Origin: Eubacteriales bacterium
GTDB taxonomy: Bacteria; Bacillota; Clostridia; Oscillospirales; SIG627
Assembly (NCBI GenBank): GCA_045660745.1
Contig: JAZREJ010000041.1
Coordinates: 12,656 to 76,655 of the forward strand
Direction of reading: 5' to 3'
DNA: 64,000 nt
The position numbers were made by a program, and so were the translations under genes. The notes beneath the pieces are model-generated. The model was not told where the DNA came from, made no database searches, and was given only the letters and a program-made list of their open reading frames with translations. Shown here in pieces: positions 1 to 64,000 of the stretch (positions are counted from its first letter, which is position 1; every line of letters begins with the position of its first letter).

Positions 1-36
1 TTAATTTATTGTGTGATCCACAAAAGAAAAATTTAC

Positions 37-65
37 TTGTAAAACAAAACAAAATGTGATACAAT
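37..65 (+). promoter_or_regulatory. candidate sigma-A promoter for mfd (-35 TTGTAA 37-42, 17-nt spacer, -10 TACAAT 60-65 with upstream TG)
   Basis: Hexamers and spacing read from sequence; -35 is weak. Confidence 0.3.
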
Positions 66-151
66 AAAGGATACATAGAAAAAACAAGGACAAGAAAAGA
101 TGCGCAGTGCATCTTCTTGTCCTTTTCGGCATTGAGTTGCAGGAGAATCCA

Positions 152-3100
152 ATGAAAATATTTTATGAAGCATTAAGACGTGAAAAAGAATATGCGGGAA
201 TACTTGACTCTGTGAAAAAAAGGCGTTCCTCTCTTGTTTCGGGCATTGTCACGGGCCTCAGACCCGTGTTTTTGCAGTCACTTGTCAATGATATCGGAAA
301 GACGGTTATTGCGGTTCTTTCGGATGAGCGCGAGGCACTTTCTCTTTACGAGCAGTTTTCGTCAAGCGGATTGAATTCCGCTTTCCTTCCCGCACGAGAG
401 ATACTTTTAGGAGAGGTCGAGGCTGCCGGGCACGACCTTGAAAATTCCCGTCTTCGTGTCTTTTCGAGCCTTGCAAACGCGGAGCTTGACGTCGTTTTTA
501 CAACGGGCGAAGCACTTGCTCAGTATACTGTACCACGTGAGCGACTTCTTGAAAGCAGTGTAACCCTTAAAAGCGGTCAGGAGATAGAGCAGGATAAGGT
601 TATAAAAGCGTTTTCAAATATGGGGTATACAAGATGTGACATGGTTGACGGAAAGGGTCAATTTTCCAAGAGAGGCGACCTTATTGATGTATTCCCGTCC
701 CATCTTGATTATCCTGTAAGAATCGAGTTTTTTGGAGATGAAATAGATACAGTCTCCGCTTTTGATCCCGTGACTCAAAGAAGAGTCGATACTGTTAAGA
801 GCGTCACCGTTACCCCTTCTTTCGAGCTTTGGGCAGACAGCGACGCCAAAGAAGCCCTTATATCGGATTTTGATATGGCGGTCAAAAAAGGGGAGACAGA
901 CGTCTCCCGCGCGGCGTCAGTTGAACGAGAAAAGATAAAGGAAACGGGTGGATTCTGTGCCGAGCTATATATAAATTATCTGTTCCCGGAGCGTGCAACG
1001 TCACTTTCACATCTGCCCGATGATACTGTTTTTTGCCTGTTTGACAGCGACAGGATAGTTTCCCGTCTTGAGGGTGCCTTTGATATTATCTGCGAGGGTG
1101 TGGAAAACACGGTTAAAAGCCGTCCCGAGCTTTCTTTCATAAACACTTGCGTTCCAATGGAGGAGCCGAAGGACTTTATTGAAAAGGTTTGCTCAAGACC
1201 TTTTATTCTCGTTGATTCTCTGCGCTCGGCAAATGGAATAAAATTTGACGATATTTTTGAATTTTCTTCTCGAAAGAGTATAAATATGGCGCAGAATCCC
1301 GACCTGTTCTTTGATGACGTTTCGGCATTCCATAAGGGCGGTTACATGACTGTCATTATGACTCAGAACAGCGTTTCGGCTGAGAATCTTGTGTCCGCTC
1401 TTACATCCCGTTCTGTTCCCGCGGTGCTGAATCCGGAATTTGAAAATATAACGGGTAAGGCAGTAGTAGTGCTTTGCGCCATGCAGGGGCAGACAAGACG
1501 CTACTCTTTTTCTGAGGGGTTCGAGCTTACAAAAAGCCGTTTCGTGCTTCTTTTCGACAACGCTCCGAATATAACCGAGTCGCGTTCCCGCCGTCACAGA
1601 ACGCGCTATAAGTCGGACTCGAAAGAGCGTATTATGTCCTACAACGAGCTGTCGGTGGGGGACTTTGTTGTTCATATAAACCATGGAATAGGTGTATACG
1701 GAGGTATCAAAAGCATTGAGACCGACGGTGTGCAAAAGGACTATCTTGTGCTCAATTACGCACAAGGAGACGTTTTGTACGTTCCTTGCAACAGCCTTGA
1801 TTCGGTATCTAAATATATCGGTGCGGGAGAGGGCGCTGGAGTCAAGATAAACAGACTTTCGTCAGCCGATTGGCAGAAAACAAAGAGTCGCGCCAAGAGT
1901 GCCGCGAAGGATATTGCAAAGGAGCTTATAAAGCTCTATTCTTCCCGCCGTGCCACGAAGGGACACGCTTTTTCTCCCGACAGCCCATGGCAGGCTGAGT
2001 TTGAGGGAGCATTCGGCTATGAGGAGACCGGCGGTCAGCTTGATGCTGTAGAGGATATCAAGCAGGACATGGAAAGCGAAGTCCCCATGGACAGGCTTCT
2101 TTGCGGAGACGTAGGATTTGGCAAGACCGAGGTTGCGCTTCGCGGTGTGTTCAAATGTGTTACGGACTCTATGCAGGCGGCAATTCTCGCGCCTACTACA
2201 GTGCTTGCGTGGCAGCATTACAACACTATCGTTTCAAGATTCCGAGGGTTCCCCGTTAAGGTTGCCATGCTTTCAAGATTTTCCACCAAGTCACAGATCA
2301 AGGAAGCGCTTGAGGGAATAGAGGACGGAAGCGTCGATATAGTTGTTGGAACACACAGACTTTTGCAAAAGGACGTAAAATTCAAGAGACTAGGTTTTCT
2401 TGTGGTAGATGAGGAGCAGAGATTTGGTGTAACTCATAAAGAAAAGCTAAAAGAGATGTCGGTGGGGGTTGACGTGCTCACCCTTACAGCTACCCCGATC
2501 CCGAGGACCCTCAACATGGCGCTTTCGGGAATACGCGATATGTCGATTCTTGAGGAGGCACCCGGAGACCGTTTCCCTGTACAGACCTACGTTATGGAGT
2601 TTGACGAGAATACCGTGTATGAAGCCATAAGACGCGAAGTCAGACGTGGAGGACAGGTATTCTATCTTCTCAACAACACCGAGGCGCTTGAAGGCCGCGC
2701 CAAAAGAATTATGGATGCGGTGGACGGAGTTACCGTTGCCACAGCCCACGGAAAGCTTGACAGGGAAGAGCTTTCGGAGATATGGCGGGATATGTACGAC
2801 GGAAAGATAGACGTGCTTGTATGTACCACGATAATCGAAACGGGAGTTGACGTTCCAAACGCCAATACCCTCATAATAGAGAATGCCGACCGATACGGAC
2901 TGTCTCAGCTTCATCAGATAAGAGGACGAGTAGGACGCAGTAACCGCCGTGCTTTTGCTTACCTCACCTATAAGAGAGGGCGCGAGGTATCGGAGCTTGC
3001 CGAAAAGAGACTTTCCGCAATACGAGAGTATACCGAATTCGGGTCGGGCTTTAAGATAGCTATGCGAGACCTTGAGATAAGAGGTGCGGGAAATATTCTC

Positions 3101-3661
3101 GGCGCCGAACAGCACGGACACATGGACAGTGTGGGATATGACCTTTATATAAGGCTTCTTGATGAGGCAATGCGTGAGGAAAAGGGTGAGGCGGTAGAGG
3201 CGCCGGTTGAGGAGCTTCCTTCGGTAGACCTTTCGATAGACGCATTTATCCCGAACGGATATATTTCTTCCGAAAAAATGCGAATTGATGCCTATAAAAA
3301 GATATCCCAAATAAAGGATGATGACAGCGAGTGGGAGGTCGTGGACGAGTTCTGCGATCGCTACGGAGAGCCACCGAAATCGGTGATGAACCTCATTGCC
3401 GTGGCAAAGCTTCGTCCCGCGCTTGCCGAGTGCGGAATAAAAAAGGTCAATCAGACCGAGGACAGAATATATATCTACACCTCTCCCGAGGACAGACGTG
3501 CGGGCGAGGCGCTCGGAATGCTTTGGCGAGGAAAGCTTTCCTTTTGCTCCGCAACCTCTCCTTATTTTATATTCCGTCCCGAAAAGAAAAAAATTCTTGA
3601 AGAATTTACCGCTCTTGTGAGTGAGTATAAAATTATTCTTGAAAAAATGCGCAAAGGGTAG
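152..3661 (+). CDS. mfd: transcription-repair coupling factor Mfd
   Basis: ORF track 107..3661. SF2 helicase motifs GDVGFGKTEVA, DEEQRFG and QLHQIRGRVGRS; CarD-like segment GDFVVHINHGIGVY. Start moved to ATG 152 behind AGGAGA (141-146). Confidence 0.95.
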   Translation: MKIFYEALRREKEYAGILDSVKKRRSSLVSGIVTGLRPVFLQSLVNDIGKTVIAVLSDEREALSLYEQFSSSGLNSAFLPAREILLGEVEAAGHDLENSRLRVFSSLANAELDVVFTTGEALAQYTVPRERLLESSVTLKSGQEIEQDKVIKAFSNMGYTRCDMVDGKGQFSKRGDLIDVFPSHLDYPVRIEFFGDEIDTVSAFDPVTQRRVDTVKSVTVTPSFELWADSDAKEALISDFDMAVKKGETDVSRAASVEREKIKETGGFCAELYINYLFPERATSLSHLPDDTVFCLFDSDRIVSRLEGAFDIICEGVENTVKSRPELSFINTCVPMEEPKDFIEKVCSRPFILVDSLRSANGIKFDDIFEFSSRKSINMAQNPDLFFDDVSAFHKGGYMTVIMTQNSVSAENLVSALTSRSVPAVLNPEFENITGKAVVVLCAMQGQTRRYSFSEGFELTKSRFVLLFDNAPNITESRSRRHRTRYKSDSKERIMSYNELSVGDFVVHINHGIGVYGGIKSIETDGVQKDYLVLNYAQGDVLYVPCNSLDSVSKYIGAGEGAGVKINRLSSADWQKTKSRAKSAAKDIAKELIKLYSSRRATKGHAFSPDSPWQAEFEGAFGYEETGGQLDAVEDIKQDMESEVPMDRLLCGDVGFGKTEVALRGVFKCVTDSMQAAILAPTTVLAWQHYNTIVSRFRGFPVKVAMLSRFSTKSQIKEALEGIEDGSVDIVVGTHRLLQKDVKFKRLGFLVVDEEQRFGVTHKEKLKEMSVGVDVLTLTATPIPRTLNMALSGIRDMSILEEAPGDRFPVQTYVMEFDENTVYEAIRREVRRGGQVFYLLNNTEALEGRAKRIMDAVDGVTVATAHGKLDREELSEIWRDMYDGKIDVLVCTTIIETGVDVPNANTLIIENADRYGLSQLHQIRGRVGRSNRRAFAYLTYKRGREVSELAEKRLSAIREYTEFGSGFKIAMRDLEIRGAGNILGAEQHGHMDSVGYDLYIRLLDEAMREEKGEAVEAPVEELPSVDLSIDAFIPNGYISSEKMRIDAYKKISQIKDDDSEWEVVDEFCDRYGEPPKSVMNLIAVAKLRPALAECGIKKVNQTEDRIYIYTSPEDRRAGEALGMLWRGKLSFCSATSPYFIFRPEKKKILEEFTALVSEYKIILEKMRKG

Positions 3662-3729
3662 AAATTTTAATAATTTTGTATTATAATGTTTACCATATTA
3701 TCAAAATAAACTGAAAGGTTTTGCTTTTT

Positions 3730-4794
3730 ATGAAAAAAACAGGAGTTGTTTTACTCGTTTTTCTAATGCTTTGCACCTCGTTCCTTTTTTCTTGTTCCGA
3801 GGAAAAGAGCGAGAGCGCGATAAGATACGGCGAGGCAGAATACGACGAAAGACTTTTTATGTATGAGCTTTCAAGATACAAGACCGAGTTCCTTGCATCT
3901 CTCGGAATTCAGGGAAGTGATGCTCCCGAACTGTGGCAGACAGCAATGGGAACGGGAAGCGACGGCACCGTAATAACCATCGGCGATTATATTTATCAGG
4001 AATGCCTTCTCAATATGCGCATCACCCTCTTTTTTGCGGATTACGCAAAGAAGCACGGCGGTGAAATAACCTCTGCGCAGAAGAAAGAGCTTGATGCGTA
4101 TATGGACAATATTGTTGCGACCCTCGGATCTAAATCCGCAGTGAACAGTTATCTTGAGGAGTTCGGTATTGATTACGATTTGTACAGAAAGCATCTTGAT
4201 ATCAACCAGCTCAGCGTGAACGGAATCTCACTTGCTTATGCAAAGGGCGGTGACAGGTATATCACGGTGGACGAGGAGCGCGATTACTACAGAGAAAACT
4301 TTATTACCGTCAAGCATATCACCATAGGAACCGAAATTGCAGGCTCAGACCAAGAGGGTAACTATATTTATTATACCGATGAGGAAAAAGCCGAAAAACA
4401 GGCGAAAATTGACGATATCCGCGCAAGAATCGCGGCGGGTGAGGATTTTGATGTTCTCTGTGCCGAGAGTGAAGACAACTTCCTTGAAACATATCCCAAG
4501 GGGTACACAATAACAGAAGGTGCTCTTACGGGTGAAAAGGAAGGCTACGGCAAGGCAGCTCTTCTTCTTGACATGGGAGAAGTAACAGAGTGGAAAATGG
4601 AAGGCTTTGGATATTACTTCATCAAGCGAGTTGAGCTTAACGAGGACGATTTTGAATACTGCAGAGAGTATATCTATCCGATACTTGAGGAGCAGGATAA
4701 AACCGTTGCGGTAGTTGAAAACGCCGAAAACTTTGTGGAAAACGTTGATATCATTTCAAGTTATACTCTTGCAAACGTACCTGTAATGAAATAA
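3730..4794 (+). CDS. PrsA/SurA-like foldase lipoprotein with degenerate parvulin-type PPIase domain
   Basis: ORF track 3721..4794; start moved to ATG 3730 (MKKTGVVLL). Lipobox LFSC. Parvulin-like stretch VKHITIG..GEDFDVLCAESED..GYYFIKR. Confidence 0.7.
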   Translation: MKKTGVVLLVFLMLCTSFLFSCSEEKSESAIRYGEAEYDERLFMYELSRYKTEFLASLGIQGSDAPELWQTAMGTGSDGTVITIGDYIYQECLLNMRITLFFADYAKKHGGEITSAQKKELDAYMDNIVATLGSKSAVNSYLEEFGIDYDLYRKHLDINQLSVNGISLAYAKGGDRYITVDEERDYYRENFITVKHITIGTEIAGSDQEGNYIYYTDEEKAEKQAKIDDIRARIAAGEDFDVLCAESEDNFLETYPKGYTITEGALTGEKEGYGKAALLLDMGEVTEWKMEGFGYYFIKRVELNEDDFEYCREYIYPILEEQDKTVAVVENAENFVENVDIISSYTLANVPVMK

Positions 4795-4805
4795 GGAGAA
4801 AAATC

Positions 4806-5870
4806 ATGAAAAGAATACTTTTAATTGTTTTAGCGTTTCTTTTGTGCGTATCAGTCTTTTCCTGTTCTTCCGAAAAGAGCGAAGAACGGAATGAGATCTC
4901 ACTTCCCAAAGGAACTGTTCTCGGCTACGGAGACACTTACGTCACAGAAAGCTATTTCCTTTCCGAGGTAGCTATGTATAAGTCGAGTTATCTTTACTCG
5001 GTGATGGGTGTTGACGGAGATGTCGAGGGGCTTTGGGACGAGGCATCAAACGAGGAAGGTGTTACCAAGGGCGAGGCTATTTTGAATCTTGCGCTTGAGG
5101 AATGCTTTGCAATGGCATGGGTTGTTGACTGGGGTAAGAAAAACGGAATCGAGCTTACCGACGAGGACAGAGCGCTTATCGACGAGGATATTGCAACCGT
5201 GAGCGAGCAGTACGGCGGTTATGAAAATTTCATTGCAGCAATTAAGGAAAGTGGTCTTACCGAGGAAGAGTTTTATGCAAATTCCGAGTTTTCCCTTCTT
5301 TATGAGAAGGCTATAACGGTACTTACCGCAGAGGGCGGAGATTATGAGATATCCTCTGATGAGATAAACAAATATTTTGCGGAAAACTTTGTTGCCGTAA
5401 AGCATATTTATGTCAACAACGTTGCCGAGATGAACGAGGAAGGTACCTACGTTCAGATATCCTCCGAAACTTATGATGAGAAGATGCAGAAGGCAGACAG
5501 TATGGAGAATGCTCTTAAGAACGGGGAGGATTTTGACCTTCTTTATGCAATGTCGGATGACGGTATGCAGGCGGCATATCCCAACGGAATGGTGATTACA
5601 ACAGGGGATGTTGCATCTGTTGATTATGAGAAAGCGTGCTTCTCTCTTAAGGTTGACGAATGGAAGAGAGTGGATATTCCGATGTACGGAATATACTTCA
5701 TTAAGCGCGTTGCAGTGCCCGAGGATCTTGGTGCACAGAGACTTGCAGAGGTTCCCTACTACATGAGAGCCGATGTTCAGCATAAGATATGGGAAGACCA
5801 TCAGGATGAGTTTATCGTAAACTTTGACCTCGTTGATAAGATCGACGTTGCAGCTATTCCAGTAGGATAA
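4806..5870 (+). CDS. PrsA/SurA-like foldase lipoprotein, paralog of the preceding gene
   Basis: Signal peptide plus lipobox VFSC. Same architecture: VKHIYV..GEDFDLLYAMSDD..GIYFIKR. RBS GGAGAA upstream. Confidence 0.7.
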   Translation: MKRILLIVLAFLLCVSVFSCSSEKSEERNEISLPKGTVLGYGDTYVTESYFLSEVAMYKSSYLYSVMGVDGDVEGLWDEASNEEGVTKGEAILNLALEECFAMAWVVDWGKKNGIELTDEDRALIDEDIATVSEQYGGYENFIAAIKESGLTEEEFYANSEFSLLYEKAITVLTAEGGDYEISSDEINKYFAENFVAVKHIYVNNVAEMNEEGTYVQISSETYDEKMQKADSMENALKNGEDFDLLYAMSDDGMQAAYPNGMVITTGDVASVDYEKACFSLKVDEWKRVDIPMYGIYFIKRVAVPEDLGAQRLAEVPYYMRADVQHKIWEDHQDEFIVNFDLVDKIDVAAIPVG

Positions 5871-5877
5871 TAACAAA

Positions 5878-5908
5878 GCCCTTACATGAAAAAAGTGTAA
5901 GGGCTTTT
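5878..5908 (+). terminator. rho-independent terminator after the PrsA-like pair
   Basis: Stem GCCCTTACA (5878-5886) / TGTAAGGGC (5896-5904) followed by TTTT. Confidence 0.8.
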
Positions 5909-5912
5909 CGTA

Positions 5913-5926
5913 TGTAACGCTTTACG
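5913..5926. promoter_or_regulatory. candidate LacI-family operator half-palindrome TGTAACGCTTTACG
   Basis: Imperfect dyad centred on CG/GC, resembling TGTAAnCGnTTACA-type LacI/CcpA sites. A second dyad TACGAA-N5-TTCGTA lies at 6010-6026. Confidence 0.3.
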
Positions 5927-6079
5927 CAACAAATAGATTTTGAATATTTTAAAAAGGTGGGACTGTAGCTCTTTACGGAATGGGCGAGAAATAGGGTGAA
6001 TTTACTTTTTACGAAAAAAATTCGTATAAAGAAATATTGCTTTTCGACTTTTTGTGTGGTAATATGTGGGGGAGGTGAA

Positions 6080-7060
6080 ATGATGCTAACCTATAAAAAG
6101 ATAGCTTCTCTTGCGGGTGTTTCCGAATCTACTGTTTCAAAGGCTTTGACGGGTAGTGCGGAAATTGCACAGTCTACCGTAGAGAAGGTGAGAAGGATTG
6201 CTTGTGAGCAAGGATATTATAAGGCAAAAAGGGAGCTTAAGAGAAATAATTCTTCTGTATTTGCTCCGCATATTGCCATAATTTGCCCTGAGATAATAAG
6301 TGTTTTTTACTCCTCGGTTGCGGAAGCTCTTATAGAGAGAATAACCTCTTCAGGAGGACGGGCAACCATTGCTATCAGCCGTTTCGGTGCTTCCGAGGCT
6401 GAACATATCGCAGACAGTATTGCGCATGACCCCGACTTTGACGGAATAATTTCAATGCAGAGCCTTTCTAATTATTCGTCTTTGAATATTCCTGCTGTGT
6501 TTTTGACGGGAGCTTATTGCGGTGAGGCGGATTCTGTAGGCTGTAATATGTCTGCCAGCATAGAGTCGCTTGTTTGTCACCTTGCCGAAACAGGACACAA
6601 AAGAATAGGCTTTATAGGTGAAATGTATACTGTATATAAGGAAAGTATGTTCAGACAGTGTATGAAAAAACATGGATTTGATATTGTCGAGGAGCTTATT
6701 ATCAGAAGTGATAAAAGGTTTTTCAATGTCGGCAAAGAAGCTTTCGCTTCTTATTCCGAAAGAGGTATTTTCCCTGACGGTGTTATTTGTGCTTATGATG
6801 AAATTGCCTTTGGGTTTATGAGTGAGGCACAGAAAAAAGGAATGACAATCCCTGATGATATATCGGTGACAGGTATTAACGATACACCCTTTGCCGAGTT
6901 TTCAACCCCTCCGCTTACAACTACCTCCTCACGCCGTGAGGATATCGCCCATGCCGCATATGACATATTGATTTCAAGAATACTCGGCTCAAGATTGCCG
7001 CCTAAAAATATATGCTACGAAGGCTTTGTTGTGAAAAGACAGAGCGTTAAGAAAAGATAG
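6080..7060 (+). CDS. LacI family transcriptional regulator
   Basis: ORF track 5996..7060; start moved to ATG 6080 behind GGAGGTG. N-terminal HTH MLTYKKIASLAGVSESTVSKALTG, followed by a periplasmic-binding-protein-like sugar-binding fold. Confidence 0.9.
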   Translation: MMLTYKKIASLAGVSESTVSKALTGSAEIAQSTVEKVRRIACEQGYYKAKRELKRNNSSVFAPHIAIICPEIISVFYSSVAEALIERITSSGGRATIAISRFGASEAEHIADSIAHDPDFDGIISMQSLSNYSSLNIPAVFLTGAYCGEADSVGCNMSASIESLVCHLAETGHKRIGFIGEMYTVYKESMFRQCMKKHGFDIVEELIIRSDKRFFNVGKEAFASYSERGIFPDGVICAYDEIAFGFMSEAQKKGMTIPDDISVTGINDTPFAEFSTPPLTTTSSRREDIAHAAYDILISRILGSRLPPKNICYEGFVVKRQSVKKR

Positions 7061-7100
7061 ATTCAGCATAATAAAATAAAAAACTTAAAGGAGAATTAAA

Positions 7101-9032
7101 ATGTATACACACAGACTTGCTGTAAGATGTCTTAATGACCCTGCATGGGTTGATGAATTTTTAAAATACGTTGACGCAAATCCGAATTCATGTCAGGAGG
7201 TTTGGCTTTGCTCGTCATACGCTTTTCCTTCCATTGAAACGCACCGTCAATTTGCTAGAGGAATGAAGCCTGCTCTTGAGAAATTCAAGGCAAGAGGTAT
7301 CCGTGTTGCACTTCAGATATCAAATACCATCGGAGGTCATAACAATACTCTTTCCTCCGACTGTACGGGTCTTATCCGTGACGATTGGCACGCGCCTTAT
7401 TTTGTTTATCCAAACGGAGAGGAATGCCCCGGTAGATTCTGTGCACGCTCTAAAGCCTTTGCAGACTATATAGACGGCGAATTTGAAGCGTATCTTTCCG
7501 AGCTTGACGTGTGCGGTGTATGGATAGACGATGATTTCCGTATGGGTAATCATACTCAGTCCTGTTGGTGTGACTCTTGCATCGAAGAGTTTTCACGCCG
7601 TCAGGGAAGAGAGTATACAAGAGAAGAGCTTGTGCGCCTTGTAAACGATGATTTTGATACAAGAGATGCGTGGATAAAGTTCACAAGCGACAGAGCGCAC
7701 GATGCAGCAAAGCTTTTTGCGGACGTTGTACATAAATATAACCCCACAGCGTATATGGCTCTTCAGCACGGCGCTAACGGATATATGCAGGGCTGCGGCC
7801 ATACGTCTGTTTTTGAAGGCTTTATGGAAGGCTCGGGAGTTGCTCCCAAGTCACGTCCGGGAGGCGGCTCATACGAGGACTTCGACCCCAACACCTTTAT
7901 CAGAAAATATCGTTGGATGTCACATCAGACACGATATCTTCCCGAGTGCGTTGAGGATATCCGTCCCGAAATCGAAAACCTTCCCGACGTTGCCTATGGA
8001 AAAACAATGGCAGGTCTTGCCTTTGAGACAGCCTTCTATTTTGCGGGCGGTGCCACCAGCATGAGCTATGCCACCATGATGCGTCGCAACGAGCCTCTTT
8101 CATGGCTCACGATTCAGCTTCGCGATATGTCAGAAAACTTTGAGTGGTTTTCAAGGCTTTCAAAAATCAATAAGGAAACGAATCCCGACGGCGTTGAGGT
8201 GTACGTTGCCGAAAAGCCTTGGAATTATAAAACCGAAAAGGATTTTGCTTGGGAGCAGATATACTTTGATACGGGCGTTGAGCTTATCCGTGACGGATTT
8301 GGCGTAAACCTCAATAAGATAGGAAAGGTATTCTTCCTCAATAAGCACTATGCCGAGCTTCTCACAGACGACGAAATAAAGATGCTTCTTTCAAAGCCCG
8401 TTGTCTGCGACGGCGAGAGTGCTACCATTCTTACTGAGAGGGGATACGGAGATATGCTTGGTGTTAAGGCTGAGAATATCAAGACAGGCAAGCTTACCGA
8501 AAGACTTGCAGACGGCTATCCTTGGAGCTTTAACTTCTTTGTTCCGAGAGGAGCGCTTCTCACCCTTTCCGACAGAGCAAGAGAAATAACAAAGTATGAA
8601 GTGACCGCAACGGGAGAATATTTCGGCACAGCTTCAGCTTACACCGAGACAACCCTCGGCGGACGCTGGGCGGTTATCGGATACTGTCTCTTCCATCAGA
8701 TTACAAGCTTCGCAAAGAGATGTGCTATCGTTGACGCTATTGAGTGGGCGGGCGGCAAGCTTTCTGCAAAGTTAAATACCCCCGACAGAATGATAGTATT
8801 CCCGAGAGCGGATAAGAGCACAGGCAGACTGCGTGCGGTAAGCCTTGTGAATACAACGGTCGGAAAGGTGTCTGGTGCAATACTCGAGCTTGACGGAGAA
8901 TATACAAAGTGCGAGTGGCGCGCGCTTCACGTTCCGAGCACACCCCTGGAAACAAGAAGCGAGAACGGATCAACGTTTGTAACCATTCCCGATTTTGATG
9001 CTTGGAGCGTGGGAACACTGTTCCTTGACTAA
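7101..9032 (+). CDS. GH42-like TIM-barrel protein of unknown specificity
   Basis: 643 aa, RBS AAGGAG. Segment GVWIDDDFRMGNHTQSCWCDSCIEEF parallels the GH42 WNE...CxCxxC region of the two clear GH42 genes in this window. No further family assignment possible by eye. Confidence 0.5.
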   Translation: MYTHRLAVRCLNDPAWVDEFLKYVDANPNSCQEVWLCSSYAFPSIETHRQFARGMKPALEKFKARGIRVALQISNTIGGHNNTLSSDCTGLIRDDWHAPYFVYPNGEECPGRFCARSKAFADYIDGEFEAYLSELDVCGVWIDDDFRMGNHTQSCWCDSCIEEFSRRQGREYTREELVRLVNDDFDTRDAWIKFTSDRAHDAAKLFADVVHKYNPTAYMALQHGANGYMQGCGHTSVFEGFMEGSGVAPKSRPGGGSYEDFDPNTFIRKYRWMSHQTRYLPECVEDIRPEIENLPDVAYGKTMAGLAFETAFYFAGGATSMSYATMMRRNEPLSWLTIQLRDMSENFEWFSRLSKINKETNPDGVEVYVAEKPWNYKTEKDFAWEQIYFDTGVELIRDGFGVNLNKIGKVFFLNKHYAELLTDDEIKMLLSKPVVCDGESATILTERGYGDMLGVKAENIKTGKLTERLADGYPWSFNFFVPRGALLTLSDRAREITKYEVTATGEYFGTASAYTETTLGGRWAVIGYCLFHQITSFAKRCAIVDAIEWAGGKLSAKLNTPDRMIVFPRADKSTGRLRAVSLVNTTVGKVSGAILELDGEYTKCEWRALHVPSTPLETRSENGSTFVTIPDFDAWSVGTLFLD

Positions 9033-9039
9033 AATCCGT

Positions 9040-10323
9040 ATGAATGACAACGAAATTTTACATAACGGGACTGCTAAAAAAGTACAGCGCCTTTTTACCG
9101 CAGAGCAGACCTTTGAGTATTTTGTACAGATACTTGTAACAGGAGGGTTTCTTGCAACCCTCCTGTCCCGCAACGGAGTACCCGATTTTCTTGTCGGTAT
9201 CATCTCTTCATTTATTTCTCTTACCTGTATTGTTCAGATATTTTCCGCAAAGCTTGTAAGAAAGGCGTCCGGTGTCAAGCGCACAGTCTTTTTGCTGATA
9301 CTTTTCAACGAGATAATATTTTTGCTTTTGTACGTTATACCCCTTTTCAGTATACCGACTTATATCAAATGTATTGTCTTTGTAGTATTTATCTTTACTG
9401 CATACGTGCTTTATAACCTTGTTGCTCCGTTGAAGTTCAGCTGGTATATGCTGTTTGTCCCCACAAACGAGAGAGGAAGATATACCGCTAAAAAAGAGAT
9501 AATATCTCTTTTGGGAGGAATCGTGTTTTCTTTTATTATGGGCACCCTCTCCGATTATTACAACGAGAGGGGACAGGAAAACACAGCGTTTATTATATGC
9601 GCCGTTGCGATATTCGCGGTAAGTGTTGTGCATATATCAAGTATTCTTTCAACCCCTGCACATTCTCTTGACGTTTCTTCGGGCAAAGGATTTTTTTCCT
9701 CACTTAAAGCACTCAAAAACCGCGCGGTAGTTGCCGTTTTGGTGCTTGAAATAATGTGGAGATGCGCAATGTTTATGTCCAATCCTTTTTACGGCATTTA
9801 TCAGACGAAGGAGCTTGGATTTACATTGACACAGGTATCCCTTTTGGCAATAATTCAATCGGTGACACGCTCAAGCGTATCCTTCGGCATGGGTAAAATA
9901 GCCGACAGATACGGATGGAGGATAAATCTTACTCTGTGCCTTTCGGCAGCGTTTGTGTCTTATGGAGTAATGATATTTTGTACCCCGGGAAACGGACTTA
10001 TCATTTACGGACTTCACAACGTCTTTATGGGGATTGCACAGGCGGGCATCAATTCGGGACTTATGAATATATATTTTGATTACGTCCCAACCGCCGAGCG
10101 TACTGCAACCCTCGGAGTCAAGGCTGCTATAGGCGGAGTGTTCGGATTCCTTACCACAACCATTGCGGGTTTATGCCTTGCAAGGATGCAGGAAAGCGAA
10201 ATGAGTATTGCGGGCACTCCCGTTTATGCCCAACAGATACTCTCTCTTGTCAGCGCTATCATTACGGTCATAGCCGTTTTTTATGCATTTTTTGTTATTA
10301 AGCGATTACACAAAGCAGAATAA
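9040..10323 (+). CDS. MFS-type transporter
   Basis: About 12 hydrophobic segments. Start uncertain: ORF track 8995 (TTG), ATG 8998 or ATG 9040, none with a clear SD. Confidence 0.75.
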   Translation: MNDNEILHNGTAKKVQRLFTAEQTFEYFVQILVTGGFLATLLSRNGVPDFLVGIISSFISLTCIVQIFSAKLVRKASGVKRTVFLLILFNEIIFLLLYVIPLFSIPTYIKCIVFVVFIFTAYVLYNLVAPLKFSWYMLFVPTNERGRYTAKKEIISLLGGIVFSFIMGTLSDYYNERGQENTAFIICAVAIFAVSVVHISSILSTPAHSLDVSSGKGFFSSLKALKNRAVVAVLVLEIMWRCAMFMSNPFYGIYQTKELGFTLTQVSLLAIIQSVTRSSVSFGMGKIADRYGWRINLTLCLSAAFVSYGVMIFCTPGNGLIIYGLHNVFMGIAQAGINSGLMNIYFDYVPTAERTATLGVKAAIGGVFGFLTTTIAGLCLARMQESEMSIAGTPVYAQQILSLVSAIITVIAVFYAFFVIKRLHKAE

Positions 10324-10333
10324 TAAATACAAA

Positions 10334-10359
10334 AGCCCGACGTCATTCGTCGGGCTTTA
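10334..10359 (+). terminator. rho-independent terminator after the MFS gene
   Basis: Stem AGCCCGACG (10334-10342) / CGTCGGGCT (10348-10356) then TTT. Confidence 0.75.
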
Positions 10360-10412
10360 CTGATAAAAAATGGATTTTTTTGCATAATTTTGTTTTTTTG
10401 AAAAAATACCCC

Positions 10413-10449
10413 TTGACAAACTTGACAAACGGTGGTAATATTGTATACT
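10413..10449 (+). promoter_or_regulatory. tandem overlapping sigma-A promoters for rpoB
   Basis: Direct repeat CTTGACAAA CTTGACAAA. TTGACA 10413-10418 +17 nt to TAATAT 10436-10441; TTGACA 10422-10427 +16 nt to TATACT 10444-10449. Confidence 0.6.
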
Positions 10450-10586
10450 GCATTAGAATTGCGAATTATGTGCTCTTTTACTTGTTTTTGCTTTGAAAAA
10501 CGTATGAAAACACGTAAATTTGCAGAGTTAATCGCCATTTTGCGGTATTTCCGCTGACAAGAAAGAAATGGAGTGATTTATTTAAG

Positions 10587-13500
10587 ATGGCTGTAGAACT
10601 TAACGAAAGAGAACTCAGGGCAGCGGGTCTTAAAAAGAAGCAGCTTGGCCGTAACATCAGAATGAGCTTTTCAAAGATTGATGAAGCGGTTGAAATGCCC
10701 AACCTGATTGAAGTTCAGAAGAAGTCATACGAATGGTTCGTGAACGAAGGTCTTATGGAGGTTTTACGCGACGTATCTCCTATCGTTGACTATTCGGGAA
10801 CCCTTTATATTGACTTTGTGGGCTTCACTTTGGAGAAGACCCCCAAGTACGGTGTTGAGGAGTGTAAGGAGCGTGACGTAAACTACGCTGTTCCCCTCAA
10901 GGTAAACGTACGTCTTACCAACAAGGCAACGGGTGAGATTAAGGAGTCTGTGGTTTATATGGGTGATTTCCCCATTATGACCGACAACGGAACCTTTGTC
11001 ATCAACGGTGCTGAGCGTGTTATTGTTTCTCAGATCGTCCGTTCTCCCGGTATCTACTACGATATCGAGATAGATAAGATGGACAAGAAGCTTTATTCCG
11101 CAACGGTAATTCCTTACCGCGGAGCATGGCTTGAATACGAGACCGATGCCAACGATATATTTTATGTAAGAATAGACAAGAACCGTAAGCTTCCCGTTAC
11201 AGTGCTTGTCCGTGCTCTTGCGCGTGAATTCAGTGAATCGAAGGACGTTCTCGAACTCTTTGGTAATAATAAGGTCATCAGAGATACTCTTGCAAAGGAC
11301 CTTATTGATGAGACCGTCAATAAGATGAAGACTGAAAAGAAGACCACCTCTGCTTACGAGGAGGCTCTTAAGGAAATATACAGAAAGCTCCGTCCCGGCG
11401 ATCCTCCGCTTGTAGAGAGCGCCGAAGGACTCCTTAATTCTCTCTTCTTTGATCCCAAGAAGTATGATATTTCGGCAGTCGGACGTTATAAATTTAATAA
11501 GAAGCTTGCTCTTTCCAGAAGAATTGCGGGCTTTGTACTCTCGCGCCCTGCGGTAAATCCCTTCACGGGAGAAGTCATCTACGACGCCGGCACACGTCTT
11601 ACCCGTGCTATGGCTGAGGAGATAGAGTACGCAGGCGTTACAGAGGCGTGGCTTGAGGGCGAGGATGAGATAAAGGTATTCTCAAACGGCGCCGTACATC
11701 TTGACCGCGTTTCTCCTTACGACGTATCCGATCTCGGTATTTCCGAGATGGTAGACCGTGACGTTCTCATGGAGATACTCGGAGAGGTTGAGGATGATGC
11801 TTCCTTCCGTGAAGCAGTTCTCCGCCGCCGCGACGAACTCATTCCCAAGAGTATTACCCGTAAGGATATTCTTTCCACCATCAACTATCTCGTATGCCTT
11901 TACAGTGACGTTGGAGTGAAGGACGATATTGACCACCTTGGCAACCGTCGTCTGCGCTCTGTCGGCGAGCTTCTCCAGAACCAGATGCGTATTGGCTTTA
12001 TGAGAATGGATAAGATTGTCAAGGAGCGTATGACCATTCAGGATATTGATTCGGTCACCCCTCAGGCTCTTATCAATATAAGACCCGTGGTATCCTCTAT
12101 TAAGGATTTCTTCGGTTCTTCTCCCTTGTCTCAGTTTATGGACCAGGGCAACCCCCTCGGTGAGCTTACTCACAAGAGACGTCTTTCCGCACTCGGTCCC
12201 GGCGGTCTTTCCCGTGACCGTGCATCCTCCGAGGTTCGTGACGTACACTACACTCAGTACGGAAGAATGTGTCCCATCGAGACCCCCGAAGGACCTAACA
12301 TCGGTCTTATTTCTTATCTTTCAACCTTTGCTCGTATCAGCCCATTCGGATTTATTGAGGCTCCTTACCGCAAGGTAGACCGTGAGACCGGTATCGTTAC
12401 AAACGACGTACATTATCTTACCGCTGACGAAGAGGATGAGTTTATCGTTGCTCAGGCAAATGAGCCTCTTGATGCAGACGGACGTTTTGTAAACAAGAAG
12501 ATAACTGCGCGCCAGAGAGAAGAAATCGTAGTAGTTGACGCTTCCGAAATCGACTACATGGACGTTTCTCCCAAGATGGTTGTGTCTGTTGCTACCGCAT
12601 TCATCCCATTCCTTGAAAACGATGACAACTCCCGTGCGCTCATGGGCTCTAACATGCAGAAGCAGGCAGTGCCCCTGATGGTCAACGATTCTCCTATCGT
12701 CGGAACCGGTATGGAGTATAAGGCAGCTGTTGATTCCGGCGTTACCGTTCTTTGTAAGAAGGCGGGTGTTGTTGAGAGTGTTTCGGCTGACGAGATTGTT
12801 ATACGCAACGATGACGGTGAGCTTGACACCTATAAGCTTATCAAGTTTAAGCGTACCAACCAAGGCACCTGTAACAACCAGCGTCCCATCGTATCTCGCG
12901 GTGAGCGCATTGAAGAGGGTGAGGTTATTGCCGACGGTCTTGCTACCAAGAACGGTGAGGTGGCACTCGGTAAGAACGCACTTATCGGATTTGTAACCTG
13001 GGAAGGCTACAACTACGAGGACGCGGTGCTCATCAATGAGCGACTTGTAAGAGATGACGTTTATACGTCTATCCATATAGAAGAATATTCACACGAAGCA
13101 CGCGACACCAAGCTCGGTCCGGAAGAAATCACAAGAGAGCTTCCTTCCGTCGGTCCCGAGGCACTCAAGGATCTTGATGCCGACGGTATCGTAAGAGTCG
13201 GTGCAGAGGTGCATTCCGGTGATATTCTCGTTGGTAAGGTAACACCCAAGGGTGAGACCGAGCTTACTGCCGAGGAAAGACTTCTCAGAGCTATCTTCGG
13301 TGAAAAGGCACGCGAGGTTCGTGATACCTCGCTTAAGCTCCCTCACGGAGAAAGCGGTATTATCGTAGACGTCAAGATATTCACACGTGAAAATCAGGAC
13401 GAGCTTCCTCCCGGAGTAAACAAAGTAGTTAAAGTATACGTAGCACAGAAGAGAAAAATTTCTGTCGGAGACAAAATGGCGGGTCGCCACGGTAACAAGG

Positions 13501-14504
13501 GTGTCGTATCAAGAATACTCCCCTCCGAGGATATGCCCTTCCTTCCCGACGGTACTCCTCTTGATATCGTGCTCAACCCCCTCGGCGTTCCTTCACGAAT
13601 GAACATCGGTCAGGTGCTTGAGGTACACCTCGGAATTGCAGCGCGCAAGCTTGGATTCAAGATAATGACTCCCGTATTTGACGGTGCAAAAGAGGAAAAC
13701 ATCGCAGAGCTTCAGAGACTTGCACAGCTCGACCGTGACGTAATGCCCGGTGAGAACGTTGATTGCAAGAACGTGTATGAAGAAATATATGATGAAAACG
13801 GCAATCGTGATCTCCGCCGTCTTACCGACGAGGAGCGCGCCGACAAGGATTACATTGCAAGCCTTGCAGAAGAGGGAAGATTCAAGGTTATTGACGGTAA
13901 GACCGTTCTTTATGACGGACGTACAGGTCAGCCCTTTGATAACCCTGTAACCGTTGGTATCATGTACTTCTTGAAGCTCCATCACCTTGTTGGTGATAAC
14001 ATTCATGCCCGTTCAACAGGTCCTTACTCACTCGTAACTCAGCAGCCTCTCGGTGGTAAAGCACAGTTCGGCGGACAGAGATTCGGTGAGATGGAGGTTT
14101 GGGCTCTTGAGGCGTACGGCGCGGCTTACACGCTCCAGGAAATCCTTACCGTTAAGTCTGACGATATTGTTGGACGTGTTAACGCATTCGAGGCTATCGT
14201 TAAGGGACAGAACATTCCTACTCCCGGTATCCCAGAATCTTTCAAGGTACTTGTTAAAGAGCTTCAGTCTCTCGGTCTTGACATTCGTGCTCTTGACCAT
14301 GAGGACCGTGAAATAGAGCTTCACGAGATTGCAGAGGAAGAAACCGCTAAGATCCGTGCAGCAGAAGATAATATTGATCCCGAGCTTCTCGGCTCTATCG
14401 AAAACGATATGGAAGATCCTCTCTTCGACGATGAGTACGACGACGAGGGCAATTACGGAAGTGACGAGGCAGACGATGCCGACGATTACTCCGACGAATA
14501 TTGA
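10587..14504 (+). CDS. rpoB: DNA-directed RNA polymerase subunit beta
   Basis: 1305 aa. Conserved blocks [44 protein letters not shown] and [24 protein letters not shown]. Confidence 0.98.
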
Positions 14505-14523
14505 TTAAAGGAGGAGAAAAAGT

Positions 14524-17500
14524 ATGGATAATACAGAATTCGCCAAAATTAAAATAGGTCTTGCTTCTCCTGATATGATACGCTCCTGGTCTTACGGTGA
14601 GGTTACCAAGCCTGAGACTATAAATTATCGTACACTTAAGCCCGAACGCGACGGTCTTTTCTGCGAAAAGATTTTCGGCCCCACAAAGGACTGGGAATGC
14701 TATTGCGGAAAATACAAGAAGGTAAGATACCTCGGCAAGGTGTGTGAAAAGTGCGGAGTTGAGATCACAACAAAGAAGGTGCGCCGTGAGAGAATGGGTC
14801 ATATTGACCTTGCGGCTCCCGTTTCTCACATTTGGTACTTCCGTGCCATTCCTTCGAGAATGGGACTCCTTCTCGACATATCCCCCAAGCAGCTTGAAAA
14901 GGTACTTTACTTTGCTCAGTACGTTGTAGTTGACCCCGGTATGTCCCACTTTGAAAAGAAGCAGGTCATCACCGAGGCTGAATACCGCGAGGCAATGGAA
15001 AAGTACGAGGGCAATTTTGAAGCGGGAATGGGTGCTGAATACATTCAAAAGCTTCTTGCCGATATGGATCTTGAAGATACCTCCAAGGAGCTTAAGCTTG
15101 AACTTCAGACTGCATCCGGTCAGAAGAAGGCAAGAATTATCAAGCGCCTTGAGGTTGTTGAGTCCTTCCGTCTTTCGGGCAACCGTCCCGAGTGGATGAT
15201 ACTCAACGTGCTTCCGGTTATCCCACCCGAAATCAGACCGATGGTACAGCTCGACGGCGGACGTTTCGCAACCTCTGACCTCAACGATCTTTACCGCCGT
15301 GTTATCAACCGTAACAACCGTCTCAAGAAGCTCCTTGAGATGCGTGCGCCCGAGATTATTATAAAGAATGAAAAGCGTATGCTTCAGGAAGCTGTAGATG
15401 CACTTATCGACAACGGTCGTCGCGGACGTCCCGTAACAGGACCTAACAACCGTGCCCTCAAATCTCTTTCCGAGATGCTCAGAGGTAAGCAGGGTCGTTT
15501 CCGTCAGAACCTCCTCGGTAAGCGTGTTGACTACTCAGGACGTTCAGTTATCGTTGTAGGACCCGAAATGAAGATTTACCAGTGCGGTCTTCCCAAGCAA
15601 ATGGCACTTGAGCTGTTCAAGCCCTTCGTTATGAAGAGACTTGTTGAGACGGGTAAATCTACCAATATAAAGGACGCTAAGAAGAAGGTAGAGCATCAGA
15701 GTACAGAGGTTTGGGATGCACTTGAAGTAGTTATCCGTGAGCACCCCGTACTCCTCAACCGAGCTCCTACACTTCACCGTCTTTCCATTCAGGCGTTCGA
15801 GCCCATCCTTGTTGAAGGACGTGCGATTAAGCTCCATCCCCTCGTATGTTCAGCGTTCAACGCCGACTTCGACGGTGACCAGATGCCTGTACACGTGCCC
15901 CTTTCAAGTGAGGCTCAGTCGGAAGCACGTTTCCTTATGCTTTCGGCAAATAACCTCTTGAAGCCCGCAAACGGCCGTGCCGTTACCGTTCCTACACAGG
16001 ACATGGTGCTCGGTTCCTACTACCTCACCTACGAAAAAGAAGGCGAGAAGGGTGAAGGCAACGTTTACCGCGACTTCGACGAGGCTAATATGGCTTATGA
16101 AAACGGCTATCTCGGTCTCCATGCAAGAATCAAGATTCGCGATACCCGTGAATTTAACGGACAGAAGATTACAGGACTTGTTGACTGTACTCTGGGACGT
16201 TACATCTTTAACAGTGTTATCCCTCAGAATCTTCACTTTGTTGAAAGAATCACTCCCGAGGACATGTTCGTTCTTGAGATTAACCATGTTGTTAAGAAGG
16301 ATGACCTTGGAAATATCATTGATGCTTCCATTAAGTATTGCGGTATTGCAGTTACAGCAAAGCTTCTTGATGATATCAAGACAATGGGCTTCAAGTATTC
16401 CACAAGAGGCGCTATCACCATTTCTGTCTCGGATATGACCGTTCCTCCGGCAAAGAAGGAGATACTCCGTGCTGCAGATGAAAAGGTTGAATACATCACT
16501 TCTCTCTACCGTCAGGGTCTTGCAACCGATGAGGGCAGACGTGAGGCTGTTATCAAGACTTGGGAAGTTGCAACAAACGACGTTGCAAAGGCTCTTCAGG
16601 CAAACCTTGATAAGTTCAATCCCATATTCATGATGGCAGATTCAGGTGCGCGTGGTTCTATCAAGCAGATCAGACAGCTTGCAGGTATGCGTGGTCTTAT
16701 GGCTACAGCATCAGGTAGAACCCTTGAAATCCCGATTAAGGCTAACTTCCGTGAAGGTCTTAATATACTCGAATACTTCACCGCTGCAAGAGGTGCTCGT
16801 AAGGGTCTTGCGGATACGGCGCTCCGTACTGCTGACTCGGGTTACCTTACACGTCGTCTTGTTGACGTTGCTCAGGAAGTTATTATCCGTGACGTTGATT
16901 GCGGAGATGACAGAGGTGCATGGATCACAGAGATTCGTGATGGCAACGAGCTTATCGAGCCCTTGCGCGTAAGAATTGTCGGAAGATATATCATTGGTGA
17001 TTTTGCAGATCCCGTAACAGGCGAGCTTATTGCACGTGACGGAGATCTTATCAGCGAAGAGCAGTCTATTGCTATTGATAAGGCTTGCGCTAAGATGAGC
17101 GATGAACAGAAGGCTGAATTCAAGGGAATTCACATCCGTTCTATCCTCAACTGTCGTGCAAAACACGGTATATGCGCTCATTGCTACGGCGCAGACATGG
17201 CATCAGGTAATCCCGTTAACATCGGTGAAGCAGTCGGTATTCTTGCCGCACAGTCCATCGGTGAGCCGGGTACACAGCTTACCATGAGAACCTTCCATAC
17301 CGGTGGTATCGCGGGCGGAGATATTACTCAGGGTCTTCCCCGAGTTGAAGAACTCTTTGAAGCTCGCCGTCCCAAGAAGACCGCTATCATTGCGGAAATT
17401 GACGGACGTATAATTATCGACAACACCAAGAAGAACAGACTTATCATCAAGAATGACTTAACAGGTGAGGAAAAATCCTATCCCGTTGCAATGTCATCCC

Positions 17501-18081
17501 GTATACTTGCCGATGACGGTGATTACGTCATCCATGGTCAGAGACTTACCGAGGGTACTCTCTGTCCTGCAGATATTGCAAGAGTTCAGGGACTTGATGA
17601 GGTATACAGCTATATCATCCGCGAGGTACAGAAGGTTTACTGTCTCCAGAGCGTTGATATCAGTGACAAGCACATCGAGGTCATTGCGCGTCAGATGACA
17701 CGCAAGGCCAGAATAGAGGATGCAGGCGACACCGACCTTCTCACAGGTGCTCTCGTTGACGTAGCGGAAATTGCAACAGCAAACGAAGAGATAGAGGCAA
17801 GAATTGCCGCAGGCGAGAAGGAGCTTAGAGTCGCAGAGTTTACACCTGTTCTTCAGGGTATTACCAAGGCATCTCTCTCAACCGAGTCGTTCCTCTCGGC
17901 GGCATCCTTCCAGGAGACCACCAAGGTACTCACAGAGGCTGCTATCAAGGGTAAGGTTGACCCGCTTCTCGGTCTTAAGGAGAACGTTATCATTGGTAAA
18001 CTCATTCCTGCTGGTACAGGACTTTCCGTTTACCGTGATATTGAGGTTGCTAAGAAGAAAAATCCTGTAGTAACCGAGTAA
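14524..18081 (+). CDS. rpoC: DNA-directed RNA polymerase subunit beta prime
   Basis: 1185 aa. Zn finger [20 protein letters not shown]; catalytic NADFDGDQM; RBS GGAGGAG. Confidence 0.98.
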
Positions 18082-18157
18082 ATAGCAACAAACAGACAAA
18101 GTAAGTTAAAGTATTTTTGTGCAAAGTGCTGATTTTTTACGGGATTTATTATTTTTA

Positions 18158-18186
18158 TTGACATAAAAAAGTAAATCGGGTAAAAT
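18158..18186 (+). promoter_or_regulatory. sigma-A promoter of the rpsL-rpsG-fusA-tuf (str) operon
   Basis: TTGACA 18158-18163, 17-nt spacer, TAAAAT 18181-18186. Confidence 0.7.
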
Positions 18187-18241
18187 ATATAAGTAAATCT
18201 GCGCACAAAAGTGCCGATTTAAGTTAAGTTAGAACCGTTCC

Positions 18242-18266
18242 GCCTGCGGAGAGACCCTCCGCAGGC
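18242..18266 (+). promoter_or_regulatory. perfect 10-bp hairpin in the rpsL 5' leader
   Basis: GCCTGCGGAG (18242-18251), loop AGACC, CTCCGCAGGC (18257-18266). No U-run follows, so it is not a terminator. Confidence 0.6.
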
Positions 18267-18305
18267 TGGAGTGTGTCTATAAATAATTTAAAAAGGAGGA
18301 ATACT

Positions 18306-18725
18306 ATGCCAACATTTAACCAGCTGGTAAGACATGGACGTAGCCAGGTAGCTTATAAGTCAAAGTCTCCCGCCCTTCAGGCAGGTGTAAACACACTTAA
18401 GCAGACTGCAACTAACGTTCCTTCTCCCCAGAAGCGTGGTGTTTGCACAAAGGTTACGACCAAGACCCCTAAGAAGCCTAACTCCGCTCTCCGTAAGATC
18501 GCCAGAGTACGTCTTACAAACGGATACGAAGTTACCGCTTACATTCCCGGTATCGGTCATAACATTCAGGAGCACTCGGTTGTAATGATCCGTGGCGGAA
18601 GAGTAAAAGACCTTCCCGGTGTACGTTATCATATCATCCGCGGAACTCTTGATACACAGGGAGTTGCAAACAGAAACCAGTCGCGCTCAAAGTACGGCGC
18701 AAAGAAGGCTAAGGCTAAGAAATAA
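18306..18725 (+). CDS. rpsL: 30S ribosomal protein S12
   Basis: ORF track 18273..18725; start moved to ATG 18306 (MPTFNQL) behind AAAGGAGGA. Motifs [10 protein letters not shown] and [14 protein letters not shown]. Confidence 0.97.
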
Positions 18726-18898
18726 TTAGCTTGTCTTGACATCCAGCACGAACCAAAAAAACAGCTTGTGCTTGAAAAACAGATTGATAAATAAAGGTTA
18801 TAACCTATTATATATACATGAAGTTTGATCAAGCACTTACGGGGCAGAAGAACTGCACCGAGTACCGCTGATATCATTTTATGAAGGAGGGAAGTTCA

Positions 18899-19369
18899 GT
18901 GCCAAGAAGAGGTCAAATTTCTAAAAGAGACGTATTGCCGGATCCTATTTACCGCTCCAAGCTCGTTACAAAGCTTGTAAACAACATTATGCTTGACGGT
19001 AAGAAGGGTGTTGCTCAGGCAATCGTATACGATGCATTTGAGCTTGTTGAACAGAAGACAGGTGAAAACGCACTCGAATCATTCCAGAAGGCGCTTGAGA
19101 ACATCATGCCTACTCTCGAGGTTAAGGCTCGCCGTGTAGGTGGTTCTACTTATCAGGTACCTATGGAGGTTAGACCCGAAAGAAGACAGACACTCGGTCT
19201 CAGATGGCTCATCACTTATTCAAGAGCTAGAGGCGAGAGAACAATGGCTGAAAGACTTGCGGGCGAGATTATTGACGCTATTAACAACACCGGAAGTGCT
19301 GTTAAGAAGAAGGAAGACACACACAAGATGGCAGAAGCCAACAAGGCATTCTCCCATTTCAAGTGGTAA
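18899..19369 (+). CDS. rpsG: 30S ribosomal protein S7
   Basis: ORF track 18881..19369; start moved to GTG 18899 ([17 protein letters not shown]) behind GAAGGAGGG. Confidence 0.95.
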
Positions 19370-19423
19370 TTCTCGCATAAATTTATTAAAAAAAAGAGAA
19401 AAAATACTTGAAAGGAGATTAAA

Positions 19424-21547
<2,124 letters not shown>

Positions 21548-21590
21548 AATAAAAAAACAAATCATATTAAATTTTTAGGAGGATTTAACA

Positions 21591-22790
21591 ATGGCAAAGG
21601 CAAAATTCGAAAGAACAAAACCCCATATTAACATTGGTACCATCGGTCACGTTGACCACGGTAAGACCACTCTTACTGCTGCTATCACAAAGTATCTCTC
21701 TCTCGGAAACGGCGCTGAGTTCATGGCATATGACCAGATCGACAACGCTCCCGAAGAAAGAGCACGTGGTATCACGATCAACACCAGACACGTTGAGTAC
21801 GAAACAGAGAACAGACACTATGCACACGTTGACTGCCCCGGTCACGCTGACTACGTTAAGAACATGATCACCGGTGCTGCTCAGATGGACGGTGCTATCC
21901 TCGTTGTTGCTGGTACCGACGGTCCCATGCAGCAGACCCGTGAGCACATCCTTCTCGCTCGTCAGGTTGGCGTTCCCGCAATCGTTGTATTCATCAACAA
22001 GTGCGACATGGTAGACGACGAAGAGCTCCTCGAGCTCGTTGAAATGGAAATCCGTGGTCTTCTTTCTGACTACGACTTCCCCGGCGACGATCTTCCCATC
22101 GTTCGTGGATCTGCAAGAGATGCTCTTGAGTCCGCTTCCACCGATGCAAACGCTCCTGAGTATGCTCCTATCAAGGAACTCATGGCTCAGGTTGATGCTT
22201 ACATTCCTACTCCTCCCAGAATGGCTGACGAGCCCTTCCTTATGCCTGTTGAGGACGTATTCTCTATCTCCGGACGTGGTACAGTTGCTACCGGCCGTGT
22301 AGAGCGTGGTGTTCTTAAGCTCAATGACGAAGTTGAAATCGTTGGTATCAAGGATAGCCGTAAGACCGTTATCACCGGTATCGAAATGTTCCACAAGCTC
22401 ATGGACGATGCTCAGGCTGGTGACAACGTAGGATGTCTCCTCCGTGGTGTTCAGAAGAACGAGATTGAAAGAGGTCAGGTTCTCTGTAAGCCCGGTTCCA
22501 TCAAGCCTCACACCAAGTTCGTTGGTCAGGTTTACGTTCTTACTGAGAAGGAAGGCGGCCGTCATAAGCCCTTCTTCAACAACTACAGACCTGAGTTCTA
22601 CTTCAGAACTACCGACGTTACCGGTGTTATCACTCTTCCCGAGGGTGTTGAAATGTGCAACCCCGGTGATAACGTTGATATGAAGGTTGAAATCATCGCC
22701 CCCATCGCTATCGAAAAGGGTCTTCGTTTCGCTATCCGTGAGGGTGGTAGAACAGTTGGTTCCGGCGTTGTTGCTGATATCGATGAATAA
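21591..22790 (+). CDS. tuf: elongation factor Tu
   Basis: 399 aa. Motifs [21 protein letters not shown]; RBS AGGAGG. Confidence 0.98.
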
Positions 22791-22811
22791 TTAAAAACTT
22801 AATAGTTTATG

Positions 22812-22841
22812 AAAAAGGTGAGTTTTGCGCTCACCTTTTTT
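22812..22841 (+). terminator. rho-independent terminator after tuf
   Basis: AAAAAGGTGAG / CTCACCTTTTT with a T-run at 22836-22841. Confidence 0.85.
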
Positions 22842-22984
22842 GTCGTTGAAATATTTTTTAAAACGAAAAAATTCGGATTAAACCATATTGATTTTTGCGT
22901 TGCATTGTGATAATATGTAGCAGGGCGGATATATGACCCTTTAAGCTTTTTTTAGAGAAAAATAAATTTATAGGACGTAATAAT

Positions 22985-23761
22985 ATGGGAAGTTTTACAA
23001 AGATAAACGATAATACATACAGACTGACGATTCCGTTCAGCGACATTTATACAACGGTGTACTTGATAAAGACGGACGAAGGATTTATACTTTTTGATAC
23101 GGCAACATATGATAGCGACGTTACAAACTACATAATTCCTTTTCTCGAGGAAATCGGAGTTGCTAAAGAGTCGCTCAAGTACGTGTTTATTTCACATTTT
23201 CACGGCGATCATGCAGGCGGACTGCCTGAGATTATGAGAAACTATCCAAGCGCAACCATTATCACACGTTGCGATGATATTCGCGAACAGTTCAAAGATT
23301 ATAGCGTACTTATGCCCGAGGACGGAGAGAGAGTACTTGACTTTCTTTCTGTTGTTTCAATTCCCGGTCATTCACTCGACAGTGCGGGTGTATTCGACAA
23401 TCGTACAAAAACCCTTATCTGCGGAGATTCCCTTCAGCTTTACGGAATATATGGGTCGGGTAATTGGGGTGCTAATATTTCACTTCCCTCAGAACACTTT
23501 GAAGCAATAAAAAAACTCAGAGCAATGGATATTGATTGTATTTACACAGCTCATGACTACCATCCGTGCGGATTTTGTTATTCGGGAAAAATTGAGATAA
23601 ATCGCGCACTGGATTCCTGTATTGCTCCTCTTGAAGAAATAATGAATATGATAAAAACAAATCCCGAAGCCTCCGACGAGGAAATTGTTGCGGCTTATAA
23701 CGCAAGAAAACTTCCCGTCATTGGTGCACACGTTGCGAAGGCTTTGAGAAAATTAATATAA
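22985..23761 (+). CDS. MBL-fold metallo-hydrolase
   Basis: 258 aa; HxHxDH motif HFHGDHAGG. Confidence 0.85.
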   Translation: MGSFTKINDNTYRLTIPFSDIYTTVYLIKTDEGFILFDTATYDSDVTNYIIPFLEEIGVAKESLKYVFISHFHGDHAGGLPEIMRNYPSATIITRCDDIREQFKDYSVLMPEDGERVLDFLSVVSIPGHSLDSAGVFDNRTKTLICGDSLQLYGIYGSGNWGANISLPSEHFEAIKKLRAMDIDCIYTAHDYHPCGFCYSGKIEINRALDSCIAPLEEIMNMIKTNPEASDEEIVAAYNARKLPVIGAHVAKALRKLI

Positions 23762-23776
23762 AATAGGTGTTTTATC

Positions 23777-25012
23777 GTGAATAGACAAAAGTATCTCGAA
23801 AGTAAATCTTTAAGTATTGTTTTGTTCTTGTTCTTGTTTGTTTTGTATGCTGTTATATATATGACGAAAAGCATGTTTTCATCGGCTATGGCATCCATTG
23901 TTGAGAAAGGCTTTATGACCGCATCCCAGACAGGACTTATCAATGCGGCATTTTGGCTTGTGTATGCAATATTTCAGGTAGTCGGAGGATTCTGTGCCGA
24001 TAAGTTTTCTTCATATAAAATTATCATGATTGGACTTTTCGGCTCACTCATTGCTAATACAGTCATCTATTTCAATCAGGATTATTACGTTATGATAGGT
24101 GCTTGGGTGTTTAATGCTATGGCTCAATTTGGCATATGGCCCGGTGTTTTTAAGATAATTACAACTCAATTAAAGCCCGATTTAAGAGGGAAAGCCGTTT
24201 TCTGGATGCTCTTTGCGGGAAGCTTGGGACTTGGAATCAGTATGCTTGTGGCATCCTTCGTAAGCCATTGGAAGAATAACTTCCTTGTTTCGATTATCAG
24301 TAGTATATTGTTGATTGTGGGTTACATTGTTATCCATCATATTACCGACAGAAAAATGGTCACGGCAGAGCCTGTTTTAAAGGAACAGGGAGCACTTGTG
24401 GAAAAGGCAAAGACATTTCCTCTTATGATGTCGTCGGGACTTATAGTATTACTTTTTGTCTGCTTTTTGAGAGTTGCGGTTGATAACGGAATAAAAATGC
24501 TTACTCCTACCATGCTGATGCAGTCTTATAACAATCTATCTGCGGCGGTTTCAAACCGTATATCTTCAATCCTTGTTATTTCTTCGGCGCTCGGAATATT
24601 TGTGGCAAGGTTTGTTCAAAAGAAGATTACGCACAATGAGGCAAAGGCACAATTTTTGATTTATACAACCAGTCTTTTACCGCTTATTGCCGCATGTTTT
24701 GTAGGAAAGATTCATTACGTATTTATACTTGTTGCATTGTCCGCAGTCGTTTTGCTAAGTGGCGGTGCATCCCCATTCAGTCAGTCGTTTATAAGTGTCA
24801 GATTTGAAAAGTATGGAAGAATCGGTACTGTTTCGGGCATTCTTAATGCGGGTGCAAGTGTGGGAAATATATTTGCGTCTTACGTTTTTGCTAAAATGGC
24901 AGACGTAATGTCCTGGGAGGGTGTCGCTTTCAGTTGGATTGGCGCAGACTTTCTTTGCGCAGTGCTTTGTATTGCAGTGCTTCGCAGGTGGTCGAAGTTT
25001 TTAACGGAATAA
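23777..25012 (+). CDS. MFS transporter
   Basis: 411 aa with about 12 TM segments. GTG start at 23777 as in the track; start uncertain. Confidence 0.8.
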   Translation: MNRQKYLESKSLSIVLFLFLFVLYAVIYMTKSMFSSAMASIVEKGFMTASQTGLINAAFWLVYAIFQVVGGFCADKFSSYKIIMIGLFGSLIANTVIYFNQDYYVMIGAWVFNAMAQFGIWPGVFKIITTQLKPDLRGKAVFWMLFAGSLGLGISMLVASFVSHWKNNFLVSIISSILLIVGYIVIHHITDRKMVTAEPVLKEQGALVEKAKTFPLMMSSGLIVLLFVCFLRVAVDNGIKMLTPTMLMQSYNNLSAAVSNRISSILVISSALGIFVARFVQKKITHNEAKAQFLIYTTSLLPLIAACFVGKIHYVFILVALSAVVLLSGGASPFSQSFISVRFEKYGRIGTVSGILNAGASVGNIFASYVFAKMADVMSWEGVAFSWIGADFLCAVLCIAVLRRWSKFLTE

Positions 25013-25039
25013 CATAAAAACATTAGGGAGATAACTTGT

Positions 25040-25384
25040 ATGTACAAAAAAATAGAGGAATTTAAAACACAAATAAAGTTAAATAATGAAGGCCGCGAAA
25101 AAATGTTTAAGACAAACCTTGCAGACTTTGATGCATGGGACCCGAGAGTCAGACTGTTTTCTCTCATACAGGTAAAGCCCGGCGAGGAAGTGGAATATCA
25201 CATGCACGTTGGTGAAAGCGAGACTTTCTTTATTCTTTCGGGAAAGGGCATCTATAATGATAACGGAAACAAGGTGGACGTTGTACCCGGTATGGTAACC
25301 TTAACCCCGTCCGGTCAAGGTCACTCAATCAAAAATACAGGTGATGAAATGCTTGTATTTATTGCGCTTATTGTAAAAGGGTAA
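25040..25384 (+). CDS. cupin domain protein
   Basis: 114 aa. Cupin motifs GEEVEYHMHVGESETFFILSG and TPSGQGHSIKN. Confidence 0.7.
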   Translation: MYKKIEEFKTQIKLNNEGREKMFKTNLADFDAWDPRVRLFSLIQVKPGEEVEYHMHVGESETFFILSGKGIYNDNGNKVDVVPGMVTLTPSGQGHSIKNTGDEMLVFIALIVKG

Positions 25385-25447
25385 AGGTATATCTTTATAT
25401 AAATTTGGTTCAATAGTGCTTTAACTGTATTTAAAGAGAGGTTTTAT

Positions 25448-26281
25448 ATGATATATTCCGACTGGCATATTCACAGTGAGTATTCTTACGATGCTAAAAA
25501 TACACTTGAAGAAATAGCTGAGGGCGCTGTAAAACAGGGACTTTGCAGAATTGGAATTACTGACCATGCAAATTATAACGATACAAAGTTTATCGGAGAT
25601 TTGAACAATTCCGCAAATGCCGTTAAAAAGGCACAGGAGAAATATCCTTTTATGGTGCTCGGTGTGGAGCTTACGCCTATCGAGAAGCCTGAATTCGAGC
25701 ATATACAAAATACGGGAACAAGAGAAGGATACATCCCACCCGAAAGTGATCAGCCGTATGAAATTGAACTCGCACAAACCAAAGAGCAGCTTATTGAACT
25801 TGGAGTCAGATACGCTATCGGTGCGTCGCATTGGCGGGTAGACGTCCCTAACGGCAAAAGCAAGCTTACGGATATGGATATCTGTATAAAAGAGTGGTAT
25901 CGTCAGCAGATGTGGCTTGCGTGTGATGAGAGAGTTACGATACTCGGACATCCTTGGTATAGCGGAAACGCATTGTGGTACGAGGATTTCTCGGTCATTC
26001 CGCACTCCATGAATATGGATATCGCATCGGCACTCAAGGAGAACGGCAAATACGTTGAGTGTAACAGTCATTTCTTTTGGAGCGGAAAGTCAAGCGAAAA
26101 ATTCAAGCGCCAATACTCTGAGTTTTTAAGAGAGCTTTTTGAAATGGGAATTCCCGTAACCTACGGCTCGGATTCTCATTTGAATTATTCGGACGGACGA
26201 GCACCGGTCGAAGGCTATCTTGAAAAGGCGGGATTCAAGGACGGAGATATATCCGAGATTTCCGAAGCGGATTTGTGGTAA
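25448..26281 (+). CDS. PHP (polymerase/histidinol-phosphatase) family metal-dependent phosphoesterase
   Basis: 277 aa. N-terminal DWHIHSEYSYDA and ITDHANY motifs. Confidence 0.7.
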   Translation: MIYSDWHIHSEYSYDAKNTLEEIAEGAVKQGLCRIGITDHANYNDTKFIGDLNNSANAVKKAQEKYPFMVLGVELTPIEKPEFEHIQNTGTREGYIPPESDQPYEIELAQTKEQLIELGVRYAIGASHWRVDVPNGKSKLTDMDICIKEWYRQQMWLACDERVTILGHPWYSGNALWYEDFSVIPHSMNMDIASALKENGKYVECNSHFFWSGKSSEKFKRQYSEFLRELFEMGIPVTYGSDSHLNYSDGRAPVEGYLEKAGFKDGDISEISEADLW

Positions 26282-26295
26282 AGAGGAATAAAGCT

Positions 26296-27243
26296 ATGAA
26301 AATATCAACATCTACAGGGGATTTTTCTCATTATGCTCCGACAATTGCAGAAAAGGTAAAGCAGTTTAAAGGATCGAGCTTTAAATATATAAATCTTGAG
26401 CAGACCGGTAACTTTCCTACGGAGTTATTTTATGATTCGGAAGCGGCTCTTGAGAGAGTTGCACAAGAATGGCACGAGGCGGCGGAATATGCAGGGGTAA
26501 AGTACGTTGTATCGCACTCGCCCGTTTTAAATCCATTTTATGATTTGTCAGAGGAGAATTACAACCGCTGTGTTCTTGCAATAAAGAACTCAATTAAGAT
26601 TTGCGGTATGCTTGGAATCGACAGAATCGTTGCCCATACAGGCTGGCACGAATCCTTTGACAGAAAAAAATATTTCAGCGAAAATAAAAGGTTTTACAGT
26701 GAGCTTTTTCCCGAAATGGAAAAGTACGGCGTAATGGTCATGACCGAAAACGTTCACGATTGGCAAGAGGATTTTCTTGTAACGGGTGCAGATCTCAGAG
26801 AGATGGTAGACTTTATCGGGCATCCGCTTTTTGCGGCTTGCTGGGATACTGCACATGCAAATCTTTCAAAAAGATCAATAACCGAAGGACAGTATAAGTG
26901 TATTACGGATATAGGAGACGCGCTCAAGGGGTTGCATATTTCGGATAACCTCGGTGATACAAATGCGCACCATCACTCCTGGCCGTTTGCGGGAATTATT
27001 AACTTTGACGAAGTTATTCAGGCGCTTCTTGATGTGAATTATGACGGATATTTCAATTTTGAAGCATCTTATACTTTGTTGCACTCTAAAAACCTTCCGC
27101 GTAACAGACAGAGCTTTATATATAACGGGAATGAGGTAACAAAGCTTTTGAACCCTTCGATAGAGCTAAAAAAGAAGGCGGTAAATCTTTTATACGATGT
27201 CGGTAAATATATGCTTGAAGCATACAATGTCTTTGAAGAATAA
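26296..27243 (+). CDS. sugar phosphate isomerase/epimerase (xylose isomerase-like TIM barrel)
   Basis: ORF track 26275..27243; start moved to ATG 26296 behind AAGAGGA. Family-like pattern VAHTGW..TEN..CWDTAHANL..HISDN. Confidence 0.7.
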   Translation: MKISTSTGDFSHYAPTIAEKVKQFKGSSFKYINLEQTGNFPTELFYDSEAALERVAQEWHEAAEYAGVKYVVSHSPVLNPFYDLSEENYNRCVLAIKNSIKICGMLGIDRIVAHTGWHESFDRKKYFSENKRFYSELFPEMEKYGVMVMTENVHDWQEDFLVTGADLREMVDFIGHPLFAACWDTAHANLSKRSITEGQYKCITDIGDALKGLHISDNLGDTNAHHHSWPFAGIINFDEVIQALLDVNYDGYFNFEASYTLLHSKNLPRNRQSFIYNGNEVTKLLNPSIELKKKAVNLLYDVGKYMLEAYNVFEE

Positions 27244-27262
27244 TTATTGGAGAAAAAATAAC

Positions 27263-28021
27263 ATGGAAATAATTGACTTTCACGTCCACCCATTTCTTGA
27301 TGCAGACAAGAATTTTTGCCATTATAGAGAAACGATGAAAATCGATGAGAACACCTTTTTATCGGATATGGACGATGCAGGCGTATCCGTGTTTTGCGGA
27401 AGTGTCGTTAAGCGATGCGAAGGCTTTGAGGGGCTGAAGGAGTGCAATAGAGAAGCGATAAAGCTTAAAGAAATTTACGGCAATCGTTATCAGCCGGGTT
27501 TTCACATTCATCCCGCCTTTGTTGACGAGTCGGTTGATGAAATTAAGCTTGCAAAAGAACGTGACATTCGTATAATAGGCGAGCTTGTACCTTACATGCA
27601 TGGTTGGAGTGACTATTCCTGTAAGAGTTTTTCGGATATACTTGACGAAATTGAAAAATACGGAATGGTCGTGAGCTTACATACCATCAATCTTCAACAA
27701 ATGTCAAAAATGGCGGAGGCACATAGAAACGTGAATTTCGTTTTTGCTCATCCCGGCGAAAAAGCTTCGGTATCAGAGCATATCGAAATAATGAAAAGGC
27801 TTGACAACGTATATCTTGATTTGTCGGGGACAGGTCTTTTCCGATATGGACTTGTGCGCTATCTTGTAGACTCTGTTGGCGTCGAAAGAATATTGTTCGG
27901 CACCGATTATCCGATATGTAATTTGCCAATGTACATAGGAGCCGTTCTAGGAGAGAAGCTTTCAGATAGGGAAAGGGAGCTTATATTCAGCGGCAATGCA
28001 AAACGCTTACTCGGTTTGTAA
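27263..28021 (+). CDS. amidohydrolase-2 family metal-dependent hydrolase (TIM barrel)
   Basis: ORF track 27197..28021; start moved to ATG 27263 (MEIIDFHVHPF). Motifs FAHPG..LFGTDYP. Confidence 0.7.
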   Translation: MEIIDFHVHPFLDADKNFCHYRETMKIDENTFLSDMDDAGVSVFCGSVVKRCEGFEGLKECNREAIKLKEIYGNRYQPGFHIHPAFVDESVDEIKLAKERDIRIIGELVPYMHGWSDYSCKSFSDILDEIEKYGMVVSLHTINLQQMSKMAEAHRNVNFVFAHPGEKASVSEHIEIMKRLDNVYLDLSGTGLFRYGLVRYLVDSVGVERILFGTDYPICNLPMYIGAVLGEKLSDRERELIFSGNAKRLLGL

Positions 28022-28091
28022 AATTACAGATTGTTCAAAGCAGTGTAAACGGTGACGCTTAGAGCGCTCGTTAATCTTATATTACATATTT

Positions 28092-28136
28092 TCGGCTGTA
28101 GCAAATTGACTTGATTTGCTATAGCCGATTTTTTTT
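28092..28136 (+). terminator. rho-independent terminator ending the 22985-28021 operon
   Basis: TCGGCTGTAGCAAA (28092-28105) / TTTGCTATAGCCGA (28115-28128), one mismatch, then T8. Confidence 0.85.
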
Positions 28137-28144
28137 GAAAGTTC

Positions 28145-28199
28145 TTGACAAATCCATTCTAATGTGTTAGAATGACGGTGTAATCTAACGCATTAGAAT
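28145..28199 (+). promoter_or_regulatory. blaI-like promoter with two operator dyads
   Basis: TTGACA 28145-28150, 17 nt, TAGAAT 28168-28173. Dyad 1 ATTCTAA-TGTG-TTAGAAT (28156-28173) overlaps the -10. Dyad 2 ATCTAA-CGCA-TTAGAAT (28183-28199). Confidence 0.65.
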
Positions 28200-28211
28200 G
28201 GAGGAGCAAAA

Positions 28212-28580
28212 ATGGATACGCCAAAGATATTTGAAAGTGAGTATAGGTTTTGTCTTATACTGTGGGAGAATGAGCCTATAAAAAGTCCCGAGCTTGCGCG
28301 CATTTGCGCTGAAAAGCTTGGTTGGAAGAGCTCGACTACTTACACTGTAATAAAGAGATTATCGGAGCGCGGAGTTCTCAAAAACGAGCATATGATAGTC
28401 AGCTCTCTCGTGTCTAAGGATGAAGCACAGATATCCGAGATAGACGAGCTTGTAGAGAAAAGATTCGAAGGCTCACTTCCCGCATTTGTTGCCGCATTTA
28501 CAAAAAGACGTGATATAACGGATGCTGAAATAGACGAATTACAGAAGCTTATTGACAATGCGAGGGGAGGGGCTAAATGA
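28212..28580 (+). CDS. BlaI/MecI/CopY family transcriptional repressor
   Basis: 122 aa winged-helix repressor of typical size. ATGA stop/start overlap with the downstream M56 gene. Confidence 0.85.
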   Translation: MDTPKIFESEYRFCLILWENEPIKSPELARICAEKLGWKSSTTYTVIKRLSERGVLKNEHMIVSSLVSKDEAQISEIDELVEKRFEGSLPAFVAAFTKRRDITDAEIDELQKLIDNARGGAK

Positions 28581-31213
28581 ACGGTATTTTCACAAATCTT
28601 GTCAACATGAGTATTTCAGCAAGTATCCTCGCGGGTATCGTACTGATACTCAGATTTGTATTGAAGAGTGCACCGAGATGGATATTTGTTTTGCTTTGGG
28701 GAATCGTTGCAATTCGCCTTGTGTGTCCCGTGACGCTTGAAAGCAATGCAAGTCTTATGCCTGCAACGGAATGGGTAAGCGTGAATGCGGTTACAGGCCC
28801 TGTTGTAACACCGATTGCTTCGCAGACGGATACCTCGGTTCCGAGTATTCCCACACATCCCGATATACAGGCTCCGGAATATACAGCAACAGGTCACGAA
28901 CCGTTTGTGGAAGAAGAGCCTGTAACCAAGACGAGCGTTTTGCCGTATATATGGCTTGCGGGTATTGCGGTAATGCTTGTATACGCTGTCGTAAGCTTTG
29001 TAAGACTTTACAGACGGGTTTCCGACGGAGTAAAGCTTCGCGACAGAGTATATCAAAGCGAAAAAACAGCGTCTCCCTTCGTGCTCGGCTTTTTCAAACC
29101 AAGAATATTTATTCCGTATTCACTAAAAGCCGAAAGCACCGAATACGTTATAGCGCACGAGATGGCGCATATTCGCCGTCATGACCATTGGTGGAAGCCG
29201 CTAGGATACCTTTTGCTTTCTTTACATTGGTTTAATCCTGTAATGTGGGTGGCGTACGTTCTTCTTTGCCGAGATATTGAGTCGGCGTGTGACGAAAAGG
29301 TGGTGCGGGATATGAGTATTCCCGAGCGTGCCGATTATTCCGAGGCGCTTCTTGGATGCAGTGTAAAAGCTCGCGGTGTTTCTGCTTGTCCTCTTGCGTT
29401 CGGCGAGACGGGTGTCAAAAGCCGAATAAAATCCGTGTTGAGCTACAAAAAGCCAGCTTTCTGGGTAATAATTATATCGCTTCTTTTGTGTGTAGGACTT
29501 GTGGTGTTCTTTTTGACAAGCCCAGAAGGAAATAAGGATATCGCTAAAAATACGGAGCTCGGGGAAATAACGCTTATTGACAGGATCGTCTCGCGTGAAG
29601 GGTATTGTGTTATCGAACAGCGATTTACCGACATTTCGCTCGGAATACACACCGCCCGTATCATGCCCGCCGTGACAGAGGGAGTTGAATACGAATTTCT
29701 TCCCGAACAAAGACCGGCATATCTTGCAGATGGTACACAGATATATTTGAAGCGAGTGTCTCAGGTGAAGGGTGATGACACAAAGCTTATTCTGACGTTT
29801 GATTTTGAACATTCGCTTGACGAAAACGGAGGAAGCTTTCTTTCTCCTTGGACGCTTACCGATAACGATACCTACCTCACGGTCTTTAACGTTGCTAACA
29901 GAAAGCTTTACGGAGTTCCGAACGACTATGACAACGCGGTGCTTACAGCGGGTCAGGGTCCCGACTTTGAAATATCCGTATACGTTTTGAAGGAGGCATT
30001 GCGTCACACGGGGGACGATGCCGTCGTCGTTGTGACCCTGAATCAGTTGACCTACCTCAAGGATTATGAAAGAAGGACTCTTTCAGAGGATGAGCTTATA
30101 GAGGATGCGCGCCTTGTTGCATCGGTTACTCACTACGAGCTTGAGGAGGGGAGTGTCAGACTGCACACAGGCAACACGTTTGAGGCTCAGTTTGATTCCG
30201 CCGACGGTATTCATACGGTAGGAGTAAAATACTCTAAAAAAGGAAATGGCTGGATGCTTGATGAAACGCCTGTGAACGTGTATATAAAAGGCACTGATTA
30301 CTCAGCAATTTCCCGAAAATTTCCGACTGTAAGCAGTTGGGCTGTAAGCTATGCCTCCGAAATAGGTGACAGAATTTCCGAGGAGCAGTGGGCTCTGTAT
30401 AACGGTAGCCGTTCAGCGACTATAACCGAGCTTAAGAAGCTTTCGACGAGCTCTCAAGAAAAAGATGAGGGAGTCGAGCTTTATTATATGACCTATTGGA
30501 TAGGCAAGGGTATCAACGGACCGGGATGGACAGATGAGTATAAGATGTTTTCACGGTATTTTGCACTTCACGTTGGAAGAGGCGAGGGTGACGGTTATGC
30601 TGCGATCAACCTTGGTGATATAAGTGTCGAGGAATTTAATAACACCTACAATACCGAAGCCATGATATCCCGCTACGGAAGTGCATATACTGCGGCGGCA
30701 ATGGAGCTATATCAAAACTATCTTTACAGCGGCAAGTCGGGTGTGTCTGCAACTCAGTCAATGGAGGATAAAATTCTTGATGCCTATAACATGGCAACCG
30801 AGGTGGCAAGCTGGTTCAGGATAGAGAGTATGTCTACAAATTGGAACGACTATGTTGATATCGGTGATAAAAGATATTATAAGACCGTACAATTTGAGAC
30901 CCGACGTGATTTGCGTGACTATCTGGAATCTTACTTTTCTGTGAGCGTTGTCGATGAACTATTGTCAAATGATATGTATATCGACTATAATGGAAAGCTT
31001 TACTCGACCGGCGGTGCGCGAGGAGCAGACCTTTTCAAAGGGCGCGAAAGCTATTTGATAACCCGTGTAAATGATACGAAATACTTGCTCAATGTTATTG
31101 TTGAGATATACGGCAACGATGCCGAAACTGTTGAAGATTACGAAGAGTTTATCTTCACCTATGAGAATGTTTCGGGGAGAGGGGTATTTACTTCATTTCC
31201 AAGCATAAGATAA
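28577..31213 (+). CDS. BlaR1/MecR1-like M56 peptidase signal transducer with a large non-canonical extracytoplasmic domain
   Basis: 878 aa. N-terminal TM segments and zinc motif HEMAHIRRHDHWWK, a further TM near aa 305-325, then about 550 aa without a recognisable penicillin-binding (class D) sensor. Confidence 0.8.
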   Translation: MNGIFTNLVNMSISASILAGIVLILRFVLKSAPRWIFVLLWGIVAIRLVCPVTLESNASLMPATEWVSVNAVTGPVVTPIASQTDTSVPSIPTHPDIQAPEYTATGHEPFVEEEPVTKTSVLPYIWLAGIAVMLVYAVVSFVRLYRRVSDGVKLRDRVYQSEKTASPFVLGFFKPRIFIPYSLKAESTEYVIAHEMAHIRRHDHWWKPLGYLLLSLHWFNPVMWVAYVLLCRDIESACDEKVVRDMSIPERADYSEALLGCSVKARGVSACPLAFGETGVKSRIKSVLSYKKPAFWVIIISLLLCVGLVVFFLTSPEGNKDIAKNTELGEITLIDRIVSREGYCVIEQRFTDISLGIHTARIMPAVTEGVEYEFLPEQRPAYLADGTQIYLKRVSQVKGDDTKLILTFDFEHSLDENGGSFLSPWTLTDNDTYLTVFNVANRKLYGVPNDYDNAVLTAGQGPDFEISVYVLKEALRHTGDDAVVVVTLNQLTYLKDYERRTLSEDELIEDARLVASVTHYELEEGSVRLHTGNTFEAQFDSADGIHTVGVKYSKKGNGWMLDETPVNVYIKGTDYSAISRKFPTVSSWAVSYASEIGDRISEEQWALYNGSRSATITELKKLSTSSQEKDEGVELYYMTYWIGKGINGPGWTDEYKMFSRYFALHVGRGEGDGYAAINLGDISVEEFNNTYNTEAMISRYGSAYTAAAMELYQNYLYSGKSGVSATQSMEDKILDAYNMATEVASWFRIESMSTNWNDYVDIGDKRYYKTVQFETRRDLRDYLESYFSVSVVDELLSNDMYIDYNGKLYSTGGARGADLFKGRESYLITRVNDTKYLLNVIVEIYGNDAETVEDYEEFIFTYENVSGRGVFTSFPSIR

Positions 31214-31219
31214 CAAAAA

Positions 31220-31249
31220 CAGGGTAGGACGTTTTAACGTCCTACCCTG
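31220..31249. terminator. bidirectional terminator hairpin between convergent genes
   Basis: CAGGGTAGGACGT (31220-31232) / ACGTCCTACCCTG (31237-31249). The T-run is on the minus-strand side (plus AAAAAC at 31215-31220). Confidence 0.7.
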
Positions 31250-31313
31250 CAAATGCTTTATTCTTCATCTAATAAACAGTTATAATAACAAGTAAAAACA
31301 AAATATTATTCTT

Positions 31314-31847
31314 TTAATTTGAGAACCAATTTATTGAACTGACAGAATTGACCGAACCGTCGTTCCATAATTTGATAACAGCTTGTTGCAGCTTATCCAT
31401 TCTTTGCGAATAGGCGCTTGCATTTAAGCCGGTCTCTGTTTTTTTCTGATTAAACGAGTGCGAGAACTCATCAAACCAGTAGATCATATCTGTGTTAACA
31501 ATGCAAAGAACGTTGTCTTCGTTGAACGCAAAGTATCCCGCGATGTTTGAATCAATTGTTATTCTCTTTTCTGAAGTTAATGTAAGATTATCTTTGCCGA
31601 AATCGCATATGACCAAAACCGAAGATTCTCTTCCAAAAATTGCCCGGGTGCACTTTTGTGCCTCTGTTACACTGTATCTGTCGGGTATTTTTATTTTTAA
31701 ATCTGCCCCGGTGCTCGTTGGAATCTCCGTCGGACTTTGCTTGTCGGGTGTTTTTGTTTTTACTACGGCAAAGCAAATAACTAACACTGACAGAACAACG
31801 AACAAAGAAACAGCTATTATCGTTATCCTTTTTCCAAAAATATACAC
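31314..31847 (-). CDS. hypothetical membrane-anchored protein
   Basis: 177 aa, GTG start. One N-terminal TM helix (IIAVSLFVVLSVLVICFAVV), then a Pro/Thr-rich linker and a globular domain. Confidence 0.5.
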   Translation of the reverse strand: MYIFGKRITIIAVSLFVVLSVLVICFAVVKTKTPDKQSPTEIPTSTGADLKIKIPDRYSVTEAQKCTRAIFGRESSVLVICDFGKDNLTLTSEKRITIDSNIAGYFAFNEDNVLCIVNTDMIYWFDEFSHSFNQKKTETGLNASAYSQRMDKLQQAVIKLWNDGSVNSVSSINWFSN

Positions 31848-31851
31848 AACA

Positions 31852-31896
31852 TCCTTTCTGCAAACATTTCAAAATGACTTTTTGCCCTTTTTCACC
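31852..31896 (-). promoter_or_regulatory. conserved intercistronic element, copy A
   Basis: Minus strand reads GGTGAAAAAGGGCAAAAAGTCATTTTGAAATGTTTGCAGAAAGGA. The 39-nt core is 35/39 identical to copy B (36883-36921). It ends 4 nt before the GTG start at 31847. Confidence 0.6.
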
Positions 31897-33529
31897 TGTA
31901 CCTCTCCCTGTACCTCTCAACTATCAAGAGTTCTTCTTCCGAATAGTACTCATCTTCGGTAATGGCGTCAAGTCCGTGATCATTTAAAAAGGAAAGATAA
32001 TTTTCATACTGTGTGATGAGCGCAAGAGCTATTTCCTTTTCACCGACAGTATAGGTCATATCTCCGCTTTCCTTGTCTATCCTGTATTTGGTCATTTCGC
32101 CATCCAAAAAAAGGGGTGCGGAAAAATTATCATAAAGTAATCTTTCGAGAGAACCATCCAAATTCGGAAATAGGCTTCTATAGGATGTCATATTAAAGAA
32201 CTGGATGTGAGATGGCGCCTCGTTATCTTCGATAATATAACGGCTTGTTATATTTTCGTATTCTGCATCATCAATATGCACACGTATCTTATCAGATACA
32301 AGGTAGAAAGCACGAGGATAGGGAGCGTTTTTCACCTGCTCTATAGAATACGCGTCAAAATCCGCGTTCATTTCCTCCATGGCAAAGGCTATGGGCACAC
32401 AGAAAGAGGCAAGCTCGGGGGTATCTATTTTTTTGATATACTCAAGAAGAGTGTCAAACGTTATACCGTTCTTTTTATAGTCGGAGGCGGTATGGACTGC
32501 AAGCCAGTCGGGGGTGAAGATTTTTCCGTTCGCTGTCAGCGCCCACGGACTCACGAATGCCCTGTTAAGAGCCACCTCGTCGCCCGAATAAAGAGCTTCT
32601 ATCTGCTCGTCGGTGAAAACACTTCCGTTTTCGGCATTTGCCTTGATAAAAACACTTTTCGGAATGTTCATTTCCTTTACCGCCGAAAGAACGGTAAGCT
32701 CCCACAGAGAGCGCTCTTTTTCGTAAAACGGCCGAAGGAAGCTTTTGAGAGTGTCCTTTTCCACAAGGTCTGCCACAAAGGCTTCTATTCCGTAAAAATC
32801 AGTGACGTATTTTGTGCAGTATTGTGCATATTCTGAAATATATACGTCCCTTCCGCTGTTGTTAAAGTTCCACGGCCAGGAAAGCACGCCCGTTTTTTCT
32901 ATCGCTTTATTATAAGAATTAGCTGTAGTTTCCTTCCAAGGATCCCATTGACTGTCATTATAGTTCTTTCTTTCGTTCAGCCAAAGGATAAGGTCGTTTA
33001 CATCGATTCCTTCCTCAAATTCTAAAACGGAAAATCCGTTTTCTTTTGAAGTGACAGACTCGTAATTCAAATATTGCAATGGCTGAAGCGTCTCTGTGTT
33101 CTTTAGAATATCTGCATCAAATTGAGCCCTGCCTCCAACAAACCTTATGTATTCTGCCCCCTTCTCGGAATAAGAGGGACAGTAATAGCAAAAGTCTTCG
33201 ATAGAGTTTATCCGAGTCAGTATAATATCTTCTTGACAAATATCTTGGAGATTTACAGTAGGGATAAACACTTCTTTTAAGTAAGATGGCTTGTGATCGT
33301 TTGCAAAGGTTGATGTGAGGTGATCGTACAACACTCGGCAGTTGACCTTCGTGTATTCGTCTTCTTTTTTATTTCCCAAGGAAATCGTTTCGTCGGTAAA
33401 GGCATCTATTTCGAGTAATACGTAAGATCTGAGCACTCTGCGCTTTTGTACCTTTTCCGGCAATTCATCAGCATATACCAGAGTCGAAAGAGTGATGAAA
33501 ACAAGTATACATATTATAAGCTTTTTCAT
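31892..33529 (-). CDS. hypothetical secreted protein
   Basis: 545 aa. Signal peptide MKKLIICILVFITLSTLVYA; RBS GGGGGAG. No family recognised. Confidence 0.6.
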   Translation of the reverse strand: MKKLIICILVFITLSTLVYADELPEKVQKRRVLRSYVLLEIDAFTDETISLGNKKEDEYTKVNCRVLYDHLTSTFANDHKPSYLKEVFIPTVNLQDICQEDIILTRINSIEDFCYYCPSYSEKGAEYIRFVGGRAQFDADILKNTETLQPLQYLNYESVTSKENGFSVLEFEEGIDVNDLILWLNERKNYNDSQWDPWKETTANSYNKAIEKTGVLSWPWNFNNSGRDVYISEYAQYCTKYVTDFYGIEAFVADLVEKDTLKSFLRPFYEKERSLWELTVLSAVKEMNIPKSVFIKANAENGSVFTDEQIEALYSGDEVALNRAFVSPWALTANGKIFTPDWLAVHTASDYKKNGITFDTLLEYIKKIDTPELASFCVPIAFAMEEMNADFDAYSIEQVKNAPYPRAFYLVSDKIRVHIDDAEYENITSRYIIEDNEAPSHIQFFNMTSYRSLFPNLDGSLERLLYDNFSAPLFLDGEMTKYRIDKESGDMTYTVGEKEIALALITQYENYLSFLNDHGLDAITEDEYYSEEELLIVERYRERYR

Positions 33530-33533
33530 AATA

Positions 33534-34088
33534 TCACTCCCCCCCTAACTGTTCAAAAAGCTCTTTGCAAAGAGCGTGATATGCTTCGTATTGCGAAATA
33601 AGAGCGGAAGCAGTCTCATCTGAGTGCAGTTCTTTGTCGGGGACAGAGGTGTTGTCGGCTCTCGTCGACAAGGCAACAGTATAAGTGCTCGTGCCGTATG
33701 GAACAAAAACACTTGTTTCTTCTGCTCTGTAACCCTCGGGAAGGGTACTTTCGTCTATTGTAAAAGCAAAGAACTCACTCGGTCTTTCAAACGCGACAGA
33801 TCCGTTCTCAGTTTTTTTGTTGAACACCAATTCCTTTTGGTAACTCATTTGATGTTCAAGTGAGTGTATCGGAACGTATTTGTAAACGTTTATTTGAATA
33901 CCAGAAAGATCGACCTTTTCATCATCGCACGTGAGGACCAACGAGAAATCTCCGATTTCATCCGACAAAGTGATATCCGTGTCGGATACGGGTTTTTCGG
34001 TGCCCTCGGCGGGAGGGCTTTTTTTCGCACATCCCGCCATTAGCAAAAGCACAAGAGTGAGTAATAGACAGATATTATGTTTTTTCAT
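33534..34088 (-). CDS. hypothetical lipoprotein
   Basis: ORF track 33534..34148; start moved to ATG 34088 (MKKHNICLLLTLVLLLMAGC, lipobox MAGC). Confidence 0.6.
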   Translation of the reverse strand: MKKHNICLLLTLVLLLMAGCAKKSPPAEGTEKPVSDTDITLSDEIGDFSLVLTCDDEKVDLSGIQINVYKYVPIHSLEHQMSYQKELVFNKKTENGSVAFERPSEFFAFTIDESTLPEGYRAEETSVFVPYGTSTYTVALSTRADNTSVPDKELHSDETASALISQYEAYHALCKELFEQLGGE

Positions 34089-34155
34089 ATATAACCCCAT
34101 GTTCAAGAACTGATAATTACATACTGCAAAGTTTGATAGTTTTTTCATATATACG

Positions 34156-35198
34156 TTAGTTTAATGCTGCATTAATATCATATGATACATTACCAACAAT
34201 TCCCTCGTTAATGATAACTACTGTTATTTCTTTTGCCCCATTGCCTCCGAAACTAATCTCGTTAATTATATACTCGTTATTTTGAATAGTTGCTTCTGAA
34301 ATACTATAATTTCCGGTATAGGTTTTTTTGATAACCTTTACTCTAGTGTTAGAACCAGAGAAATTTACAGTTATTGTTATTGGTTGCACGCTACTTCCGG
34401 AAGGTTTAAACGTAATATAATTACTTGAAAGAGGGGATAACGATTCTTGTTGATTAGACGGGTAAGCAAAAGGATACGAAGTGCATTCTTGTGTTCTTTG
34501 TGCTTTTCCCCATGCATTGTTTCCTGTAGGTGCTATATCATAAAAATAATCTGCATCACTGTTAAATGTCATGAACCCGGAATATGCTTTTGCAAGATTG
34601 TAATTCGAGTTGTGGAGCGTTAATCCGGTATTAATCGCGGTCAAAGGATTGTTCGACGAGGTTGCGAATGATGCGAGAATTTTTTTAAGTTGAACAAAAT
34701 ACAGTGTCAATCTCATCAAAGACGTTGGCAACGGCTTCTGCAACCTCTATATTGACTGTAGTGCTTGCCTAATAATATACTCTGAATCTTCCCACTGTTT
34801 TACAATCATATGTTTGAGGCCATGTGTCATCATTTCGTCTTGACAATTCGTCTAATGTCCGTTGTATTGTGGACATATCGTAATCTTTGGAATCGCGATT
34901 ATTTTCATAAAATCTGCTTATCTCCCAATGTAATCCTGTGCCACATTCTTTTCTTATTATTTTTGTTTCGGCTTCTTCGCCTAAAATGGATTTACAAAGA
35001 GATAACACATAGTCATATTCTGAAATATCATCTTTATTTTTTGCAGTGTCAAATGTGTTTAATTCTGTTTGACAATCGTTGTTACAACATGCGGGGACTT
35101 TTTCTGTGCTTATTTCATTTGCATAAATTGGAAGTAACACTTGCAATAAAACCAAGGTGATAAGTAAAATGCTTATAATTTTTTTAATAGATTCTCAT
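34156..35198 (-). pseudogene. decayed gene for a secreted protein (two ORF fragments, 34769..35155 and 34156..34743)
   Basis: ATG 35198 is out of frame by 1 nt with the signal-peptide-like IKKIISILLITLVLLQVLLPIYA. In-frame TAG at 34771-34769. A plausible protein sequence (ASTTVNIEVAEAVANVFDEIDTV) continues past the TAG, then the frame shifts into the 34743 ORF. Confidence 0.55.
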
Positions 35199-35314
35199 TA
35201 TTAATAGAAAGGTTGAACGGCGTGTTAATTCAGTTAAGCCACATCGTATTCGCCTCCTTTTTGAGATTTGATATGCAATAAAATAAAGTGTAAATTGAAT
35301 AAAGCTCATTCTCT

Positions 35315-36562
35315 TTAACGAAGTGCACTTGTGCTTATGTAATAATAAACAAGTGACGAGGTCGTAACAGCATCTCCTCCAAGCTCTTTATTCGGAGTAT
35401 ATTCGGCGGCTCCAAAAATCAAATAATCATCTGTAACGTGACCGATATAATGCTTTCCGTCATTTATTGTATCGACATAAACAAGAATATCGTTCTTCAC
35501 ATCGTAATACATTGGGCAATCATTGTTCCATCCATCCCACACTATTAATGAATCATTACAATCAACAAGGTCTATTGTCAAAGAACTTTTAATTATCGGA
35601 TAAGATTTATTGTTTTTATACAGTATAAGCCCGTCATCAATTTTCGCAACCAGCGTGTTGTTATATCCGCTCAAATATAAATAGTTTTGTCCCAAAAATA
35701 TATCCGATTGCTCAGGCATTGTATTTTTTAAAACATACTCTTTTTTTGATTCATCATACCCCAGATATGAAACACCATTGTAATATATTGGCTCGGTAGC
35801 CCTTTTTTCGGCAACCAATGTAATTTCGTCCGCTTCTATATTATACTTATATAAATTAACGTTGGCTTTATTGTTGGTTACAGATACCGTGTCCTGAAAA
35901 TAAACTTCATTATCATTAATAACAATAGCACCAAAATTCCAGGAATACATATATCCGTTTTCGTCCTTTGTATAAGTGTAAAAGAGCTTGTTTACGCCTG
36001 TGTTCATGTCAAGACAGTTCAATGAAGCCTTAAGCCAATTGGCATTATCATCCTCCTTCCAAATAACATATCTGTCATTAACTACATAAATAGAGATTTC
36101 TTTATCTGTATTGAAGTGATATACGGTTTCCTCGGTGCAAGTGTCTAGGTTATATCTAAGAATGCTTTTATTCCCGTTTTGCTCTACTAAAAAATACAAA
36201 TAATTTTTATATTCTGCATGCAAAGCAAATGTATCATAAGATTCAATATTATTAAAAACCACCTTGTTTAGAGTTAAGCTCGGATAAACATTTGAAAACG
36301 CTTCGCATTTTTTATATAAATTTAATGTATACCTTTGAATATAATCTTTGCCTCCGACGTATTCCTTATATGCTATCTCTTTTTCTACAATTTCATAATG
36401 TTTGTTTTTATTAAAAACATCTGTGTCGATTTTCAAAACATTAGATATACCTTCTTCTTGTTCGTCTGCGATATCCGAAAAAGGCTCAGAGTTTCCTTTG
36501 CATGAAGAAAAAGTAAGAAAAAAACACAGCAATAGTACCGCAAATAATTTTTTATTAAACAT
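35315..36562 (-). CDS. hypothetical lipoprotein, beta-propeller-like (DUF5050/TolB-like pattern)
   Basis: 415 aa; lipobox FSSC. Repeated hydrophobic/aromatic beta-strand pattern (YNLDT..VYHF, YVIW, LYKYNIE, etc.). Confidence 0.6.
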   Translation of the reverse strand: MFNKKLFAVLLLCFFLTFSSCKGNSEPFSDIADEQEEGISNVLKIDTDVFNKNKHYEIVEKEIAYKEYVGGKDYIQRYTLNLYKKCEAFSNVYPSLTLNKVVFNNIESYDTFALHAEYKNYLYFLVEQNGNKSILRYNLDTCTEETVYHFNTDKEISIYVVNDRYVIWKEDDNANWLKASLNCLDMNTGVNKLFYTYTKDENGYMYSWNFGAIVINDNEVYFQDTVSVTNNKANVNLYKYNIEADEITLVAEKRATEPIYYNGVSYLGYDESKKEYVLKNTMPEQSDIFLGQNYLYLSGYNNTLVAKIDDGLILYKNNKSYPIIKSSLTIDLVDCNDSLIVWDGWNNDCPMYYDVKNDILVYVDTINDGKHYIGHVTDDYLIFGAAEYTPNKELGGDAVTTSSLVYYYISTSALR

Positions 36563-36594
36563 AATTTCTCCTTAAAATCTCATGACCTTTCTTA

Positions 36595-36870
36595 TCAAAA
36601 CAAATTTGTTATATTTGTTTTGATACTATACACTGTATTTTGCTCAAAGTTTTCTCCTACATATACTCTTGCAACTGTTTTGACTCGATATGTACCATTT
36701 GATAAACCCGATTTTGCATTGGTTAAAGAGCTTTTATATCGGATATTCAAATCTGAAAGGATCGAAGATGTATACATATATCTTGGAGTTACAGAGCCTG
36801 CTAACACAGTGATAAAAAAGCAACTTAACAAAAGCAATACCATAATTACCGACATCATCTTTTTAAGCAT
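36595..36870 (-). CDS. small secreted hypothetical protein
   Basis: ORF track 36595..36960; start moved to ATG 36870 behind AAAGGAGGGGG. Signal peptide MLKKMMSVIMVLLLLSCFFITVLAG. Confidence 0.5.
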   Translation of the reverse strand: MLKKMMSVIMVLLLLSCFFITVLAGSVTPRYMYTSSILSDLNIRYKSSLTNAKSGLSNGTYRVKTVARVYVGENFEQNTVYSIKTNITNLF

Positions 36871-36882
36871 AAGAATTCCCCC

Positions 36883-36928
36883 TCCTTTCTGCAAGTATTT
36901 TGAAATGACTTTTTGCCCTTTCATAAAC
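36883..36928 (-). promoter_or_regulatory. conserved intercistronic element, copy B
   Basis: Minus strand reads GTTTATGAAAGGGCAAAAAGTCATTTCAAAATACTTGCAGAAAGGA. Lies between the anti-sigma stop (36967) and ATG 36870. Confidence 0.6.
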
Positions 36929-36966
36929 ATATAACAAATCAGAGGGGGAAATTCTTTCACATTTTT

Positions 36967-37626
36967 TTACTTTTTTACAGATTCGGCAATTTTAACCAAA
37001 ACATCCTTGCCGATATTGGTAGATATATAAAAAACATATTCTCCGTTGTCCCACATTACGTGATGATAATCGTGATTATCTTTATAGTATATTCCGACAT
37101 TCCCGTTTATATTGATCTCTTCAATAACGGTATCCTCGGTATTAAGGCTAATATTAAAGCCCGATTTTGTATATTGATTAAAGCTTATCACGAGATTATC
37201 CTTGACATAATCAACGCATCTCGATATCGGAGTGACGCTCCACACATCCTCAATATATCCGTCAAGGTTATAAGTTATTTTGTAAAGCTCTTCAATGGAC
37301 TGCGAGGCGTTATTATCAAGTTGAACCAAAACCATTGAATTGGTATCAAAAATGCTTACAAAGAAGTTTGCAACGGCACTTCTCACGCTATCGAAAGCCA
37401 AAGCGGTTGCGGATAAGCAAAGCAACAGAATCAAAATAAAGCAAGCAACACGTTTTCTTGTAGAATTGATCAATTTATAATACGGTTTTTTACGCCTTTT
37501 TATCAATGCTCCCATTTTGTCTTCAAACTCTTTTGTGAAAATATGTTCGTCAGGCGAAATACTGTCGCATTCCTGAAGCATCGCATTTTGTAAAGCGATA
37601 ACAAAAACTTTATTGATCTTGTTCAC
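36967..37626 (-). CDS. anti-sigma factor-like membrane protein (DUF4367-type C-terminal domain)
   Basis: 219 aa. Overlaps the sigma gene by 17 nt. Cytoplasmic N-terminus, one TM (VACFILILLLCLSATALAF), C-terminal ...VMWDNGEYVFYISTNIGKDVLVKIAESVKK. Confidence 0.7.
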   Translation of the reverse strand: MNKINKVFVIALQNAMLQECDSISPDEHIFTKEFEDKMGALIKRRKKPYYKLINSTRKRVACFILILLLCLSATALAFDSVRSAVANFFVSIFDTNSMVLVQLDNNASQSIEELYKITYNLDGYIEDVWSVTPISRCVDYVKDNLVISFNQYTKSGFNISLNTEDTVIEEININGNVGIYYKDNHDYHHVMWDNGEYVFYISTNIGKDVLVKIAESVKK

Positions 37627-38149
37627 CTTCCTCCAAAAGATTTTTTAATTGTTTTTTTGCCCTACCTATGCGCACAGAAACTGTATTTTCCGTTATCGTG
37701 AGCATTTTTGCTATTTCTTTTGTTGAAAATCCAATTACGTAACGTAGATATAAAACATCTTTATAAATATCATCAAGCTGTAAGATACAATTTAAAAGCA
37801 CTTCATAATTATAGTTTTCGAAAAAATCTATCTCTATTGCGGTCGTATCATCGTTAAATTCTTTATGGTGGCTTGCATTTCTTTTGTTTTTGTTATAAAT
37901 GTTAATAGCTGCGTTCTTAGCTATAATAACAACGTATGGCTTTAATTCATGACAGGATAATTGAGAAATTTTTTCAAAACTATTTGCAATATTTAAAAAA
38001 GCTTGATGAACCGCATCTTCTGAATCGTGAACGTTTTTCAAAATATTAAAGCATACCGAATACATATATTGCTTGTAATTTATATACAACTCTTCAAAAC
38101 TTCTTTTTTGTTCTTCACGTTCCAATACAGAAAGATATAATTGCAACAT
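37610..38149 (-). CDS. ECF-type sigma-70 family RNA polymerase sigma factor
   Basis: 179 aa. Region 2 (DSEDAVHQAFLNI) and region 4 HTH (FSTKEIAKMLTITENTVSVRIGRAKKQLK). Confidence 0.9.
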   Translation of the reverse strand: MLQLYLSVLEREEQKRSFEELYINYKQYMYSVCFNILKNVHDSEDAVHQAFLNIANSFEKISQLSCHELKPYVVIIAKNAAINIYNKNKRNASHHKEFNDDTTAIEIDFFENYNYEVLLNCILQLDDIYKDVLYLRYVIGFSTKEIAKMLTITENTVSVRIGRAKKQLKNLLEEGEQDQ

Positions 38150-38288
38150 TTGTAACCCCTTTTAGCCCGAAAATCAAACTGAATTTTAATTGAATAAGCA
38201 ATTGCAAGTAACACAAAAATTCTCCTATAAAATCGCGAAGGTTTGCAGATATCACCTGCCTAATACGACTTTTTGTTACTTTATTACA

Positions 38289-38318
38289 ATTATAACACGG
38301 CATCAACATTAAAGTCAA
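38289..38318 (-). promoter_or_regulatory. sigma-A-type promoter upstream of the sigma/anti-sigma operon
   Basis: Minus strand TTGACT (38318-38313), 18-nt spacer, TATAAT (38294-38289), followed by a leader of about 130 nt. Confidence 0.55.
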
Positions 38319-38393
38319 GCAATGCATGTGTTATAAACTGTGTAAAGCGTAAATTTTGACAAGGTGTATGCAACAATTGAAAAGCAGGCAATA

Positions 38394-38452
38394 CAAAAAA
38401 TCAAGCGGGAGGCTCACCGGCTTACTAAACGTAAGTCAAGAGTCTCCCGCTT
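38394..38452 (-). terminator. terminator of the 43630-38491 carbohydrate operon
   Basis: Minus strand: AAGCGGGAG / CTCCCGCTT outer stem (38452-38444 / 38411-38403), inner stem CTTAC/GTAAG, then GATTTTTTG. Confidence 0.75.
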
Positions 38453-38490
38453 TGATATTAACAAAGTAGTGCGTGTCTTTTTTGAAGCAA

Positions 38491-39567
38491 TTAAAGCTTA
38501 ATAGGTTTACCTGTCCTTATACTTTCGTAGCAAGCATTCATAGCACAAATAGTATTGCGGTGCCATCCAAGATTAATCTTGGGGGTCTTGCCCTCACGGA
38601 TACAGGTTGCGAACTCATCAATGAGTCCTACCCACTCGTCAAAGTATGTGTACTGAACAACGTACTTGGAGTCGGGAGTAGAATTGTGATATACGTTGGG
38701 ACCGAAGCAATCGGTCATAACAGAGCCCTTGTCGGCATTGAGAATGATGTTAACCTCCATTCTCTTGGGGAAGATCTCCCATCCGGGACCGGGAACCTTA
38801 AGCTTAGCTTCGGTTCTTGACCAAGAGGGGTCGAGAAGGAATACAACGCCGTTTTTCATCTTACCTGTTACTGCAACCATATCCTCTTCCTCAATATCTA
38901 GACGGATGTTAGGTGCAACAGTTGCAAAGATGGTATCAAATTCACTGCCTGTCATCTCGCGGATGAGGTCAAAAATGTGGGGATGGTCACAGATAGCACC
39001 GCCTCTGAAACGGTGATCACCGTCCTTGAGGGGAACTCTCTTACCGTAGCTCTTCTCGGGAACGCCCTGCCAGGGGAACGCCCAAACGGGAGAAAGGGTG
39101 ATATTTGTCGCCTCAAAAGAACGGAGTGTTCCGAGAGCACCTGCGTTGTTAAGCTCCTTAAGTCTCATTACAACGGGCTTGTAGTGAAGCTCAAGCTCAA
39201 CCTGGAATACGATTCCCGCCTCACGGCATACTCTTTCCATTTCTGCATACTCCTCCATATCGAAGGTGGGTATCTTCATGGAGAGGATATGGATGCCGCG
39301 CTCTGCACACATCTTAACCTGACGGAGGTGATCGCTGTTCTCACTTGCAAGAACTACAGCCTCGATCTCGGGATGCTCGGCAAGCATCTGTTCCTCACTG
39401 TCATAGCAAGGAATACCCTGTACGGAATTGAGGAATATCTCCTTTACTTCAGCGTTAGCACAGGAAACTGCAACCCAATCAAGCTTGGGGTTGTCGCGAA
39501 GTGTCTGATAATACTTTCTTGTGTGTCCATGGGTCATGGACATCATAGCAATTTTAATAGGCTTCAT
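38491..39567 (-). CDS. Gfo/Idh/MocA family oxidoreductase
   Basis: 358 aa. N-terminal Rossmann-like segment KIAMMSMTHGHTRKY..EAVVLASEN and a C-terminal alpha/beta domain. Confidence 0.8.
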   Translation of the reverse strand: MKPIKIAMMSMTHGHTRKYYQTLRDNPKLDWVAVSCANAEVKEIFLNSVQGIPCYDSEEQMLAEHPEIEAVVLASENSDHLRQVKMCAERGIHILSMKIPTFDMEEYAEMERVCREAGIVFQVELELHYKPVVMRLKELNNAGALGTLRSFEATNITLSPVWAFPWQGVPEKSYGKRVPLKDGDHRFRGGAICDHPHIFDLIREMTGSEFDTIFATVAPNIRLDIEEEDMVAVTGKMKNGVVFLLDPSWSRTEAKLKVPGPGWEIFPKRMEVNIILNADKGSVMTDCFGPNVYHNSTPDSKYVVQYTYFDEWVGLIDEFATCIREGKTPKINLGWHRNTICAMNACYESIRTGKPIKL

Positions 39568-39581
39568 TATGTGTCCCTCCC

Positions 39582-40271
39582 TTATACTCTTATGTTATCA
39601 ACGGTCTCGATAGCAAGACGAGCAGCCTTAACAACTGCGTCGATGTGGTCAGCCGCAGCTTCTGTTTCGGTTCCGTTCTGTGCAATATCGAAGGTGTGAC
39701 GGATGATAGCGCACTCATCAATGTTGAGCCCGAAAAGCTCGGCATCAACGTCGGTGAAGGTAGTGTTTGTATCACCGAAAACGTAGATAGAGCTCTGGGG
39801 TACCTGAGTATCAACAACTCTGTCGCAAACGTTACCGGATACTGCGATCATCTCGTGCTTGTCAATGGGAGCCTGAGTATCGGGAAGAGTTGCGGAAAGC
39901 TCAAAGGAGCAAACGATTCCATTTTCGCTCTTTGCGATGGCGTTGAGTGCAACACCGCCATTTTCAACAGCAAAGATCTCAGCGATCTTTTCGCCCGAGA
40001 TATACTCAAATACATCCGCCTCACGCCAAAGAACATCGTAGAGGTTGGTGCCTCTCTTTGTAATGTGAGTGACTCTTACGGTGGAAAGACCTGTAAGTCT
40101 GCCCTGTACCACAAGATTTCTCATCTCGATAAATCTGCGCTCTGCACGCCATGGGAGAAGTCTAACCTTCTTACCTGCAACAAGCGCTTCCTTCTCACTT
40201 ACAAGCTCTGCCTTTGTGGCAACGTCGTACTTTGCAAGAAGAAACTCAAGCTTTTCCTGAAGTTTTTTCAT
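39582..40271 (-). CDS. Gfo/Idh/MocA C-terminal-domain-like protein lacking a Rossmann fold
   Basis: 229 aa. Segment RFIEMRNLVVQGRLTGLSTVRV...VFEYISGEKIAEIFAV..NGIVCSFELSAT resembles the oxidoreductase C-terminal domain. No N-terminal nucleotide-binding segment. Confidence 0.5.
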   Translation of the reverse strand: MKKLQEKLEFLLAKYDVATKAELVSEKEALVAGKKVRLLPWRAERRFIEMRNLVVQGRLTGLSTVRVTHITKRGTNLYDVLWREADVFEYISGEKIAEIFAVENGGVALNAIAKSENGIVCSFELSATLPDTQAPIDKHEMIAVSGNVCDRVVDTQVPQSSIYVFGDTNTTFTDVDAELFGLNIDECAIIRHTFDIAQNGTETEAAADHIDAVVKAARLAIETVDNIRV

Positions 40272-40291
40272 GGTTTTATTCCTTTCTTAAA

Positions 40292-41041
40292 TTAAAGCAT
40301 TTTTATGCGAGGCCTATACTTTGCAAGATAAGCCGCATTCTTTTCGTCACCGCCGGGAGTATTTGCGCTTGACCATACAGGAGGAGTGATTCCTCTCTCA
40401 ATACACTGACGCACACACTCAATCTCAAGAAGATGAGCAATGTAGAAATCAACTATGTTGGAGGTGGGCGCAATGGGAGTGTCAAGACCCGGTACGTTTA
40501 CAACAGCGTCACCTACGGGGTTGTAGTCGTCAATGCAAACGTCTGCATAATCGAAGAGATTCTTCTTGTTCGGATGGCGGATAAAGTGATCGGCGGGCAT
40601 CTCGTCCTGCCAGTAGGAGCTGGAGATAGCAATAATCTTAACGCCTCTCTTCTTTGCTTCCTCAGCGGCATCTATGGTTGCGGGGTTGATACCGATGTTG
40701 TGGAAGATGATAAGAAGGTCTCCTTCCTTAAGATCATAGTACTTGAGAATGGATGAGCCGTAGTTTACGGTACGCTCAAGCTCAAGATATTTGAGCGCCT
40801 GATTGAAAACAGAAAGACCTGTTTCCATACAAGGATTGATGCAGGCAAGACCGCCCGCTCTGAAGAACATCTCACCGAGGGGAAGGGTGGTATGTCCGCC
40901 ACCGCCGTATACACTGATAAGGCGATCGTTTTCTATAGCGTCAGCCATAAGGCTTGCCGCTTTTTTTATATTTTCTTCCTGCTTTTCGTTTATCTCTTCA
41001 AGGTTTGCAAGAATACTCTTAAAATAACCGAAATCATTCAT
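40292..41041 (-). CDS. SIS domain protein (UPF0309-like)
   Basis: 249 aa. Segment DRLISVYGGGGHTTLPLGEMFFRAGGL..IAISS; paralog of 41880..42599. Confidence 0.75.
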   Translation of the reverse strand: MNDFGYFKSILANLEEINEKQEENIKKAASLMADAIENDRLISVYGGGGHTTLPLGEMFFRAGGLACINPCMETGLSVFNQALKYLELERTVNYGSSILKYYDLKEGDLLIIFHNIGINPATIDAAEEAKKRGVKIIAISSSYWQDEMPADHFIRHPNKKNLFDYADVCIDDYNPVGDAVVNVPGLDTPIAPTSNIVDFYIAHLLEIECVRQCIERGITPPVWSSANTPGGDEKNAAYLAKYRPRIKML

Positions 41042-41870
41042 ACTGAAGTTTCCTTTCTATTTCTTTTCTTGTTGGGATAGCATCAATAACATGGGCTCTT
41101 GTAACGCTGATTCCGCTTGCGGCATTGGCAAAACGGCAAGACTCTTCAAGGCTCATATTCTCAGCCAAGCATACAGCAAGCACCCCGTTGAAGGTATCGC
41201 CTGCGCCGGTTGTGTCAACGGGACGATCAGAAGTTGCGGGGACAACAGTCGTACCGTTTATAAGGCAACCCTTTTTGCCGAGGGTCACTATAGTGTTTTC
41301 AAAAAGCTGTGGGTCCAAAAAGCGAGATTCTTGCTCATTGGGGGTTGCAAGGAACAGCTTTTCCGAAATCAGGGCTTTTCTTGCGGGAGCGGGATTGAGT
41401 ATTACGCGTACACCGTGCTTTTTCGCAATTTCCATTGCACACGCGTTCACTTCTTGCGGTACCTCGTTTTGCAAAAGCAGAATATCGCTCGACTCAATCT
41501 CCTTTTCAAAAGCACCTACATCCTCTTCCGTAAGCTCGGCTCCCCTGTAGACCGTCACACGGTTTTCACCGTTTTTGTCGGTCAGGATAAATGCCGTAGG
41601 ACTGGGGGTATTCTTTTTTATAAGGAACGGAGTGATACCGTTTTCGATACAGCACTCAAGACTTGCACGCCCGTCCGAGTCATCTCCGACAGCGGCAAGA
41701 AACGAGACCTGCGCCCCAAAGCGTGCGGCGGCGACAGCCTGATTCATGCCCTTGCCGCCAACCTCGTAAAAAAGCGAGTCGGCGGAAAGAGTCTCTCCGT
41801 TTTCGTGGAAATGGTCGACTGTCATGAAATACGAGCCGCCAACGATACCGATAACAGATATTTTAGCCAT
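41034..41870 (-). CDS. PfkB family carbohydrate kinase (ribokinase-like)
   Basis: 278 aa. Motifs GGKGMNQA and DTTGAGDTFNG. Confidence 0.9.
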   Translation of the reverse strand: MAKISVIGIVGGSYFMTVDHFHENGETLSADSLFYEVGGKGMNQAVAAARFGAQVSFLAAVGDDSDGRASLECCIENGITPFLIKKNTPSPTAFILTDKNGENRVTVYRGAELTEEDVGAFEKEIESSDILLLQNEVPQEVNACAMEIAKKHGVRVILNPAPARKALISEKLFLATPNEQESRFLDPQLFENTIVTLGKKGCLINGTTVVPATSDRPVDTTGAGDTFNGVLAVCLAENMSLEESCRFANAASGISVTRAHVIDAIPTRKEIERKLQYE

Positions 41871-41879
41871 GTCAACCTC

Positions 41880-42599
41880 TTAAAGATGCTTTATGCGTGG
41901 CATGTATTTTTTGATAAGTGCTTTGTTGTACTCAGCGCCTCCCTCAACGTTTCCGCTGAGGTATACGTCAGGCTTCACTGTTTTTGCGGCAAGGCGTGCG
42001 CCTTCCATCAAAACAGACTGCATAATATAGGATGAAGCAGCGGTGGAAACACTGCCCATCGGCACTTCAACGCCTTCAATATCAATGACTGCATCTCCGT
42101 GTGGCACGCAGTTGTCAATATAGATATCTGAGCACTCGTAAAGGAGTGGGGCGTCCTTTTTATCGGTAAAATAGTCGGAGGAGACTACTGATACGGTAAA
42201 GACACCGCTTGAACGCGAAACTTCTGCCATCTCGACGGGAGCGGCATTTTTGCCCGAGGTGGATATAACGAAAAGCATATCGCGCTCGGTTATGCAGTAG
42301 CGCTCAAAAACGCTGGGGGTTATCCCGCGCATCTTCTCCATTTTACTGCTTTTTGCCGCACCGTTGTGAAGCATGAGGTCGGTGTCGAGCACTGCACTTA
42401 CGTTTACAAGACCTCCTGCTCTGTAAAAGCAGTCGAGCCCGATAAGATGGGAATGTCCGCATCCGAAAACGTATATAATGCCGTCGTCTTCTATGACCTT
42501 CGCAACACGCTCTGCAACACTCTGCATCTTGTCATGCTGAGTGTTTTTTATTTTTGTGAGTACTTCTGTGATTTTTTCGTAATAAGTATCGAAAATCAT
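41880..42599 (-). CDS. SIS domain protein (UPF0309-like)
   Basis: 239 aa. Segment DGIIYVFGCGHSHLIGLDCFYRAGGL..FVISTSGKN. Confidence 0.75.
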   Translation of the reverse strand: MIFDTYYEKITEVLTKIKNTQHDKMQSVAERVAKVIEDDGIIYVFGCGHSHLIGLDCFYRAGGLVNVSAVLDTDLMLHNGAAKSSKMEKMRGITPSVFERYCITERDMLFVISTSGKNAAPVEMAEVSRSSGVFTVSVVSSDYFTDKKDAPLLYECSDIYIDNCVPHGDAVIDIEGVEVPMGSVSTAASSYIMQSVLMEGARLAAKTVKPDVYLSGNVEGGAEYNKALIKKYMPRIKHL

Positions 42600-43630
42600 T
42601 ATTTCTTAAGAACTCTTCTGTAGTTTTCACCAATCTTGTCCCAAAGAGCGAGGGGGTTCTCAGCTGCAACAACGGTGCCGAGACCTCCGCGGTAGGTCCA
42701 GGTAGCAAGACGGTCAACGCCCATAGATTCGTAAAGGTCAACAACGTGATCGACCTGAGAGAGATCTGCTGGGCTCTTGTTATAGCCCATGAGCCAACGC
42801 TCGGACTGCTTGCCGTACTTCTTTGCCATCTCAACTGTTCTCTTGGTGATGTCGATAAAGAAGCTTTCGGGGAGAGTCCAGTTGATGATGGTGGTGGAGA
42901 ATACGTCAAAATAGGGGCAGGAAGCAACCATATCCCAGTTATCGTAGCCGCGAAGCTCGGTAACGTAATAGGTGTTCAAGGTTGCGTGAACGCAACAGGT
43001 AATTTCAAGGTTGGGGTTGATCTCCTTGAGAGTCTTTGAGGTGTCGGAAAGGGTCTTGAGAGCCTCTCTCCAACGGAACTGCTTAACGTCATCATTCATG
43101 AACTTGGGCATTTCATAGCCGTAGTATTCCTCAAACTTCTTCATACATTCGGGGCAACGGCAAGCCCAGTCGTCACCTGCGCCGCCTGTGATGGATGCGT
43201 AGGACTTGGGATATGCGTAGTGGGGCTCATCCCAGAAGAATCCGTCAACCTCTGTCTCGCGAGCAAGCTTTACGCAAATTCTCGTGAAATAATCTCTGAA
43301 GGAATTGGTATTGAAGCAAGCGGCGTTGAGAACTTCACCTGTATAAGCGGAAACTTGTCTGTGGTGAATGTTGTTCTGAAGGAACAGGCTGACCTGTTCT
43401 CCACCGAAATACTTACCGATACCCCAGGTATCAGCGATAACGCGAAGTCCCATCTCGTGAGCCTTTTTAACGATGTTGTTGATATTGGGAAACCAGAAGT
43501 CCATGTCGAACTCTGTGATAGCGAGAATCACGGTATCACAGCCGTGCTCAAGCATCTCCTGAAAATCCTTTTCTGCATGCTCTACGTAGTTAAGTCCGTA
43601 GTAGCTGACAGCACAGTGCTTTATTGCCAT
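42599..43630 (-). CDS. cytoplasmic GH-like TIM-barrel protein of unknown specificity
   Basis: 343 aa with no signal peptide. Segment DGFFWDEPHY....WACRCPECMKKFEEYYG parallels the GH42 NE/CxCxxC region. Confidence 0.5.
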   Translation of the reverse strand: MAIKHCAVSYYGLNYVEHAEKDFQEMLEHGCDTVILAITEFDMDFWFPNINNIVKKAHEMGLRVIADTWGIGKYFGGEQVSLFLQNNIHHRQVSAYTGEVLNAACFNTNSFRDYFTRICVKLARETEVDGFFWDEPHYAYPKSYASITGGAGDDWACRCPECMKKFEEYYGYEMPKFMNDDVKQFRWREALKTLSDTSKTLKEINPNLEITCCVHATLNTYYVTELRGYDNWDMVASCPYFDVFSTTIINWTLPESFFIDITKRTVEMAKKYGKQSERWLMGYNKSPADLSQVDHVVDLYESMGVDRLATWTYRGGLGTVVAAENPLALWDKIGENYRRVLKK

Positions 43631-43730
43631 AGTTTTAAATCTCCTTTGATATTTATTTTATTTTAGTATAAAATGAAAGGACGATATTGTAAACTCACAT
43701 AAAATAACTTAAAGGTGGACATTTAGTAAC

Positions 43731-43759
43731 TTGACAAGGGAAGATTTATGTGGTATTTT
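43731..43759 (+). promoter_or_regulatory. sigma-A promoter of the first AraC gene
   Basis: TTGACA 43731-43736, 17 nt, TATTTT 43754-43759. Confidence 0.5.
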
Positions 43760-43776
43760 ATGTGTGAGGTGATATT

Positions 43777-44535
43777 ATGTTTCCAAACAAAAAAACTCAA
43801 TATTATCGTTTAATTTCAGCCTTAGAGCTTGAATGGGAGCCTCGGTGCGAGCACGCACCCGAGCGTAATTTTCATGCTATTTCCTTTCGCATAAAAGGAA
43901 ACGCAGTTTTTGAGCATGGGAGCGAAAGTACCTCGGTAGGTGCGGGAGAAGTTGCATTTGTGCCCGCAGGATATTCCTACACACTTGACGAAAAGAGCAG
44001 AGCACATCTTTTCGTTATACATTTTGATACTGTTCCCGACAAGATATCGGGTCTTGAATCAATAAAAGTGGCAAATCCTCTTTGGTACGAGGAGCACTTC
44101 AGAATGCTACATCGTATATGGCAGAGAAAGGAAACGGGCTACCGCCTTGCGGCGACCTCGGTCTTTTACAGGATACTTGAGGAGCTGGAACGAGAGGGAG
44201 AGGAAAAAAAGCCTTGTACTAAAGATAGATTGTCGCGTGTTGTCGAGTATATACACGCAAACTATACTGACCCCACGCTTTCAATAACCAGACTTGCGGA
44301 AATGTACGGAGCAAGTTCCACGTATTTCAGAAGGATATTTAAGGAAAGTATGTCGTCTCTTCCGCTGCAGTACCTCAATAAGCTCAGGCTCAAGCGCGCA
44401 GAGGAGCTCTTGCGCTCGGGATATTATACAGTGGCGCAGGCGGCGGCTGAATCGGGATTTTCGGACGTTAAATACTTCTCAAGGTTTGTAAAAAAGATAA
44501 ACGGAGATGCCCCGTCGAGGCTGTGGAAGGTATAA
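43777..44535 (+). CDS. AraC family transcriptional regulator
   Basis: 252 aa. Cupin-like N-terminus and a C-terminal double HTH (..TLSITRLAEMYGASSTYFRRIFK..VAQAAAESGFSDVKYFSRFVKK). Confidence 0.85.
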   Translation: MFPNKKTQYYRLISALELEWEPRCEHAPERNFHAISFRIKGNAVFEHGSESTSVGAGEVAFVPAGYSYTLDEKSRAHLFVIHFDTVPDKISGLESIKVANPLWYEEHFRMLHRIWQRKETGYRLAATSVFYRILEELEREGEEKKPCTKDRLSRVVEYIHANYTDPTLSITRLAEMYGASSTYFRRIFKESMSSLPLQYLNKLRLKRAEELLRSGYYTVAQAAAESGFSDVKYFSRFVKKINGDAPSRLWKV

Positions 44536-45363
44536 TTATTTTGTATAATCATGCGGAGTCTTGCCTGTGACCTTGTAAAATGCTTTGTAAAAATTGGAGG
44601 ATGAGGAAAATCCGCACCGCTGTGCTATCTCCAGCTTGGACAGAGCCTCGGTTTTTAAAAGCGAGATTGCACGCTCGACCCTCTTTATTGTTATATATTC
44701 CGTTACGGTTATACCGTTGTATTTTTTGAAAAGCGAAGAAAAATAAGGCTCAGACAGAAAGGAAAGCTCGGCAAGTGCTTTAAGCGAAATCTTATCCTGA
44801 AGATTCTCGTTAATGTAACGAAGAGCCTTCTTGATAGCTGATATCTGAGACGTTTCAACACTTAGCTCCGCATTTTTGTCAATATAATCATACTCGCGAA
44901 CTATATAAACGAGTGCATGAAGCAGAAAAAATCTTGAGTTTATCTCATAGCAAGGAACCTTGTCACAAAGCTCCTTTTCAACACCGAGAATGAGTTCCGA
45001 AAGCTTTTTGTCTCTACCTATCCTGTTTTCAAAGCCATCACTGCGCGCGAAGAAAAGCTTCAAAAGCTCGGAGCTTTCCCAAAGAAGTCGCGGTTCAAAG
45101 TGAATGTTAAGTATTTCGGTGTCGCGTATTATTTCGGTGATGCAGTGTACCTCGTGGCTCCCGAAAAGAAATATATCGCCTTCACGGTATTGGTAAGTAT
45201 GTTCTCCTACCTTGTATATCCCTTCACCTTGTACGAAAAGAGATAGCTCACATTCTGTATGGTGGTGCTCTCGGTATTCCCTTTTTTCGGGGGATACGCA
45301 GGAGCGAAAGCTTTTAATAATGGGACCTGAGTTTTTGAGAATCGAGTATTCGCACTTTTTCAT
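44536..45363 (-). CDS. AraC family transcriptional regulator
   Basis: 275 aa. Cupin-like N-terminus (HHHTECELSLFVQGEG) and a C-terminal AraC HTH (IAQRCGFSSSSNFYKAFYKVTGKTPHDY). Confidence 0.85.
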   Translation of the reverse strand: MKKCEYSILKNSGPIIKSFRSCVSPEKREYREHHHTECELSLFVQGEGIYKVGEHTYQYREGDIFLFGSHEVHCITEIIRDTEILNIHFEPRLLWESSELLKLFFARSDGFENRIGRDKKLSELILGVEKELCDKVPCYEINSRFFLLHALVYIVREYDYIDKNAELSVETSQISAIKKALRYINENLQDKISLKALAELSFLSEPYFSSLFKKYNGITVTEYITIKRVERAISLLKTEALSKLEIAQRCGFSSSSNFYKAFYKVTGKTPHDYTK

Positions 45364-45482
45364 TTTTACCTCATCTTAAAATAGTGGATAAATTCATTAA
45401 CAAAAGCATAGACCTTTTTTCTTTATTATGTTATATTTATGGTAGCACATAAGAACAGAGATGTCAACAGGAGATAGGTTTT

Positions 45483-46850
45483 ATGGGACAGATAAAAGAA
45501 AGAATCAGCGAAAACACAAATATATGCTCCTCTCCGTCAGAGCTTAAAATAACGGATATAAGAGTGGCGAATCTCAACGGTGCTCCCAAGCACTGTCCAC
45601 TCATCAAAATATACACAAATCAGGGAATCGTTGGCTACGGAGAGCTTCGTGATGCGTCCAGTGCCACATATGCATTGATGCTCAAATCAAGGCTTATCGG
45701 AGAAAATCCCTGTAACGTGGATAAGCTTTTTCGCCGTATCAAGCAGTTCGGAGGTCCTTCCCGTCAGGGTGGCGGTGTATCGGGAATCGAAATTGCACTC
45801 TGGGACCTTGCGGGCAAGGCATGGGGTGTTCCTCTCTGGCAGATGCTGGGAGGTAAATTCCGCGATAAGGTGAGAGTTTACTGCGATACCGACGTTGAAG
45901 GCAAGCATACAGGTCGCGATATGGGACTTGCACTAAAAAAACGTATGGAGCAGGGCTTCACATTTCTTAAAATGGACCTCGGTATTGAAATGCTTCTTGA
46001 CGAACCCGGTACCCTCAACGCCCCCGGCGGCTTCCTTGAGGATATCAAGAAATATTCCATGAAGGCAATAAATCATCAGGCGGGCTCTATTGACCGTTCA
46101 CTCATGCTTGGCAAAAACTACGAGGTTTTTACCATTCCCCATTACGCAACGGGAATTCACGTTACCGAAAAGGGACTTGATATACTTGAGGATTATGTAA
46201 GACAGGTACGAGAAGTTATAGGCTACGAAATTCCTCTGGCGATAGATCATCTCGGACACATAGCAATAGAGGACTGTATAAGATTTTTACGCCGCCTTGA
46301 AAGGTATAACATTGCGTGGGTAGAGGATCTCACCCCATGGCACCTCACGAATCACTGGGAAAGAATGGCAAGCTCTGTTGCAGTACCCCTCTGCACCGGA
46401 GAGGACATATACCTCGCCGAAAATTTTGAGCCTCTTCTTGCATGTCACGGCGTTTCGGTGGTACAGCCCGACCTTTTGACCATTGGCGGAGCACTCGAAA
46501 CGAAAAAGCTTGGCGATATGTGTGAAAAGTACGGCGTGGCAATGGCACTTCACATGGCTGAAAGTCCCATTGCTTGTATGGCTGCGATCCATACTGCGGC
46601 AGCTCTTCAGAACGTTCTTGCCGTAGAATATCACTCGATAGACATTCCTTGGTGGAATGATCTTGCTCTCGGCATCGACAATCCTCTTTTCAAAGACGGA
46701 TTCGTTGACGTTCCGAACAAACCCGGGCTTGGAATCGACTCACTCAATGAGGAACTTATCGCAGAGCACATACACCCCGACTACCCCGGTCAGTGGGAGC
46801 CTACCGATAACTGGAACAACGAGTGGGCAAACGACAGAGAATGGAGTTAA
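45483..46850 (+). CDS. enolase-superfamily (mandelate racemase/muconate lactonizing enzyme) acid-sugar dehydratase-like protein
   Basis: 455 aa. Segment GVSGIEIALWDLAGKAWGVPLWQMLGG; metal-ligand contexts AIDHLGH, WVEDL, TGEDIY. Confidence 0.8.
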   Translation: MGQIKERISENTNICSSPSELKITDIRVANLNGAPKHCPLIKIYTNQGIVGYGELRDASSATYALMLKSRLIGENPCNVDKLFRRIKQFGGPSRQGGGVSGIEIALWDLAGKAWGVPLWQMLGGKFRDKVRVYCDTDVEGKHTGRDMGLALKKRMEQGFTFLKMDLGIEMLLDEPGTLNAPGGFLEDIKKYSMKAINHQAGSIDRSLMLGKNYEVFTIPHYATGIHVTEKGLDILEDYVRQVREVIGYEIPLAIDHLGHIAIEDCIRFLRRLERYNIAWVEDLTPWHLTNHWERMASSVAVPLCTGEDIYLAENFEPLLACHGVSVVQPDLLTIGGALETKKLGDMCEKYGVAMALHMAESPIACMAAIHTAAALQNVLAVEYHSIDIPWWNDLALGIDNPLFKDGFVDVPNKPGLGIDSLNEELIAEHIHPDYPGQWEPTDNWNNEWANDREWS

Positions 46851-46852
46851 TT

Positions 46853-47530
46853 ATGAAAATACGTTGGATAGGACAGGGAGGATATCTTCTGAGCGACAAC
46901 GACACTACGATTTGTATAGATCCATATATTTCGGATGCTGTCGAAAGGATCTCGGGCAAAAAGAGACTTGTAAAAGCACCGTTTCACCCGAGCGAGCTCA
47001 AAGCAAATGCCGTAATATGCACTCACGACCATCTTGATCACGTTGATACGGATGCCATACCTTTCATGAATGAGCTTTGCTTTTTCGCTCCCTCAAGCGC
47101 TGAAAAAACGATACGTTCGTGCGGTGTTACAGCTTATACTCAGTTTGACGTAGGGACAAGTGTAATGGTGGGAGAGTTTGAACTCACGGCGGTGTTTGCA
47201 GATCATACCGTTCCCGCAATAGGTGTTATCGTAAGACACAAGGACAGTACTCTTTTCTTTACGGGAGATACCTTCTACAATGAAAAGCTTATACATCAAG
47301 GTATTGATATTCTCTTTGTTTGCATCAACGGAAAGCTTGGTAATATGAACGTTTACGAGGCTATAAAGCTGGTAGGGGAAATCAACCCGAAGGTGGCGGT
47401 ACCCGCACACTACGGAATGTTTGCGGAAAACACAGAGGACCCCAAGAAATTTACGTCGGCTATTGAAAATGGTTTTGAAATGGAATATAATAAAGAATAC
47501 GAATGTGAGGAGTTGTTATGTTCGATTTGA
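46853..47530 (+). CDS. MBL-fold hydrolase (UlaG/lactonase-like)
   Basis: ORF track 46823..47530; start moved to ATG 46853 (MKIRWIGQGG). Motif THDHLDHVD. Confidence 0.75.
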   Translation: MKIRWIGQGGYLLSDNDTTICIDPYISDAVERISGKKRLVKAPFHPSELKANAVICTHDHLDHVDTDAIPFMNELCFFAPSSAEKTIRSCGVTAYTQFDVGTSVMVGEFELTAVFADHTVPAIGVIVRHKDSTLFFTGDTFYNEKLIHQGIDILFVCINGKLGNMNVYEAIKLVGEINPKVAVPAHYGMFAENTEDPKKFTSAIENGFEMEYNKEYECEELLCSI

Positions 47531-48249
47531 CAGGAAAAACGGCACTTGTAACCGGTGCGACTCAGGGAATCGGATTTGAAATCGCAAGGCTTCTTGCGTC
47601 ACATGGCGCAAAAGTGTTTGTGGCGGGCTCAAGAGACATTGAAAAATGCAAAAAGGCCTGTCTTGAAATTTCCGAAGCGCTCCCCGTTGTGGCAGACCTC
47701 ACCAGCCCCGACTGTGCCGAAAAATTATACGATATGACCGGAGACGTTGATATACTTGTACTCAACGCATCCATTCAGTACAAGCGTGAGTGGGACTGCT
47801 TTTCGGATGAGGAGTATGATGCGCAATGGAATTGCAACTTTAAAAGCTCCTACCTTCTCATAAAGAAGTACAGTGAGGGAATGAAGGAAAAGGGATTCGG
47901 AAGAATTGTGACTGTCGGAAGTGTAAATCAATACAGTCAACACAAGGAGCTTTCTATGTACGGAGTGACGAAGGCTGCACAGATGAAGCTTGTGCAAAAT
48001 CTTGCGCCACTACTCGCACCACACGGAATCACAGTAAACAATATTGCTCCCGGAGTTGTGGAAACTCCAAGAAACGACGACGTGCTCTCAGACGAGTGCT
48101 TAAAAGAAAAGATACAGGAGAAGATTCCCTGCGGGTTCATTGCGACTCCGAGGGATATCGCACCCGCAGTTTTACTTCTCGTTTCAAATGAAGGAAGATA
48201 TATCACAGGAAGCGACCTGATAATTGACGGAGGTATGCATCTAAAATGA
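47518..48249 (+). CDS. SDR family oxidoreductase
   Basis: 243 aa. Motifs TGATQGIG and YGVTKAA (YxxxK). Confidence 0.9.
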   Translation: MFDLTGKTALVTGATQGIGFEIARLLASHGAKVFVAGSRDIEKCKKACLEISEALPVVADLTSPDCAEKLYDMTGDVDILVLNASIQYKREWDCFSDEEYDAQWNCNFKSSYLLIKKYSEGMKEKGFGRIVTVGSVNQYSQHKELSMYGVTKAAQMKLVQNLAPLLAPHGITVNNIAPGVVETPRNDDVLSDECLKEKIQEKIPCGFIATPRDIAPAVLLLVSNEGRYITGSDLIIDGGMHLK

Positions 48250-49154
48250 ATTTTAACAATCGTGACGAAATAATCGCACTCACCCCCGAGTGGACAGGAG
48301 AAAGACTCCCCGACGGACGTCCCAAAGTGGATGAAAAATACTTAAAGGCACTGAAAAATCTCACTCTTGAGGAGGTTTGGAAGCCTATATTCGTAAAGGG
48401 GTATGAAAGCCAGTTTGAGGGCAGACTTCAGACCCTTCACAACGACGGACGCAAGCTTATAGGCAGAGCTGTGACCGCAACCTACTGTCCGTTCCGTCCC
48501 GACCTTAACGAGGTTGTTAAAGAGACAGGCAAGAGTGAGGGTAGAACGGGTACCTACAATCAATGGGTGATTGACTCACTCGGAGAATACGACGTGCCTG
48601 TTATTGATATGTACGACAAGATATACAAGGGCACTTTTCTCGGCGGAAACCTCACCACCGCTCTCAAGAATAAGACGAAGAATGAAAACGGTGGAGCTGT
48701 TATCTGGGGCGGTATCCGTGACACAGAGCAGATGCTCAAGGTTGAAAATACACAGGTATACTACCGAGGCATCGACCCCACTCCCATCCGTGACTTTATA
48801 ATGACAGGCTTTAATACCGTGACGAGAATCGGAAACGCCGTGTGCCTGCCGGGTGACGTTGTATTCGGTGCGGGAGGAGGCGTACTCTTTATTCCGAGTC
48901 ACCTTGTAGAAGATGTTGTGGGGGGCGCGGCAAAGACTCAGGTGAAGGATATGTTCGGCTTTGAGATGATAGCGCAAAACAAGTTCACCACAGCACAAAT
49001 TGACCGTAACACCTGGACTCGCGAAATGCTTGATTTACTTCTCGAATTTATCGAAAAGGATGACAGAGCGGCAGAGTACCGCGAGCTTGACTGGTCACAC
49101 GAATACTATCTTGCCGACAACGGAGATCCGACGGATACACAATCTGCACTCTAA
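48246..49154 (+). CDS. RraA/HMG-aldolase-like family protein
   Basis: 302 aa. Segment GGNLTTALKNKTKNENGGAVIWGGIRDTEQ and ...LPGDVVFGAGGGVLFIP match the RraA/4-hydroxy-4-methyl-2-oxoglutarate aldolase fold pattern. Confidence 0.7.
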   Translation: MNFNNRDEIIALTPEWTGERLPDGRPKVDEKYLKALKNLTLEEVWKPIFVKGYESQFEGRLQTLHNDGRKLIGRAVTATYCPFRPDLNEVVKETGKSEGRTGTYNQWVIDSLGEYDVPVIDMYDKIYKGTFLGGNLTTALKNKTKNENGGAVIWGGIRDTEQMLKVENTQVYYRGIDPTPIRDFIMTGFNTVTRIGNAVCLPGDVVFGAGGGVLFIPSHLVEDVVGGAAKTQVKDMFGFEMIAQNKFTTAQIDRNTWTREMLDLLLEFIEKDDRAAEYRELDWSHEYYLADNGDPTDTQSAL

Positions 49155-49165
49155 AGGAGATAAAA

Positions 49166-49732
49166 ATGGATATTTACAAGCTTTTACAGGACAGAAGAAC
49201 AGTAAGAAAATTCAAAAACGAGCCTGTGGACAAATCGCTTCTCATAAAATTTGTCGACATGGCACGTATCGCACCGAGTGCTGCAAATCTTCAATCCATA
49301 AAATACGCCATAGTAACGGACGAGGTGACTCGGCGTGAAATATTTCCCTACATCAAGTATGCGGGCTACACTCCCGAATGGGTAAACACCTTTGACATAA
49401 CTCCGACCTCCTTCATCGTACTTCTCAATGACACAGAAGTGCGTCCTACTACAAAGGCGGAGGTGGATGCGGGAATCTCTCTCATGTCACTAACACTCAC
49501 AGCGGAGGCTGAAGGGCTTGCAAGCTGTATAATCGGCTCGGTCAATCGCGCAAAGGTCAAAGAAATACTTGCACTTTCCGAAAAGCTTGATATACTCTAT
49601 CTTATAGGAATAGGACATCCCGCGCAGACTAACAGGCTTTCGGATAGTGAAGAAAAGGTAAAATACAAGCTTGATGAGGATGGCAACTTTGCTGTTCCTA
49701 AAAGAACGCTTGACGAAATACTTGTGAGGTAA
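49166..49732 (+). CDS. nitroreductase family protein
   Basis: 188 aa. Segments RRTVRKFKNEPV...APSAANLQSIKY. Confidence 0.8.
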   Translation: MDIYKLLQDRRTVRKFKNEPVDKSLLIKFVDMARIAPSAANLQSIKYAIVTDEVTRREIFPYIKYAGYTPEWVNTFDITPTSFIVLLNDTEVRPTTKAEVDAGISLMSLTLTAEAEGLASCIIGSVNRAKVKEILALSEKLDILYLIGIGHPAQTNRLSDSEEKVKYKLDEDGNFAVPKRTLDEILVR

Positions 49733-49735
49733 AAA

Positions 49736-51805
49736 ATGAATAAACAGGAAAAACTTACATTCTTAAAAAACAACCCCGTTTTCTGGTCAAGACTCGGATT
49801 CAGTTATGACCCGCCAAGACGTGGCAAGGACGGGAAACCGATAGTATTTACTCCCGATCTTACGGAGGACTCGAGCTTTCACCGTGACTTTACTGACATA
49901 GGCGTTAAGATTCACACAAACATCCTTCATCTCGGATGGATGGGCATTGACGACTATGATTATTCGGTAACAGATGCTGTGCTTGAAGAAATCTTTAAAA
50001 ATGACGACATTTACTACATTCCACGTATAAAGCTCAACGTACCCGTTGACTGGTGCCGTGAAAATCCGGAGGACGTATTTGTATACTGGGAGGGGCCAAG
50101 AGATGCGGAAGAGATTCGTGCGCTCGTTGACACACCTAAGCACGACTGGTTTGGATATACTGCCCCCAAGGGATATTACAAGGCGGGTGACTTCATTGAT
50201 GACCGCCCGAACGTGGGCGGCGTCATTTCACGCCAGAGCTTTTCCTCCGAGAAGTGGCTGAGTGATGCGGGAGAGGCGCTCAGACGCCTTGTTGACAGAC
50301 TTGAAAACGGCAAATACGCCGATAGAATAATCGGCTATCATATTGCCTTCGGCGTTTCCGGAGAAGCCATTCTTTGGGGACGTGCCGACTATCACTACGG
50401 TGACTACGGAATAAAGAATACAGAAAACTTTTATGCGTGGGCAGAAAAGAAATACGGCTCAAAGGAGGCGCTTCTCAAGGCTTGGGATGGGGATCTCACC
50501 CTTCCTTCTCCCGACGAGCGCTATTCAAGATTTGATAAGACTGAGGAATTTCTCCGAGGTGACAGAATCGGACGTGTCAGCCGTGATATGGATGAGTTTA
50601 CAAGTGCTTCCTGTGCAAATGCCATAGAGTATTTTTCAAGGGTAATAAAGAGCTTTGCCCCTGACAAGCTTATCGGTGCGTTCTATGGCTACTTCATGCA
50701 CACCGACAATCCCAACTACGCTGGACATCTTGAGCTTCAAAGACTTCTTGACGGAGATCTTGTTGACTTTTTTGCCGCTCCCAAGATATATCACAGATGC
50801 GGTCCCGGCGAGCCGGGCGGTGAGATGTGCCCCGTTCAGTCGGTAAACCTCAAAAAACTTTGGGTAGACGAGGCTGACAACCGTACACATCTTGCCAGCG
50901 ATGACGTTGCGGCATGGCTTTGCCGTGATATGAATGATACACGCTGGGTTATGTGGCGCGAGCTTTCAAAGAACATCGCCCACGATTCAGGCTTTTGGTG
51001 GATGGACCTTGGCGGACGCTGGTTCAAATCACGCGAGATACTGGATGAGGTCAAGCATATGCTTGATGTTTCCTCCTATCTGCGCACCTTGCCCCATAAG
51101 TCTCCCGCAGATGCTTTAATACTTGTTGACGAAAAGTGTATCTACTCCATGGGAATCTCAAAAAATCTTCGTGTAGGCTTTATGGAGGACTTCGTGTGCG
51201 AGACGAGAAAGTCGGGTGTGATTGCCGACGTTTACAGACTCTCCGACATACGCACAATTGACCTTTCAAAATACAAGCTTATCGTATTCGCCTACACGTT
51301 TGAAATTTCTCAAGAGGACAAGCTCTTCCTTGAAAGTCATATTTCAAATGACGCAACCATTTCCTATCACTGGGCGGCCGGTGCTATCAAGGACGGCAAG
51401 GTATCTCTTGAAAACGTGAAGGATTTCACAGGGTTTGACGTTATACAAGTCGAGCGTGACAAATACGATTTTCCCAAGCTTACTGTTGAAAATGCTGAAG
51501 CCTTTTCGGACAAGGGCTTTATAAAGGGCAACAGACTTATTTTCACAGAGCCTTTTATCACACACTCTGAAATAAGAAAAATGGGAGAGATTGCGGGATG
51601 TCGCATCGTTTGTGACAACGGGCTTATCCTTTACGGGGACAACCGAATCACGGGTGTATTTTCCAAGGAAAAGCTTACTGGTAAGGTAAAGCTTTCGGAC
51701 AAGGCTTGCTGGCGTGAGGAATTTTCGGGTAAGGTATTTACACAGACCGATGAAGTTGACCTTGAGCAGTTTGATGCAAATATTGCGGTATTTATACGCA
51801 AATAA
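49736..51805 (+). CDS. distant GH42-like glycoside hydrolase candidate with trimerisation-like C-terminal region
   Basis: 689 aa with no signal peptide. N-terminal TIM-like region and a central block ALILVDEKCIY...LSKYKLIVFAY resembling the GH42 middle domain. Confidence 0.5.
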   Translation: MNKQEKLTFLKNNPVFWSRLGFSYDPPRRGKDGKPIVFTPDLTEDSSFHRDFTDIGVKIHTNILHLGWMGIDDYDYSVTDAVLEEIFKNDDIYYIPRIKLNVPVDWCRENPEDVFVYWEGPRDAEEIRALVDTPKHDWFGYTAPKGYYKAGDFIDDRPNVGGVISRQSFSSEKWLSDAGEALRRLVDRLENGKYADRIIGYHIAFGVSGEAILWGRADYHYGDYGIKNTENFYAWAEKKYGSKEALLKAWDGDLTLPSPDERYSRFDKTEEFLRGDRIGRVSRDMDEFTSASCANAIEYFSRVIKSFAPDKLIGAFYGYFMHTDNPNYAGHLELQRLLDGDLVDFFAAPKIYHRCGPGEPGGEMCPVQSVNLKKLWVDEADNRTHLASDDVAAWLCRDMNDTRWVMWRELSKNIAHDSGFWWMDLGGRWFKSREILDEVKHMLDVSSYLRTLPHKSPADALILVDEKCIYSMGISKNLRVGFMEDFVCETRKSGVIADVYRLSDIRTIDLSKYKLIVFAYTFEISQEDKLFLESHISNDATISYHWAAGAIKDGKVSLENVKDFTGFDVIQVERDKYDFPKLTVENAEAFSDKGFIKGNRLIFTEPFITHSEIRKMGEIAGCRIVCDNGLILYGDNRITGVFSKEKLTGKVKLSDKACWREEFSGKVFTQTDEVDLEQFDANIAVFIRK

Positions 51806-51810
51806 TAGGG

Positions 51811-51837
51811 AAAGAGGCTTTGAAAAGCCTCTTTTTC
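51811..51837 (+). terminator. rho-independent terminator
   Basis: AAAGAGGCTT / AAGCCTCTTT with loop TGAA, then TT. Confidence 0.8.
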
Positions 51838-51870
51838 TACTTTAAAGAGAGTCAATTTTTTACCATTCCG

Positions 51871-51899
51871 TTGACAAATAATCTTTGGTATGGTACACT
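51871..51899 (+). promoter_or_regulatory. sigma-A promoter for the GH42 pair
   Basis: TTGACA 51871-51876, 17 nt, TACACT 51894-51899 preceded by TGG. Confidence 0.6.
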
Positions 51900-51935
51900 C
51901 TTATTGTAAAATTGATGCTTAAAATGGAGGAAATA

Positions 51936-53990
51936 ATGAAACTATTTACAGAATTCTATCCCTACGGCACACAGTATCACAGAGCGCCCACACCTCTCCC
52001 CGAGGAATGGGAGGGCGATATTAAGACTATTGCTGAAAAGGGGTATACACATATACAGTTCCGTCCTCAGTGGAGATGTCACGAGAGGGTACGCGGGAAA
52101 TACGTTTGGGATGATCTTGACAGGCTGTTCGAGCTTGCGGAAAAGTACAATATGAAGGTCGTTTTGAAGCCGATGCTTGAAAACGCTCCCGACTACGTGT
52201 ATACAAAGCTTGATGGAACGCGTATAAGCTTCCGCGGTCTGCCCATCGTTCCTCATGCCCCCGCGGCATACTACGTTGGCGGTTGGCTGCCTTGCTTTGA
52301 CAACCCCAAGGTAAGAAAGGCTGCCGCAAAATTTGTACGTGAGCTTACAAACAGATACAAGGACCATCCAAGCCTTTGGTTCTACAACGCGTGGAACGAG
52401 CCGAGAAGCCGTCCTATGGGACAGTGCTGCTGTAAGCATTCGGTGAAAAATTATCAGAATTGGTTGCGCGAGCGCTACGGCACGATAGAAAATCTCAACC
52501 GCACCTTTGGAAAGGAGTGGGAGAGCTTCAAGACTATCATTCCCCCTCACTCAAACGGATGCTACGTTGAAATGTTCTTATGGCGCCGGTGGGCGGCATA
52601 TGCACTTTCGGAGCACGTTGGTCTTGTTGCAGACGCGATACGCGAGGCTGACCCAAATGCCCGCGTAATGTGTCATGTCGGCGCATCCGCAGTTCATCAG
52701 GATCCTGTGTCCGATACGTCGGATGACTTCCTCAATTTCTCGAAGGTGGATTGGTACGGAACCTCTATGTGGATACCCTTCCGTCCCGAGACTCCCGCCG
52801 CATATAACGAGCTTTTCTATCAGGCAGCATGGCTCAGACGAGTTGACAAGAACTGGCAGTGCCATGAATTTTATCCGAATCAGGGTAACTGGTGGACTGA
52901 GGGCAAGCCATCGTTTGTGGAGCAGTCGATTCTTATGACGCTTGCGTCGGGTGCAAGAGGACTTACCTTCTGGCAGTACAGAAGCGAGCGCTTTGGTAAG
53001 GAATCAAACGGCTGGGGAATGAGAAATATCGACGGAAGTCCCACACCGAGAAGCGAGCGCTGTGACAGGGTTGCGGATTTTCTTAAAAACAACCCCGAAA
53101 TTGCACTTTCGGATTATAAAAAGCCTGAGGTTGCAGTATACTTCGATATTGAAAACGACCTTTTGATGAAGCTTCAGAAGATGGGCATCACAGGTGGCAA
53201 TCCCGAGGGCGGCAATCTAAACGAGACTTCCAACTACAAAACTGCATTCAAAGGCGCTCATACAACCCTGCGACGCATGGGACATACCGCTGATTACGTA
53301 GTAAACGGAGATGATCTCTCCTCCTATAAGTTAGTGACCGTAACTTCTCTTGAAATGACCGACGAATATGAAAGAGCCGCGTTTGAAGAGTATGTCAGAA
53401 ACGGTGGTATACTTTACATAGAGTACCCGTTTGCTTGCCGCGACGAAAAGACATGGGTATCTCCAACCCGTCCGAACCTCGGATTTGATGCCCTTACCGG
53501 CTGTCGCGAAGTACACAGAGTTGACTTTTCTTCATATGTTTCAAACGTTATAAAATTCAATGACGGACATGAGGAAACAGCAGCAGGCTGGCATATCACG
53601 CTCGAACCTGTTGCGGATGATGTAAAGGTGCTTGCTAATTGGAAGGATGGCGGTGTTGCTGTTGTTGAGAGACAGGTTGGGCGCGGTAAAGTTATCGTTT
53701 CTGCGGGTAGCTTCTCATCGTTTGCTCAGGAAAACTCCACCGAGATGATTCCCTCGCTTTACTACAAGCTCATGCTTTACGCAGGCCTTGAGATAAACGA
53801 AAGCCACGTATGGACTCTCTCAAGAGTATCGGATGAATTTGAATACCGCTTCTTCTTCAACACAAGTTATGATGATGCAACGGTTGAAAACTGCGGTGAG
53901 CTGATATTTGCTTCCGAGGAATGTACCGTTTCCGACAGCGGAACAGTTCTTCCTCACCAGACCTCCGCAATATACAGAATAAAGCTTTAA
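51936..53990 (+). CDS. GH42 family beta-galactosidase-like glycoside hydrolase
   Basis: ORF track 51885..53990; start moved to ATG 51936 behind GGAGG. Segments YPYGTQYHRAPTP, FYNAWNEPRS, LTFWQYRSERFGKESNGWG. Confidence 0.88.
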   Translation: MKLFTEFYPYGTQYHRAPTPLPEEWEGDIKTIAEKGYTHIQFRPQWRCHERVRGKYVWDDLDRLFELAEKYNMKVVLKPMLENAPDYVYTKLDGTRISFRGLPIVPHAPAAYYVGGWLPCFDNPKVRKAAAKFVRELTNRYKDHPSLWFYNAWNEPRSRPMGQCCCKHSVKNYQNWLRERYGTIENLNRTFGKEWESFKTIIPPHSNGCYVEMFLWRRWAAYALSEHVGLVADAIREADPNARVMCHVGASAVHQDPVSDTSDDFLNFSKVDWYGTSMWIPFRPETPAAYNELFYQAAWLRRVDKNWQCHEFYPNQGNWWTEGKPSFVEQSILMTLASGARGLTFWQYRSERFGKESNGWGMRNIDGSPTPRSERCDRVADFLKNNPEIALSDYKKPEVAVYFDIENDLLMKLQKMGITGGNPEGGNLNETSNYKTAFKGAHTTLRRMGHTADYVVNGDDLSSYKLVTVTSLEMTDEYERAAFEEYVRNGGILYIEYPFACRDEKTWVSPTRPNLGFDALTGCREVHRVDFSSYVSNVIKFNDGHEETAAGWHITLEPVADDVKVLANWKDGGVAVVERQVGRGKVIVSAGSFSSFAQENSTEMIPSLYYKLMLYAGLEINESHVWTLSRVSDEFEYRFFFNTSYDDATVENCGELIFASEECTVSDSGTVLPHQTSAIYRIKL

Positions 53991-53999
53991 GGAGATAGC

Positions 54000-56060
54000 A
54001 TGGAAAATATTTTTACAGATATATTCCCTTACGGTACTCAGTACCACAGAGCCCCTACTCCACTTCCCGAGGAATGGGAGGAAGACTTTCAAAACATAAA
54101 AAACAACGGATATACACACGTTCAGTTTCGTCCGCAGTGGAGATGGCATGAGAGGGTAAGAGGACAGTATACCTGGGATGACCTCGACCGTCTTTTCGAT
54201 CTTGCAGACGAATATGATATAAAGGTGGTTTTGAAGCCGATGCTTGAAAATGCCCCCGACTATGTCTATCATGAGCTTGGAGGTACTCGAATAGGCTTTA
54301 GAGGACACCCTATAGGTCCTATTTCACACGCAGCTTTTTATGTTGGCGGTTGGCTTCCTTGTTTTGATAATCCCGAGGTTGCAAAGGCTGCGGGAGATTT
54401 CGTCTTCGAGCTTGTATCAAGATATAAAAACCGTAAGAGTCTTTGGTTCTACAATGCATGGAATGAGCCGAGAAGCCGCCCCCTCGGACAGTGCACTTGT
54501 CCTCATTCAGTAAAGAAATACCGAGAATTTTTGAAAAACCGATTCGGTACTGTTGAAAACCTCAACCGTATTTACGGAAAGGCTTGGGAAAGCTTTGAGA
54601 CGATCACACCTCCTCTGTCAAGCTCTGATTACGTTGAACTGTTTTTGTGGAGAAGATGGGCGGCACAAGCGGTAGCAGAGCATATTTCCATTGCATCCGA
54701 AGCAATAAGACGTGCTGACCCGAATGCCAAGGTAATGTGTCACGTCGGTGCATCGTCTGTACGTCAGGACCCGGCTTGCGACACCTCCGACGATTTCCAA
54801 AACAAAGAAACCGTTGATTGGTACGGCACCTCCATGTGGATTCCAATGAACCCTGAGAATCCGCTTGAATATGACAGCACTCTTATTCAATCGTCCTGGC
54901 TCCACAGGGTAGATAAAAACTGGATGTGCCACGAATTCTACCCGAATCAGGGTAACTGGTGGCCCGAGGCAAAGCCCGAATATATCGAGCAAGCAGCTCT
55001 TATGGCGATATCCGTCGGATGCCGCGGACTTACCTTCTGGCAGTACAGAAGTGAGCGCTTTGGAGAAGAGTCAAACGGATGGGGAATGAGAAATATCAAC
55101 GGAAGTGCAACTCCGAGAAGCGAGCGCTTTGACCGACTCGGAAGAATACTTTCGACCGAGAAGGATCTTGCAAAAACTGATTACGTCGCACCTCCCGTCG
55201 CGCTCTACTTTGATATGGAAAACGATCTTCAGATGAGATTGCAAACTATAAACTCACCCACGGGTGAGGAGCTTGGACGCGTGCAACCCTCATACTCTCA
55301 CGCAACAAAGACCTCTGTAAACGGTGCTCACGCAACCCTCAGACGTCTTGGATATACGGCGGATTTCGTCGTAAAGGGGGATGACCTATCTCGCTATAAG
55401 GCGGTCGTTGTGTCCTCACTTGAAATGACAACAAACGTGGAGCGTGAAGCGTTTGAAAACTACGTTAAAAACGGTGGTGTTCTCTACATAGAATATCCCT
55501 TCGCTTGCCGTGATGAGAGAACTTGGGTATCTCCCAATCGTCCGAATTCGGGCTTTGAAGCACTCACCGGATGCCTTGAAGCGCACAGAGTTGAGTTCTC
55601 AAAGAGAATGACAAACAAGATGATATTCGAGGACGGCAGAATTGAAGAGACTGCGGGATGGCACGTAACTCTTGAGCCTATTGCAGACGACGTAAAGATT
55701 CTTGCACGCTGGGAGGAAGGTGGCGTTGCCGCGATCGAGCGTAAGGTAGGAAATGGAAAGGTCATTGTTTCTGGTGGAAACTTTTCAATATGGTCACACG
55801 ATCACTCGACAGAGGCTATTCCCTCACTCTTCGCAAAATCACTTGAGGATGCGGGTATCCGTGTCGACACCTCTCCTCTTTGGGTAATCGAGCGTGAATC
55901 GGATGAATATCTCTTCCGATTTGTGTTCAACACAGGAGACGAAAGTGTCGTGTGTGACAAGCTTGGTGAGATAGCATTCTCAGCAATTGAAATCACCGAA
56001 GGAAACGGAAAGATCACACTTCCTCCTCAAACGAGCGTAGTGTTTAAGATCAAAAAATGA
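54000..56060 (+). CDS. GH42 family beta-galactosidase-like glycoside hydrolase (tandem paralog)
   Basis: 686 aa, collinear with the preceding gene along its whole length (same YGTQYHRAPTPLPEEWE, FYNAWNEPRSRP and WQYRSERFG blocks). Confidence 0.88.
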   Translation: MENIFTDIFPYGTQYHRAPTPLPEEWEEDFQNIKNNGYTHVQFRPQWRWHERVRGQYTWDDLDRLFDLADEYDIKVVLKPMLENAPDYVYHELGGTRIGFRGHPIGPISHAAFYVGGWLPCFDNPEVAKAAGDFVFELVSRYKNRKSLWFYNAWNEPRSRPLGQCTCPHSVKKYREFLKNRFGTVENLNRIYGKAWESFETITPPLSSSDYVELFLWRRWAAQAVAEHISIASEAIRRADPNAKVMCHVGASSVRQDPACDTSDDFQNKETVDWYGTSMWIPMNPENPLEYDSTLIQSSWLHRVDKNWMCHEFYPNQGNWWPEAKPEYIEQAALMAISVGCRGLTFWQYRSERFGEESNGWGMRNINGSATPRSERFDRLGRILSTEKDLAKTDYVAPPVALYFDMENDLQMRLQTINSPTGEELGRVQPSYSHATKTSVNGAHATLRRLGYTADFVVKGDDLSRYKAVVVSSLEMTTNVEREAFENYVKNGGVLYIEYPFACRDERTWVSPNRPNSGFEALTGCLEAHRVEFSKRMTNKMIFEDGRIEETAGWHVTLEPIADDVKILARWEEGGVAAIERKVGNGKVIVSGGNFSIWSHDHSTEAIPSLFAKSLEDAGIRVDTSPLWVIERESDEYLFRFVFNTGDESVVCDKLGEIAFSAIEITEGNGKITLPPQTSVVFKIKK

Positions 56061-56161
56061 AAAAGTCGCCTTCGTAAAGTTCGCCTGCACTCACTAATCT
56101 CAGGGTAGACTTTTGCGTTACACGTAAATTGCGATGCAATTTCCTTAGTAATAAAAATACA

Positions 56162-56203
56162 AACCCCGAAACGCACTTGTTTTGAGTGCTTTTCGGGGTT
56201 TTG
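56162..56203. terminator. hairpin terminator between convergent GH42 and glpP genes
   Basis: AACCCCGAAA..GCACT / AGTGC..TTTCGGGGTT followed by TTTG on plus; T-rich on minus as well. Confidence 0.7.
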
Positions 56204-56215
56204 TTAAGATGTACA

Positions 56216-56249
56216 GAAAAAACACACGACATTTGTGTCGTGTGTTTTG
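56216..56249 (-). terminator. rho-independent terminator of glpP
   Basis: ACACACGACA (56222-56231) / TGTCGTGTGT (56236-56245). Plus A6 at 56216-56221 gives a U-run on the minus strand. Confidence 0.75.
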
Positions 56250-56251
56250 CT

Positions 56252-56782
56252 TTATCTCCAAAGCTCTCTTTTACCTGTTGAAACAGCAAACGCACCTGAA
56301 ACGTGCGCAAGAGCTACTTCCTCCTCAGTCTCAATAAGACCGCCTGCAATAATGGGAATAGTCACTCTGTCGCGGAAGAAGGAGATTGCCTTCGTTGCAA
56401 TTCCGGGCATAAGCTCAATCATATCAGGAAGATTCTTCTGCATGGTATCGACGGCAGTAGCAATTGAGTGGGAATCAACGATAAATACTCTTTGAACAGT
56501 TTTCATACCGAGATCCCTTGCCGACTTTATGATACTTGCGCGGGTACTTATTATACCATCAACACCGAGTGTCTTAAGATATAAACATCCTGACGTATCC
56601 TTGCCTATACCATCGGCAAAATCCATATGTACAAAAAGTCTCTTTCCCGCAGTGTGTACCTTTTCAAGAACACTCTGAAGCTCCATTATATCGGTCTTTA
56701 AAAGAAATATATCCGAAACGCTTGACAAAAGCGCTTCTTCTAAATCCCGCTGGTTTCTTACCGCTGCAATTATCTTTCCCAT
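56252..56782 (-). CDS. glpP: GlpP-family RNA-binding antiterminator
   Basis: ORF track 56252..56851; start moved to ATG 56782 behind GGAGGG. Strong resemblance to Bacillus subtilis GlpP as recalled from memory (DGIISTR, IPIIAGGLIETEEEV, STGKRELW). Confidence 0.85.
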   Translation of the reverse strand: MGKIIAAVRNQRDLEEALLSSVSDIFLLKTDIMELQSVLEKVHTAGKRLFVHMDFADGIGKDTSGCLYLKTLGVDGIISTRASIIKSARDLGMKTVQRVFIVDSHSIATAVDTMQKNLPDMIELMPGIATKAISFFRDRVTIPIIAGGLIETEEEVALAHVSGAFAVSTGKRELWR

Positions 56783-56794
56783 AAAACCCTCCAA

Positions 56795-56847
56795 AGAAAA
56801 AATAAGCGCACTACTGCTGCAGCATTTTGCCACAGCAGTATGTGCAC
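56795..56847 (-). terminator. leader terminator upstream of glpP (leader 2)
   Basis: Minus strand GTGCACATACTGCTG (56847-56833) / CAGCAGTAGTGCGC (56819-56806), loop containing GGCAAAATG, then TTATTTTTT. Confidence 0.7.
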
Positions 56848-56878
56848 TCAAAATCTCAGCAATTACTACAGTAACTTG

Positions 56879-56907
56879 ATTATAGCACCGAGTGAGATTT
56901 TTGTCAA
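56879..56907 (-). promoter_or_regulatory. consensus sigma-A promoter for glpP
   Basis: Minus strand TTGACA (56907-56902), 17 nt, TATAAT (56884-56879). Begins 8 nt after the malic enzyme stop. Confidence 0.75.
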
Positions 56908-56914
56908 GAATAAT

Positions 56915-58087
56915 TTATATTCTTGCAACGCCCGTCTCACGTGCGGTCTTGATAACCGCTTCTGCAACGACCTCAGCAACTCTCTTATCAAGAGCTGAAG
57001 CGATAATGTTTTCCTCAGAAAGCTCTTCGTCGCTGATAAGGGATGCGAGAGCAAAAGAGGTTGCAACCTTCATTTCCTCGTTGATGCAGGTAGCTCTGCA
57101 ATCAAGCGCACCGCGGAAGATACCGGGGAAAGCAAGTACGTTGTTTATCTGGTTGGGAAAGTCGGAGCGTCCTGTGCCGACAACTCTTGCACCTGCCTTC
57201 TTTGCTATGTCCGGCATGATTTCGGGAGTGGGGTTTGCCATGGGGAACATGATAGCATCATTCGCCATAGACTTTACCATATCCTCGTTTACGAGGTTTG
57301 GAGCGGAAACACCGATAAATACGTCAGCGCCAACGAGAGCATCAGCAAGAGTTCCTTTCTTGTGCTCAAGGTTTGTAACCTTAGAGATTTCTTCCTGTGC
57401 AACGTTGTTATTTTCGTCACCCTCGCAGATGATGCCGAAACGGTCGCAGAAGGTAAGATTTTTAACGCCGATGTTGAGGAGGTGACGTCCGATAGCGATA
57501 CCTGCACTTCCAGCGCCGTTGATAACTACTTTAACCTCACCGATCTCCTTCTTAACAACCTTAAGCGCGTTGATAAGAGCTGCCGCAACAACGATAGCTG
57601 TTCCGTGCTGGTCATCGTGGAAAATCGGGATATCACAGATTTCTTTAAGCTTTCTCTCAATCTCAAAGGAACGGGGAGCGGAAATATCCTCGAGGTTGAT
57701 ACCGCCGAAGCTTCCGGAGAGAAGATAAATCGTTCTTACAATTTCGTCAACGTCCTTGGACTTGATGCAAAGGGGGAATGCATCAACGTCTGCAAATTCC
57801 TTGAAGAGTGCACATTTACCCTCCATAACGGGCATACCTGCCTCAGGTCCGATATCACCGAGACCGAGGATTGCAGTACCATCGGTTATAACCGCAACGA
57901 GATTTGAACGACGGGTAAGGTCATAGGACTTGTTTATATCCTTGTTGATTTCAAGGCAAGGCTCTGCAACACCGGGGGTATATGCAAGAGAGAGATCCTG
58001 ACGGTCATTGATGGGGGCACGGGAGATAACTTCTATCTTACCCTTCCATTCGTAATGCTTTTTGAGTGATTCTTGTCTGATATCCAT
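56915..58087 (-). CDS. NAD(P)-dependent malic enzyme
   Basis: 390 aa. Segments AYTPGVAEPC, IPIFHDDQHGTAIV, INGAGSAGIAI. Confidence 0.92.
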   Translation of the reverse strand: MDIRQESLKKHYEWKGKIEVISRAPINDRQDLSLAYTPGVAEPCLEINKDINKSYDLTRRSNLVAVITDGTAILGLGDIGPEAGMPVMEGKCALFKEFADVDAFPLCIKSKDVDEIVRTIYLLSGSFGGINLEDISAPRSFEIERKLKEICDIPIFHDDQHGTAIVVAAALINALKVVKKEIGEVKVVINGAGSAGIAIGRHLLNIGVKNLTFCDRFGIICEGDENNNVAQEEISKVTNLEHKKGTLADALVGADVFIGVSAPNLVNEDMVKSMANDAIMFPMANPTPEIMPDIAKKAGARVVGTGRSDFPNQINNVLAFPGIFRGALDCRATCINEEMKVATSFALASLISDEELSEENIIASALDKRVAEVVAEAVIKTARETGVARI

Positions 58088-58090
58088 TTT

Positions 58091-59200
58091 TTAGTCCTCC
58101 CAAGGGAATTTATATTGTGTAAGACCAAGTGTGTTACGAACCTCTTCCATTTCCTTCTGAACAGATTCGTTGATCGGCACGCCCGACTCGCGTGCAAGGC
58201 GAACTTCATGTTCCTTCTCACCCGCAGTGTAGATACGCTCTGCATCGGGAGCTTTTCTGGAAGCACGAACTTCACGAAGAATATCGCCCGCCTTTTTACG
58301 GCAAACATCCTCACCGAGGAAGTGATCGGTATCGATTGCGATAAAGAAGTGCCCGAGGCAGTAGGGAACCTTGTTTCCATTTTCGTCCTTACCTGTAAGA
58401 GCCTTACCATAGCTGCCGTCCTGAAGAACTGCAGACATAAGCTCTACGAACATAGCAAAGCCGTAGCCCTTGTATCCGCATCCTTCTTCACCGGGACCGC
58501 CGAGAGTACAAAGTGCAGCCTCTCCGCGTGCCATAGCCTTAAGAGCATCCGCTGAAGTTCCCTCATAGGCTTCGCCCTCAAGATTTACCAGCGCGCCCTT
58601 GGGAGCGTCCTTGCCGATACGCGCATAATACTCGAGCTTGCCATTTTGGTAGGTGGAGCTTGCGGCATCAAAGTTAAAATCAAACGCCTCGTCGGTGGGG
58701 ACGCCGAGAGTTAATGGGTTGGTACCGAACATACCCTCAACACCGAAGGTGGGGGCAACTGTTGGACGTGCGTTTGTACCTGTCATACCTACACAACCCG
58801 CTTTAGCTGCCATGGAAGTGTAATAGCCGGCGATACCATAGTGGCAGGAGTTACGAACAACTACCATACCCATACCATATTCTTTAGCTTTTGCAATAGC
58901 CATCGACATCGCCTTGTGACCGATGACCTGACCCATACCATGATGTCCGTCAACAACGGCAGTGGTGGGGGTTTCCTTGATGATTTCAAAGTTTGTAATT
59001 GGGTTCTGGATACCGTCTCTGATTCTGTCGAGATAAACTGGCTTGAAGCGGTTAACACCGTGAGATTCGATACCTCTCTTATCGGATTCGAGAAGAACGT
59101 CAGCACATATCTCTGCATCCTCTCTGGGAATTCCGTAACCTACGAAAGCGTCGATAACGAAATTCGTGATTGTTTTCCAATCGACAATGTTGCTTTTCAT
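58091..59200 (-). CDS. Ldh2 (malate/L-lactate dehydrogenase type 2) family oxidoreductase
   Basis: 369 aa. Segments ESHGVNRF, DGHHGMGQV, GYKGYGFAMFVELMS; RBS GGAGG. Confidence 0.82.
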   Translation of the reverse strand: MKSNIVDWKTITNFVIDAFVGYGIPREDAEICADVLLESDKRGIESHGVNRFKPVYLDRIRDGIQNPITNFEIIKETPTTAVVDGHHGMGQVIGHKAMSMAIAKAKEYGMGMVVVRNSCHYGIAGYYTSMAAKAGCVGMTGTNARPTVAPTFGVEGMFGTNPLTLGVPTDEAFDFNFDAASSTYQNGKLEYYARIGKDAPKGALVNLEGEAYEGTSADALKAMARGEAALCTLGGPGEEGCGYKGYGFAMFVELMSAVLQDGSYGKALTGKDENGNKVPYCLGHFFIAIDTDHFLGEDVCRKKAGDILREVRASRKAPDAERIYTAGEKEHEVRLARESGVPINESVQKEMEEVRNTLGLTQYKFPWED

Positions 59201-59226
59201 CTTTTTTCCTCCAAAATATTAATTCC

Positions 59227-59275
59227 AACAAAAAAGCGCACTTATCCCATCGTATTTGCCGATAAATAAGTGCAC
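59227..59275 (-). terminator. leader terminator upstream of the Ldh2-family gene (leader 1)
   Basis: Minus strand GTGCACTTAT (59275-59266) / ATAAGTGCGC (59245-59236), inner ATCG/CGAT stem, loop containing GGCAAATA, then TTTTTTGTT. Confidence 0.7.
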
Positions 59276-59297
59276 TCTAAAATCTCAATGCGTAGAT

Positions 59298-59326
59298 ATT
59301 ATAATAGATTTTTTGAATATTGTCAA
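59298..59326 (-). promoter_or_regulatory. consensus sigma-A promoter for the Ldh2/malic enzyme operon
   Basis: Minus strand TTGACA (59326-59321), 17 nt, TATAAT (59303-59298). Confidence 0.75.
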
Positions 59327-59756
59327 GCATAATTCTGCAAACAGCATGATTATTCTTCCACACTCACTATTTTACGGATTCACACCCCTTGCCAAACAGA
59401 TCAAGTGTAAGCGACGTACCGCTAAACTTTTTTCACAATCTAACTCCTTTTAGTCTATAAAATAGTATAAAAACCGCCAGAAATCTGCTTTTCAGAGCTT
59501 TGCTTGTTGCAAAATCTATTGTCTCTCGTAACAGCAAGCCTCTCACAGATACAGCATTGAGCTTTTATCAGTGGAAACATTTTACGTTTATTTTATCACA
59601 ATTAATAATTTTTTTAATCCTATATCGGTAAATATCTTGTTCCTCATAATATTACGTGCTCATTATTCACCCGATTTTACAAGCGGACATCATATCGGAG
59701 CAAGTCAAACAGACACGGGATATTCCGATCTCTTGTTTTTTTGAAGAGAGCCTTTT

Positions 59757-60953
59757 CTACCGTTTTGATCTTAGTTTTACGTTCTTATAGAGAAAAAACA
59801 GTCCGAAGGTCAGAGTTATCGGAAATACTGTGGCAGTAAGTAAGCCTATTTTCAGGTCTCCGCCCGCCATTTCCGAGAATTTGCCCACCATAGCAGGGCT
59901 TACGGTTGCCCCCAAGTCTCCAGCCAAAGCCAAAAAGGCAAACATAGCAGTTCCGCCTCGCGGACATTTTTGAGAGGAAATACTGATCGTTCCGGGCCAC
60001 ATGATTCCGACGGCAAGACCGCAAAGAGCGCAACCTACCAAGCCTAATATCGGCAAAGGAGACAGCGACGCAATCAAATAACATGCTGTACAGGAAGCTC
60101 CGCATAAAAGCATGGTTTTTGTAAGGTTGAGATTTTGGCTCATTTTTCCGTATGACATACGGGCAACACCCATGAATGCCGCAAATAAACAAGCGCCCGC
60201 CAGATCTCCTACAGTTTTGGATACTCCGAGTGCCGATTCGGTAAATGCAGATGTCCACTGGGACATGGTGGCTTCCGAAGCACCGGCACATATCATCAGA
60301 ATTATCATCAGCCAAAAGACAGGAACTCCGAATAACTGCTTTATACTCATGCTATTTCCGTCCTCAACCAGTCTTTCTATAGGACAGCGCATAAAATTAA
60401 ATGCGTTATACAGCGGAACCAAAGCCCAGATAAAGGTAAGTATTTTCCAGCTTTCTATACCGAATATTGTGAAAAATGCTGTTGACCCCAATATCACTCC
60501 TACCGCACCCCAGCAGTAAAATGAGTGCAACAGACTCATCATGCCGTCTTTGTTTTCAAAAGGACACGCCTCAACGATTGGACTTACAAGTACCTCGATA
60601 AGACCGCTGCCTATTGCGTAAAAAATTACGGCAATAAGCAGTCCGACAAACGGTGCTGACATTATATCCGGCAAAATCGCCATTAAAACAAGTCCCACCG
60701 ATGACAACAGCTGTGATGCAACCACACAGATCCGATAACCTATTCTGTCGGCATATTTTGTGGCTGCCAGATCCGTGAGTAATTGTGTAAAATAAAATAC
60801 CAAAGGAATAAGAGCTATTTTTTCAAGCGAAATTCCGTAGGTTCCTTTAAAGGTCAAGAACAATAGCGGCGAAAAGTTCGCCGATATTGATTGTGTTACA
60901 AATCCGAGATAACAGGCCACCAATGTTTTTTTGTAATTCTTTTGCTTTACCAT
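59757..60953 (-). CDS. MFS transporter
   Basis: 398 aa with about 12 TM segments. Confidence 0.85.
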   Translation of the reverse strand: MVKQKNYKKTLVACYLGFVTQSISANFSPLLFLTFKGTYGISLEKIALIPLVFYFTQLLTDLAATKYADRIGYRICVVASQLLSSVGLVLMAILPDIMSAPFVGLLIAVIFYAIGSGLIEVLVSPIVEACPFENKDGMMSLLHSFYCWGAVGVILGSTAFFTIFGIESWKILTFIWALVPLYNAFNFMRCPIERLVEDGNSMSIKQLFGVPVFWLMIILMICAGASEATMSQWTSAFTESALGVSKTVGDLAGACLFAAFMGVARMSYGKMSQNLNLTKTMLLCGASCTACYLIASLSPLPILGLVGCALCGLAVGIMWPGTISISSQKCPRGGTAMFAFLALAGDLGATVSPAMVGKFSEMAGGDLKIGLLTATVFPITLTFGLFFLYKNVKLRSKR

Positions 60954-61345
60954 AATTGCTCACTTCCTAAAAGCTGAATTCACAGTCCCTATGTTCTCAG
61001 AGTACATCCCAGAAGCCTTAAACCAATTTAAATTTTCCATCGTCAACAAAGTATTTACATCGTAGAGCTCCTTGGCAGCACAGCCTAAAACAGTTTATCA
61101 TATAGCAACCGAAAAATCAATATAAATAAGCTTTTTTAAGTATTAAAAATCCAAGATCCGCGCTTTCTCGCTACACTGATATTATATCCCACGTCAAATG
61201 TACGGCAAAACAATTTTTGATAAAAGCGCATCATATAGCTTTATAACGATTTTATAAATTATAAGAGCTGTATATTGAAAAAAACAGCATTCAATAAGAT
61301 AAAAGAACTCATCAAATTCTTACTTGTCGAACAGTTAAATAGAGA

Positions 61346-61373
61346 AAGAGCGGAGGCTTAGACCTCCGCTCTT
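61346..61373. terminator. terminator hairpin downstream of rubrerythrin
   Basis: AAGAGCGGAGG / CCTCCGCTCTT; T-rich flanks on both strands. Confidence 0.65.
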
Positions 61374-61409
61374 TGTGTTTTCTATATAATTGCTATGTGG
61401 TTCACGATC

Positions 61410-61997
61410 TTATTTGAAATATCTCTTAAGAAGACCTTCAAGACCTCTGCCGTGTCTTGCTTCATCTCTTGCCATTTCATGAACGGTGTCATGGATAGCG
61501 TCAAGGCCGTTCTTCTTAGCGCAAGAAGCGAGGTCAAATTTGCCCTGGGTTGCGCCGTATTCACAGTCAACTCTCCACTTAAGGTTGTCCTTGGTGGTAG
61601 CTTTCATATTGGGCTCAAGGTCCTCACCAAGAAGCTCAGCAAACTTTGCTGCATGCTCTGCTTCTTCGTATGCTGCCTTTTCCCAGTAAAGTCCTACTTC
61701 GGGATAGCCCTCTCTGTGAGCGATGCGTGCCATGCAGAGGTACATACCAACCTCGGCACACTCTCCATTGAAGTTAGCCATGAGCTGTTCGAATATGTAC
61801 TTCTTATCTTCTTCACTGATGTCGGGGTTATTCTTAACGGTCTTTGCATAAACACCATACTCGTGCTGTGCTGCGAGAGCTGCGCCCTCTTCCATTACCT
61901 TAAATTTGTCTGCGGGAACCTTACATACAGGGCACTTTTCGGGAGCTGCATCGCCCTCGTGAACGTAACCGCATACTGAACATACATACTTTGCCAT
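61410..61997 (-). CDS. rbr: reverse rubrerythrin (N-terminal rubredoxin-like domain plus di-iron four-helix domain)
   Basis: ORF track 61410..62012; start moved to ATG 61997 behind GGAGG. Segments [31 protein letters not shown]. Confidence 0.9.
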
Positions 61998-62031
61998 AAT
62001 AAAATCCTCCAAAAATTATATAAATTATTTT

Positions 62032-62412
62032 TTATTTGGTACAATCCTTACACGTTCCGTAAAAGAACATTCTGTGGTAATCAATTTTTGCACCTGTCTT
62101 TTTTTCAGCCTCTACGTCGATTGCATCAAGCGGCATCTCAACATCAAGTATACGATTGCACTCGTTACATACGAAGTGACTGTGCTCATGGGTGAACGCA
62201 TCGTAGTGCTCGGTTCCGCTTCCGGTTTCAAGCCTTAATATTAGTCCTTTGTCGGAAAGCTGTTTTAAATTTCTGTAAACTGTTCCAAGACTTACGTTCG
62301 GGAACCCCTTCCTCATATTAAAGTAAACCCAATCTGCATCGGGGTGTTCTTTGGTAGACTTTAATAATTCGATTATAGCATCGCGTTTATCGGAATGCTT
62401 TTCCTGAGCCAT
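62032..62412 (-). CDS. perR: Fur family peroxide-responsive repressor (PerR-like)
   Basis: 126 aa. Segments HPDADWVY..SLGTVYRNL, HSHFVCNECNR and CKDC (two CxxC pairs). Lies directly upstream of rubrerythrin. Confidence 0.8.
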   Translation of the reverse strand: MAQEKHSDKRDAIIELLKSTKEHPDADWVYFNMRKGFPNVSLGTVYRNLKQLSDKGLILRLETGSGTEHYDAFTHEHSHFVCNECNRILDVEMPLDAIDVEAEKKTGAKIDYHRMFFYGTCKDCTK

Positions 62413-62430
62413 TTGAACTCCCCTCCAATC

Positions 62431-62483
62431 AATAACAGTAATGATTACTGTTATTATAATACCACAAAATCTATATTTGTCAA
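62431..62483 (-). promoter_or_regulatory. perR-rbr promoter with a 25-bp perfect palindrome (candidate PerR box)
   Basis: AATAACAGTAAT-G-ATTACTGTTATT at 62431-62455. Minus-strand TTGACA at 62483-62478 and an ATTATAAT -10 region abutting the palindrome. Confidence 0.65.
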
Positions 62484-62589
62484 TACCTTTTTTGAAATTT
62501 TTTTAAAAAATTTTTTTGACATTTGTTATTGCCTGTATATTGTTCGTAATTAATAGAAATACATATTATCCAATATACTTCAATAACAA

Positions 62590-62619
62590 AAAAGGCTACA
62601 GCAAATAGCTTTGCTGTAG
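62590..62619 (-). terminator. rho-independent terminator of the WG-repeat gene
   Basis: CTACAGCAAA (62596-62605) / TTTGCTGTAG (62610-62619). Plus A-run at 62588-62593 gives a U-run on minus. Confidence 0.75.
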
Positions 62620-62681
62620 TTCCTTTTGAAGTTATGTTTATTTTAAAATCACGTGTTTTACTTTTCTTGCTATGTGGTCCT

Positions 62682-63500
62682 TTATCTTACTTTTTCGCCT
62701 TTTTTGTTGATGAAGAACTCGTTGTCCCCAAGATAGACCCGTGCTGTACCGGTTTCATCGGAAAAATCGCGCGCCATATCGTATTTCGGCTCTATTACAA
62801 ATTCGCCTTCTTTGTTTATATATCCGTACGTTCCGTTTATCTCAACGCACGCAAGCCCATTTTTGGCAAAGTCACCCGCATCGTCGAAATTGAGCGATAT
62901 CACCGTCTCACCATGTTCGTTGATGTAGCCGTACTTGTCACCAAGCTTGACCCATGCAAGCCCGTTTTCTGCAAAGTCAGACCCTTCGTCAAATTGCGGA
63001 GCGATTGCAAGCTCACCAATTTCATTTACATATCCGATTTTCTCGTCTAGTTTTACAAGTGCAAGTCCGTTTTTTGCAAAATCTTGAGCATATTCAAATT
63101 GAATGTCAATGATGATTTCGCCTTTTTCGTTGATAAAGCCGTCTTTTTCACCTATCCAAACCCTTGCGAGTCCGTTTTCGGCAAACTCTGCTCCACCGTC
63201 AAACTGTGGATATATTACGAATTCGCCTTTTTCGTTGATGTACCCGCAGTTAAGAGGAGCATCCCATTCGCCAACGTGCACTGCGGCAAGCCCATTCTCA
63301 GCAAAGTCATAAGCCATTATGAATTGCGGCTCGATTACTGTTTTACCATCTGCATTTTTGTAACCCCACATACCATTTTTACTGTATGGAATAAGGGATC
63401 GTTCTTCCGTGTGGGTGCTTTCTCTGTTATTGCAGGATATAAGCGAAAAAACGGCAATAACCGATAGCACAAAAATTAAAAATCTGATTGTCTTTTTCAT
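62682..63500 (-). CDS. WG-repeat (KWG-type) lipoprotein
   Basis: 272 aa; lipobox LISC. About 6.5 tandem repeats of roughly 35 aa, G[YF]INxxGExVIxPQFDxAxDFAxNGLAxV. Confidence 0.85.
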   Translation of the reverse strand: MKKTIRFLIFVLSVIAVFSLISCNNRESTHTEERSLIPYSKNGMWGYKNADGKTVIEPQFIMAYDFAENGLAAVHVGEWDAPLNCGYINEKGEFVIYPQFDGGAEFAENGLARVWIGEKDGFINEKGEIIIDIQFEYAQDFAKNGLALVKLDEKIGYVNEIGELAIAPQFDEGSDFAENGLAWVKLGDKYGYINEHGETVISLNFDDAGDFAKNGLACVEINGTYGYINKEGEFVIEPKYDMARDFSDETGTARVYLGDNEFFINKKGEKVR

Positions 63501-63722
63501 ATTAAGTCTCCGCGAATTATTTTTGTTACCGACATTTTATTATAATGCTTTCTTGAGTTTTCAACAAATATAAGGCTTGCTGAGTCGGTAATTCATTCAA
63601 CATTGAAAGCTCTTGAGTCGGGACAGGGGAGAACCTTCTGCAAAGCTCTCCCCAAACGGTAATTTAAATATATTGTCAACTGTTTTTTGAAATTTGCTTC
63701 CGTATGCGATGCAGATCGTATT

Positions 63723-64000
63723 TTAATCGTGACATCCAATCTTTATTGAGTGTACTCTTAAATGCACTTCGGTCTTAGACTTCTTGAGTTTTACGATGTA
63801 GGTGCCTGCTTCTTTTGCTTCAAAGTCACAGACGATAACCTCCATGGGCTTTGAAATAGAGCTTGTTCCGAACTTCTTTTCAGCCTCGTAAATAACGGTG
63901 TCGCCTGCGTCTGTTCTGTGTGTTACCGAAACAGTTGTTTCAACTCCCTTATCTGCGGCAACAGTAAAGAACAGTCTGTAGGTACCTGCTTTGGTTATCT
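63723..64000 (-). CDS. C-terminal fragment of a protein that continues beyond the window (beta-sandwich-like tail)
   Basis: Not in the ORF track because the window edge removes its start. Minus-strand frame reads ITKAGTYRLFFTVAADKGVETTVSVTHRTDAGDTVIYEAEKKFGTSSISKPMEVIVCDFEAKEAGTYIVKLKKSKTEVHLRVHSIKIGCHD, with stop TAA at 63725-63723. Confidence 0.45.
   Translation of the reverse strand, partial: ITKAGTYRLFFTVAADKGVETTVSVTHRTDAGDTVIYEAEKKFGTSSISKPMEVIVCDFEAKEAGTYIVKLKKSKTEVHLRVHSIKIGCHD

Follow-up and report, generated by a model that had tools for sequence, protein, structure and literature searches.

To our knowledge, GlpP is among the least understood RNA-binding antiterminators, with the glp genes of Bacillus subtilis as its sole characterised regulon and an RNA site that is poorly defined. 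In B. subtilis this protein, a PF04309 regulator like the one described below, acts on the leader terminators of glpD, glpFK and glpTQ. TRAP, which controls trp in Bacillus, is also activated by its ligand and binds short NAG repeats in the leader at the terminator/antiterminator. HutP is reported to act in the same way on the hut leader of Bacillus (PMC2425495). The layout of B. subtilis glpD, shared by the leaders presented here, consists of a sigma-A promoter and a 5'UTR terminator whose 5' arm is overlapped by CUGAGAU-N3/4-GAG; this 5'UTR (sequence ...CCTGAGATGAGGAGAGACCACAGC...GCTGTTGTGGTCTCTTTTTC, Table S4) gives foreign promoters GlpP- and glycerol-dependent control (PMC9604022). In Clostridium thermocellum and relatives the malate shunt comprises PEPCK, malate dehydrogenase and malic enzyme (PMC8100219, PMC7282089); according to the latter study, Pseudoclostridium thermosuccinogenes uses this shunt and carries a glpP cluster of the DAO type.

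The window analysed, that is, the whole stretch of 64,000 nt (Eubacteriales bacterium; Clostridia; Oscillospirales; SIG627; GCA_045660745.1, contig JAZREJ010000041.1, positions 12,656-76,655), comes from a gut or rumen Clostridia bacterium. Three genes of its minus strand, on which all features below lie unless otherwise stated, had been assigned by a first-pass annotation, and Pfam profile matches confirmed them as an Ldh_2-family dehydrogenase (Ldh2, 58091-59200; PF02615, E 2.7e-111), a short NAD(P)-dependent malic enzyme of 390 aa (ME, 56915-58087; PF00390 and PF03949) and glpP (56252-56782; PF04309), which encodes a 176-aa homologue of the glycerol-3-phosphate-responsive antiterminator. 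ME starts 3 nt past the stop of Ldh2, thus indicating that both are co-transcribed. No glpF, glpK, glpD or glpA-like gene was found in the 64-kb window, tblastn and Pfam on 38 of the larger ORFs agreeing with the absence of glp genes noted before; the large ORFs at 10587-22790, 47518-48249, 49166-49732 and 62682-63500 were covered by tblastn alone. If the same leader also precedes canonical glp genes elsewhere in the genome, the locus may represent an expansion of the regulon and not a replacement.

Sites with 12/12 identity to TTGACA-17 nt-TATAAT occurred only twice in the 5.4 kb scanned (55800-61200), as promoter P1 of the Ldh2-ME operon (59298-59326) and promoter P2 of glpP (56879-56907), the latter with an extended TG. 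The -35 box of P2 begins 8 nt past the ME stop codon and no terminator was found in the sequence between ME and P2, so that read-through from the first unit would also feed glpP. Each leader carries a bipartite motif, presumed to be the GlpP RNA site, with the form TGAGAT-TTTA-GAGTGCA in leader 1 (59271-59287; TGAGATTTTAGAGTGCA) and TGAGAT-TTT-GAGTGCA in leader 2 (56843-56858; TGAGATTTTGAGTGCA). Both motifs lead into a long hairpin with a U-tract behind it, and in both the 5' arm of the terminator begins inside the motif (within GAGTGCA in leader 1). The terminator of leader 1 (59230-59278, hairpin 59278-59233) folded at -22.4 kcal/mol (z -5.2) and that of leader 2 (56795-56850, hairpin 56850-56803) at -36.8 kcal/mol (z -5.5), and none of 200 shuffles folded as well in either case. 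A covariance model matched leader 1 with 69.5 bits and leader 2 with 73.8 bits, covariation being additional evidence for the latter. The first-pass proposal of twin modules made up of consensus promoter, leader and intrinsic terminator was thus upheld by the promoters, the shared motif and fold z values of about -5; the ends of the U-tracts, at around 59230 and 56795, lie close to the transcript ends it had predicted (~59230 and ~56797).

The pattern TGAGAT-N2-6-GAGTGCA had three matches in the window versus none in 100 shuffles. The third, an exact copy revealed by the pattern search (TGAGAT-TAGT-GAGTGCA, 56086-56102), displayed no promoter, no terminator and no stable fold (z +0.5), and it was absent past glpP in L001, L002, L021 and L023; its membership of the circuit is uncertain and it stays unexplained by the antitermination model. 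At the end of the glpP transcript there is a hairpin terminator with a 13-bp stem (56219-56248, no strand assigned), flanked by T/A-rich sequence on both sides and therefore probably acting in both directions.

In other genomes, both leaders were conserved where the locus is orthologous. L001, L002 and L021-L026 kept the Ldh2-ME-GlpP module together with its leaders despite differing flanks, and the leader 1 motif, with an equivalent promoter upstream, was retained in L002, L021 and L023. The leader 2 pattern, TTGCTGAGA(T/A)T..GAGTGCA, was also present in the DAO-operon leaders of sister genomes (L003, L027, L028, L029, L036). The same architecture was found 5' of glpF and glpD of Macrococcus and at glpP-adjacent DAO/G3P-oxidoreductase operons in 13 Clostridia loci (including L003-L006, L008, L011-L013, L027-L029 and L036). 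In an alignment of 14 close leaders, GAGTG of the 5' arm was invariant and the CA following it was kept in 13; the 3' arm changed solely via G-U wobble, whilst the upper stem covaried, with compensatory changes at six pairs. The 5'UTR of B. subtilis glpD reads CTGAGAT-GAG-GAGAGACC, with a 3-nt spacer and GAG opening the terminator arm, as in the window. These similarities support placing the window leaders in the same class as this 5'UTR and the canonical G3P-oxidoreductase leaders, and from the conservation of the motif we infer that it is the site of GlpP on the RNA.

Such leaders might also work without GlpP, as plain attenuators or pause sites or through a motif read by another factor, glpP being just a neighbour. 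The motif is short, its binding by GlpP is a prediction, and Rfam has no family for the element: Rfam 15 over 55000-61000 gave just two chance-level matches (E 2.4 and 9.8), the GlpP leader not being among its curated families. However, from Bacillales to Clostridia, motif and terminator adjoined glpP or canonical glp genes in the loci examined, and this architecture matches the glpD 5'UTR. Moreover, the covariance model gave no further leader copies in 361 kb, and close Ldh2-ME pairs lacking an adjacent glpP also lacked the motif. All these factors taken together make independence from GlpP highly improbable. The leaderless pairs occurred in three other contexts (L030, L034, L038), with Ldh2 87-94% identical, which indicates that the GlpP link is lineage-specific and could be nearly neutral.

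The comparison of gene order provided a new element. Sister genomes whose GlpP is 68-72% identical carry leader-DAO-Pyr_redox_2-DUF1667-glpP at the locus matching that of glpP in the window. Thus, L023 and L025 present YunB-PGA_cap-WYL-279aa-[Ldh2-ME-GlpP], and L028 and L029 YunB-PGA_cap-WYL-285aa-[DAO-PyrRedox-DUF1667-GlpP]; a cation efflux gene precedes [Ldh2...] in L021 and [DAO...] in L027 and L036; and the 689-aa gene, AraC and 343aa-SIS-PfkB-SIS of the window match glpP-flanking genes of L028 and L003 with 58-98% identity. In a neighbour-joining tree, Ldh2-linked GlpPs formed one clade nested among the DAO-linked ones. Synteny thus shows that, at the orthologous glpP locus, the Ldh2-ME pair was substituted in situ for the G3P oxidoreductase genes. 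The ancestor would have been leader-DAO(G3P oxidoreductase)-Pyr_redox_2-DUF1667-glpP, with Ldh2-ME taking over from the three oxidoreductase genes in the clade of the window, where the leader occurs twice; the GlpP switch would precede the malate enzymes because their genes occupy the former position of those for glycerol-3-phosphate dehydrogenase. The GlpP of L033 (51% identity) represents a separate Ldh2-linked lineage with the other leader subtype (GAGATTTGGAGACG), and genes for two HAD phosphatases and a Na/Pi transporter come after its glpP. In this lineage, a GlpP-type leader is linked to Ldh2-ME independently.

The GlpP of the window scored 195.2 bits against PF04309 (cut-off 27), its residues 4-175 covering positions 1-173 of the 173 in the profile, and aligned end to end with the solved family structures 3kts (E 3.2e-32) and 1vkf (E 5.6e-22), whose folds we take to be TIM-barrel-like. 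The TTG start at 56851 given by the mechanical ORF list was discarded in favour of the ATG at 56782, which is preceded by GGAGGG and has the terminator upstream; NCBI holds a 176-aa protein 100% identical to the product from this ATG (P0001). Among 56 family-conserved positions (conserved at ≥90% in 114 homologues), which are candidates for the ligand and RNA sites, 55 were retained, including H52/D54, STR79-81, QR97-98 and GG147-148, the last presumably the counterpart of the phosphate-binding loop that TIM barrels usually have. The sole change, F99V, was shared by the DAO-linked sister clade, and only T30 and A82, both variable family-wide, distinguished the Ldh2-linked clade from those sisters.

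These data bear on the effector, which the first-pass annotation had suggested, with some caution, to be possibly a different one. If the signal were, for example, malate, oxaloacetate or some other oxo or hydroxy acid, the operon would be a self-contained catabolic unit induced by its own substrate; in agreement with this, the enzymes under control do not act on G3P, the window contains no glp gene, and no close DAO homologue was found beyond those linked to sister-clade GlpPs, so that G3P catabolism may be absent. However, a new effector is unlikely because of the 55 conserved positions kept and the single change being common to the DAO-linked sisters; the clade-specific residues lie at variable positions and the GG147-148 loop is intact. 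In addition, the distant GlpP of L033 has the same connection with Ldh2-ME, and the HAD phosphatases and Na/Pi transporter after it point toward a phosphorylated signal.

As regards the enzymes, the Ldh_2 protein reached 372 bits against PF02615 (cut-off 38.8) and its closest solved relatives, 3i0p (E 6e-87) and 1v9n (E 7e-81), were named malate dehydrogenase by their depositors. It scored below the NCBIfam equivalog cut-offs for sulfolactate dehydrogenase (237 vs. 500), ureidoglycolate dehydrogenase AllD (161 vs. 356) and 2,3-diketogulonate reductase (141 vs. 316), and is thus not filed in those substrate-defined subfamilies. It is probably a type-2 malate dehydrogenase of the NAD(P)-dependent 2-hydroxyacid dehydrogenase family. 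ME carries both malic-enzyme domains (PF00390 and PF03949), its top solved relative being 5cee, 'NAD-dependent malic enzyme' (E about 5e-138); a malolactic enzyme was discarded (68 bits vs. a model cut-off of 850). Over 100 clusters contained Ldh2 homologues with 85-95% identity, and the pair looks more like a widely conserved malate-shunt couple of malate dehydrogenase and malic enzyme than a peripheral catabolic operon. The earlier suggestion of a catabolic operon for 2-hydroxy/2-oxo acids or C4-dicarboxylates holds for the identities of the enzymes, whereas a peripheral role looks less likely. The Ldh_2 protein might instead oxidise a glycerol-derived compound as a stand-in for the lost G3P oxidoreductase, the operon being a glycerol pathway in disguise: it sits exactly where the DAO genes were, and its family, judged from family names, has diverse substrates. 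In contrast, it invariably shares an operon with malic enzyme, the 87-94% identical pair exists elsewhere without GlpP under other regulation, the nearest structures bear the name of malate dehydrogenase, and the family substrates known to us are 2-hydroxy or 2-oxo acids, never polyol phosphates. We consider this explanation very unlikely.

We consider it likely that GlpP controls the malate-shunt pair by G3P-dependent antitermination and also stimulates its own synthesis. Both transcripts would start at strong sigma-70 promoters and stop by default some 60-75 nt on, at the intrinsic terminator. GlpP loaded with its effector, most likely still sn-glycerol-3-phosphate, would bind the tandem GAGA(U)...GAG(U) element of the nascent RNA; the second half of this element would form the first bases of the terminator 5' arm, so that the bound protein would block hairpin closure and RNA polymerase would read on. 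Leader 1 would govern Ldh2-ME, which would carry oxaloacetate through malate to pyruvate and transfer reducing power from NADH to NADPH, and leader 2 would provide positive feedback on glpP. The earlier reading of a GlpP circuit attached to Ldh2-ME in place of glycerol genes gains support from leader class and synteny, and its autoregulation from the motif, terminator and promoter directly upstream of glpP.

G3P would signal that glycerol is available or that glycolysis is backed up and over-reduced, leading to more flux at the malate node. When CO2 was limiting, P. thermosuccinogenes showed high over-expression of the DAO/DUF1667 genes adjacent to glpP, in fermentations that, as far as the available text shows, were fed with glucose and received no glycerol (PMC7282089); this ties the GlpP regulon to redox and C4-node stress. 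A broader scheme, offered as speculation that we doubt more than we believe, is that the clade lost G3P oxidoreductase and that GlpP monitors the G3P pool inside the cell (DHAP x NADH/NAD+) and no longer external glycerol, gauging backed-up or over-reduced glycolysis and inducing both itself and the malate shunt (NADH-consuming malate dehydrogenase plus NADPH-forming ME). Such rewiring would have occurred at least twice, in the clade of the window and in the L033 lineage, whose HAD phosphatases after glpP might dephosphorylate G3P. If true, an antiterminator of catabolic genes would have become a regulator of central metabolism, exerting feed-forward control over redox and flux.

Malate-shunt redox balancing shapes the fermentation products of rumen and gut Clostridia, and the circuit would connect the G3P pool of these abundant bacteria with their oxaloacetate-malate-pyruvate node in a way that can be tested. 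From Bacillales to Clostridia, comparison of the loci also defines the RNA element as a tandem GAGA(U)-N3-5-GAG that overlaps the arm of the terminator. The loci constitute a clean natural experiment as well: the regulator stayed in its place, the enzymes under its control were exchanged, and the sister genomes serve as controls. The promoter-leader modules (~130 bp) are candidate inducible-expression parts for anaerobic Firmicutes, with the glpD 5'UTR as precedent in B. subtilis.

When compared with the systems described at the outset, HutP and TRAP have protein folds unrelated to GlpP, which matches 3kts and 1vkf, and bind NAG repeats whereas only two half-sites are visible in the window leaders. 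The likeness to the malate shunt lies in malate dehydrogenase and malic enzyme acting together at the PEP-pyruvate-oxaloacetate node, although the candidate malate dehydrogenase of the window is a member of the Ldh_2 (type 2) family; literature searches found no antiterminator control of a malate shunt. The clostridial leader-DAO-Pyr_redox_2-DUF1667-glpP operons (L003, L027-L029, L036) share with the window an orthologous glpP (68-72% identity), the neighbourhood and a near-identical leader (TTGCTGAGAATTAGAGTGCA plus terminator), but the window has Ldh2-ME for the three oxidoreductase genes, and a glpP with its own promoter and leader, whereas glpP is the last gene of the DAO operons. With respect to B. 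subtilis, the second half-site is GAGUGCA instead of GAGAGACC, and glpP has its own leader, whereas PMC10573289 lists the glpP of that organism as an operon of its own. Above all, the window leaders precede an Ldh_2 dehydrogenase and a malic enzyme and not genes for glycerol uptake or catabolism, which places the novelty in the content of the regulon and not in its mechanism.

Three genes arranged head-to-tail on the minus strand were located within positions 56252-59326, and Pfam matches bore out their identification in the first-pass annotation as an Ldh2-family oxidoreductase, a malic enzyme (ME) and a GlpP homologue. The first encodes an Ldh_2-family dehydrogenase (58091-59200; PF02615, E 2.7e-111), the second a malic enzyme of 390 aa (56915-58087; PF00390 and PF03949) whose ATG lies 3 nt past the Ldh2 stop, and the third a full-length GlpP homologue (56252-56782; PF04309, 195 bits vs. 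a cut-off of 27). A mechanical ORF list placed the GlpP start at the TTG 56851, which falls inside the leader and was rejected; the true start is the ATG 56782, behind GGAGGG and past the terminator, and an NCBI protein of 176 aa (P0001) showed 100% identity to GlpP counted from this codon. Every test run on the sequence assigned this protein to the GlpP family. The solved structures nearest to the Ldh_2 protein were 3i0p (E 6e-87) and 1v9n (E 7e-81), each deposited as malate dehydrogenase, the sulfolactate dehydrogenase 2x06 being more remote, and the protein stayed below the NCBIfam equivalog cut-offs for other Ldh_2 substrates. The nearest solved structure for the ME was the NAD-dependent malic enzyme 5cee (E 5e-138), and a function as malolactic enzyme was ruled out by NCBIfam comparison. 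With substrates inferred from these similarities, the operon probably encodes the core of a malate shunt. In Clostridium thermocellum and relatives this shunt leads from PEP through oxaloacetate and malate to pyruvate, and passes reducing power from NADH to NADPH (PMC8100219, PMC7282089).

No glpF, glpK, glpD or glpA-like genes were found in the 64-kb window, in agreement with the first reading for the first three, either by tblastn with Macrococcus GlpF/K/D and clostridial DAO/Pyr_redox/DUF1667 proteins as queries or by Pfam annotation of 38 of the larger ORFs, a handful of large ORFs being covered by tblastn alone. Four consecutive minus-strand ORFs (545, 204, 195, and 415 aa; 31892-36562) had no Pfam match at E 1e-5; upstream of them lie a DUF4367 protein (36967-37626) and an ECF-type sigma factor (37610-38149). 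The MFS transporter gene upstream of the module (59757-60953), separated from it by around 430 nt plus the first promoter, was discarded as a module member; it is not conserved beside the module in three other genomes (loci L021, L023, and L002). Further upstream, a Fur-family regulator (62032-62412, minus) directly precedes a rubrerythrin with an N-terminal rubredoxin-like domain (61410-62012), and the two look like a PerR-type oxidative-stress pair.

Two promoter-leader-terminator units, as had been proposed, were recovered on the minus strand, P1 before Ldh2 (59326-59298) and P2 before glpP (56907-56879). Both promoters read TTGACA-17-TATAAT and were the sole perfect 12/12 matches in the 5.4 kb scanned (55800-61200). 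Downstream of P1 lies the leader element TGAGATTTTAGAGTGCA (59287-59271) and downstream of P2 the near-identical TGAGATTTTGAGTGCA (56858-56843); the pattern TGAGAT-N2-6-GAGTGCA matched three times in the window vs. none in 100 shuffles. Directly after each of the two elements a long hairpin is followed by a U-tract (-22.4 and -36.8 kcal/mol, z -5.2 and -5.5 for leaders 1 and 2, respectively; 0/200 shuffles as stable), which predicts termination close to 59230 and 56795, where the first reading had expected it. Around P1 and P2 no cre (CcpA) sites were found, and Rfam, searched over 55-61 kb with a permissive E-value, gave only chance matches and no family for the leader.

Pattern search also located a third copy that matches the motif exactly, TGAGAT-TAGT-GAGTGCA, on the minus strand at 56086-56102, 3' of glpP, past two terminator hairpins and 26-42 nt beyond the stop of a convergent GH42 gene. 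This copy was rejected as a cryptic leader, having neither promoter nor terminator, nor a stable fold (z +0.5), nor conservation, as it was absent from the equivalent position in the four loci compared (L001, L002, L021, and L023); it may be what is left of an earlier leader, or a putative GlpP site standing alone. The convergent gene belongs to a tandem pair of plus-strand GH42 beta-galactosidase paralogues (51936-53990 and 54000-56060); L001 and L021 have this pair beside the module as well, whereas L023 lacks it there. The TTG start listed for the first paralogue (51885) is probably too far upstream.

Comparison with other genomes disclosed the origin of this arrangement. GlpPs at least 76% identical to that of the window were encoded in Ldh_2-malic-GlpP modules wherever the context was readable (L001, L002, L021/22, and L023-26), with flanks varying among them. 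GlpPs at 68-72% identity (L003, L027, L028, L029, and L036) were instead the last gene of operons composed of a leader, a DAO-type FAD glycerol-3-phosphate (G3P) oxidoreductase gene, Pyr_redox_2, DUF1667 and glpP, whose leader TTGCTGAGAATTAGAGTGCA and terminator are almost the same as the window glpP leader TTGCTGAGATTTTGAGTGCA. Flanking genes were shared between both types of locus: YunB-PGA_cap-WYL and a protein of ~280 aa precede Ldh2-ME-GlpP in L023/L025 and the DAO operon in L028/L029, and in L021 the module, like the DAO operon in L027/L036, comes after a cation-efflux gene. In the window itself, the region 40.3-51.8 kb holds a 343aa-SIS_2-PfkB-SIS_2 cluster and, divergent from it, an AraC regulator (40292-44535), as well as a 689-aa protein (49736-51805); these match the glpP flanks of L028 and L003 with identities of 58-98%. 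The 343-aa protein reaches 98% with its L028 counterpart, and neither it nor the 689-aa protein had a Pfam match. Neighbour-joining placed the Ldh2-linked GlpPs in one clade, nested among the DAO-linked ones. Because the flanks match and the clade is nested, the sequence comparison indicates that Ldh2-ME took the place of three G3P-oxidoreductase genes at an orthologous locus and that glpP gained its own promoter and leader. Close DAO homologues (at least 65% identity) formed 8 clusters only, at least 6 of which trace to glpP-linked loci; the Ldh2 clade may be devoid of this enzyme, which is suggestive of loss and not proof of it.

A variant was found in L023 (7862-8003) and likewise in L024-L026, where a second leader-terminator without a promoter directly follows the ME stop and glpP is driven by a separate consensus promoter without leader. 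This second element would end the Ldh2-ME transcript conditionally instead of acting as an autoregulatory leader, and the variant shows the modularity of the parts.

Ldh2 was far more conserved than GlpP, with more than 100 clusters at 85-95% identity, and was always followed by ME. In related Clostridia the pair occurs in at least four regulatory set-ups. In L030 (5006-9307; Ldh2 87% identical) it lies behind a glycosidase gene with neither promoter nor leader; in L034 (5860-10092; 94%) it is co-transcribed with a HAD-IIA phosphatase next to a divergent DeoR-family regulator, without leader; and in L038 (7830-10289; 94%) it has a plain promoter. In L033 (6906-13584; 90%) a GlpP-type leader of another subtype (GAGATTTGGAGACGTATC..., belonging to the GAGATTTGGAGACG subtype) precedes Ldh2-ME-GlpP, and three further genes come next, for a HAD-IIA phosphatase (overlapping the stop of glpP), for a second HAD phosphatase of the Cof type and for a PhoU-domain Na/Pi symporter, a gene content that hints at a phosphate-ester (possibly G3P) phosphatase function within the unit. 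Since the L033 GlpP shares only 51% identity with that of the window and forms a separate branch in the tree, GlpP-type leaders have become linked to Ldh2-ME on two occasions or more, and such repeated joining argues for a real physiological connection over accident.

The weakest part of the first-pass annotation was its suggestion of a different effector, and it is unlikely that GlpP of this clade responds to a new ligand. Alignment of 114 homologues defined 56 positions with a conservation of at least 90%, of which the Ldh2-linked clade keeps 55; the sole change, F99V, is common to the DAO-linked sisters. Only T30 (vs. S) and A82 (vs. T), both highly variable in the family, distinguish the two clades, and the 68-72% identity is to regulators located in G3P-oxidoreductase operons.

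We consider it likely that both leaders cause early termination by default and that G3P-loaded GlpP brings about antitermination, with read-through into Ldh2-ME and glpP. In the default state both units would terminate early; GlpP with G3P would bind the tandem GAGAU/GAGUG element and block closure of the terminator, allowing transcription to proceed into the Ldh2-ME genes and into glpP. The regulator would then be subject to positive feedback and would also be supplied by read-through from the upstream Ldh2-ME unit, because no terminator was found between the ME stop and P2.

Two non-exclusive ideas could account for the physiology. Glycerol is more reduced than sugar, and a C4 branch or shunt could be needed for NADH balance; in the second idea, the internal G3P pool, formed from DHAP plus NADH, could act as a gauge of backed-up or over-reduced glycolysis. 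In Pseudoclostridium thermosuccinogenes, DAO, FAD-oxidoreductase and DUF1667 genes sit between a gene for a G3P-responsive antiterminator and glycerol kinase. Strong over-expression of these GlpP-adjacent DAO/DUF1667 genes was seen when CO2 was limiting, which puts PEPCK and the malate shunt under strain, in fermentations apparently fed with glucose and without added glycerol; the authors were unable to give the genes a function (PMC7282089). These data fit the idea of an internal G3P gauge and suggest that in this group GlpP regulons follow the internal state of metabolism.

The leaders were compared with known GlpP targets. The B. subtilis glpD 5'UTR (...GGTCCTGAGATGAGGAGAGACCACAGC...GCTGTTGTGGTCTCTTTTTC, Table S4) confers glycerol and GlpP dependence on unrelated promoters (PMC9604022). 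The same layout was found in Macrococcus (L014) before glpF and glpD adjoining glpP (GAGACAAGAGACCC and GAGATAAGAGACTT) and in 13 Clostridia loci before DAO-Pyr_redox_2-DUF1667 operons beside glpP; the best NCBIfam match of the clostridial DAO-type FAD oxidoreductase was type-2 glycerol-3-phosphate oxidase, and JGI labels close homologues G3P dehydrogenase. In every leader compared, the terminator begins to pair inside the second GAG or just ahead of it. Across 14 close leaders the GAGTG of the 5' arm was invariant (the following CA kept in 13/14), the 3' arm differed via G-U wobble alone, and the upper stem covaried, with 6 pairs showing compensatory changes, a picture consistent with a 5' arm under a double constraint, from pairing and from a protein. 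The covariance model R1, built on the leaders, recovered the known copies and no others in the window plus 24 loci (361 kb), and scored a more distant leader subtype at E ~0.7 only, one model thus not spanning the whole family. A metagenome-wide scan with GAGATTT-N0-2-GAGTGCA-N20-50-TGCRYTTWTT gave 5 matches, all unrelated and within coding sequence.

These likenesses to glpD and DAO leaders, together with the synteny, upheld the proposal of a GlpP-type circuit on a non-glycerol operon, and yielded, as a by-product, a definition of the GlpP RNA element by comparison. A full-text literature search retrieved no link between GlpP, or "glycerol-3-phosphate responsive antiterminator", and malic enzyme or malate dehydrogenase. 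The course of evolution can be traced with unusual clarity, and the system is directly testable. The window leaders share with the B. subtilis glpD leader the CTGAGAT, a short spacer (3 nt in glpD) and a GAG opening the 5' arm of the terminator; they look like it and, as GlpP leaders, probably work like it, and differ in a single defining feature, the identity of the downstream genes. The mechanism is one already known, and the regulon is new.

Follow-up and report, generated by a model that had tools for sequence, protein, structure and literature searches.

The window, as we call the whole 64-kb stretch of DNA analysed here, derives from an uncultured gut Clostridia lineage and contains a locus whose genes, from an MFS transporter to glpP, all lie on the minus strand. 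Between them are two leaders of like layout, one ahead of a gene for an Ldh_2-family oxidoreductase and a gene for a short-form malic enzyme, and the other directly ahead of glpP, which encodes a member of the glycerol-3-phosphate-responsive antiterminator family whose PDB relatives are 3kts and 1vkf. The best solved relatives of the Ldh_2 protein are the type-2 malate dehydrogenases 3i0p and 1v9n, and the protein is probably an enzyme of this type. Searches of the 64-kb window with GlpF, GlpK, GlpD and GlpA-like queries (tblastn) detected no glycerol genes. The features of the locus are as follows, in the order in which they are read on the minus strand.

59757-60953, minus strand: MFS transporter, preceding leader 1
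59326..59201, minus strand: leader 1, ahead of the Ldh_2 and malic enzyme operon
59298..59326, minus strand: leader 1 promoter (TTGACA 59326-59321, 17-nt spacer, TATAAT 59303-59298)
59274..59286, minus strand: leader 1 GAGA box GAGAUUUUAGAGU, flanked by a 3-bp helix of GCA (59291-59289) and UGC (59274-59272)
59230..59278, minus strand: leader 1 terminator hairpin (59278-59233) and U-run (59235-59230)
58091..59200, minus strand: Ldh_2-family oxidoreductase (PF02615, E = 3e-111), first gene under leader 1
56915..58087, minus strand: short-form malic enzyme (PF00390 + PF03949), second gene of the leader 1 operon, whose transcript runs into leader 2
56907..56783, minus strand: leader 2, directly upstream of glpP
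56902..56907, minus strand: -35 hexamer TTGACA of leader 2, the glpP-proximal promoter, 8 nt past the malic-enzyme stop codon
56879..56884, minus strand: -10 hexamer TATAAT of leader 2, preceded by TG
56864..56869, minus strand: 5' strand GUAGUA of P1b, the predicted outer antiterminator helix (partner UACUGC, 56840-56835), from the minimum free energy (MFE) structure of the leader's 5' half and from duplex permutation tests
56859..56861, minus strand: 5' strand UGC of P1a, the predicted inner antiterminator helix (partner GCA, 56845-56843)
56846..56857, minus strand: GAGA box GAGAUUUUGAGU, 12 nt, proposed GlpP recognition element, from invariant columns in leader alignments
56835..56845, minus strand: 3' strands of P1a (GCA) and P1b (UACUGC), also within the terminator 5' arm
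56803..56850, minus strand: intrinsic-terminator hairpin of leader 2, 22 pairs with one bulged A and a 3-nt apical loop
56797..56805, minus strand: U-run UUAUUUUUU, following and overlapping the hairpin end
56788..56792, minus strand: ribosome-binding site GGAGG of glpP
56782-56780, minus strand: start codon ATG of glpP
56252..56782, minus strand: glpP, 176 aa (PF04309, E = 7.6e-58, full length)

The glpP-proximal promoter matches the consensus at all 12 hexamer positions, with a 17-nt spacer and a TG ahead of the -10, and lies on the minus strand exactly where the first-pass annotation had placed it (TTGACA at 56907-56902, TATAAT at 56884-56879). After the -10 come 20 nt, TGAGATTTTGAGTGCAC, the long hairpin, AGTGCGCTT, a T-run, GGAGG and ATG, placing the element in the 5' leader between promoter and regulated gene, as in glpD-type leaders, with a G+C-rich intrinsic terminator and its U-run. 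The leader 2 hairpin has a folding energy of -35.6 kcal/mol (z = -6.1 against shuffled sequence) and is missed by a simple terminator scan because of its bulged A; the second half of the box, GAGU, doubles as the bottom of the terminator stem. The hairpin of leader 1 reaches -22.9 kcal/mol (z = -5.6 against shuffled sequence), and the -10 of this leader is only 10 nt from its box. Neither leader promoter has a CcpA cre site nearby, the four matches in the window all lying elsewhere.

Shared features of the two leaders

The view of the first-pass annotation that the two leaders are instances of a conserved RNA element rather than the outcome of a recent duplication is supported by the distribution of their similarity and by the existence of orthologues of both leaders in related genomes. 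Pairwise alignment and a repeat search found similarity between the leaders in the -35 region and the -10, in the box together with the stem base, and in the complementary 3' stem base, the remainder being dissimilar. Since only the promoter hexamers, box and stem base are common to both, in pieces of just 15–20 nt, we rejected a longer recent duplication. The promoter hexamers are also kept in orthologues of the window layout while the spacers diverge, the -10 of the leader 2 orthologues in two related loci (L001 and L002) reading TATAAT or TATACT.

Most of the individual similarities listed earlier hold at closer inspection. The common 5' flank, TGAGATTTT[N]GAGTGCAC, matches leader 1 at 59287-59270 with no mismatches (chance expectation 0.01 per window) and is the GAGA-N4-GAG(A/U) box, situated in the loop of an antiterminator helix. 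The common helix base with its U-G wobble is likewise real, the wobble position being U-G in some orthologues and U-A in others, and AGTGCGCTT followed by a T-run has exactly two occurrences, at 56812-56804 and 59242-59234 (chance expectation 0.38; two occurrences were reached in 6 of 100 shuffles). The upper stems differ in sequence yet pair, as had been described, both hairpins folding strongly from unlike sequences. The GGCAAA motif is present in the apical loops of both leaders, as claimed, but is absent from the orthologous loops of L001, L002 and L206; it is therefore a chance resemblance, and we rejected it as a conserved feature.

Relatives of the leaders and their association with glpP

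A search with an alignment of GlpP homologues yielded 80 GlpP-encoding loci in metagenome-assembled genomes of Clostridia, the majority of gut origin; all relatives examined in this study are metagenome-assembled genomes. A simple pattern scan of these loci revealed a recurring (A/U)GAGA-N3-G-GAG(A/U) followed by a hairpin and T-run on the glpP strand. The element exists in two sequence variants, a majority variant of the form GAUAC-A-GAGAUUUGGAGAC-GUAUC-AAAAC...GUUUUGGUGCGUCUUUUUU and that of the window (variant B), UGC-UGAGAUUUUGAGU-GCA, and the box columns are invariant in 45–59 aligned leaders (alignments A2 and A4).

A covariance model built from 45 instances (R1) matched only the two leaders in the 64-kb window, with the next best match at 16.5 bits, and gave full-length matches in 58 of the 80 GlpP loci, which are from other species; about 15 of the matched loci were outside the seed. 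Every one of these matches lies upstream of glpP and on the glpP strand, a positive outcome of the covariance search with a glpP co-occurrence check that the first-pass annotation had named as a means of examining its proposal. Minus-strand matches of R1 were partial and covered the palindromic stem only. In unrelated metagenome DNA (~0.56 Mb) chosen solely for the presence of a 14-nt core, the model found nothing better than E = 0.3, and in a metagenome scan for this core (GAGATTT-N0-2-GAGTGCA) almost all of the matches listed were due to chance and none had a terminator context. A second model (R2) was built from 52 majority-variant leaders with the window, its clade and every variant B leader excluded, and ranked leader 2 first in the 64-kb window (24.0 bits, E ~0.003). 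Leader 1 scored 11.7 bits (E ~1) with R2, and is counted as a member because of its similarity to leader 2 and because of its own orthologues (L002 3482-3550, L206 2476-2545).

No Rfam family covers the element. The whole window had no matches at gathering thresholds, and a permissive scan of 56700-59450 returned chance-level matches only (e.g. sau-5949, rli61 and U12), all with E > 4 and scores no higher than 20 bits, compared with gathering thresholds of 40–56. A hairpin at 36592-36626 that resembles the majority-variant terminator stem (21.8 bits) has neither box nor U-run and was rejected as unrelated. This hairpin is situated between an ECF-sigma/DUF4367 unit and an unannotated gene.

At most loci the leader heads four genes, encoding a GlpA-like FAD oxidoreductase (DAO + Fer2_BFD), Pyr_redox_2, DUF1667 and GlpP, and this Clostridia operon is annotated by similarity as glycerol-3-phosphate dehydrogenase-like. 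These canonical operons share with the window locus a leader class detected by the same covariance model and a glpP that is the last gene of the controlled unit, and some of them (L003 and L209–L211) hold GlpPs that are ~70% identical to that of the window. The window clade differs from them in its Ldh_2 and malic enzyme genes and in a second promoter and leader before glpP, an arrangement (leader, Ldh_2, malic enzyme, promoter with leader, glpP) that is also found at the loci whose GlpPs are at least 77% identical to that of the window (L001, L002 and L206–L208). In this clade Ldh_2 and malic enzyme stand in place of the three oxidoreductase genes, with the extra promoter and leader inserted immediately ahead of glpP.

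A second set of relatives was gathered by a search started from the Ldh_2 protein (L212–L216). The first of these (L212, 90% identity) encodes Ldh_2, malic enzyme, GlpP and two HAD phosphatases, and has a majority-variant leader (63.7 bits) ahead of these genes. Three others (L213–L215, 87–88% identity) have Ldh_2 and malic enzyme without glpP and lack a leader, and a lone Ldh_2 homologue (L216) has neither glpP nor leader. All Ldh_2–malic enzyme operons with a downstream glpP have the leader (the window, L001, L002, L206–208 and L212). The presence of the leader with glpP in L212 and the like, and its absence where glpP is lacking in L213–L216, indicate that the leader follows glpP and not the cargo. 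In at least two lineages, the predicted regulon consists of malate dehydrogenase and malic enzyme, having shifted away from glycerol-3-phosphate dehydrogenase genes.

Competing structures and comparison with known antitermination systems

The terminator is 94% paired across 59 leaders, with compensatory (both-sided) changes in 12 of its 13 pairs and slid controls at 43–55%. The bases just 5' of the box pair with those just 3' of it, which constitute the terminator 5' arm. In the majority variant this antiterminator helix, GAUAC/GUAUC, is paired in 245 of 245 cells (49 sequences) and has double-sided changes in four of five pairs (GAUGC/GCAUC, AAUGC/GCAUU, UAUAU/AUAUA and GACGC/GUGUC); none of 500 shuffles reached the observed values, and slid controls were 2–45% paired. 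Compensatory changes in homologues, on which the earlier proposal of a conserved RNA had been made to depend, are therefore plentiful, in the terminator as well as in the alternative antiterminator helix. The inner helix of the window variant is short (UGC/GCA or AUGC/GCAU), and P1a of leader 2 is homologous to the covarying GAUAC/GUAUC helix. In leader 1 the antiterminator comprises 3 bp only (GCA/UGC), making this feature weak there.

The leader 2 type has, in addition, an outer helix formed by the far 5' flank with the upper terminator arm; its pairs differ among genomes: GUAGUA/UACUGC in the window, AUAG/CUAU in L001, UAUAGC/GCUGUA in L002, GCAGU/ACUGC in L206, UGGCA/UGCCA in L209, AUGAC/GUCAU in L210 and L211, CGGU/ACCG in L030 and CAGU/ACUG in L023. 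Within the window variant, duplexes of a leader's 5' flank with its own terminator arm averaged -8.2 kcal/mol, compared with -5.8 kcal/mol for duplexes with the arms of other leaders, and none of 10,000 permutations was as good; for the outer helix alone, with the inner helix removed and near-duplicates dropped, the values were -6.7 and -4.5 kcal/mol (p ~8e-4). An alternative antiterminator pairing that excludes the terminator is accordingly present in the leader 2 class (p < 1e-4 and ~8e-4), and since the 3' strands of P1a and P1b also belong to the terminator 5' arm, the two folds of leader 2 are mutually exclusive. The 5' half of leader 2 has this antiterminator, with its 13-nt loop UGAGAUUUUGAGU, as its MFE structure (-8.5 kcal/mol; 65% of the ensemble), the stability of which does not differ significantly from that of shuffled sequences (z = -0.56); support for this fold is comparative rather than thermodynamic.

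GlpP is a classical protein antiterminator of Gram-positive bacteria, and the window GlpP belongs to the same regulator family (PF04309) as the protein acting on the glpD, glpFK and glpTQ leaders of Bacillus subtilis. In that organism the promoters of glpD, glpT and glpFK are activated by GlpP; all three are followed by a 5'UTR that contains a GlpP site as well as an inherent terminator, and deletion of glpP abolishes induction (PMC9604022). GlpP loaded with glycerol-3-phosphate has been described as binding the glpD antiterminator and stabilising glpD mRNA (PMC7430163). The literature searched contained no nucleotide-level map of the GlpP binding site. The published glpD 5'UTR, ...AACGGUCC UGAGAUGAGGAGA GACCACAGCACCAAAGUG...CACUUUGGCUGUUGUGGUCUCUUUUU (PMC9604022, Table S4), reads GGUC-C-UGAGAUGAGGAGA-GACC followed by the terminator, in which a 4-bp helix (GGUC/GACC) closes a box of the form GAGA-UGAG-GAGA and the terminator 5' base consists of the second GAGA and the 3' strand of the helix. 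The same design is seen in the Staphylococcus aureus leaders of glpF (UAGAA-UA-GAGACGGGAGA-U-UUCUA) and glpD (GAAUC-GAGAAACGAGA-GAUUU), the S. aureus leader sequence being taken from a record mislabelled as 'plasmid', and upstream of a GlpA-like operon in Vescimonas fastidiosa (UGCA-A-UGAGAAUUUGAGU-CA-UGCA).

The window leaders thus have in common with the B. subtilis glpD leader the order of promoter, box in a short-helix loop, terminator 5' base overlapping box and helix, and gene, as well as the box itself (GAGA-N3-5-GAG(A/U), overlapping the terminator 5' base); sharing the design of the classical GlpP target, they most likely descend from it. The gene for the cognate protein family is encoded in the same genome, directly downstream of leader 2. 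The differences from B. subtilis concern the host lineage, the second half-box (GAGU in the window in place of GAGA), the two-part antiterminator helix of leader 2, the predicted promoter and conditional terminator of glpP itself, and the cargo. B. subtilis glpP has been described as part of a yhxA-glpP transcript (PMC3997798), and no mention of a GlpP-type leader upstream of it was found in the literature searched. The window leaders precede type-2 malate dehydrogenase, malic enzyme and glpP in place of glycerol uptake or glycerol-3-phosphate dehydrogenase genes; control of glycerol and glycerol-3-phosphate utilisation genes describes the usual regulon and not the mechanism, so that this cargo does not exclude membership of the RNA class.

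Other protein-operated antitermination systems resemble the element in part. The BglG/SacY/LicT proteins follow the same logic, in which a protein stabilises a weak antiterminator hairpin overlapping the 5' arm of a stronger terminator, but the GlpP fold is unrelated to theirs and has no CAT or PRD domain. Their RNA target, RAT, is a ~29-nt imperfect palindrome with two bulges recognised in the stem, whereas the conserved bases of the window element are in the loop. No PRD-type protein was found among the genes scanned in the locus and no RAT-type family among the Rfam matches of the window, so the RAT palindrome and CAT-PRD protein that define the BglG/SacY module are both lacking here. TRAP and HutP, both oligomeric, recognise G/UAG or NAG triplets that are repeated at intervals. 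The element, too, seems to be recognised through a brief purine-rich word recurring at a set distance within single-stranded RNA (GAGA, 3–5 nt, GAG(A/U)), but it has two repeats rather than 6–11 and is associated with another protein family, and TRAP promotes termination where a GlpP-type switch prevents it. Targets of the PyrR, TRAP or HutP type, considered on account of the GAGA-rich box, were rejected, there being none among the Rfam matches, no genes for these regulators seen in the locus and a strict association with glpP. The repetition of the GAGA word suggests recognition by two equivalent GlpP subunits.

A proposed GlpP-dependent switch and its physiological context

Based on the above comparisons, leader 2 is very probably a conditional terminator dependent on GlpP, that is, a protein-operated antitermination switch, and leader 1 a second switch of the same kind; from the leaders and their relatives we infer GlpP binding, the identity of its effector, and actual termination and read-through. 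Transcription would start at a strong sigma-A-type promoter, and the first ~45 nt would fold as a weak antiterminator, which in leader 2 is predicted to consist of GUAGUA/UACUGC and UGC/GCA with a 13-nt loop displaying GAGA-UUUU-GAGU. By default the RNA would refold into the far stabler terminator, whose base is built from GAGUGCAC and the antiterminator 3' strands, and polymerase would stop at the U-run. Effector-loaded GlpP, with glycerol-3-phosphate the most likely effector, would bind the emerging GAGA box and hold the antiterminator, thereby withholding GAGUGCA(C), and in leader 2 also UACUGC, from the terminator. The bottom 7–9 bp of the terminator would be blocked, leaving an upper hairpin at least 7 nt from the U-run, too far for termination, and read-through would follow.

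Leader 1 would in this way gate the malate dehydrogenase–malic enzyme operon, and leader 2 would gate glpP both for transcripts from its own promoter and for those reading through leader 1, which are expected to reach it because no other terminator lies between the malic-enzyme gene and leader 2. As glpP would be served by two promoters, both GlpP-dependent, the arrangement predicts positive feedback through autoregulation, with a basal level of GlpP presumably supplied by leaky termination. We infer the effector and the physiological logic, since the regulated genes are not glycerol genes and the 64-kb window has no glycerol gene. In the window GlpP, the 37 residues that are invariant and the 20 that are near-invariant in a 28-homologue sample, GlpPs of canonical operons included, are all retained, with no clade-specific residue change detected, and glycerol-3-phosphate is for this reason the most likely effector here too. 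The malate shunt, by which electrons pass from NADH to NADPH, has been discussed for related Clostridia (PMC7282089), and redox balancing by this route could, speculatively, be what links glycerol-3-phosphate to malate dehydrogenase and malic enzyme.

Alternative readings of the leaders were weighed against this GlpP-dependent switch. The hairpins could be ordinary constitutive terminators or attenuators, that of leader 2 marking the end of the Ldh_2–malic enzyme operon, with their similarity due to common descent of the stems and no regulatory protein involved. The leader 2 hairpin does follow right after the malic-enzyme stop codon and would terminate upstream transcripts too, and stems alone give partial model matches elsewhere, such as at 36592-36626. 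A plain terminator is nevertheless hard to reconcile with a conserved consensus promoter between stop codon and hairpin or with the ~430 nt that separate leader 1 from the preceding gene. Nor does it account for a single-stranded box 5' of the stem that is invariant across dozens of species, for the flank 5' of this box, which a plain terminator does not need and which covaries with the terminator 5' arm, or for the occurrence of the element only where glpP is present. We consider this explanation very improbable. Still less credence can be given to a metabolite riboswitch, in which the RNA itself would sense glycerol-3-phosphate or a related small molecule and GlpP would play no part. The conservation of the 5' leader, the mutual exclusion of its terminator and antiterminator folds and the lack of a match to any Rfam family would fit such an RNA, but what is conserved amounts to a ~12-nt loop on a helix of 3–5 bp, too small and unstructured for a ligand pocket, and the element is strictly accompanied by a GlpP gene in its operon or locus; moreover, the homologous B. 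subtilis glpD leader requires GlpP, showing no induction in the glpP deletion strain (PMC9604022).

It is also conceivable, though improbable, that the leaders are GlpP-type switches answering another signal in this clade, for instance a C4-dicarboxylate or a redox-linked metabolite. Such an effector would match the malate dehydrogenase and malic enzyme cargo, which is outside the glycerol pathway and has no glycerol genes nearby, and the arrangement is found again in a second lineage, there with the other leader variant (the L212 locus). Against a change of effector are the ~70% identity of the window GlpP to GlpPs of canonical GlpA-like/Pyr_redox_2/DUF1667 operons and the full retention of the invariant and near-invariant family residues without a detectable clade-specific change.

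For a GlpP-dependent switch at this locus, the kind of signal is the expected one, a known GlpP leader terminator, and it is the wiring that is unusual, with non-glycerol cargo and a promoter and leader belonging to glpP itself. The switch accounts for two strong hairpins placed after promoters, which would otherwise appear paradoxical in an annotation of the locus. Modestly new are a clear consensus and structure model for the GlpP RNA target, which Rfam lacks, the separate promoter and leader dedicated to glpP, and the replacement of glycerol-3-phosphate dehydrogenase by malate dehydrogenase and malic enzyme in the regulon. The GlpP regulon was expressly left out of consideration in one comparative-genomics study (PMC3750489). 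The two window leaders and ~60 relatives provide a compact recognition model, a tandem GAGA box in a short-helix loop that competes with the terminator base, and the covariance model can be used to annotate GlpP regulons in Clostridia. A bolder possibility, which we regard as rather unlikely and raise tentatively, is that GlpP antitermination in one clade of gut Clostridia has left glycerol catabolism to become a switch dedicated to an operon for malate dehydrogenase and malic enzyme (the 'malate shunt'), and also to control its own gene through a second promoter and conditional terminator in a positive-feedback loop, either with a changed effector or with glycerol-3-phosphate serving as a signal of redox or carbon status. 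If true, this would represent a new physiological role for PF04309 antiterminators.

Promoters and terminators of the two leaders

The promoters of the two GlpP leaders, leader 1 ahead of the operon for Ldh_2 (a probable type-2 malate dehydrogenase) and malic enzyme and leader 2 upstream of glpP, have in common an extended -35 context, AATTAT-N-CTTGACAA, which agrees at 17 of 20 nt (window positions 59315-59334 and 56896-56915, respectively). CTTGACAAA is present in related genomes too, and the shared context probably reflects an extended -35 typical of the lineage, not a site bound by a regulator. Consensus catabolite-responsive elements, WTGNAANCGNTNNCW, have four exact matches in the window (at 12613, 18530, 33292 and 39908) versus 0.64 expected, a count reached by none of 100 shuffles; none of the four lies near the GlpP leaders, and CcpA may bind them to control sugar-utilisation genes.

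At the 3' end of glpP lies one further hairpin:

56219-56248, 13-bp hairpin AAAACACACGACA-TTTG-TGTCGTGTGTTTT, between the convergent genes glpP (end 56252) and GH42 beta-galactosidase (end 56060)

This hairpin has A-runs and T-runs on either side and is probably a bidirectional terminator. The hairpins of leaders 1 and 2 were both absent from the list returned by a simple terminator scan of window positions 56000-61200, because a bulge breaks each stem. Scans for ungapped stems can overlook conditional terminators of the GlpP-leader kind.

Leader-like elements at other positions

A perfect palindromic, A/U-rich hairpin was observed elsewhere in the window:

36592-36626, GTATCAAAACAAAT...ATTTGTTTTGATAC

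In sequence, the two arms almost coincide with the terminator-stem consensus of leaders of the majority variant, the commoner of the two GlpP-leader sequence variants (21.8 bits with model R2, the covariance model built from 52 such leaders). The hairpin carries neither an upstream GAGA box nor a U-run, and TGAGATTTTAAGGAGA, 14 nt downstream on the minus strand, overlaps the ribosome-binding site of a 415-aa gene (35315-36562). Surrounding genes encode an ECF-type sigma factor, a DUF4367 protein and proteins without a Pfam match, and the hairpin is probably unrelated to GlpP leaders.

A separate observation concerns the metagenome contig Ga0139314_100459 (L153), where units of ~55 nt, each containing CATTGATGGAGATTTGGAGTGCATAGGATTTTTTGTT, stand in tandem at ~3440-3600 on the minus strand. 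In these units a T-run directly follows the box-like sequence with no hairpin between, and their model score is weak (18.4 bits).

GlpP leaders with non-canonical cargo and conservation of Ldh_2

A second lineage, represented by L212, carries Ldh_2, malic enzyme, GlpP (195 aa) and two HAD-family phosphatases as one unit (4001-8590), preceded by a majority-variant leader at 3894-3967 (63.7 bits). The window's clade is therefore not alone in linking GlpP to malate dehydrogenase/malic enzyme. In Clostridium butyricum, too, glpP is followed by HAD phosphatases. In two other loci an additional GlpP-type leader (L018 962-1027; L029 960-1026) precedes a gene for a calcineurin-like metallophosphoesterase, and this unit's leader is immediately upstream of that of the GlpA-like operon, the canonical glpP operon of Clostridia. 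These loci are a further instance of two leaders per locus and of non-canonical cargo.

A search for Ldh_2 homologues revealed that, among gut Clostridia, Ldh_2 greatly exceeds the neighbouring GlpP in both conservation and breadth of occurrence. Over 100 cluster representatives share 83% identity or more with the window's Ldh_2; the closest relatives of its GlpP share 85%, 84% and 82% identity, after which values drop quickly to <60%. The pattern fits Ldh_2 being a core metabolic enzyme over which GlpP control was gained in some lineages only.

Follow-up and report, generated by a model that had tools for sequence, protein, structure and literature searches.

Antitermination by GlpP has been known as a class of mechanism since the 1990s. 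In Bacillus subtilis, GlpP, a regulator of the PF04309 family, controls glpD as well as glpFK and glpTQ; the 5'UTR carries an intrinsic terminator behind a strong promoter. The glpD 5'UTR (...AACGGUCCUGAGAUGAGGAGAGACCACAGC...GCUGUUGUGGUCUCUUUUU) contains the stretch GGUC-cu-GAGAUGAG-GAG-A-GACC, with a GAGA-N4-GAG box whose two GAG triplets lie 5 nt apart; the second GAG opens the 5' arm of the terminator, and the upstream GGUC is complementary to GACC within that arm. Combined with foreign promoters, this 5'UTR makes expression dependent on GlpP and glycerol, and a glpP deletion removes the effect (PMC9604022). Our literature searches returned no paper mapping the contact site of GlpP on glpD RNA or describing this motif comparatively.

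The BglG, LicT and SacY systems with their RAT elements work through a small, weak hairpin that is stabilised by the protein and shares the bases of its 3' strand with the terminator 5' arm, as we propose below for GlpP. BglG-type proteins are controlled by PTS phosphorylation, whereas GlpP is controlled by a bound metabolite. The RNA sequence also differs, and the protein fold is unrelated: the GlpP of the locus studied here resembles the structural-genomics GlpP entries 3kts and 1vkf, and Pfam detected in it only the G3P_antiterm domain and no CAT or PRD domain. TRAP promotes termination instead of preventing it. HutP/hut and TRAP/trp resemble the present case in combining a ligand-activated protein with short repeated NAG/GAG triplets in single-stranded leader RNA beside a terminator (PMC2425495). 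However, HutP takes 6 triplets and TRAP 11, against two GAGs here, and the proteins are unrelated. On the metabolic side, the malate shunt of Clostridium thermocellum and its relatives likewise involves an adjacent malate-type 2-hydroxyacid dehydrogenase and malic enzyme in an anaerobic organism of the class Clostridia; the dehydrogenase of our locus belongs instead to the Ldh_2 family, with malate as its putative substrate. Literature searches found no paper that ties the malate shunt to control by glycerol or glycerol-3-phosphate.

We analysed the window, that is, the whole stretch of 64,000 nucleotides of Eubacteriales DNA, with a focus on the leader that precedes its Ldh_2 gene (leader 1), which is quite probably a GlpP-dependent transcription attenuator. 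As in B. subtilis glpD, a strong promoter leads into a 5'UTR with an intrinsic terminator, the second GAG of a two-GAG box opens the terminator 5' arm, a short upstream stretch is complementary to the start of the arm (GGUC/GACC in glpD, GCAU/GUGC in leader 1), and the regulator is of the PF04309 family. Unlike the B. subtilis leaders, leader 1 precedes genes for an Ldh_2-family dehydrogenase and a malic enzyme, its GAG spacer is 6 nt instead of 5 nt, and the window system is known from sequence alone. Moreover, glpP of the window lies behind a second leader, implying autoregulation. To our knowledge, leader-driven autoregulation has not been reported for B. subtilis glpP. A further difference concerns the 5' end: Bacilli leaders start with AAGUUAAUA, or with AGUUAAUA in the case of the B. 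subtilis glpD 5'UTR, and the window and Clostridia leaders lack this sequence.

Two leaders in one operon

The order on the minus strand is MFS transporter, leader 1, Ldh_2, malic enzyme, leader 2, glpP and terminator, with the following features:

59321..59326, minus strand: -35 hexamer TTGACA of the leader-1 promoter (from the sequence; 12/12 in the promoter scan)
59298..59303, minus strand: -10 hexamer TATAAT of the leader-1 promoter (from the sequence; 17-nt spacer from TTGACA)
59287..59291, minus strand: 5' strand GCAU(U) of P1, a proposed weak antiterminator helix; pairs with (A)GUGC 59276-59272
59275..59286, minus strand: conserved box GAGAUUUUAGAG, proposed GlpP contact site (GAG 1 59286-59284, U-rich spacer, GAG 2 59277-59275)
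59230..59277, minus strand: intrinsic terminator of leader 1 (5' arm 59277-59266, apical part 59265-59246, 3' arm 59245-59234, U6 59235-59230)
59198..59212, minus strand: ribosome-binding site GGAGG (59212-59208) and ATG of Ldh_2 (59200-59198), from the sequence
58091..59200, minus strand: Ldh_2-family 2-hydroxyacid dehydrogenase (PF02615, E = 2.7e-111)
56915..58087, minus strand: malic enzyme, short 390-aa form (PF00390 and PF03949; matches the NADP-dependent malic enzyme subfamily)
56797..56907, minus strand: leader 2 (promoter TTGACA-17-(TG)cTATAAT 56907-56879; box UGAGAUUUUGAGUGCAC 56858-56842; terminator 56849-56804; U-tract to 56797)
56252..56782, minus strand: GlpP homologue, the proposed trans-acting factor (PF04309, E = 7.6e-58; PDB 3kts, 3.2e-32)
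56219..56248, minus strand: terminator-like hairpin (inverted repeat) closing the operon after glpP (13 pairs in the scan, which lists it on the plus strand; minus-strand sequence AAAACACACGACACAAATGTCGTGTGTTTTTT)

After TATAAT, leader 1 reads ...ACGCAUUGAGAUUUUAGAGUGCACUUAU-uuaucggcaaauacgauggg-AUAAGUGCGCUUUUUUG on the minus strand, followed by GGAGG and ATG; the full stretch between TATAAT and GGAGG is aucuacGCAUUGAGAUUUUAGAGUGCACUUAUuuaucggcaaauacgaugggAUAAGUGCGCUUUUUUG. The exact pattern TTGACA-N17-TATAAT occurred twice in 64 kb, once in each leader, and never in 100 shuffles. The usual distance of 6-8 nt from the -10 hexamer would put the transcription start at about 59293-59290, and the RNA would therefore begin at or just before the 5' strand of P1. 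The terminator arms, GAGUGCACUUAU (59277-59266) and AUAAGUGCGCUU (59245-59234), form 12 bp, which extend inward to 18 pairs in the minimum-free-energy fold. The 95-nt leader folded at -25.7 kcal/mol (z = -4.6), with none of 200 shuffles as stable, and the terminator hairpin by itself at -21.4 kcal/mol. As in glpD-type leaders, this terminator lies in the 5'UTR between promoter and ribosome-binding site, and a PF04309 GlpP is encoded in the same operon. An earlier sequence-only reading had noted the perfect promoter, the GGAGG and the ATG at 59200 on the minus strand, and its letters and coordinates were all correct. It had also recognised the hairpin with U6 before the Ldh2-family gene as a terminator and proposed RNA folding as a check; the folding bears out the strong hairpin, but the stem is longer than the 10 bp it gave.

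The box of leader 1 is of the form GAG-N5/6-GAG, a pattern that we drew from the leader of B. subtilis glpD together with six leaders of Bacilli and 46 of Clostridia, and the terminator 5' arm opens at the second GAG (59277). The spacer is 6 nt in leader 1 and in the related loci L003 and L031, and 5 nt in most leaders. P1 of leader 1 has 4-5 pairs, one base off the register of the family, which itself would give one wobble pair only, and its 3' strand sits within the terminator 5' arm. The sequence-only reading had stated that no mutually exclusive antiterminator helix could be drawn; this has to be revised, since the short P1 can be drawn, overlaps the terminator arm and shows compensatory changes at the level of the family. 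When the growing RNA was folded, the P1 hairpin had the lowest free energy while the nascent leader was 25-45 nt long (-2.5 to -4.0 kcal/mol), and the terminator (-22.9 kcal/mol) displaced it once the 3' arm had been transcribed. By these predicted energies, P1 of leader 1 is much too weak to outcompete the terminator without a bound protein. Judging by its 6-nt spacer and its shifted P1, leader 1 is the most divergent member of the leader family. It was not detected at E <= 1 by a covariance model of P1 plus loop (R2), and its 61.8 bits with another covariance model (R1) are the score of a seed sequence of that model.

Leader 2 lies 2.4 kb downstream of leader 1, and its promoter begins 8 nt past the stop codon of the malic enzyme. 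After the promoter it reads gcUGAGAUUUUGAGUGCAC...GUGCGCUUAUUUUUU, followed by GGAGGG and the ATG of glpP at 56782. It folded at -37.6 kcal/mol (z = -5.4) and scored 73.6 bits with R1 and E = 0.06 with R2. The box UGAGAUUUU(A)GAGUGCAC and GUGCGCUU are common to both leaders, the middle of the stem differs by compensating changes, and the pattern GAGTGCAC-N-GTGCGCTT occurred twice within the window and not in shuffles. A GGCAAA(A)U motif in the terminator loop, also common to both window leaders, was dropped as a candidate because it is not conserved in the related loci L001 or L002.

Neither Ldh_2 nor malic enzyme is a classical glp gene, and the operon holds no classical glp gene. The closest solved relatives of the Ldh_2 protein, PDB 3i0p (5.8e-87) and 1v9n (6.9e-81), were both deposited as malate dehydrogenase; however, the protein stays under every NCBIfam equivalog cut-off, and its substrate is therefore unproven. 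The MFS transporter (59757-60953) was rejected as part of the system, as it matched nothing in PDB or NCBIfam and none of the related loci has a homologue. Between it and the leader-1 promoter lie about 430 nt (59330-59756) with no convincing ORF, in which a simple scan found no terminator of the MFS gene. Beyond the MFS gene, genes for rubrerythrin (61410-62012) and for a Fur-family, PerR-like protein (62032-62412) stand behind an 11/12 promoter with extended -10 (62483-62456), and a two-way terminator (61345-61374) closes the pair. On the other side, two tandem GH42 beta-galactosidase paralogues (51885-53990 and 54000-56060), which follow a 689-aa ORF (49736-51805), converge on the glpP terminator.

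A leader family at glpP loci

We collected 80 genome loci around GlpP homologues, all from gut or rumen Clostridia MAGs, in which GlpP is 49-77% identical to that of the window. Going by these relatives, the window probably derives from an Oscillospiraceae-like member of the gut or rumen Clostridia; exact-sequence look-ups of its GlpP and Ldh_2 proteins returned no record for either. A custom scan for GAG-N3-8-GAG, a 7-bp helix from the second GAG and a U-rich tail revealed 46 leaders in 44 of the 80 loci, in addition to both window leaders; the main class has the form GAUAC-a-GAGAUUUGGAGAC-GUAUC. The covariance model R2, which covers the 5' region of the leaders, gave 59 convincing matches in 56 loci, every one of them on the glpP strand and upstream of the operon. 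All 49 aligned leaders have the first GAG unchanged, and conservation of the second is 90% or more. The terminator 5' arm opens at the second GAG in 49 of 49 collected leaders, the first 7 pairs being a search criterion. The genes usually found downstream encode DAO plus Fer2_BFD (a GlpA-like glycerol-3-phosphate dehydrogenase), Pyr_redox_2, DUF1667, GDPD, GlpP and a HAD hydrolase, and the genes behind the collected leaders form a predicted glycerol-3-phosphate regulon.

In the clade closest to the window, the box GCUGAGAUUUUGAGUGCA with a terminator ending in UGCGCU(C/U)U5-7 precedes glpP (L001, L002, L009), and the same box and terminator stand before an FAD oxidoreductase in L003, L020, L023 and L030. 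At the base of the stem in this clade, the 5' side GAGUGCA never varies, while its partner is UGCGCU, UGCACU or UGUGCU, indicating that the 5' strand is constrained by more than pairing. Co-evolution of the leader classes (GAGUGCA against GAGACGUAUC) with GlpP clades was considered and set aside. The classes do track the GlpP tree, but their difference is confined to the stem and L075 is an exception; thus, we read the pattern as common descent and not as co-evolving contacts.

The evidence for P1 comes from an ungapped-register MAFFT alignment of the 49 leaders, in which P1 is formed by the five bases immediately ahead of the first GAG and the five that follow the second GAG box. The observed pairs include GAUAC/GUAUC, GAUGC/GCAUC, AAUGC/GCAUU, AUAUG/CAUAU, GACGC/GUGUC, GGUC/GACC and AUGC/GCAU. 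Overall, 88.6% of the P1 cells were paired, two-sided changes occurred at all 5 pairs (22 cells), neither the observed pairing nor the covariation score was reached in any of 500 shuffles, and sliding the 3' partner by 1-3 columns lowered the pairing to 9-50%. Two covariation measures exceeded the shuffles only moderately (9/500 and 39/500), and kinship inflates such counts. RNAalifold predicted no pairs and no consensus helix in the P1 region, so the case for P1 rests on the pair counts. The GAUGC/GCAUC variant turns up on three distinct branches of the GlpP tree (L006, L014, L064), which indicates that it arose more than once. By itself, P1 amounts to about -1 to -6 kcal/mol, compared with -18 to -37 kcal/mol for the terminators. 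A helix that covaries and yet is so weak is what would be expected if it needs a bound protein to stand against the terminator.

Leaders of glpF and glpD from Priestia megaterium, Lysinibacillus and Paenibacillus, fetched via the GlpP proteins of these Bacilli, share the layout of the Clostridia leaders (L082:8565-8740 and 11128-11296; L083:6079-6288 and 8559-8723; L084:8571-8823 and 12577-12968). All six begin with AAGUU(A/C)AUA about 5-10 nt before P1, as does B. subtilis glpD with AGUUAAUA.

Ldh_2 and malic enzyme beside glycerol genes

The order Ldh_2, malic enzyme, glpP recurs in six related loci (L001, L002, L060, L063, L068, L075), with 75-92% identity to the window for Ldh_2 and 85-95% for malic enzyme. 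GlpP-type leaders precede Ldh_2 in L002, L060, L068 and L075, and the same kind of leader was found in 10 more metagenome loci sampled from the Ldh_2 side. In all 15 Ldh_2 leaders examined, a strong promoter ends 5-12 nt before the motif. By eye, the short helix of these leaders is formed from other letters in several loci: UGCAU/GUGCA in L002 and L093, GCAU/GUGC in L097, GCAC/GUGC in L086 and L087, GUGCU/AGCAC in L092, and GUA/UAC in L107. It is little developed or absent, again by eye, in the orthologous leaders L089 and L075.

The independent sample from the Ldh_2 side comprised 80 metagenome loci, grouped at about 95% nucleotide identity into 39 clusters. The genes for Ldh_2 and malic enzyme are neighbours in almost every case. 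In 12 of the 39 clusters the pair follows glycerol kinase at 36-164 nt (GlpK at 715 bits, with an equivalog cut-off of 590). A GlpP-type leader stands immediately before the pair in 11 further clusters, and in three cases glpP is just upstream. Taken from gene order, the Ldh_2/malic enzyme pair is a recurrent accessory of glycerol loci in gut Clostridia. Purely by inference, its role could be malate-shunt-like, converting oxaloacetate to malate and pyruvate and passing reducing equivalents from NADH to NADPH.

Several of these loci carry other elements. The gap between glpK and Ldh_2 in L109-L133, from human gut (e.g. L110:3376-3500), contains AAGUUAAUC-AGGGGGGACAAAGC...GCUUUGUUCCUCUUUUU, a terminator after a AAGUUAAU box, without the two GAG boxes. 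Each of the seven Bacilli glpF/glpD leaders examined also starts with this AAGUUAAU box, which takes the form AGUUAAUA in B. subtilis glpD and has a C substituted at one position in Lysinibacillus glpF; the human-gut element may be a different class of GlpP-responsive element. In the Ldh_2 cluster L100-L106, a promoter followed by UAUUGGUGGAAAUUGGGAUGUCGAUUCCCUUUACCAUUUGUACCCCAAUC lies about 150 nt upstream of Ldh_2 in place of a GlpP-type leader. Between malic enzyme and glpP in L063 (1945-2194), 4-5 short GC-rich hairpins, each followed by (A)GCUAAAU, stand downstream of a promoter-like site; the array looks like a repeated protein-binding or structured leader.

Ligand, alternative readings and proposed mechanism

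Glycerol-3-phosphate is most likely the ligand of the window GlpP, as judged from the protein and its relatives. It is unlikely that this GlpP has diverged to another ligand, such as malate, oxaloacetate or a redox cofactor, and become a dedicated regulator of the Ldh_2/malic enzyme pair through the same RNA mechanism. Such a change would suit an operon that has no classical glp gene and that contains an autoregulated glpP, and would also suit the distribution of the Ldh_2-linked GlpPs over three separate branches of the GlpP tree. However, the window GlpP retains all residues conserved to 85% or more in 80 GlpPs, six from Bacilli included, and six other Ldh_2-linked GlpPs show only few single conservative substitutions relative to this consensus. 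Furthermore, the sister GlpP of L003 (72% identical) belongs to a glycerol-3-phosphate dehydrogenase operon with the same type of leader. Together, the conserved residues, the context of L003 and the three branches give no sign of a changed ligand. The finding of glpK directly before the Ldh_2/malic enzyme pair in 12 of 39 clusters also argues against another ligand, because a glycerol signal makes sense there.

A second alternative dispenses with GlpP: the P1 stem and GAG loop might be the aptamer of a small riboswitch and respond directly to glycerol-3-phosphate or a similar metabolite. Small transcriptional riboswitches do have this layout, with a short conserved stem-loop that overlaps a terminator, and P1 covaries, but several results make this reading very improbable. 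Rfam 15 gave no match for the whole window at the gathering score, and for 59100-59800 at E <= 10 the best hit (E = 0.2) was an unrelated thermometer model upstream of the hairpin. Weak matches to RsaOG and sau-5949 were rejected, as they reflect only a generic terminator. The Bacilli glpF/glpD leaders likewise matched no family in Rfam 15. In the sampled loci the element lies beside or within reach of glpP, and although that sampling was centred on glpP, the same holds in the Ldh_2-side sample for L093 and L107. Deletion of glpP in B. subtilis abolishes induction via the homologous glpD leader (PMC9604022). P1 is also too weak for thermodynamic prediction. Other Rfam matches in related loci, a TPP riboswitch, a c-di-GMP-I riboswitch and a PyrR site (L020:2116-2225; L083:15926-16011 and 13010-13122), are unrelated. 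The sequence-only reading had preferred protein-mediated antitermination through a GlpP homologue to a riboswitch, and the recurrence of box and layout in leader 2, in 56 of 80 glpP loci and in B. subtilis glpD, together with the lack of an Rfam match, supports that preference.

Finally, the hairpin might act as a leaky attenuator of fixed strength, or end a short RNA (about 60 nt) made constitutively from the strong promoter, in either case with no regulated read-through. This is scarcely credible: a perfect promoter with an efficient terminator would indeed release many short transcripts, but a short terminated RNA is expected as a by-product of an attenuator anyway, and this reading leaves the invariant GAG boxes, the fixed position of the arm, the covariation of P1 and the linkage to glpP across dozens of species unexplained.

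We therefore favour GlpP-dependent attenuation, for which we propose the following course. The very strong sigma-A-type promoter would fire constitutively, and by default the nascent RNA of about 60 nt would fold as the terminator, so that transcription halts ahead of Ldh_2. When loaded with its ligand, most likely glycerol-3-phosphate, the co-encoded GlpP would bind the box UGAGAUUUUAGAG, which ends in the first three bases of the terminator 5' arm and can be closed by P1, GCAU(U)/(A)GUGC. Binding would keep the bases of the box and of P1 off the terminator 3' arm, either by stabilising P1 or by occluding the start of the arm, and RNA polymerase would then continue into the Ldh_2 and malic enzyme genes. 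At leader 2, binding of GlpP would in the same way raise the expression of glpP, amounting to positive autoregulation.

The class of mechanism is already known, and the set of controlled genes is unusual but recurrent. We put forward, as a tentative proposal that falls somewhat short of an even chance, that the GlpP of gut and rumen Clostridia took the Ldh_2 and malic enzyme module into its regulon and, at the same time, that P1 with GAGA-N4-GAG is an uncurated RNA recognition motif of the whole GlpP family, acting by protein-stabilised antitermination. The definition of the GlpP leader by sequence and structure, with two GAGs, a weak enclosing helix and a terminator starting from the second GAG, applies to Bacilli and Clostridia alike and has no entry in Rfam. 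With it, GlpP regulons could be annotated in genomes and metagenomes, and it offers a concrete model of how GlpP may block termination. The companionship of Ldh_2/malic enzyme and glycerol genes points to an unstudied tie between glycerol catabolism and malate and redox metabolism; if the proposal is true, control of the pair by GlpP would couple the use of glycerol to a rerouting of NADH/NADPH or carbon of the malate-shunt type.
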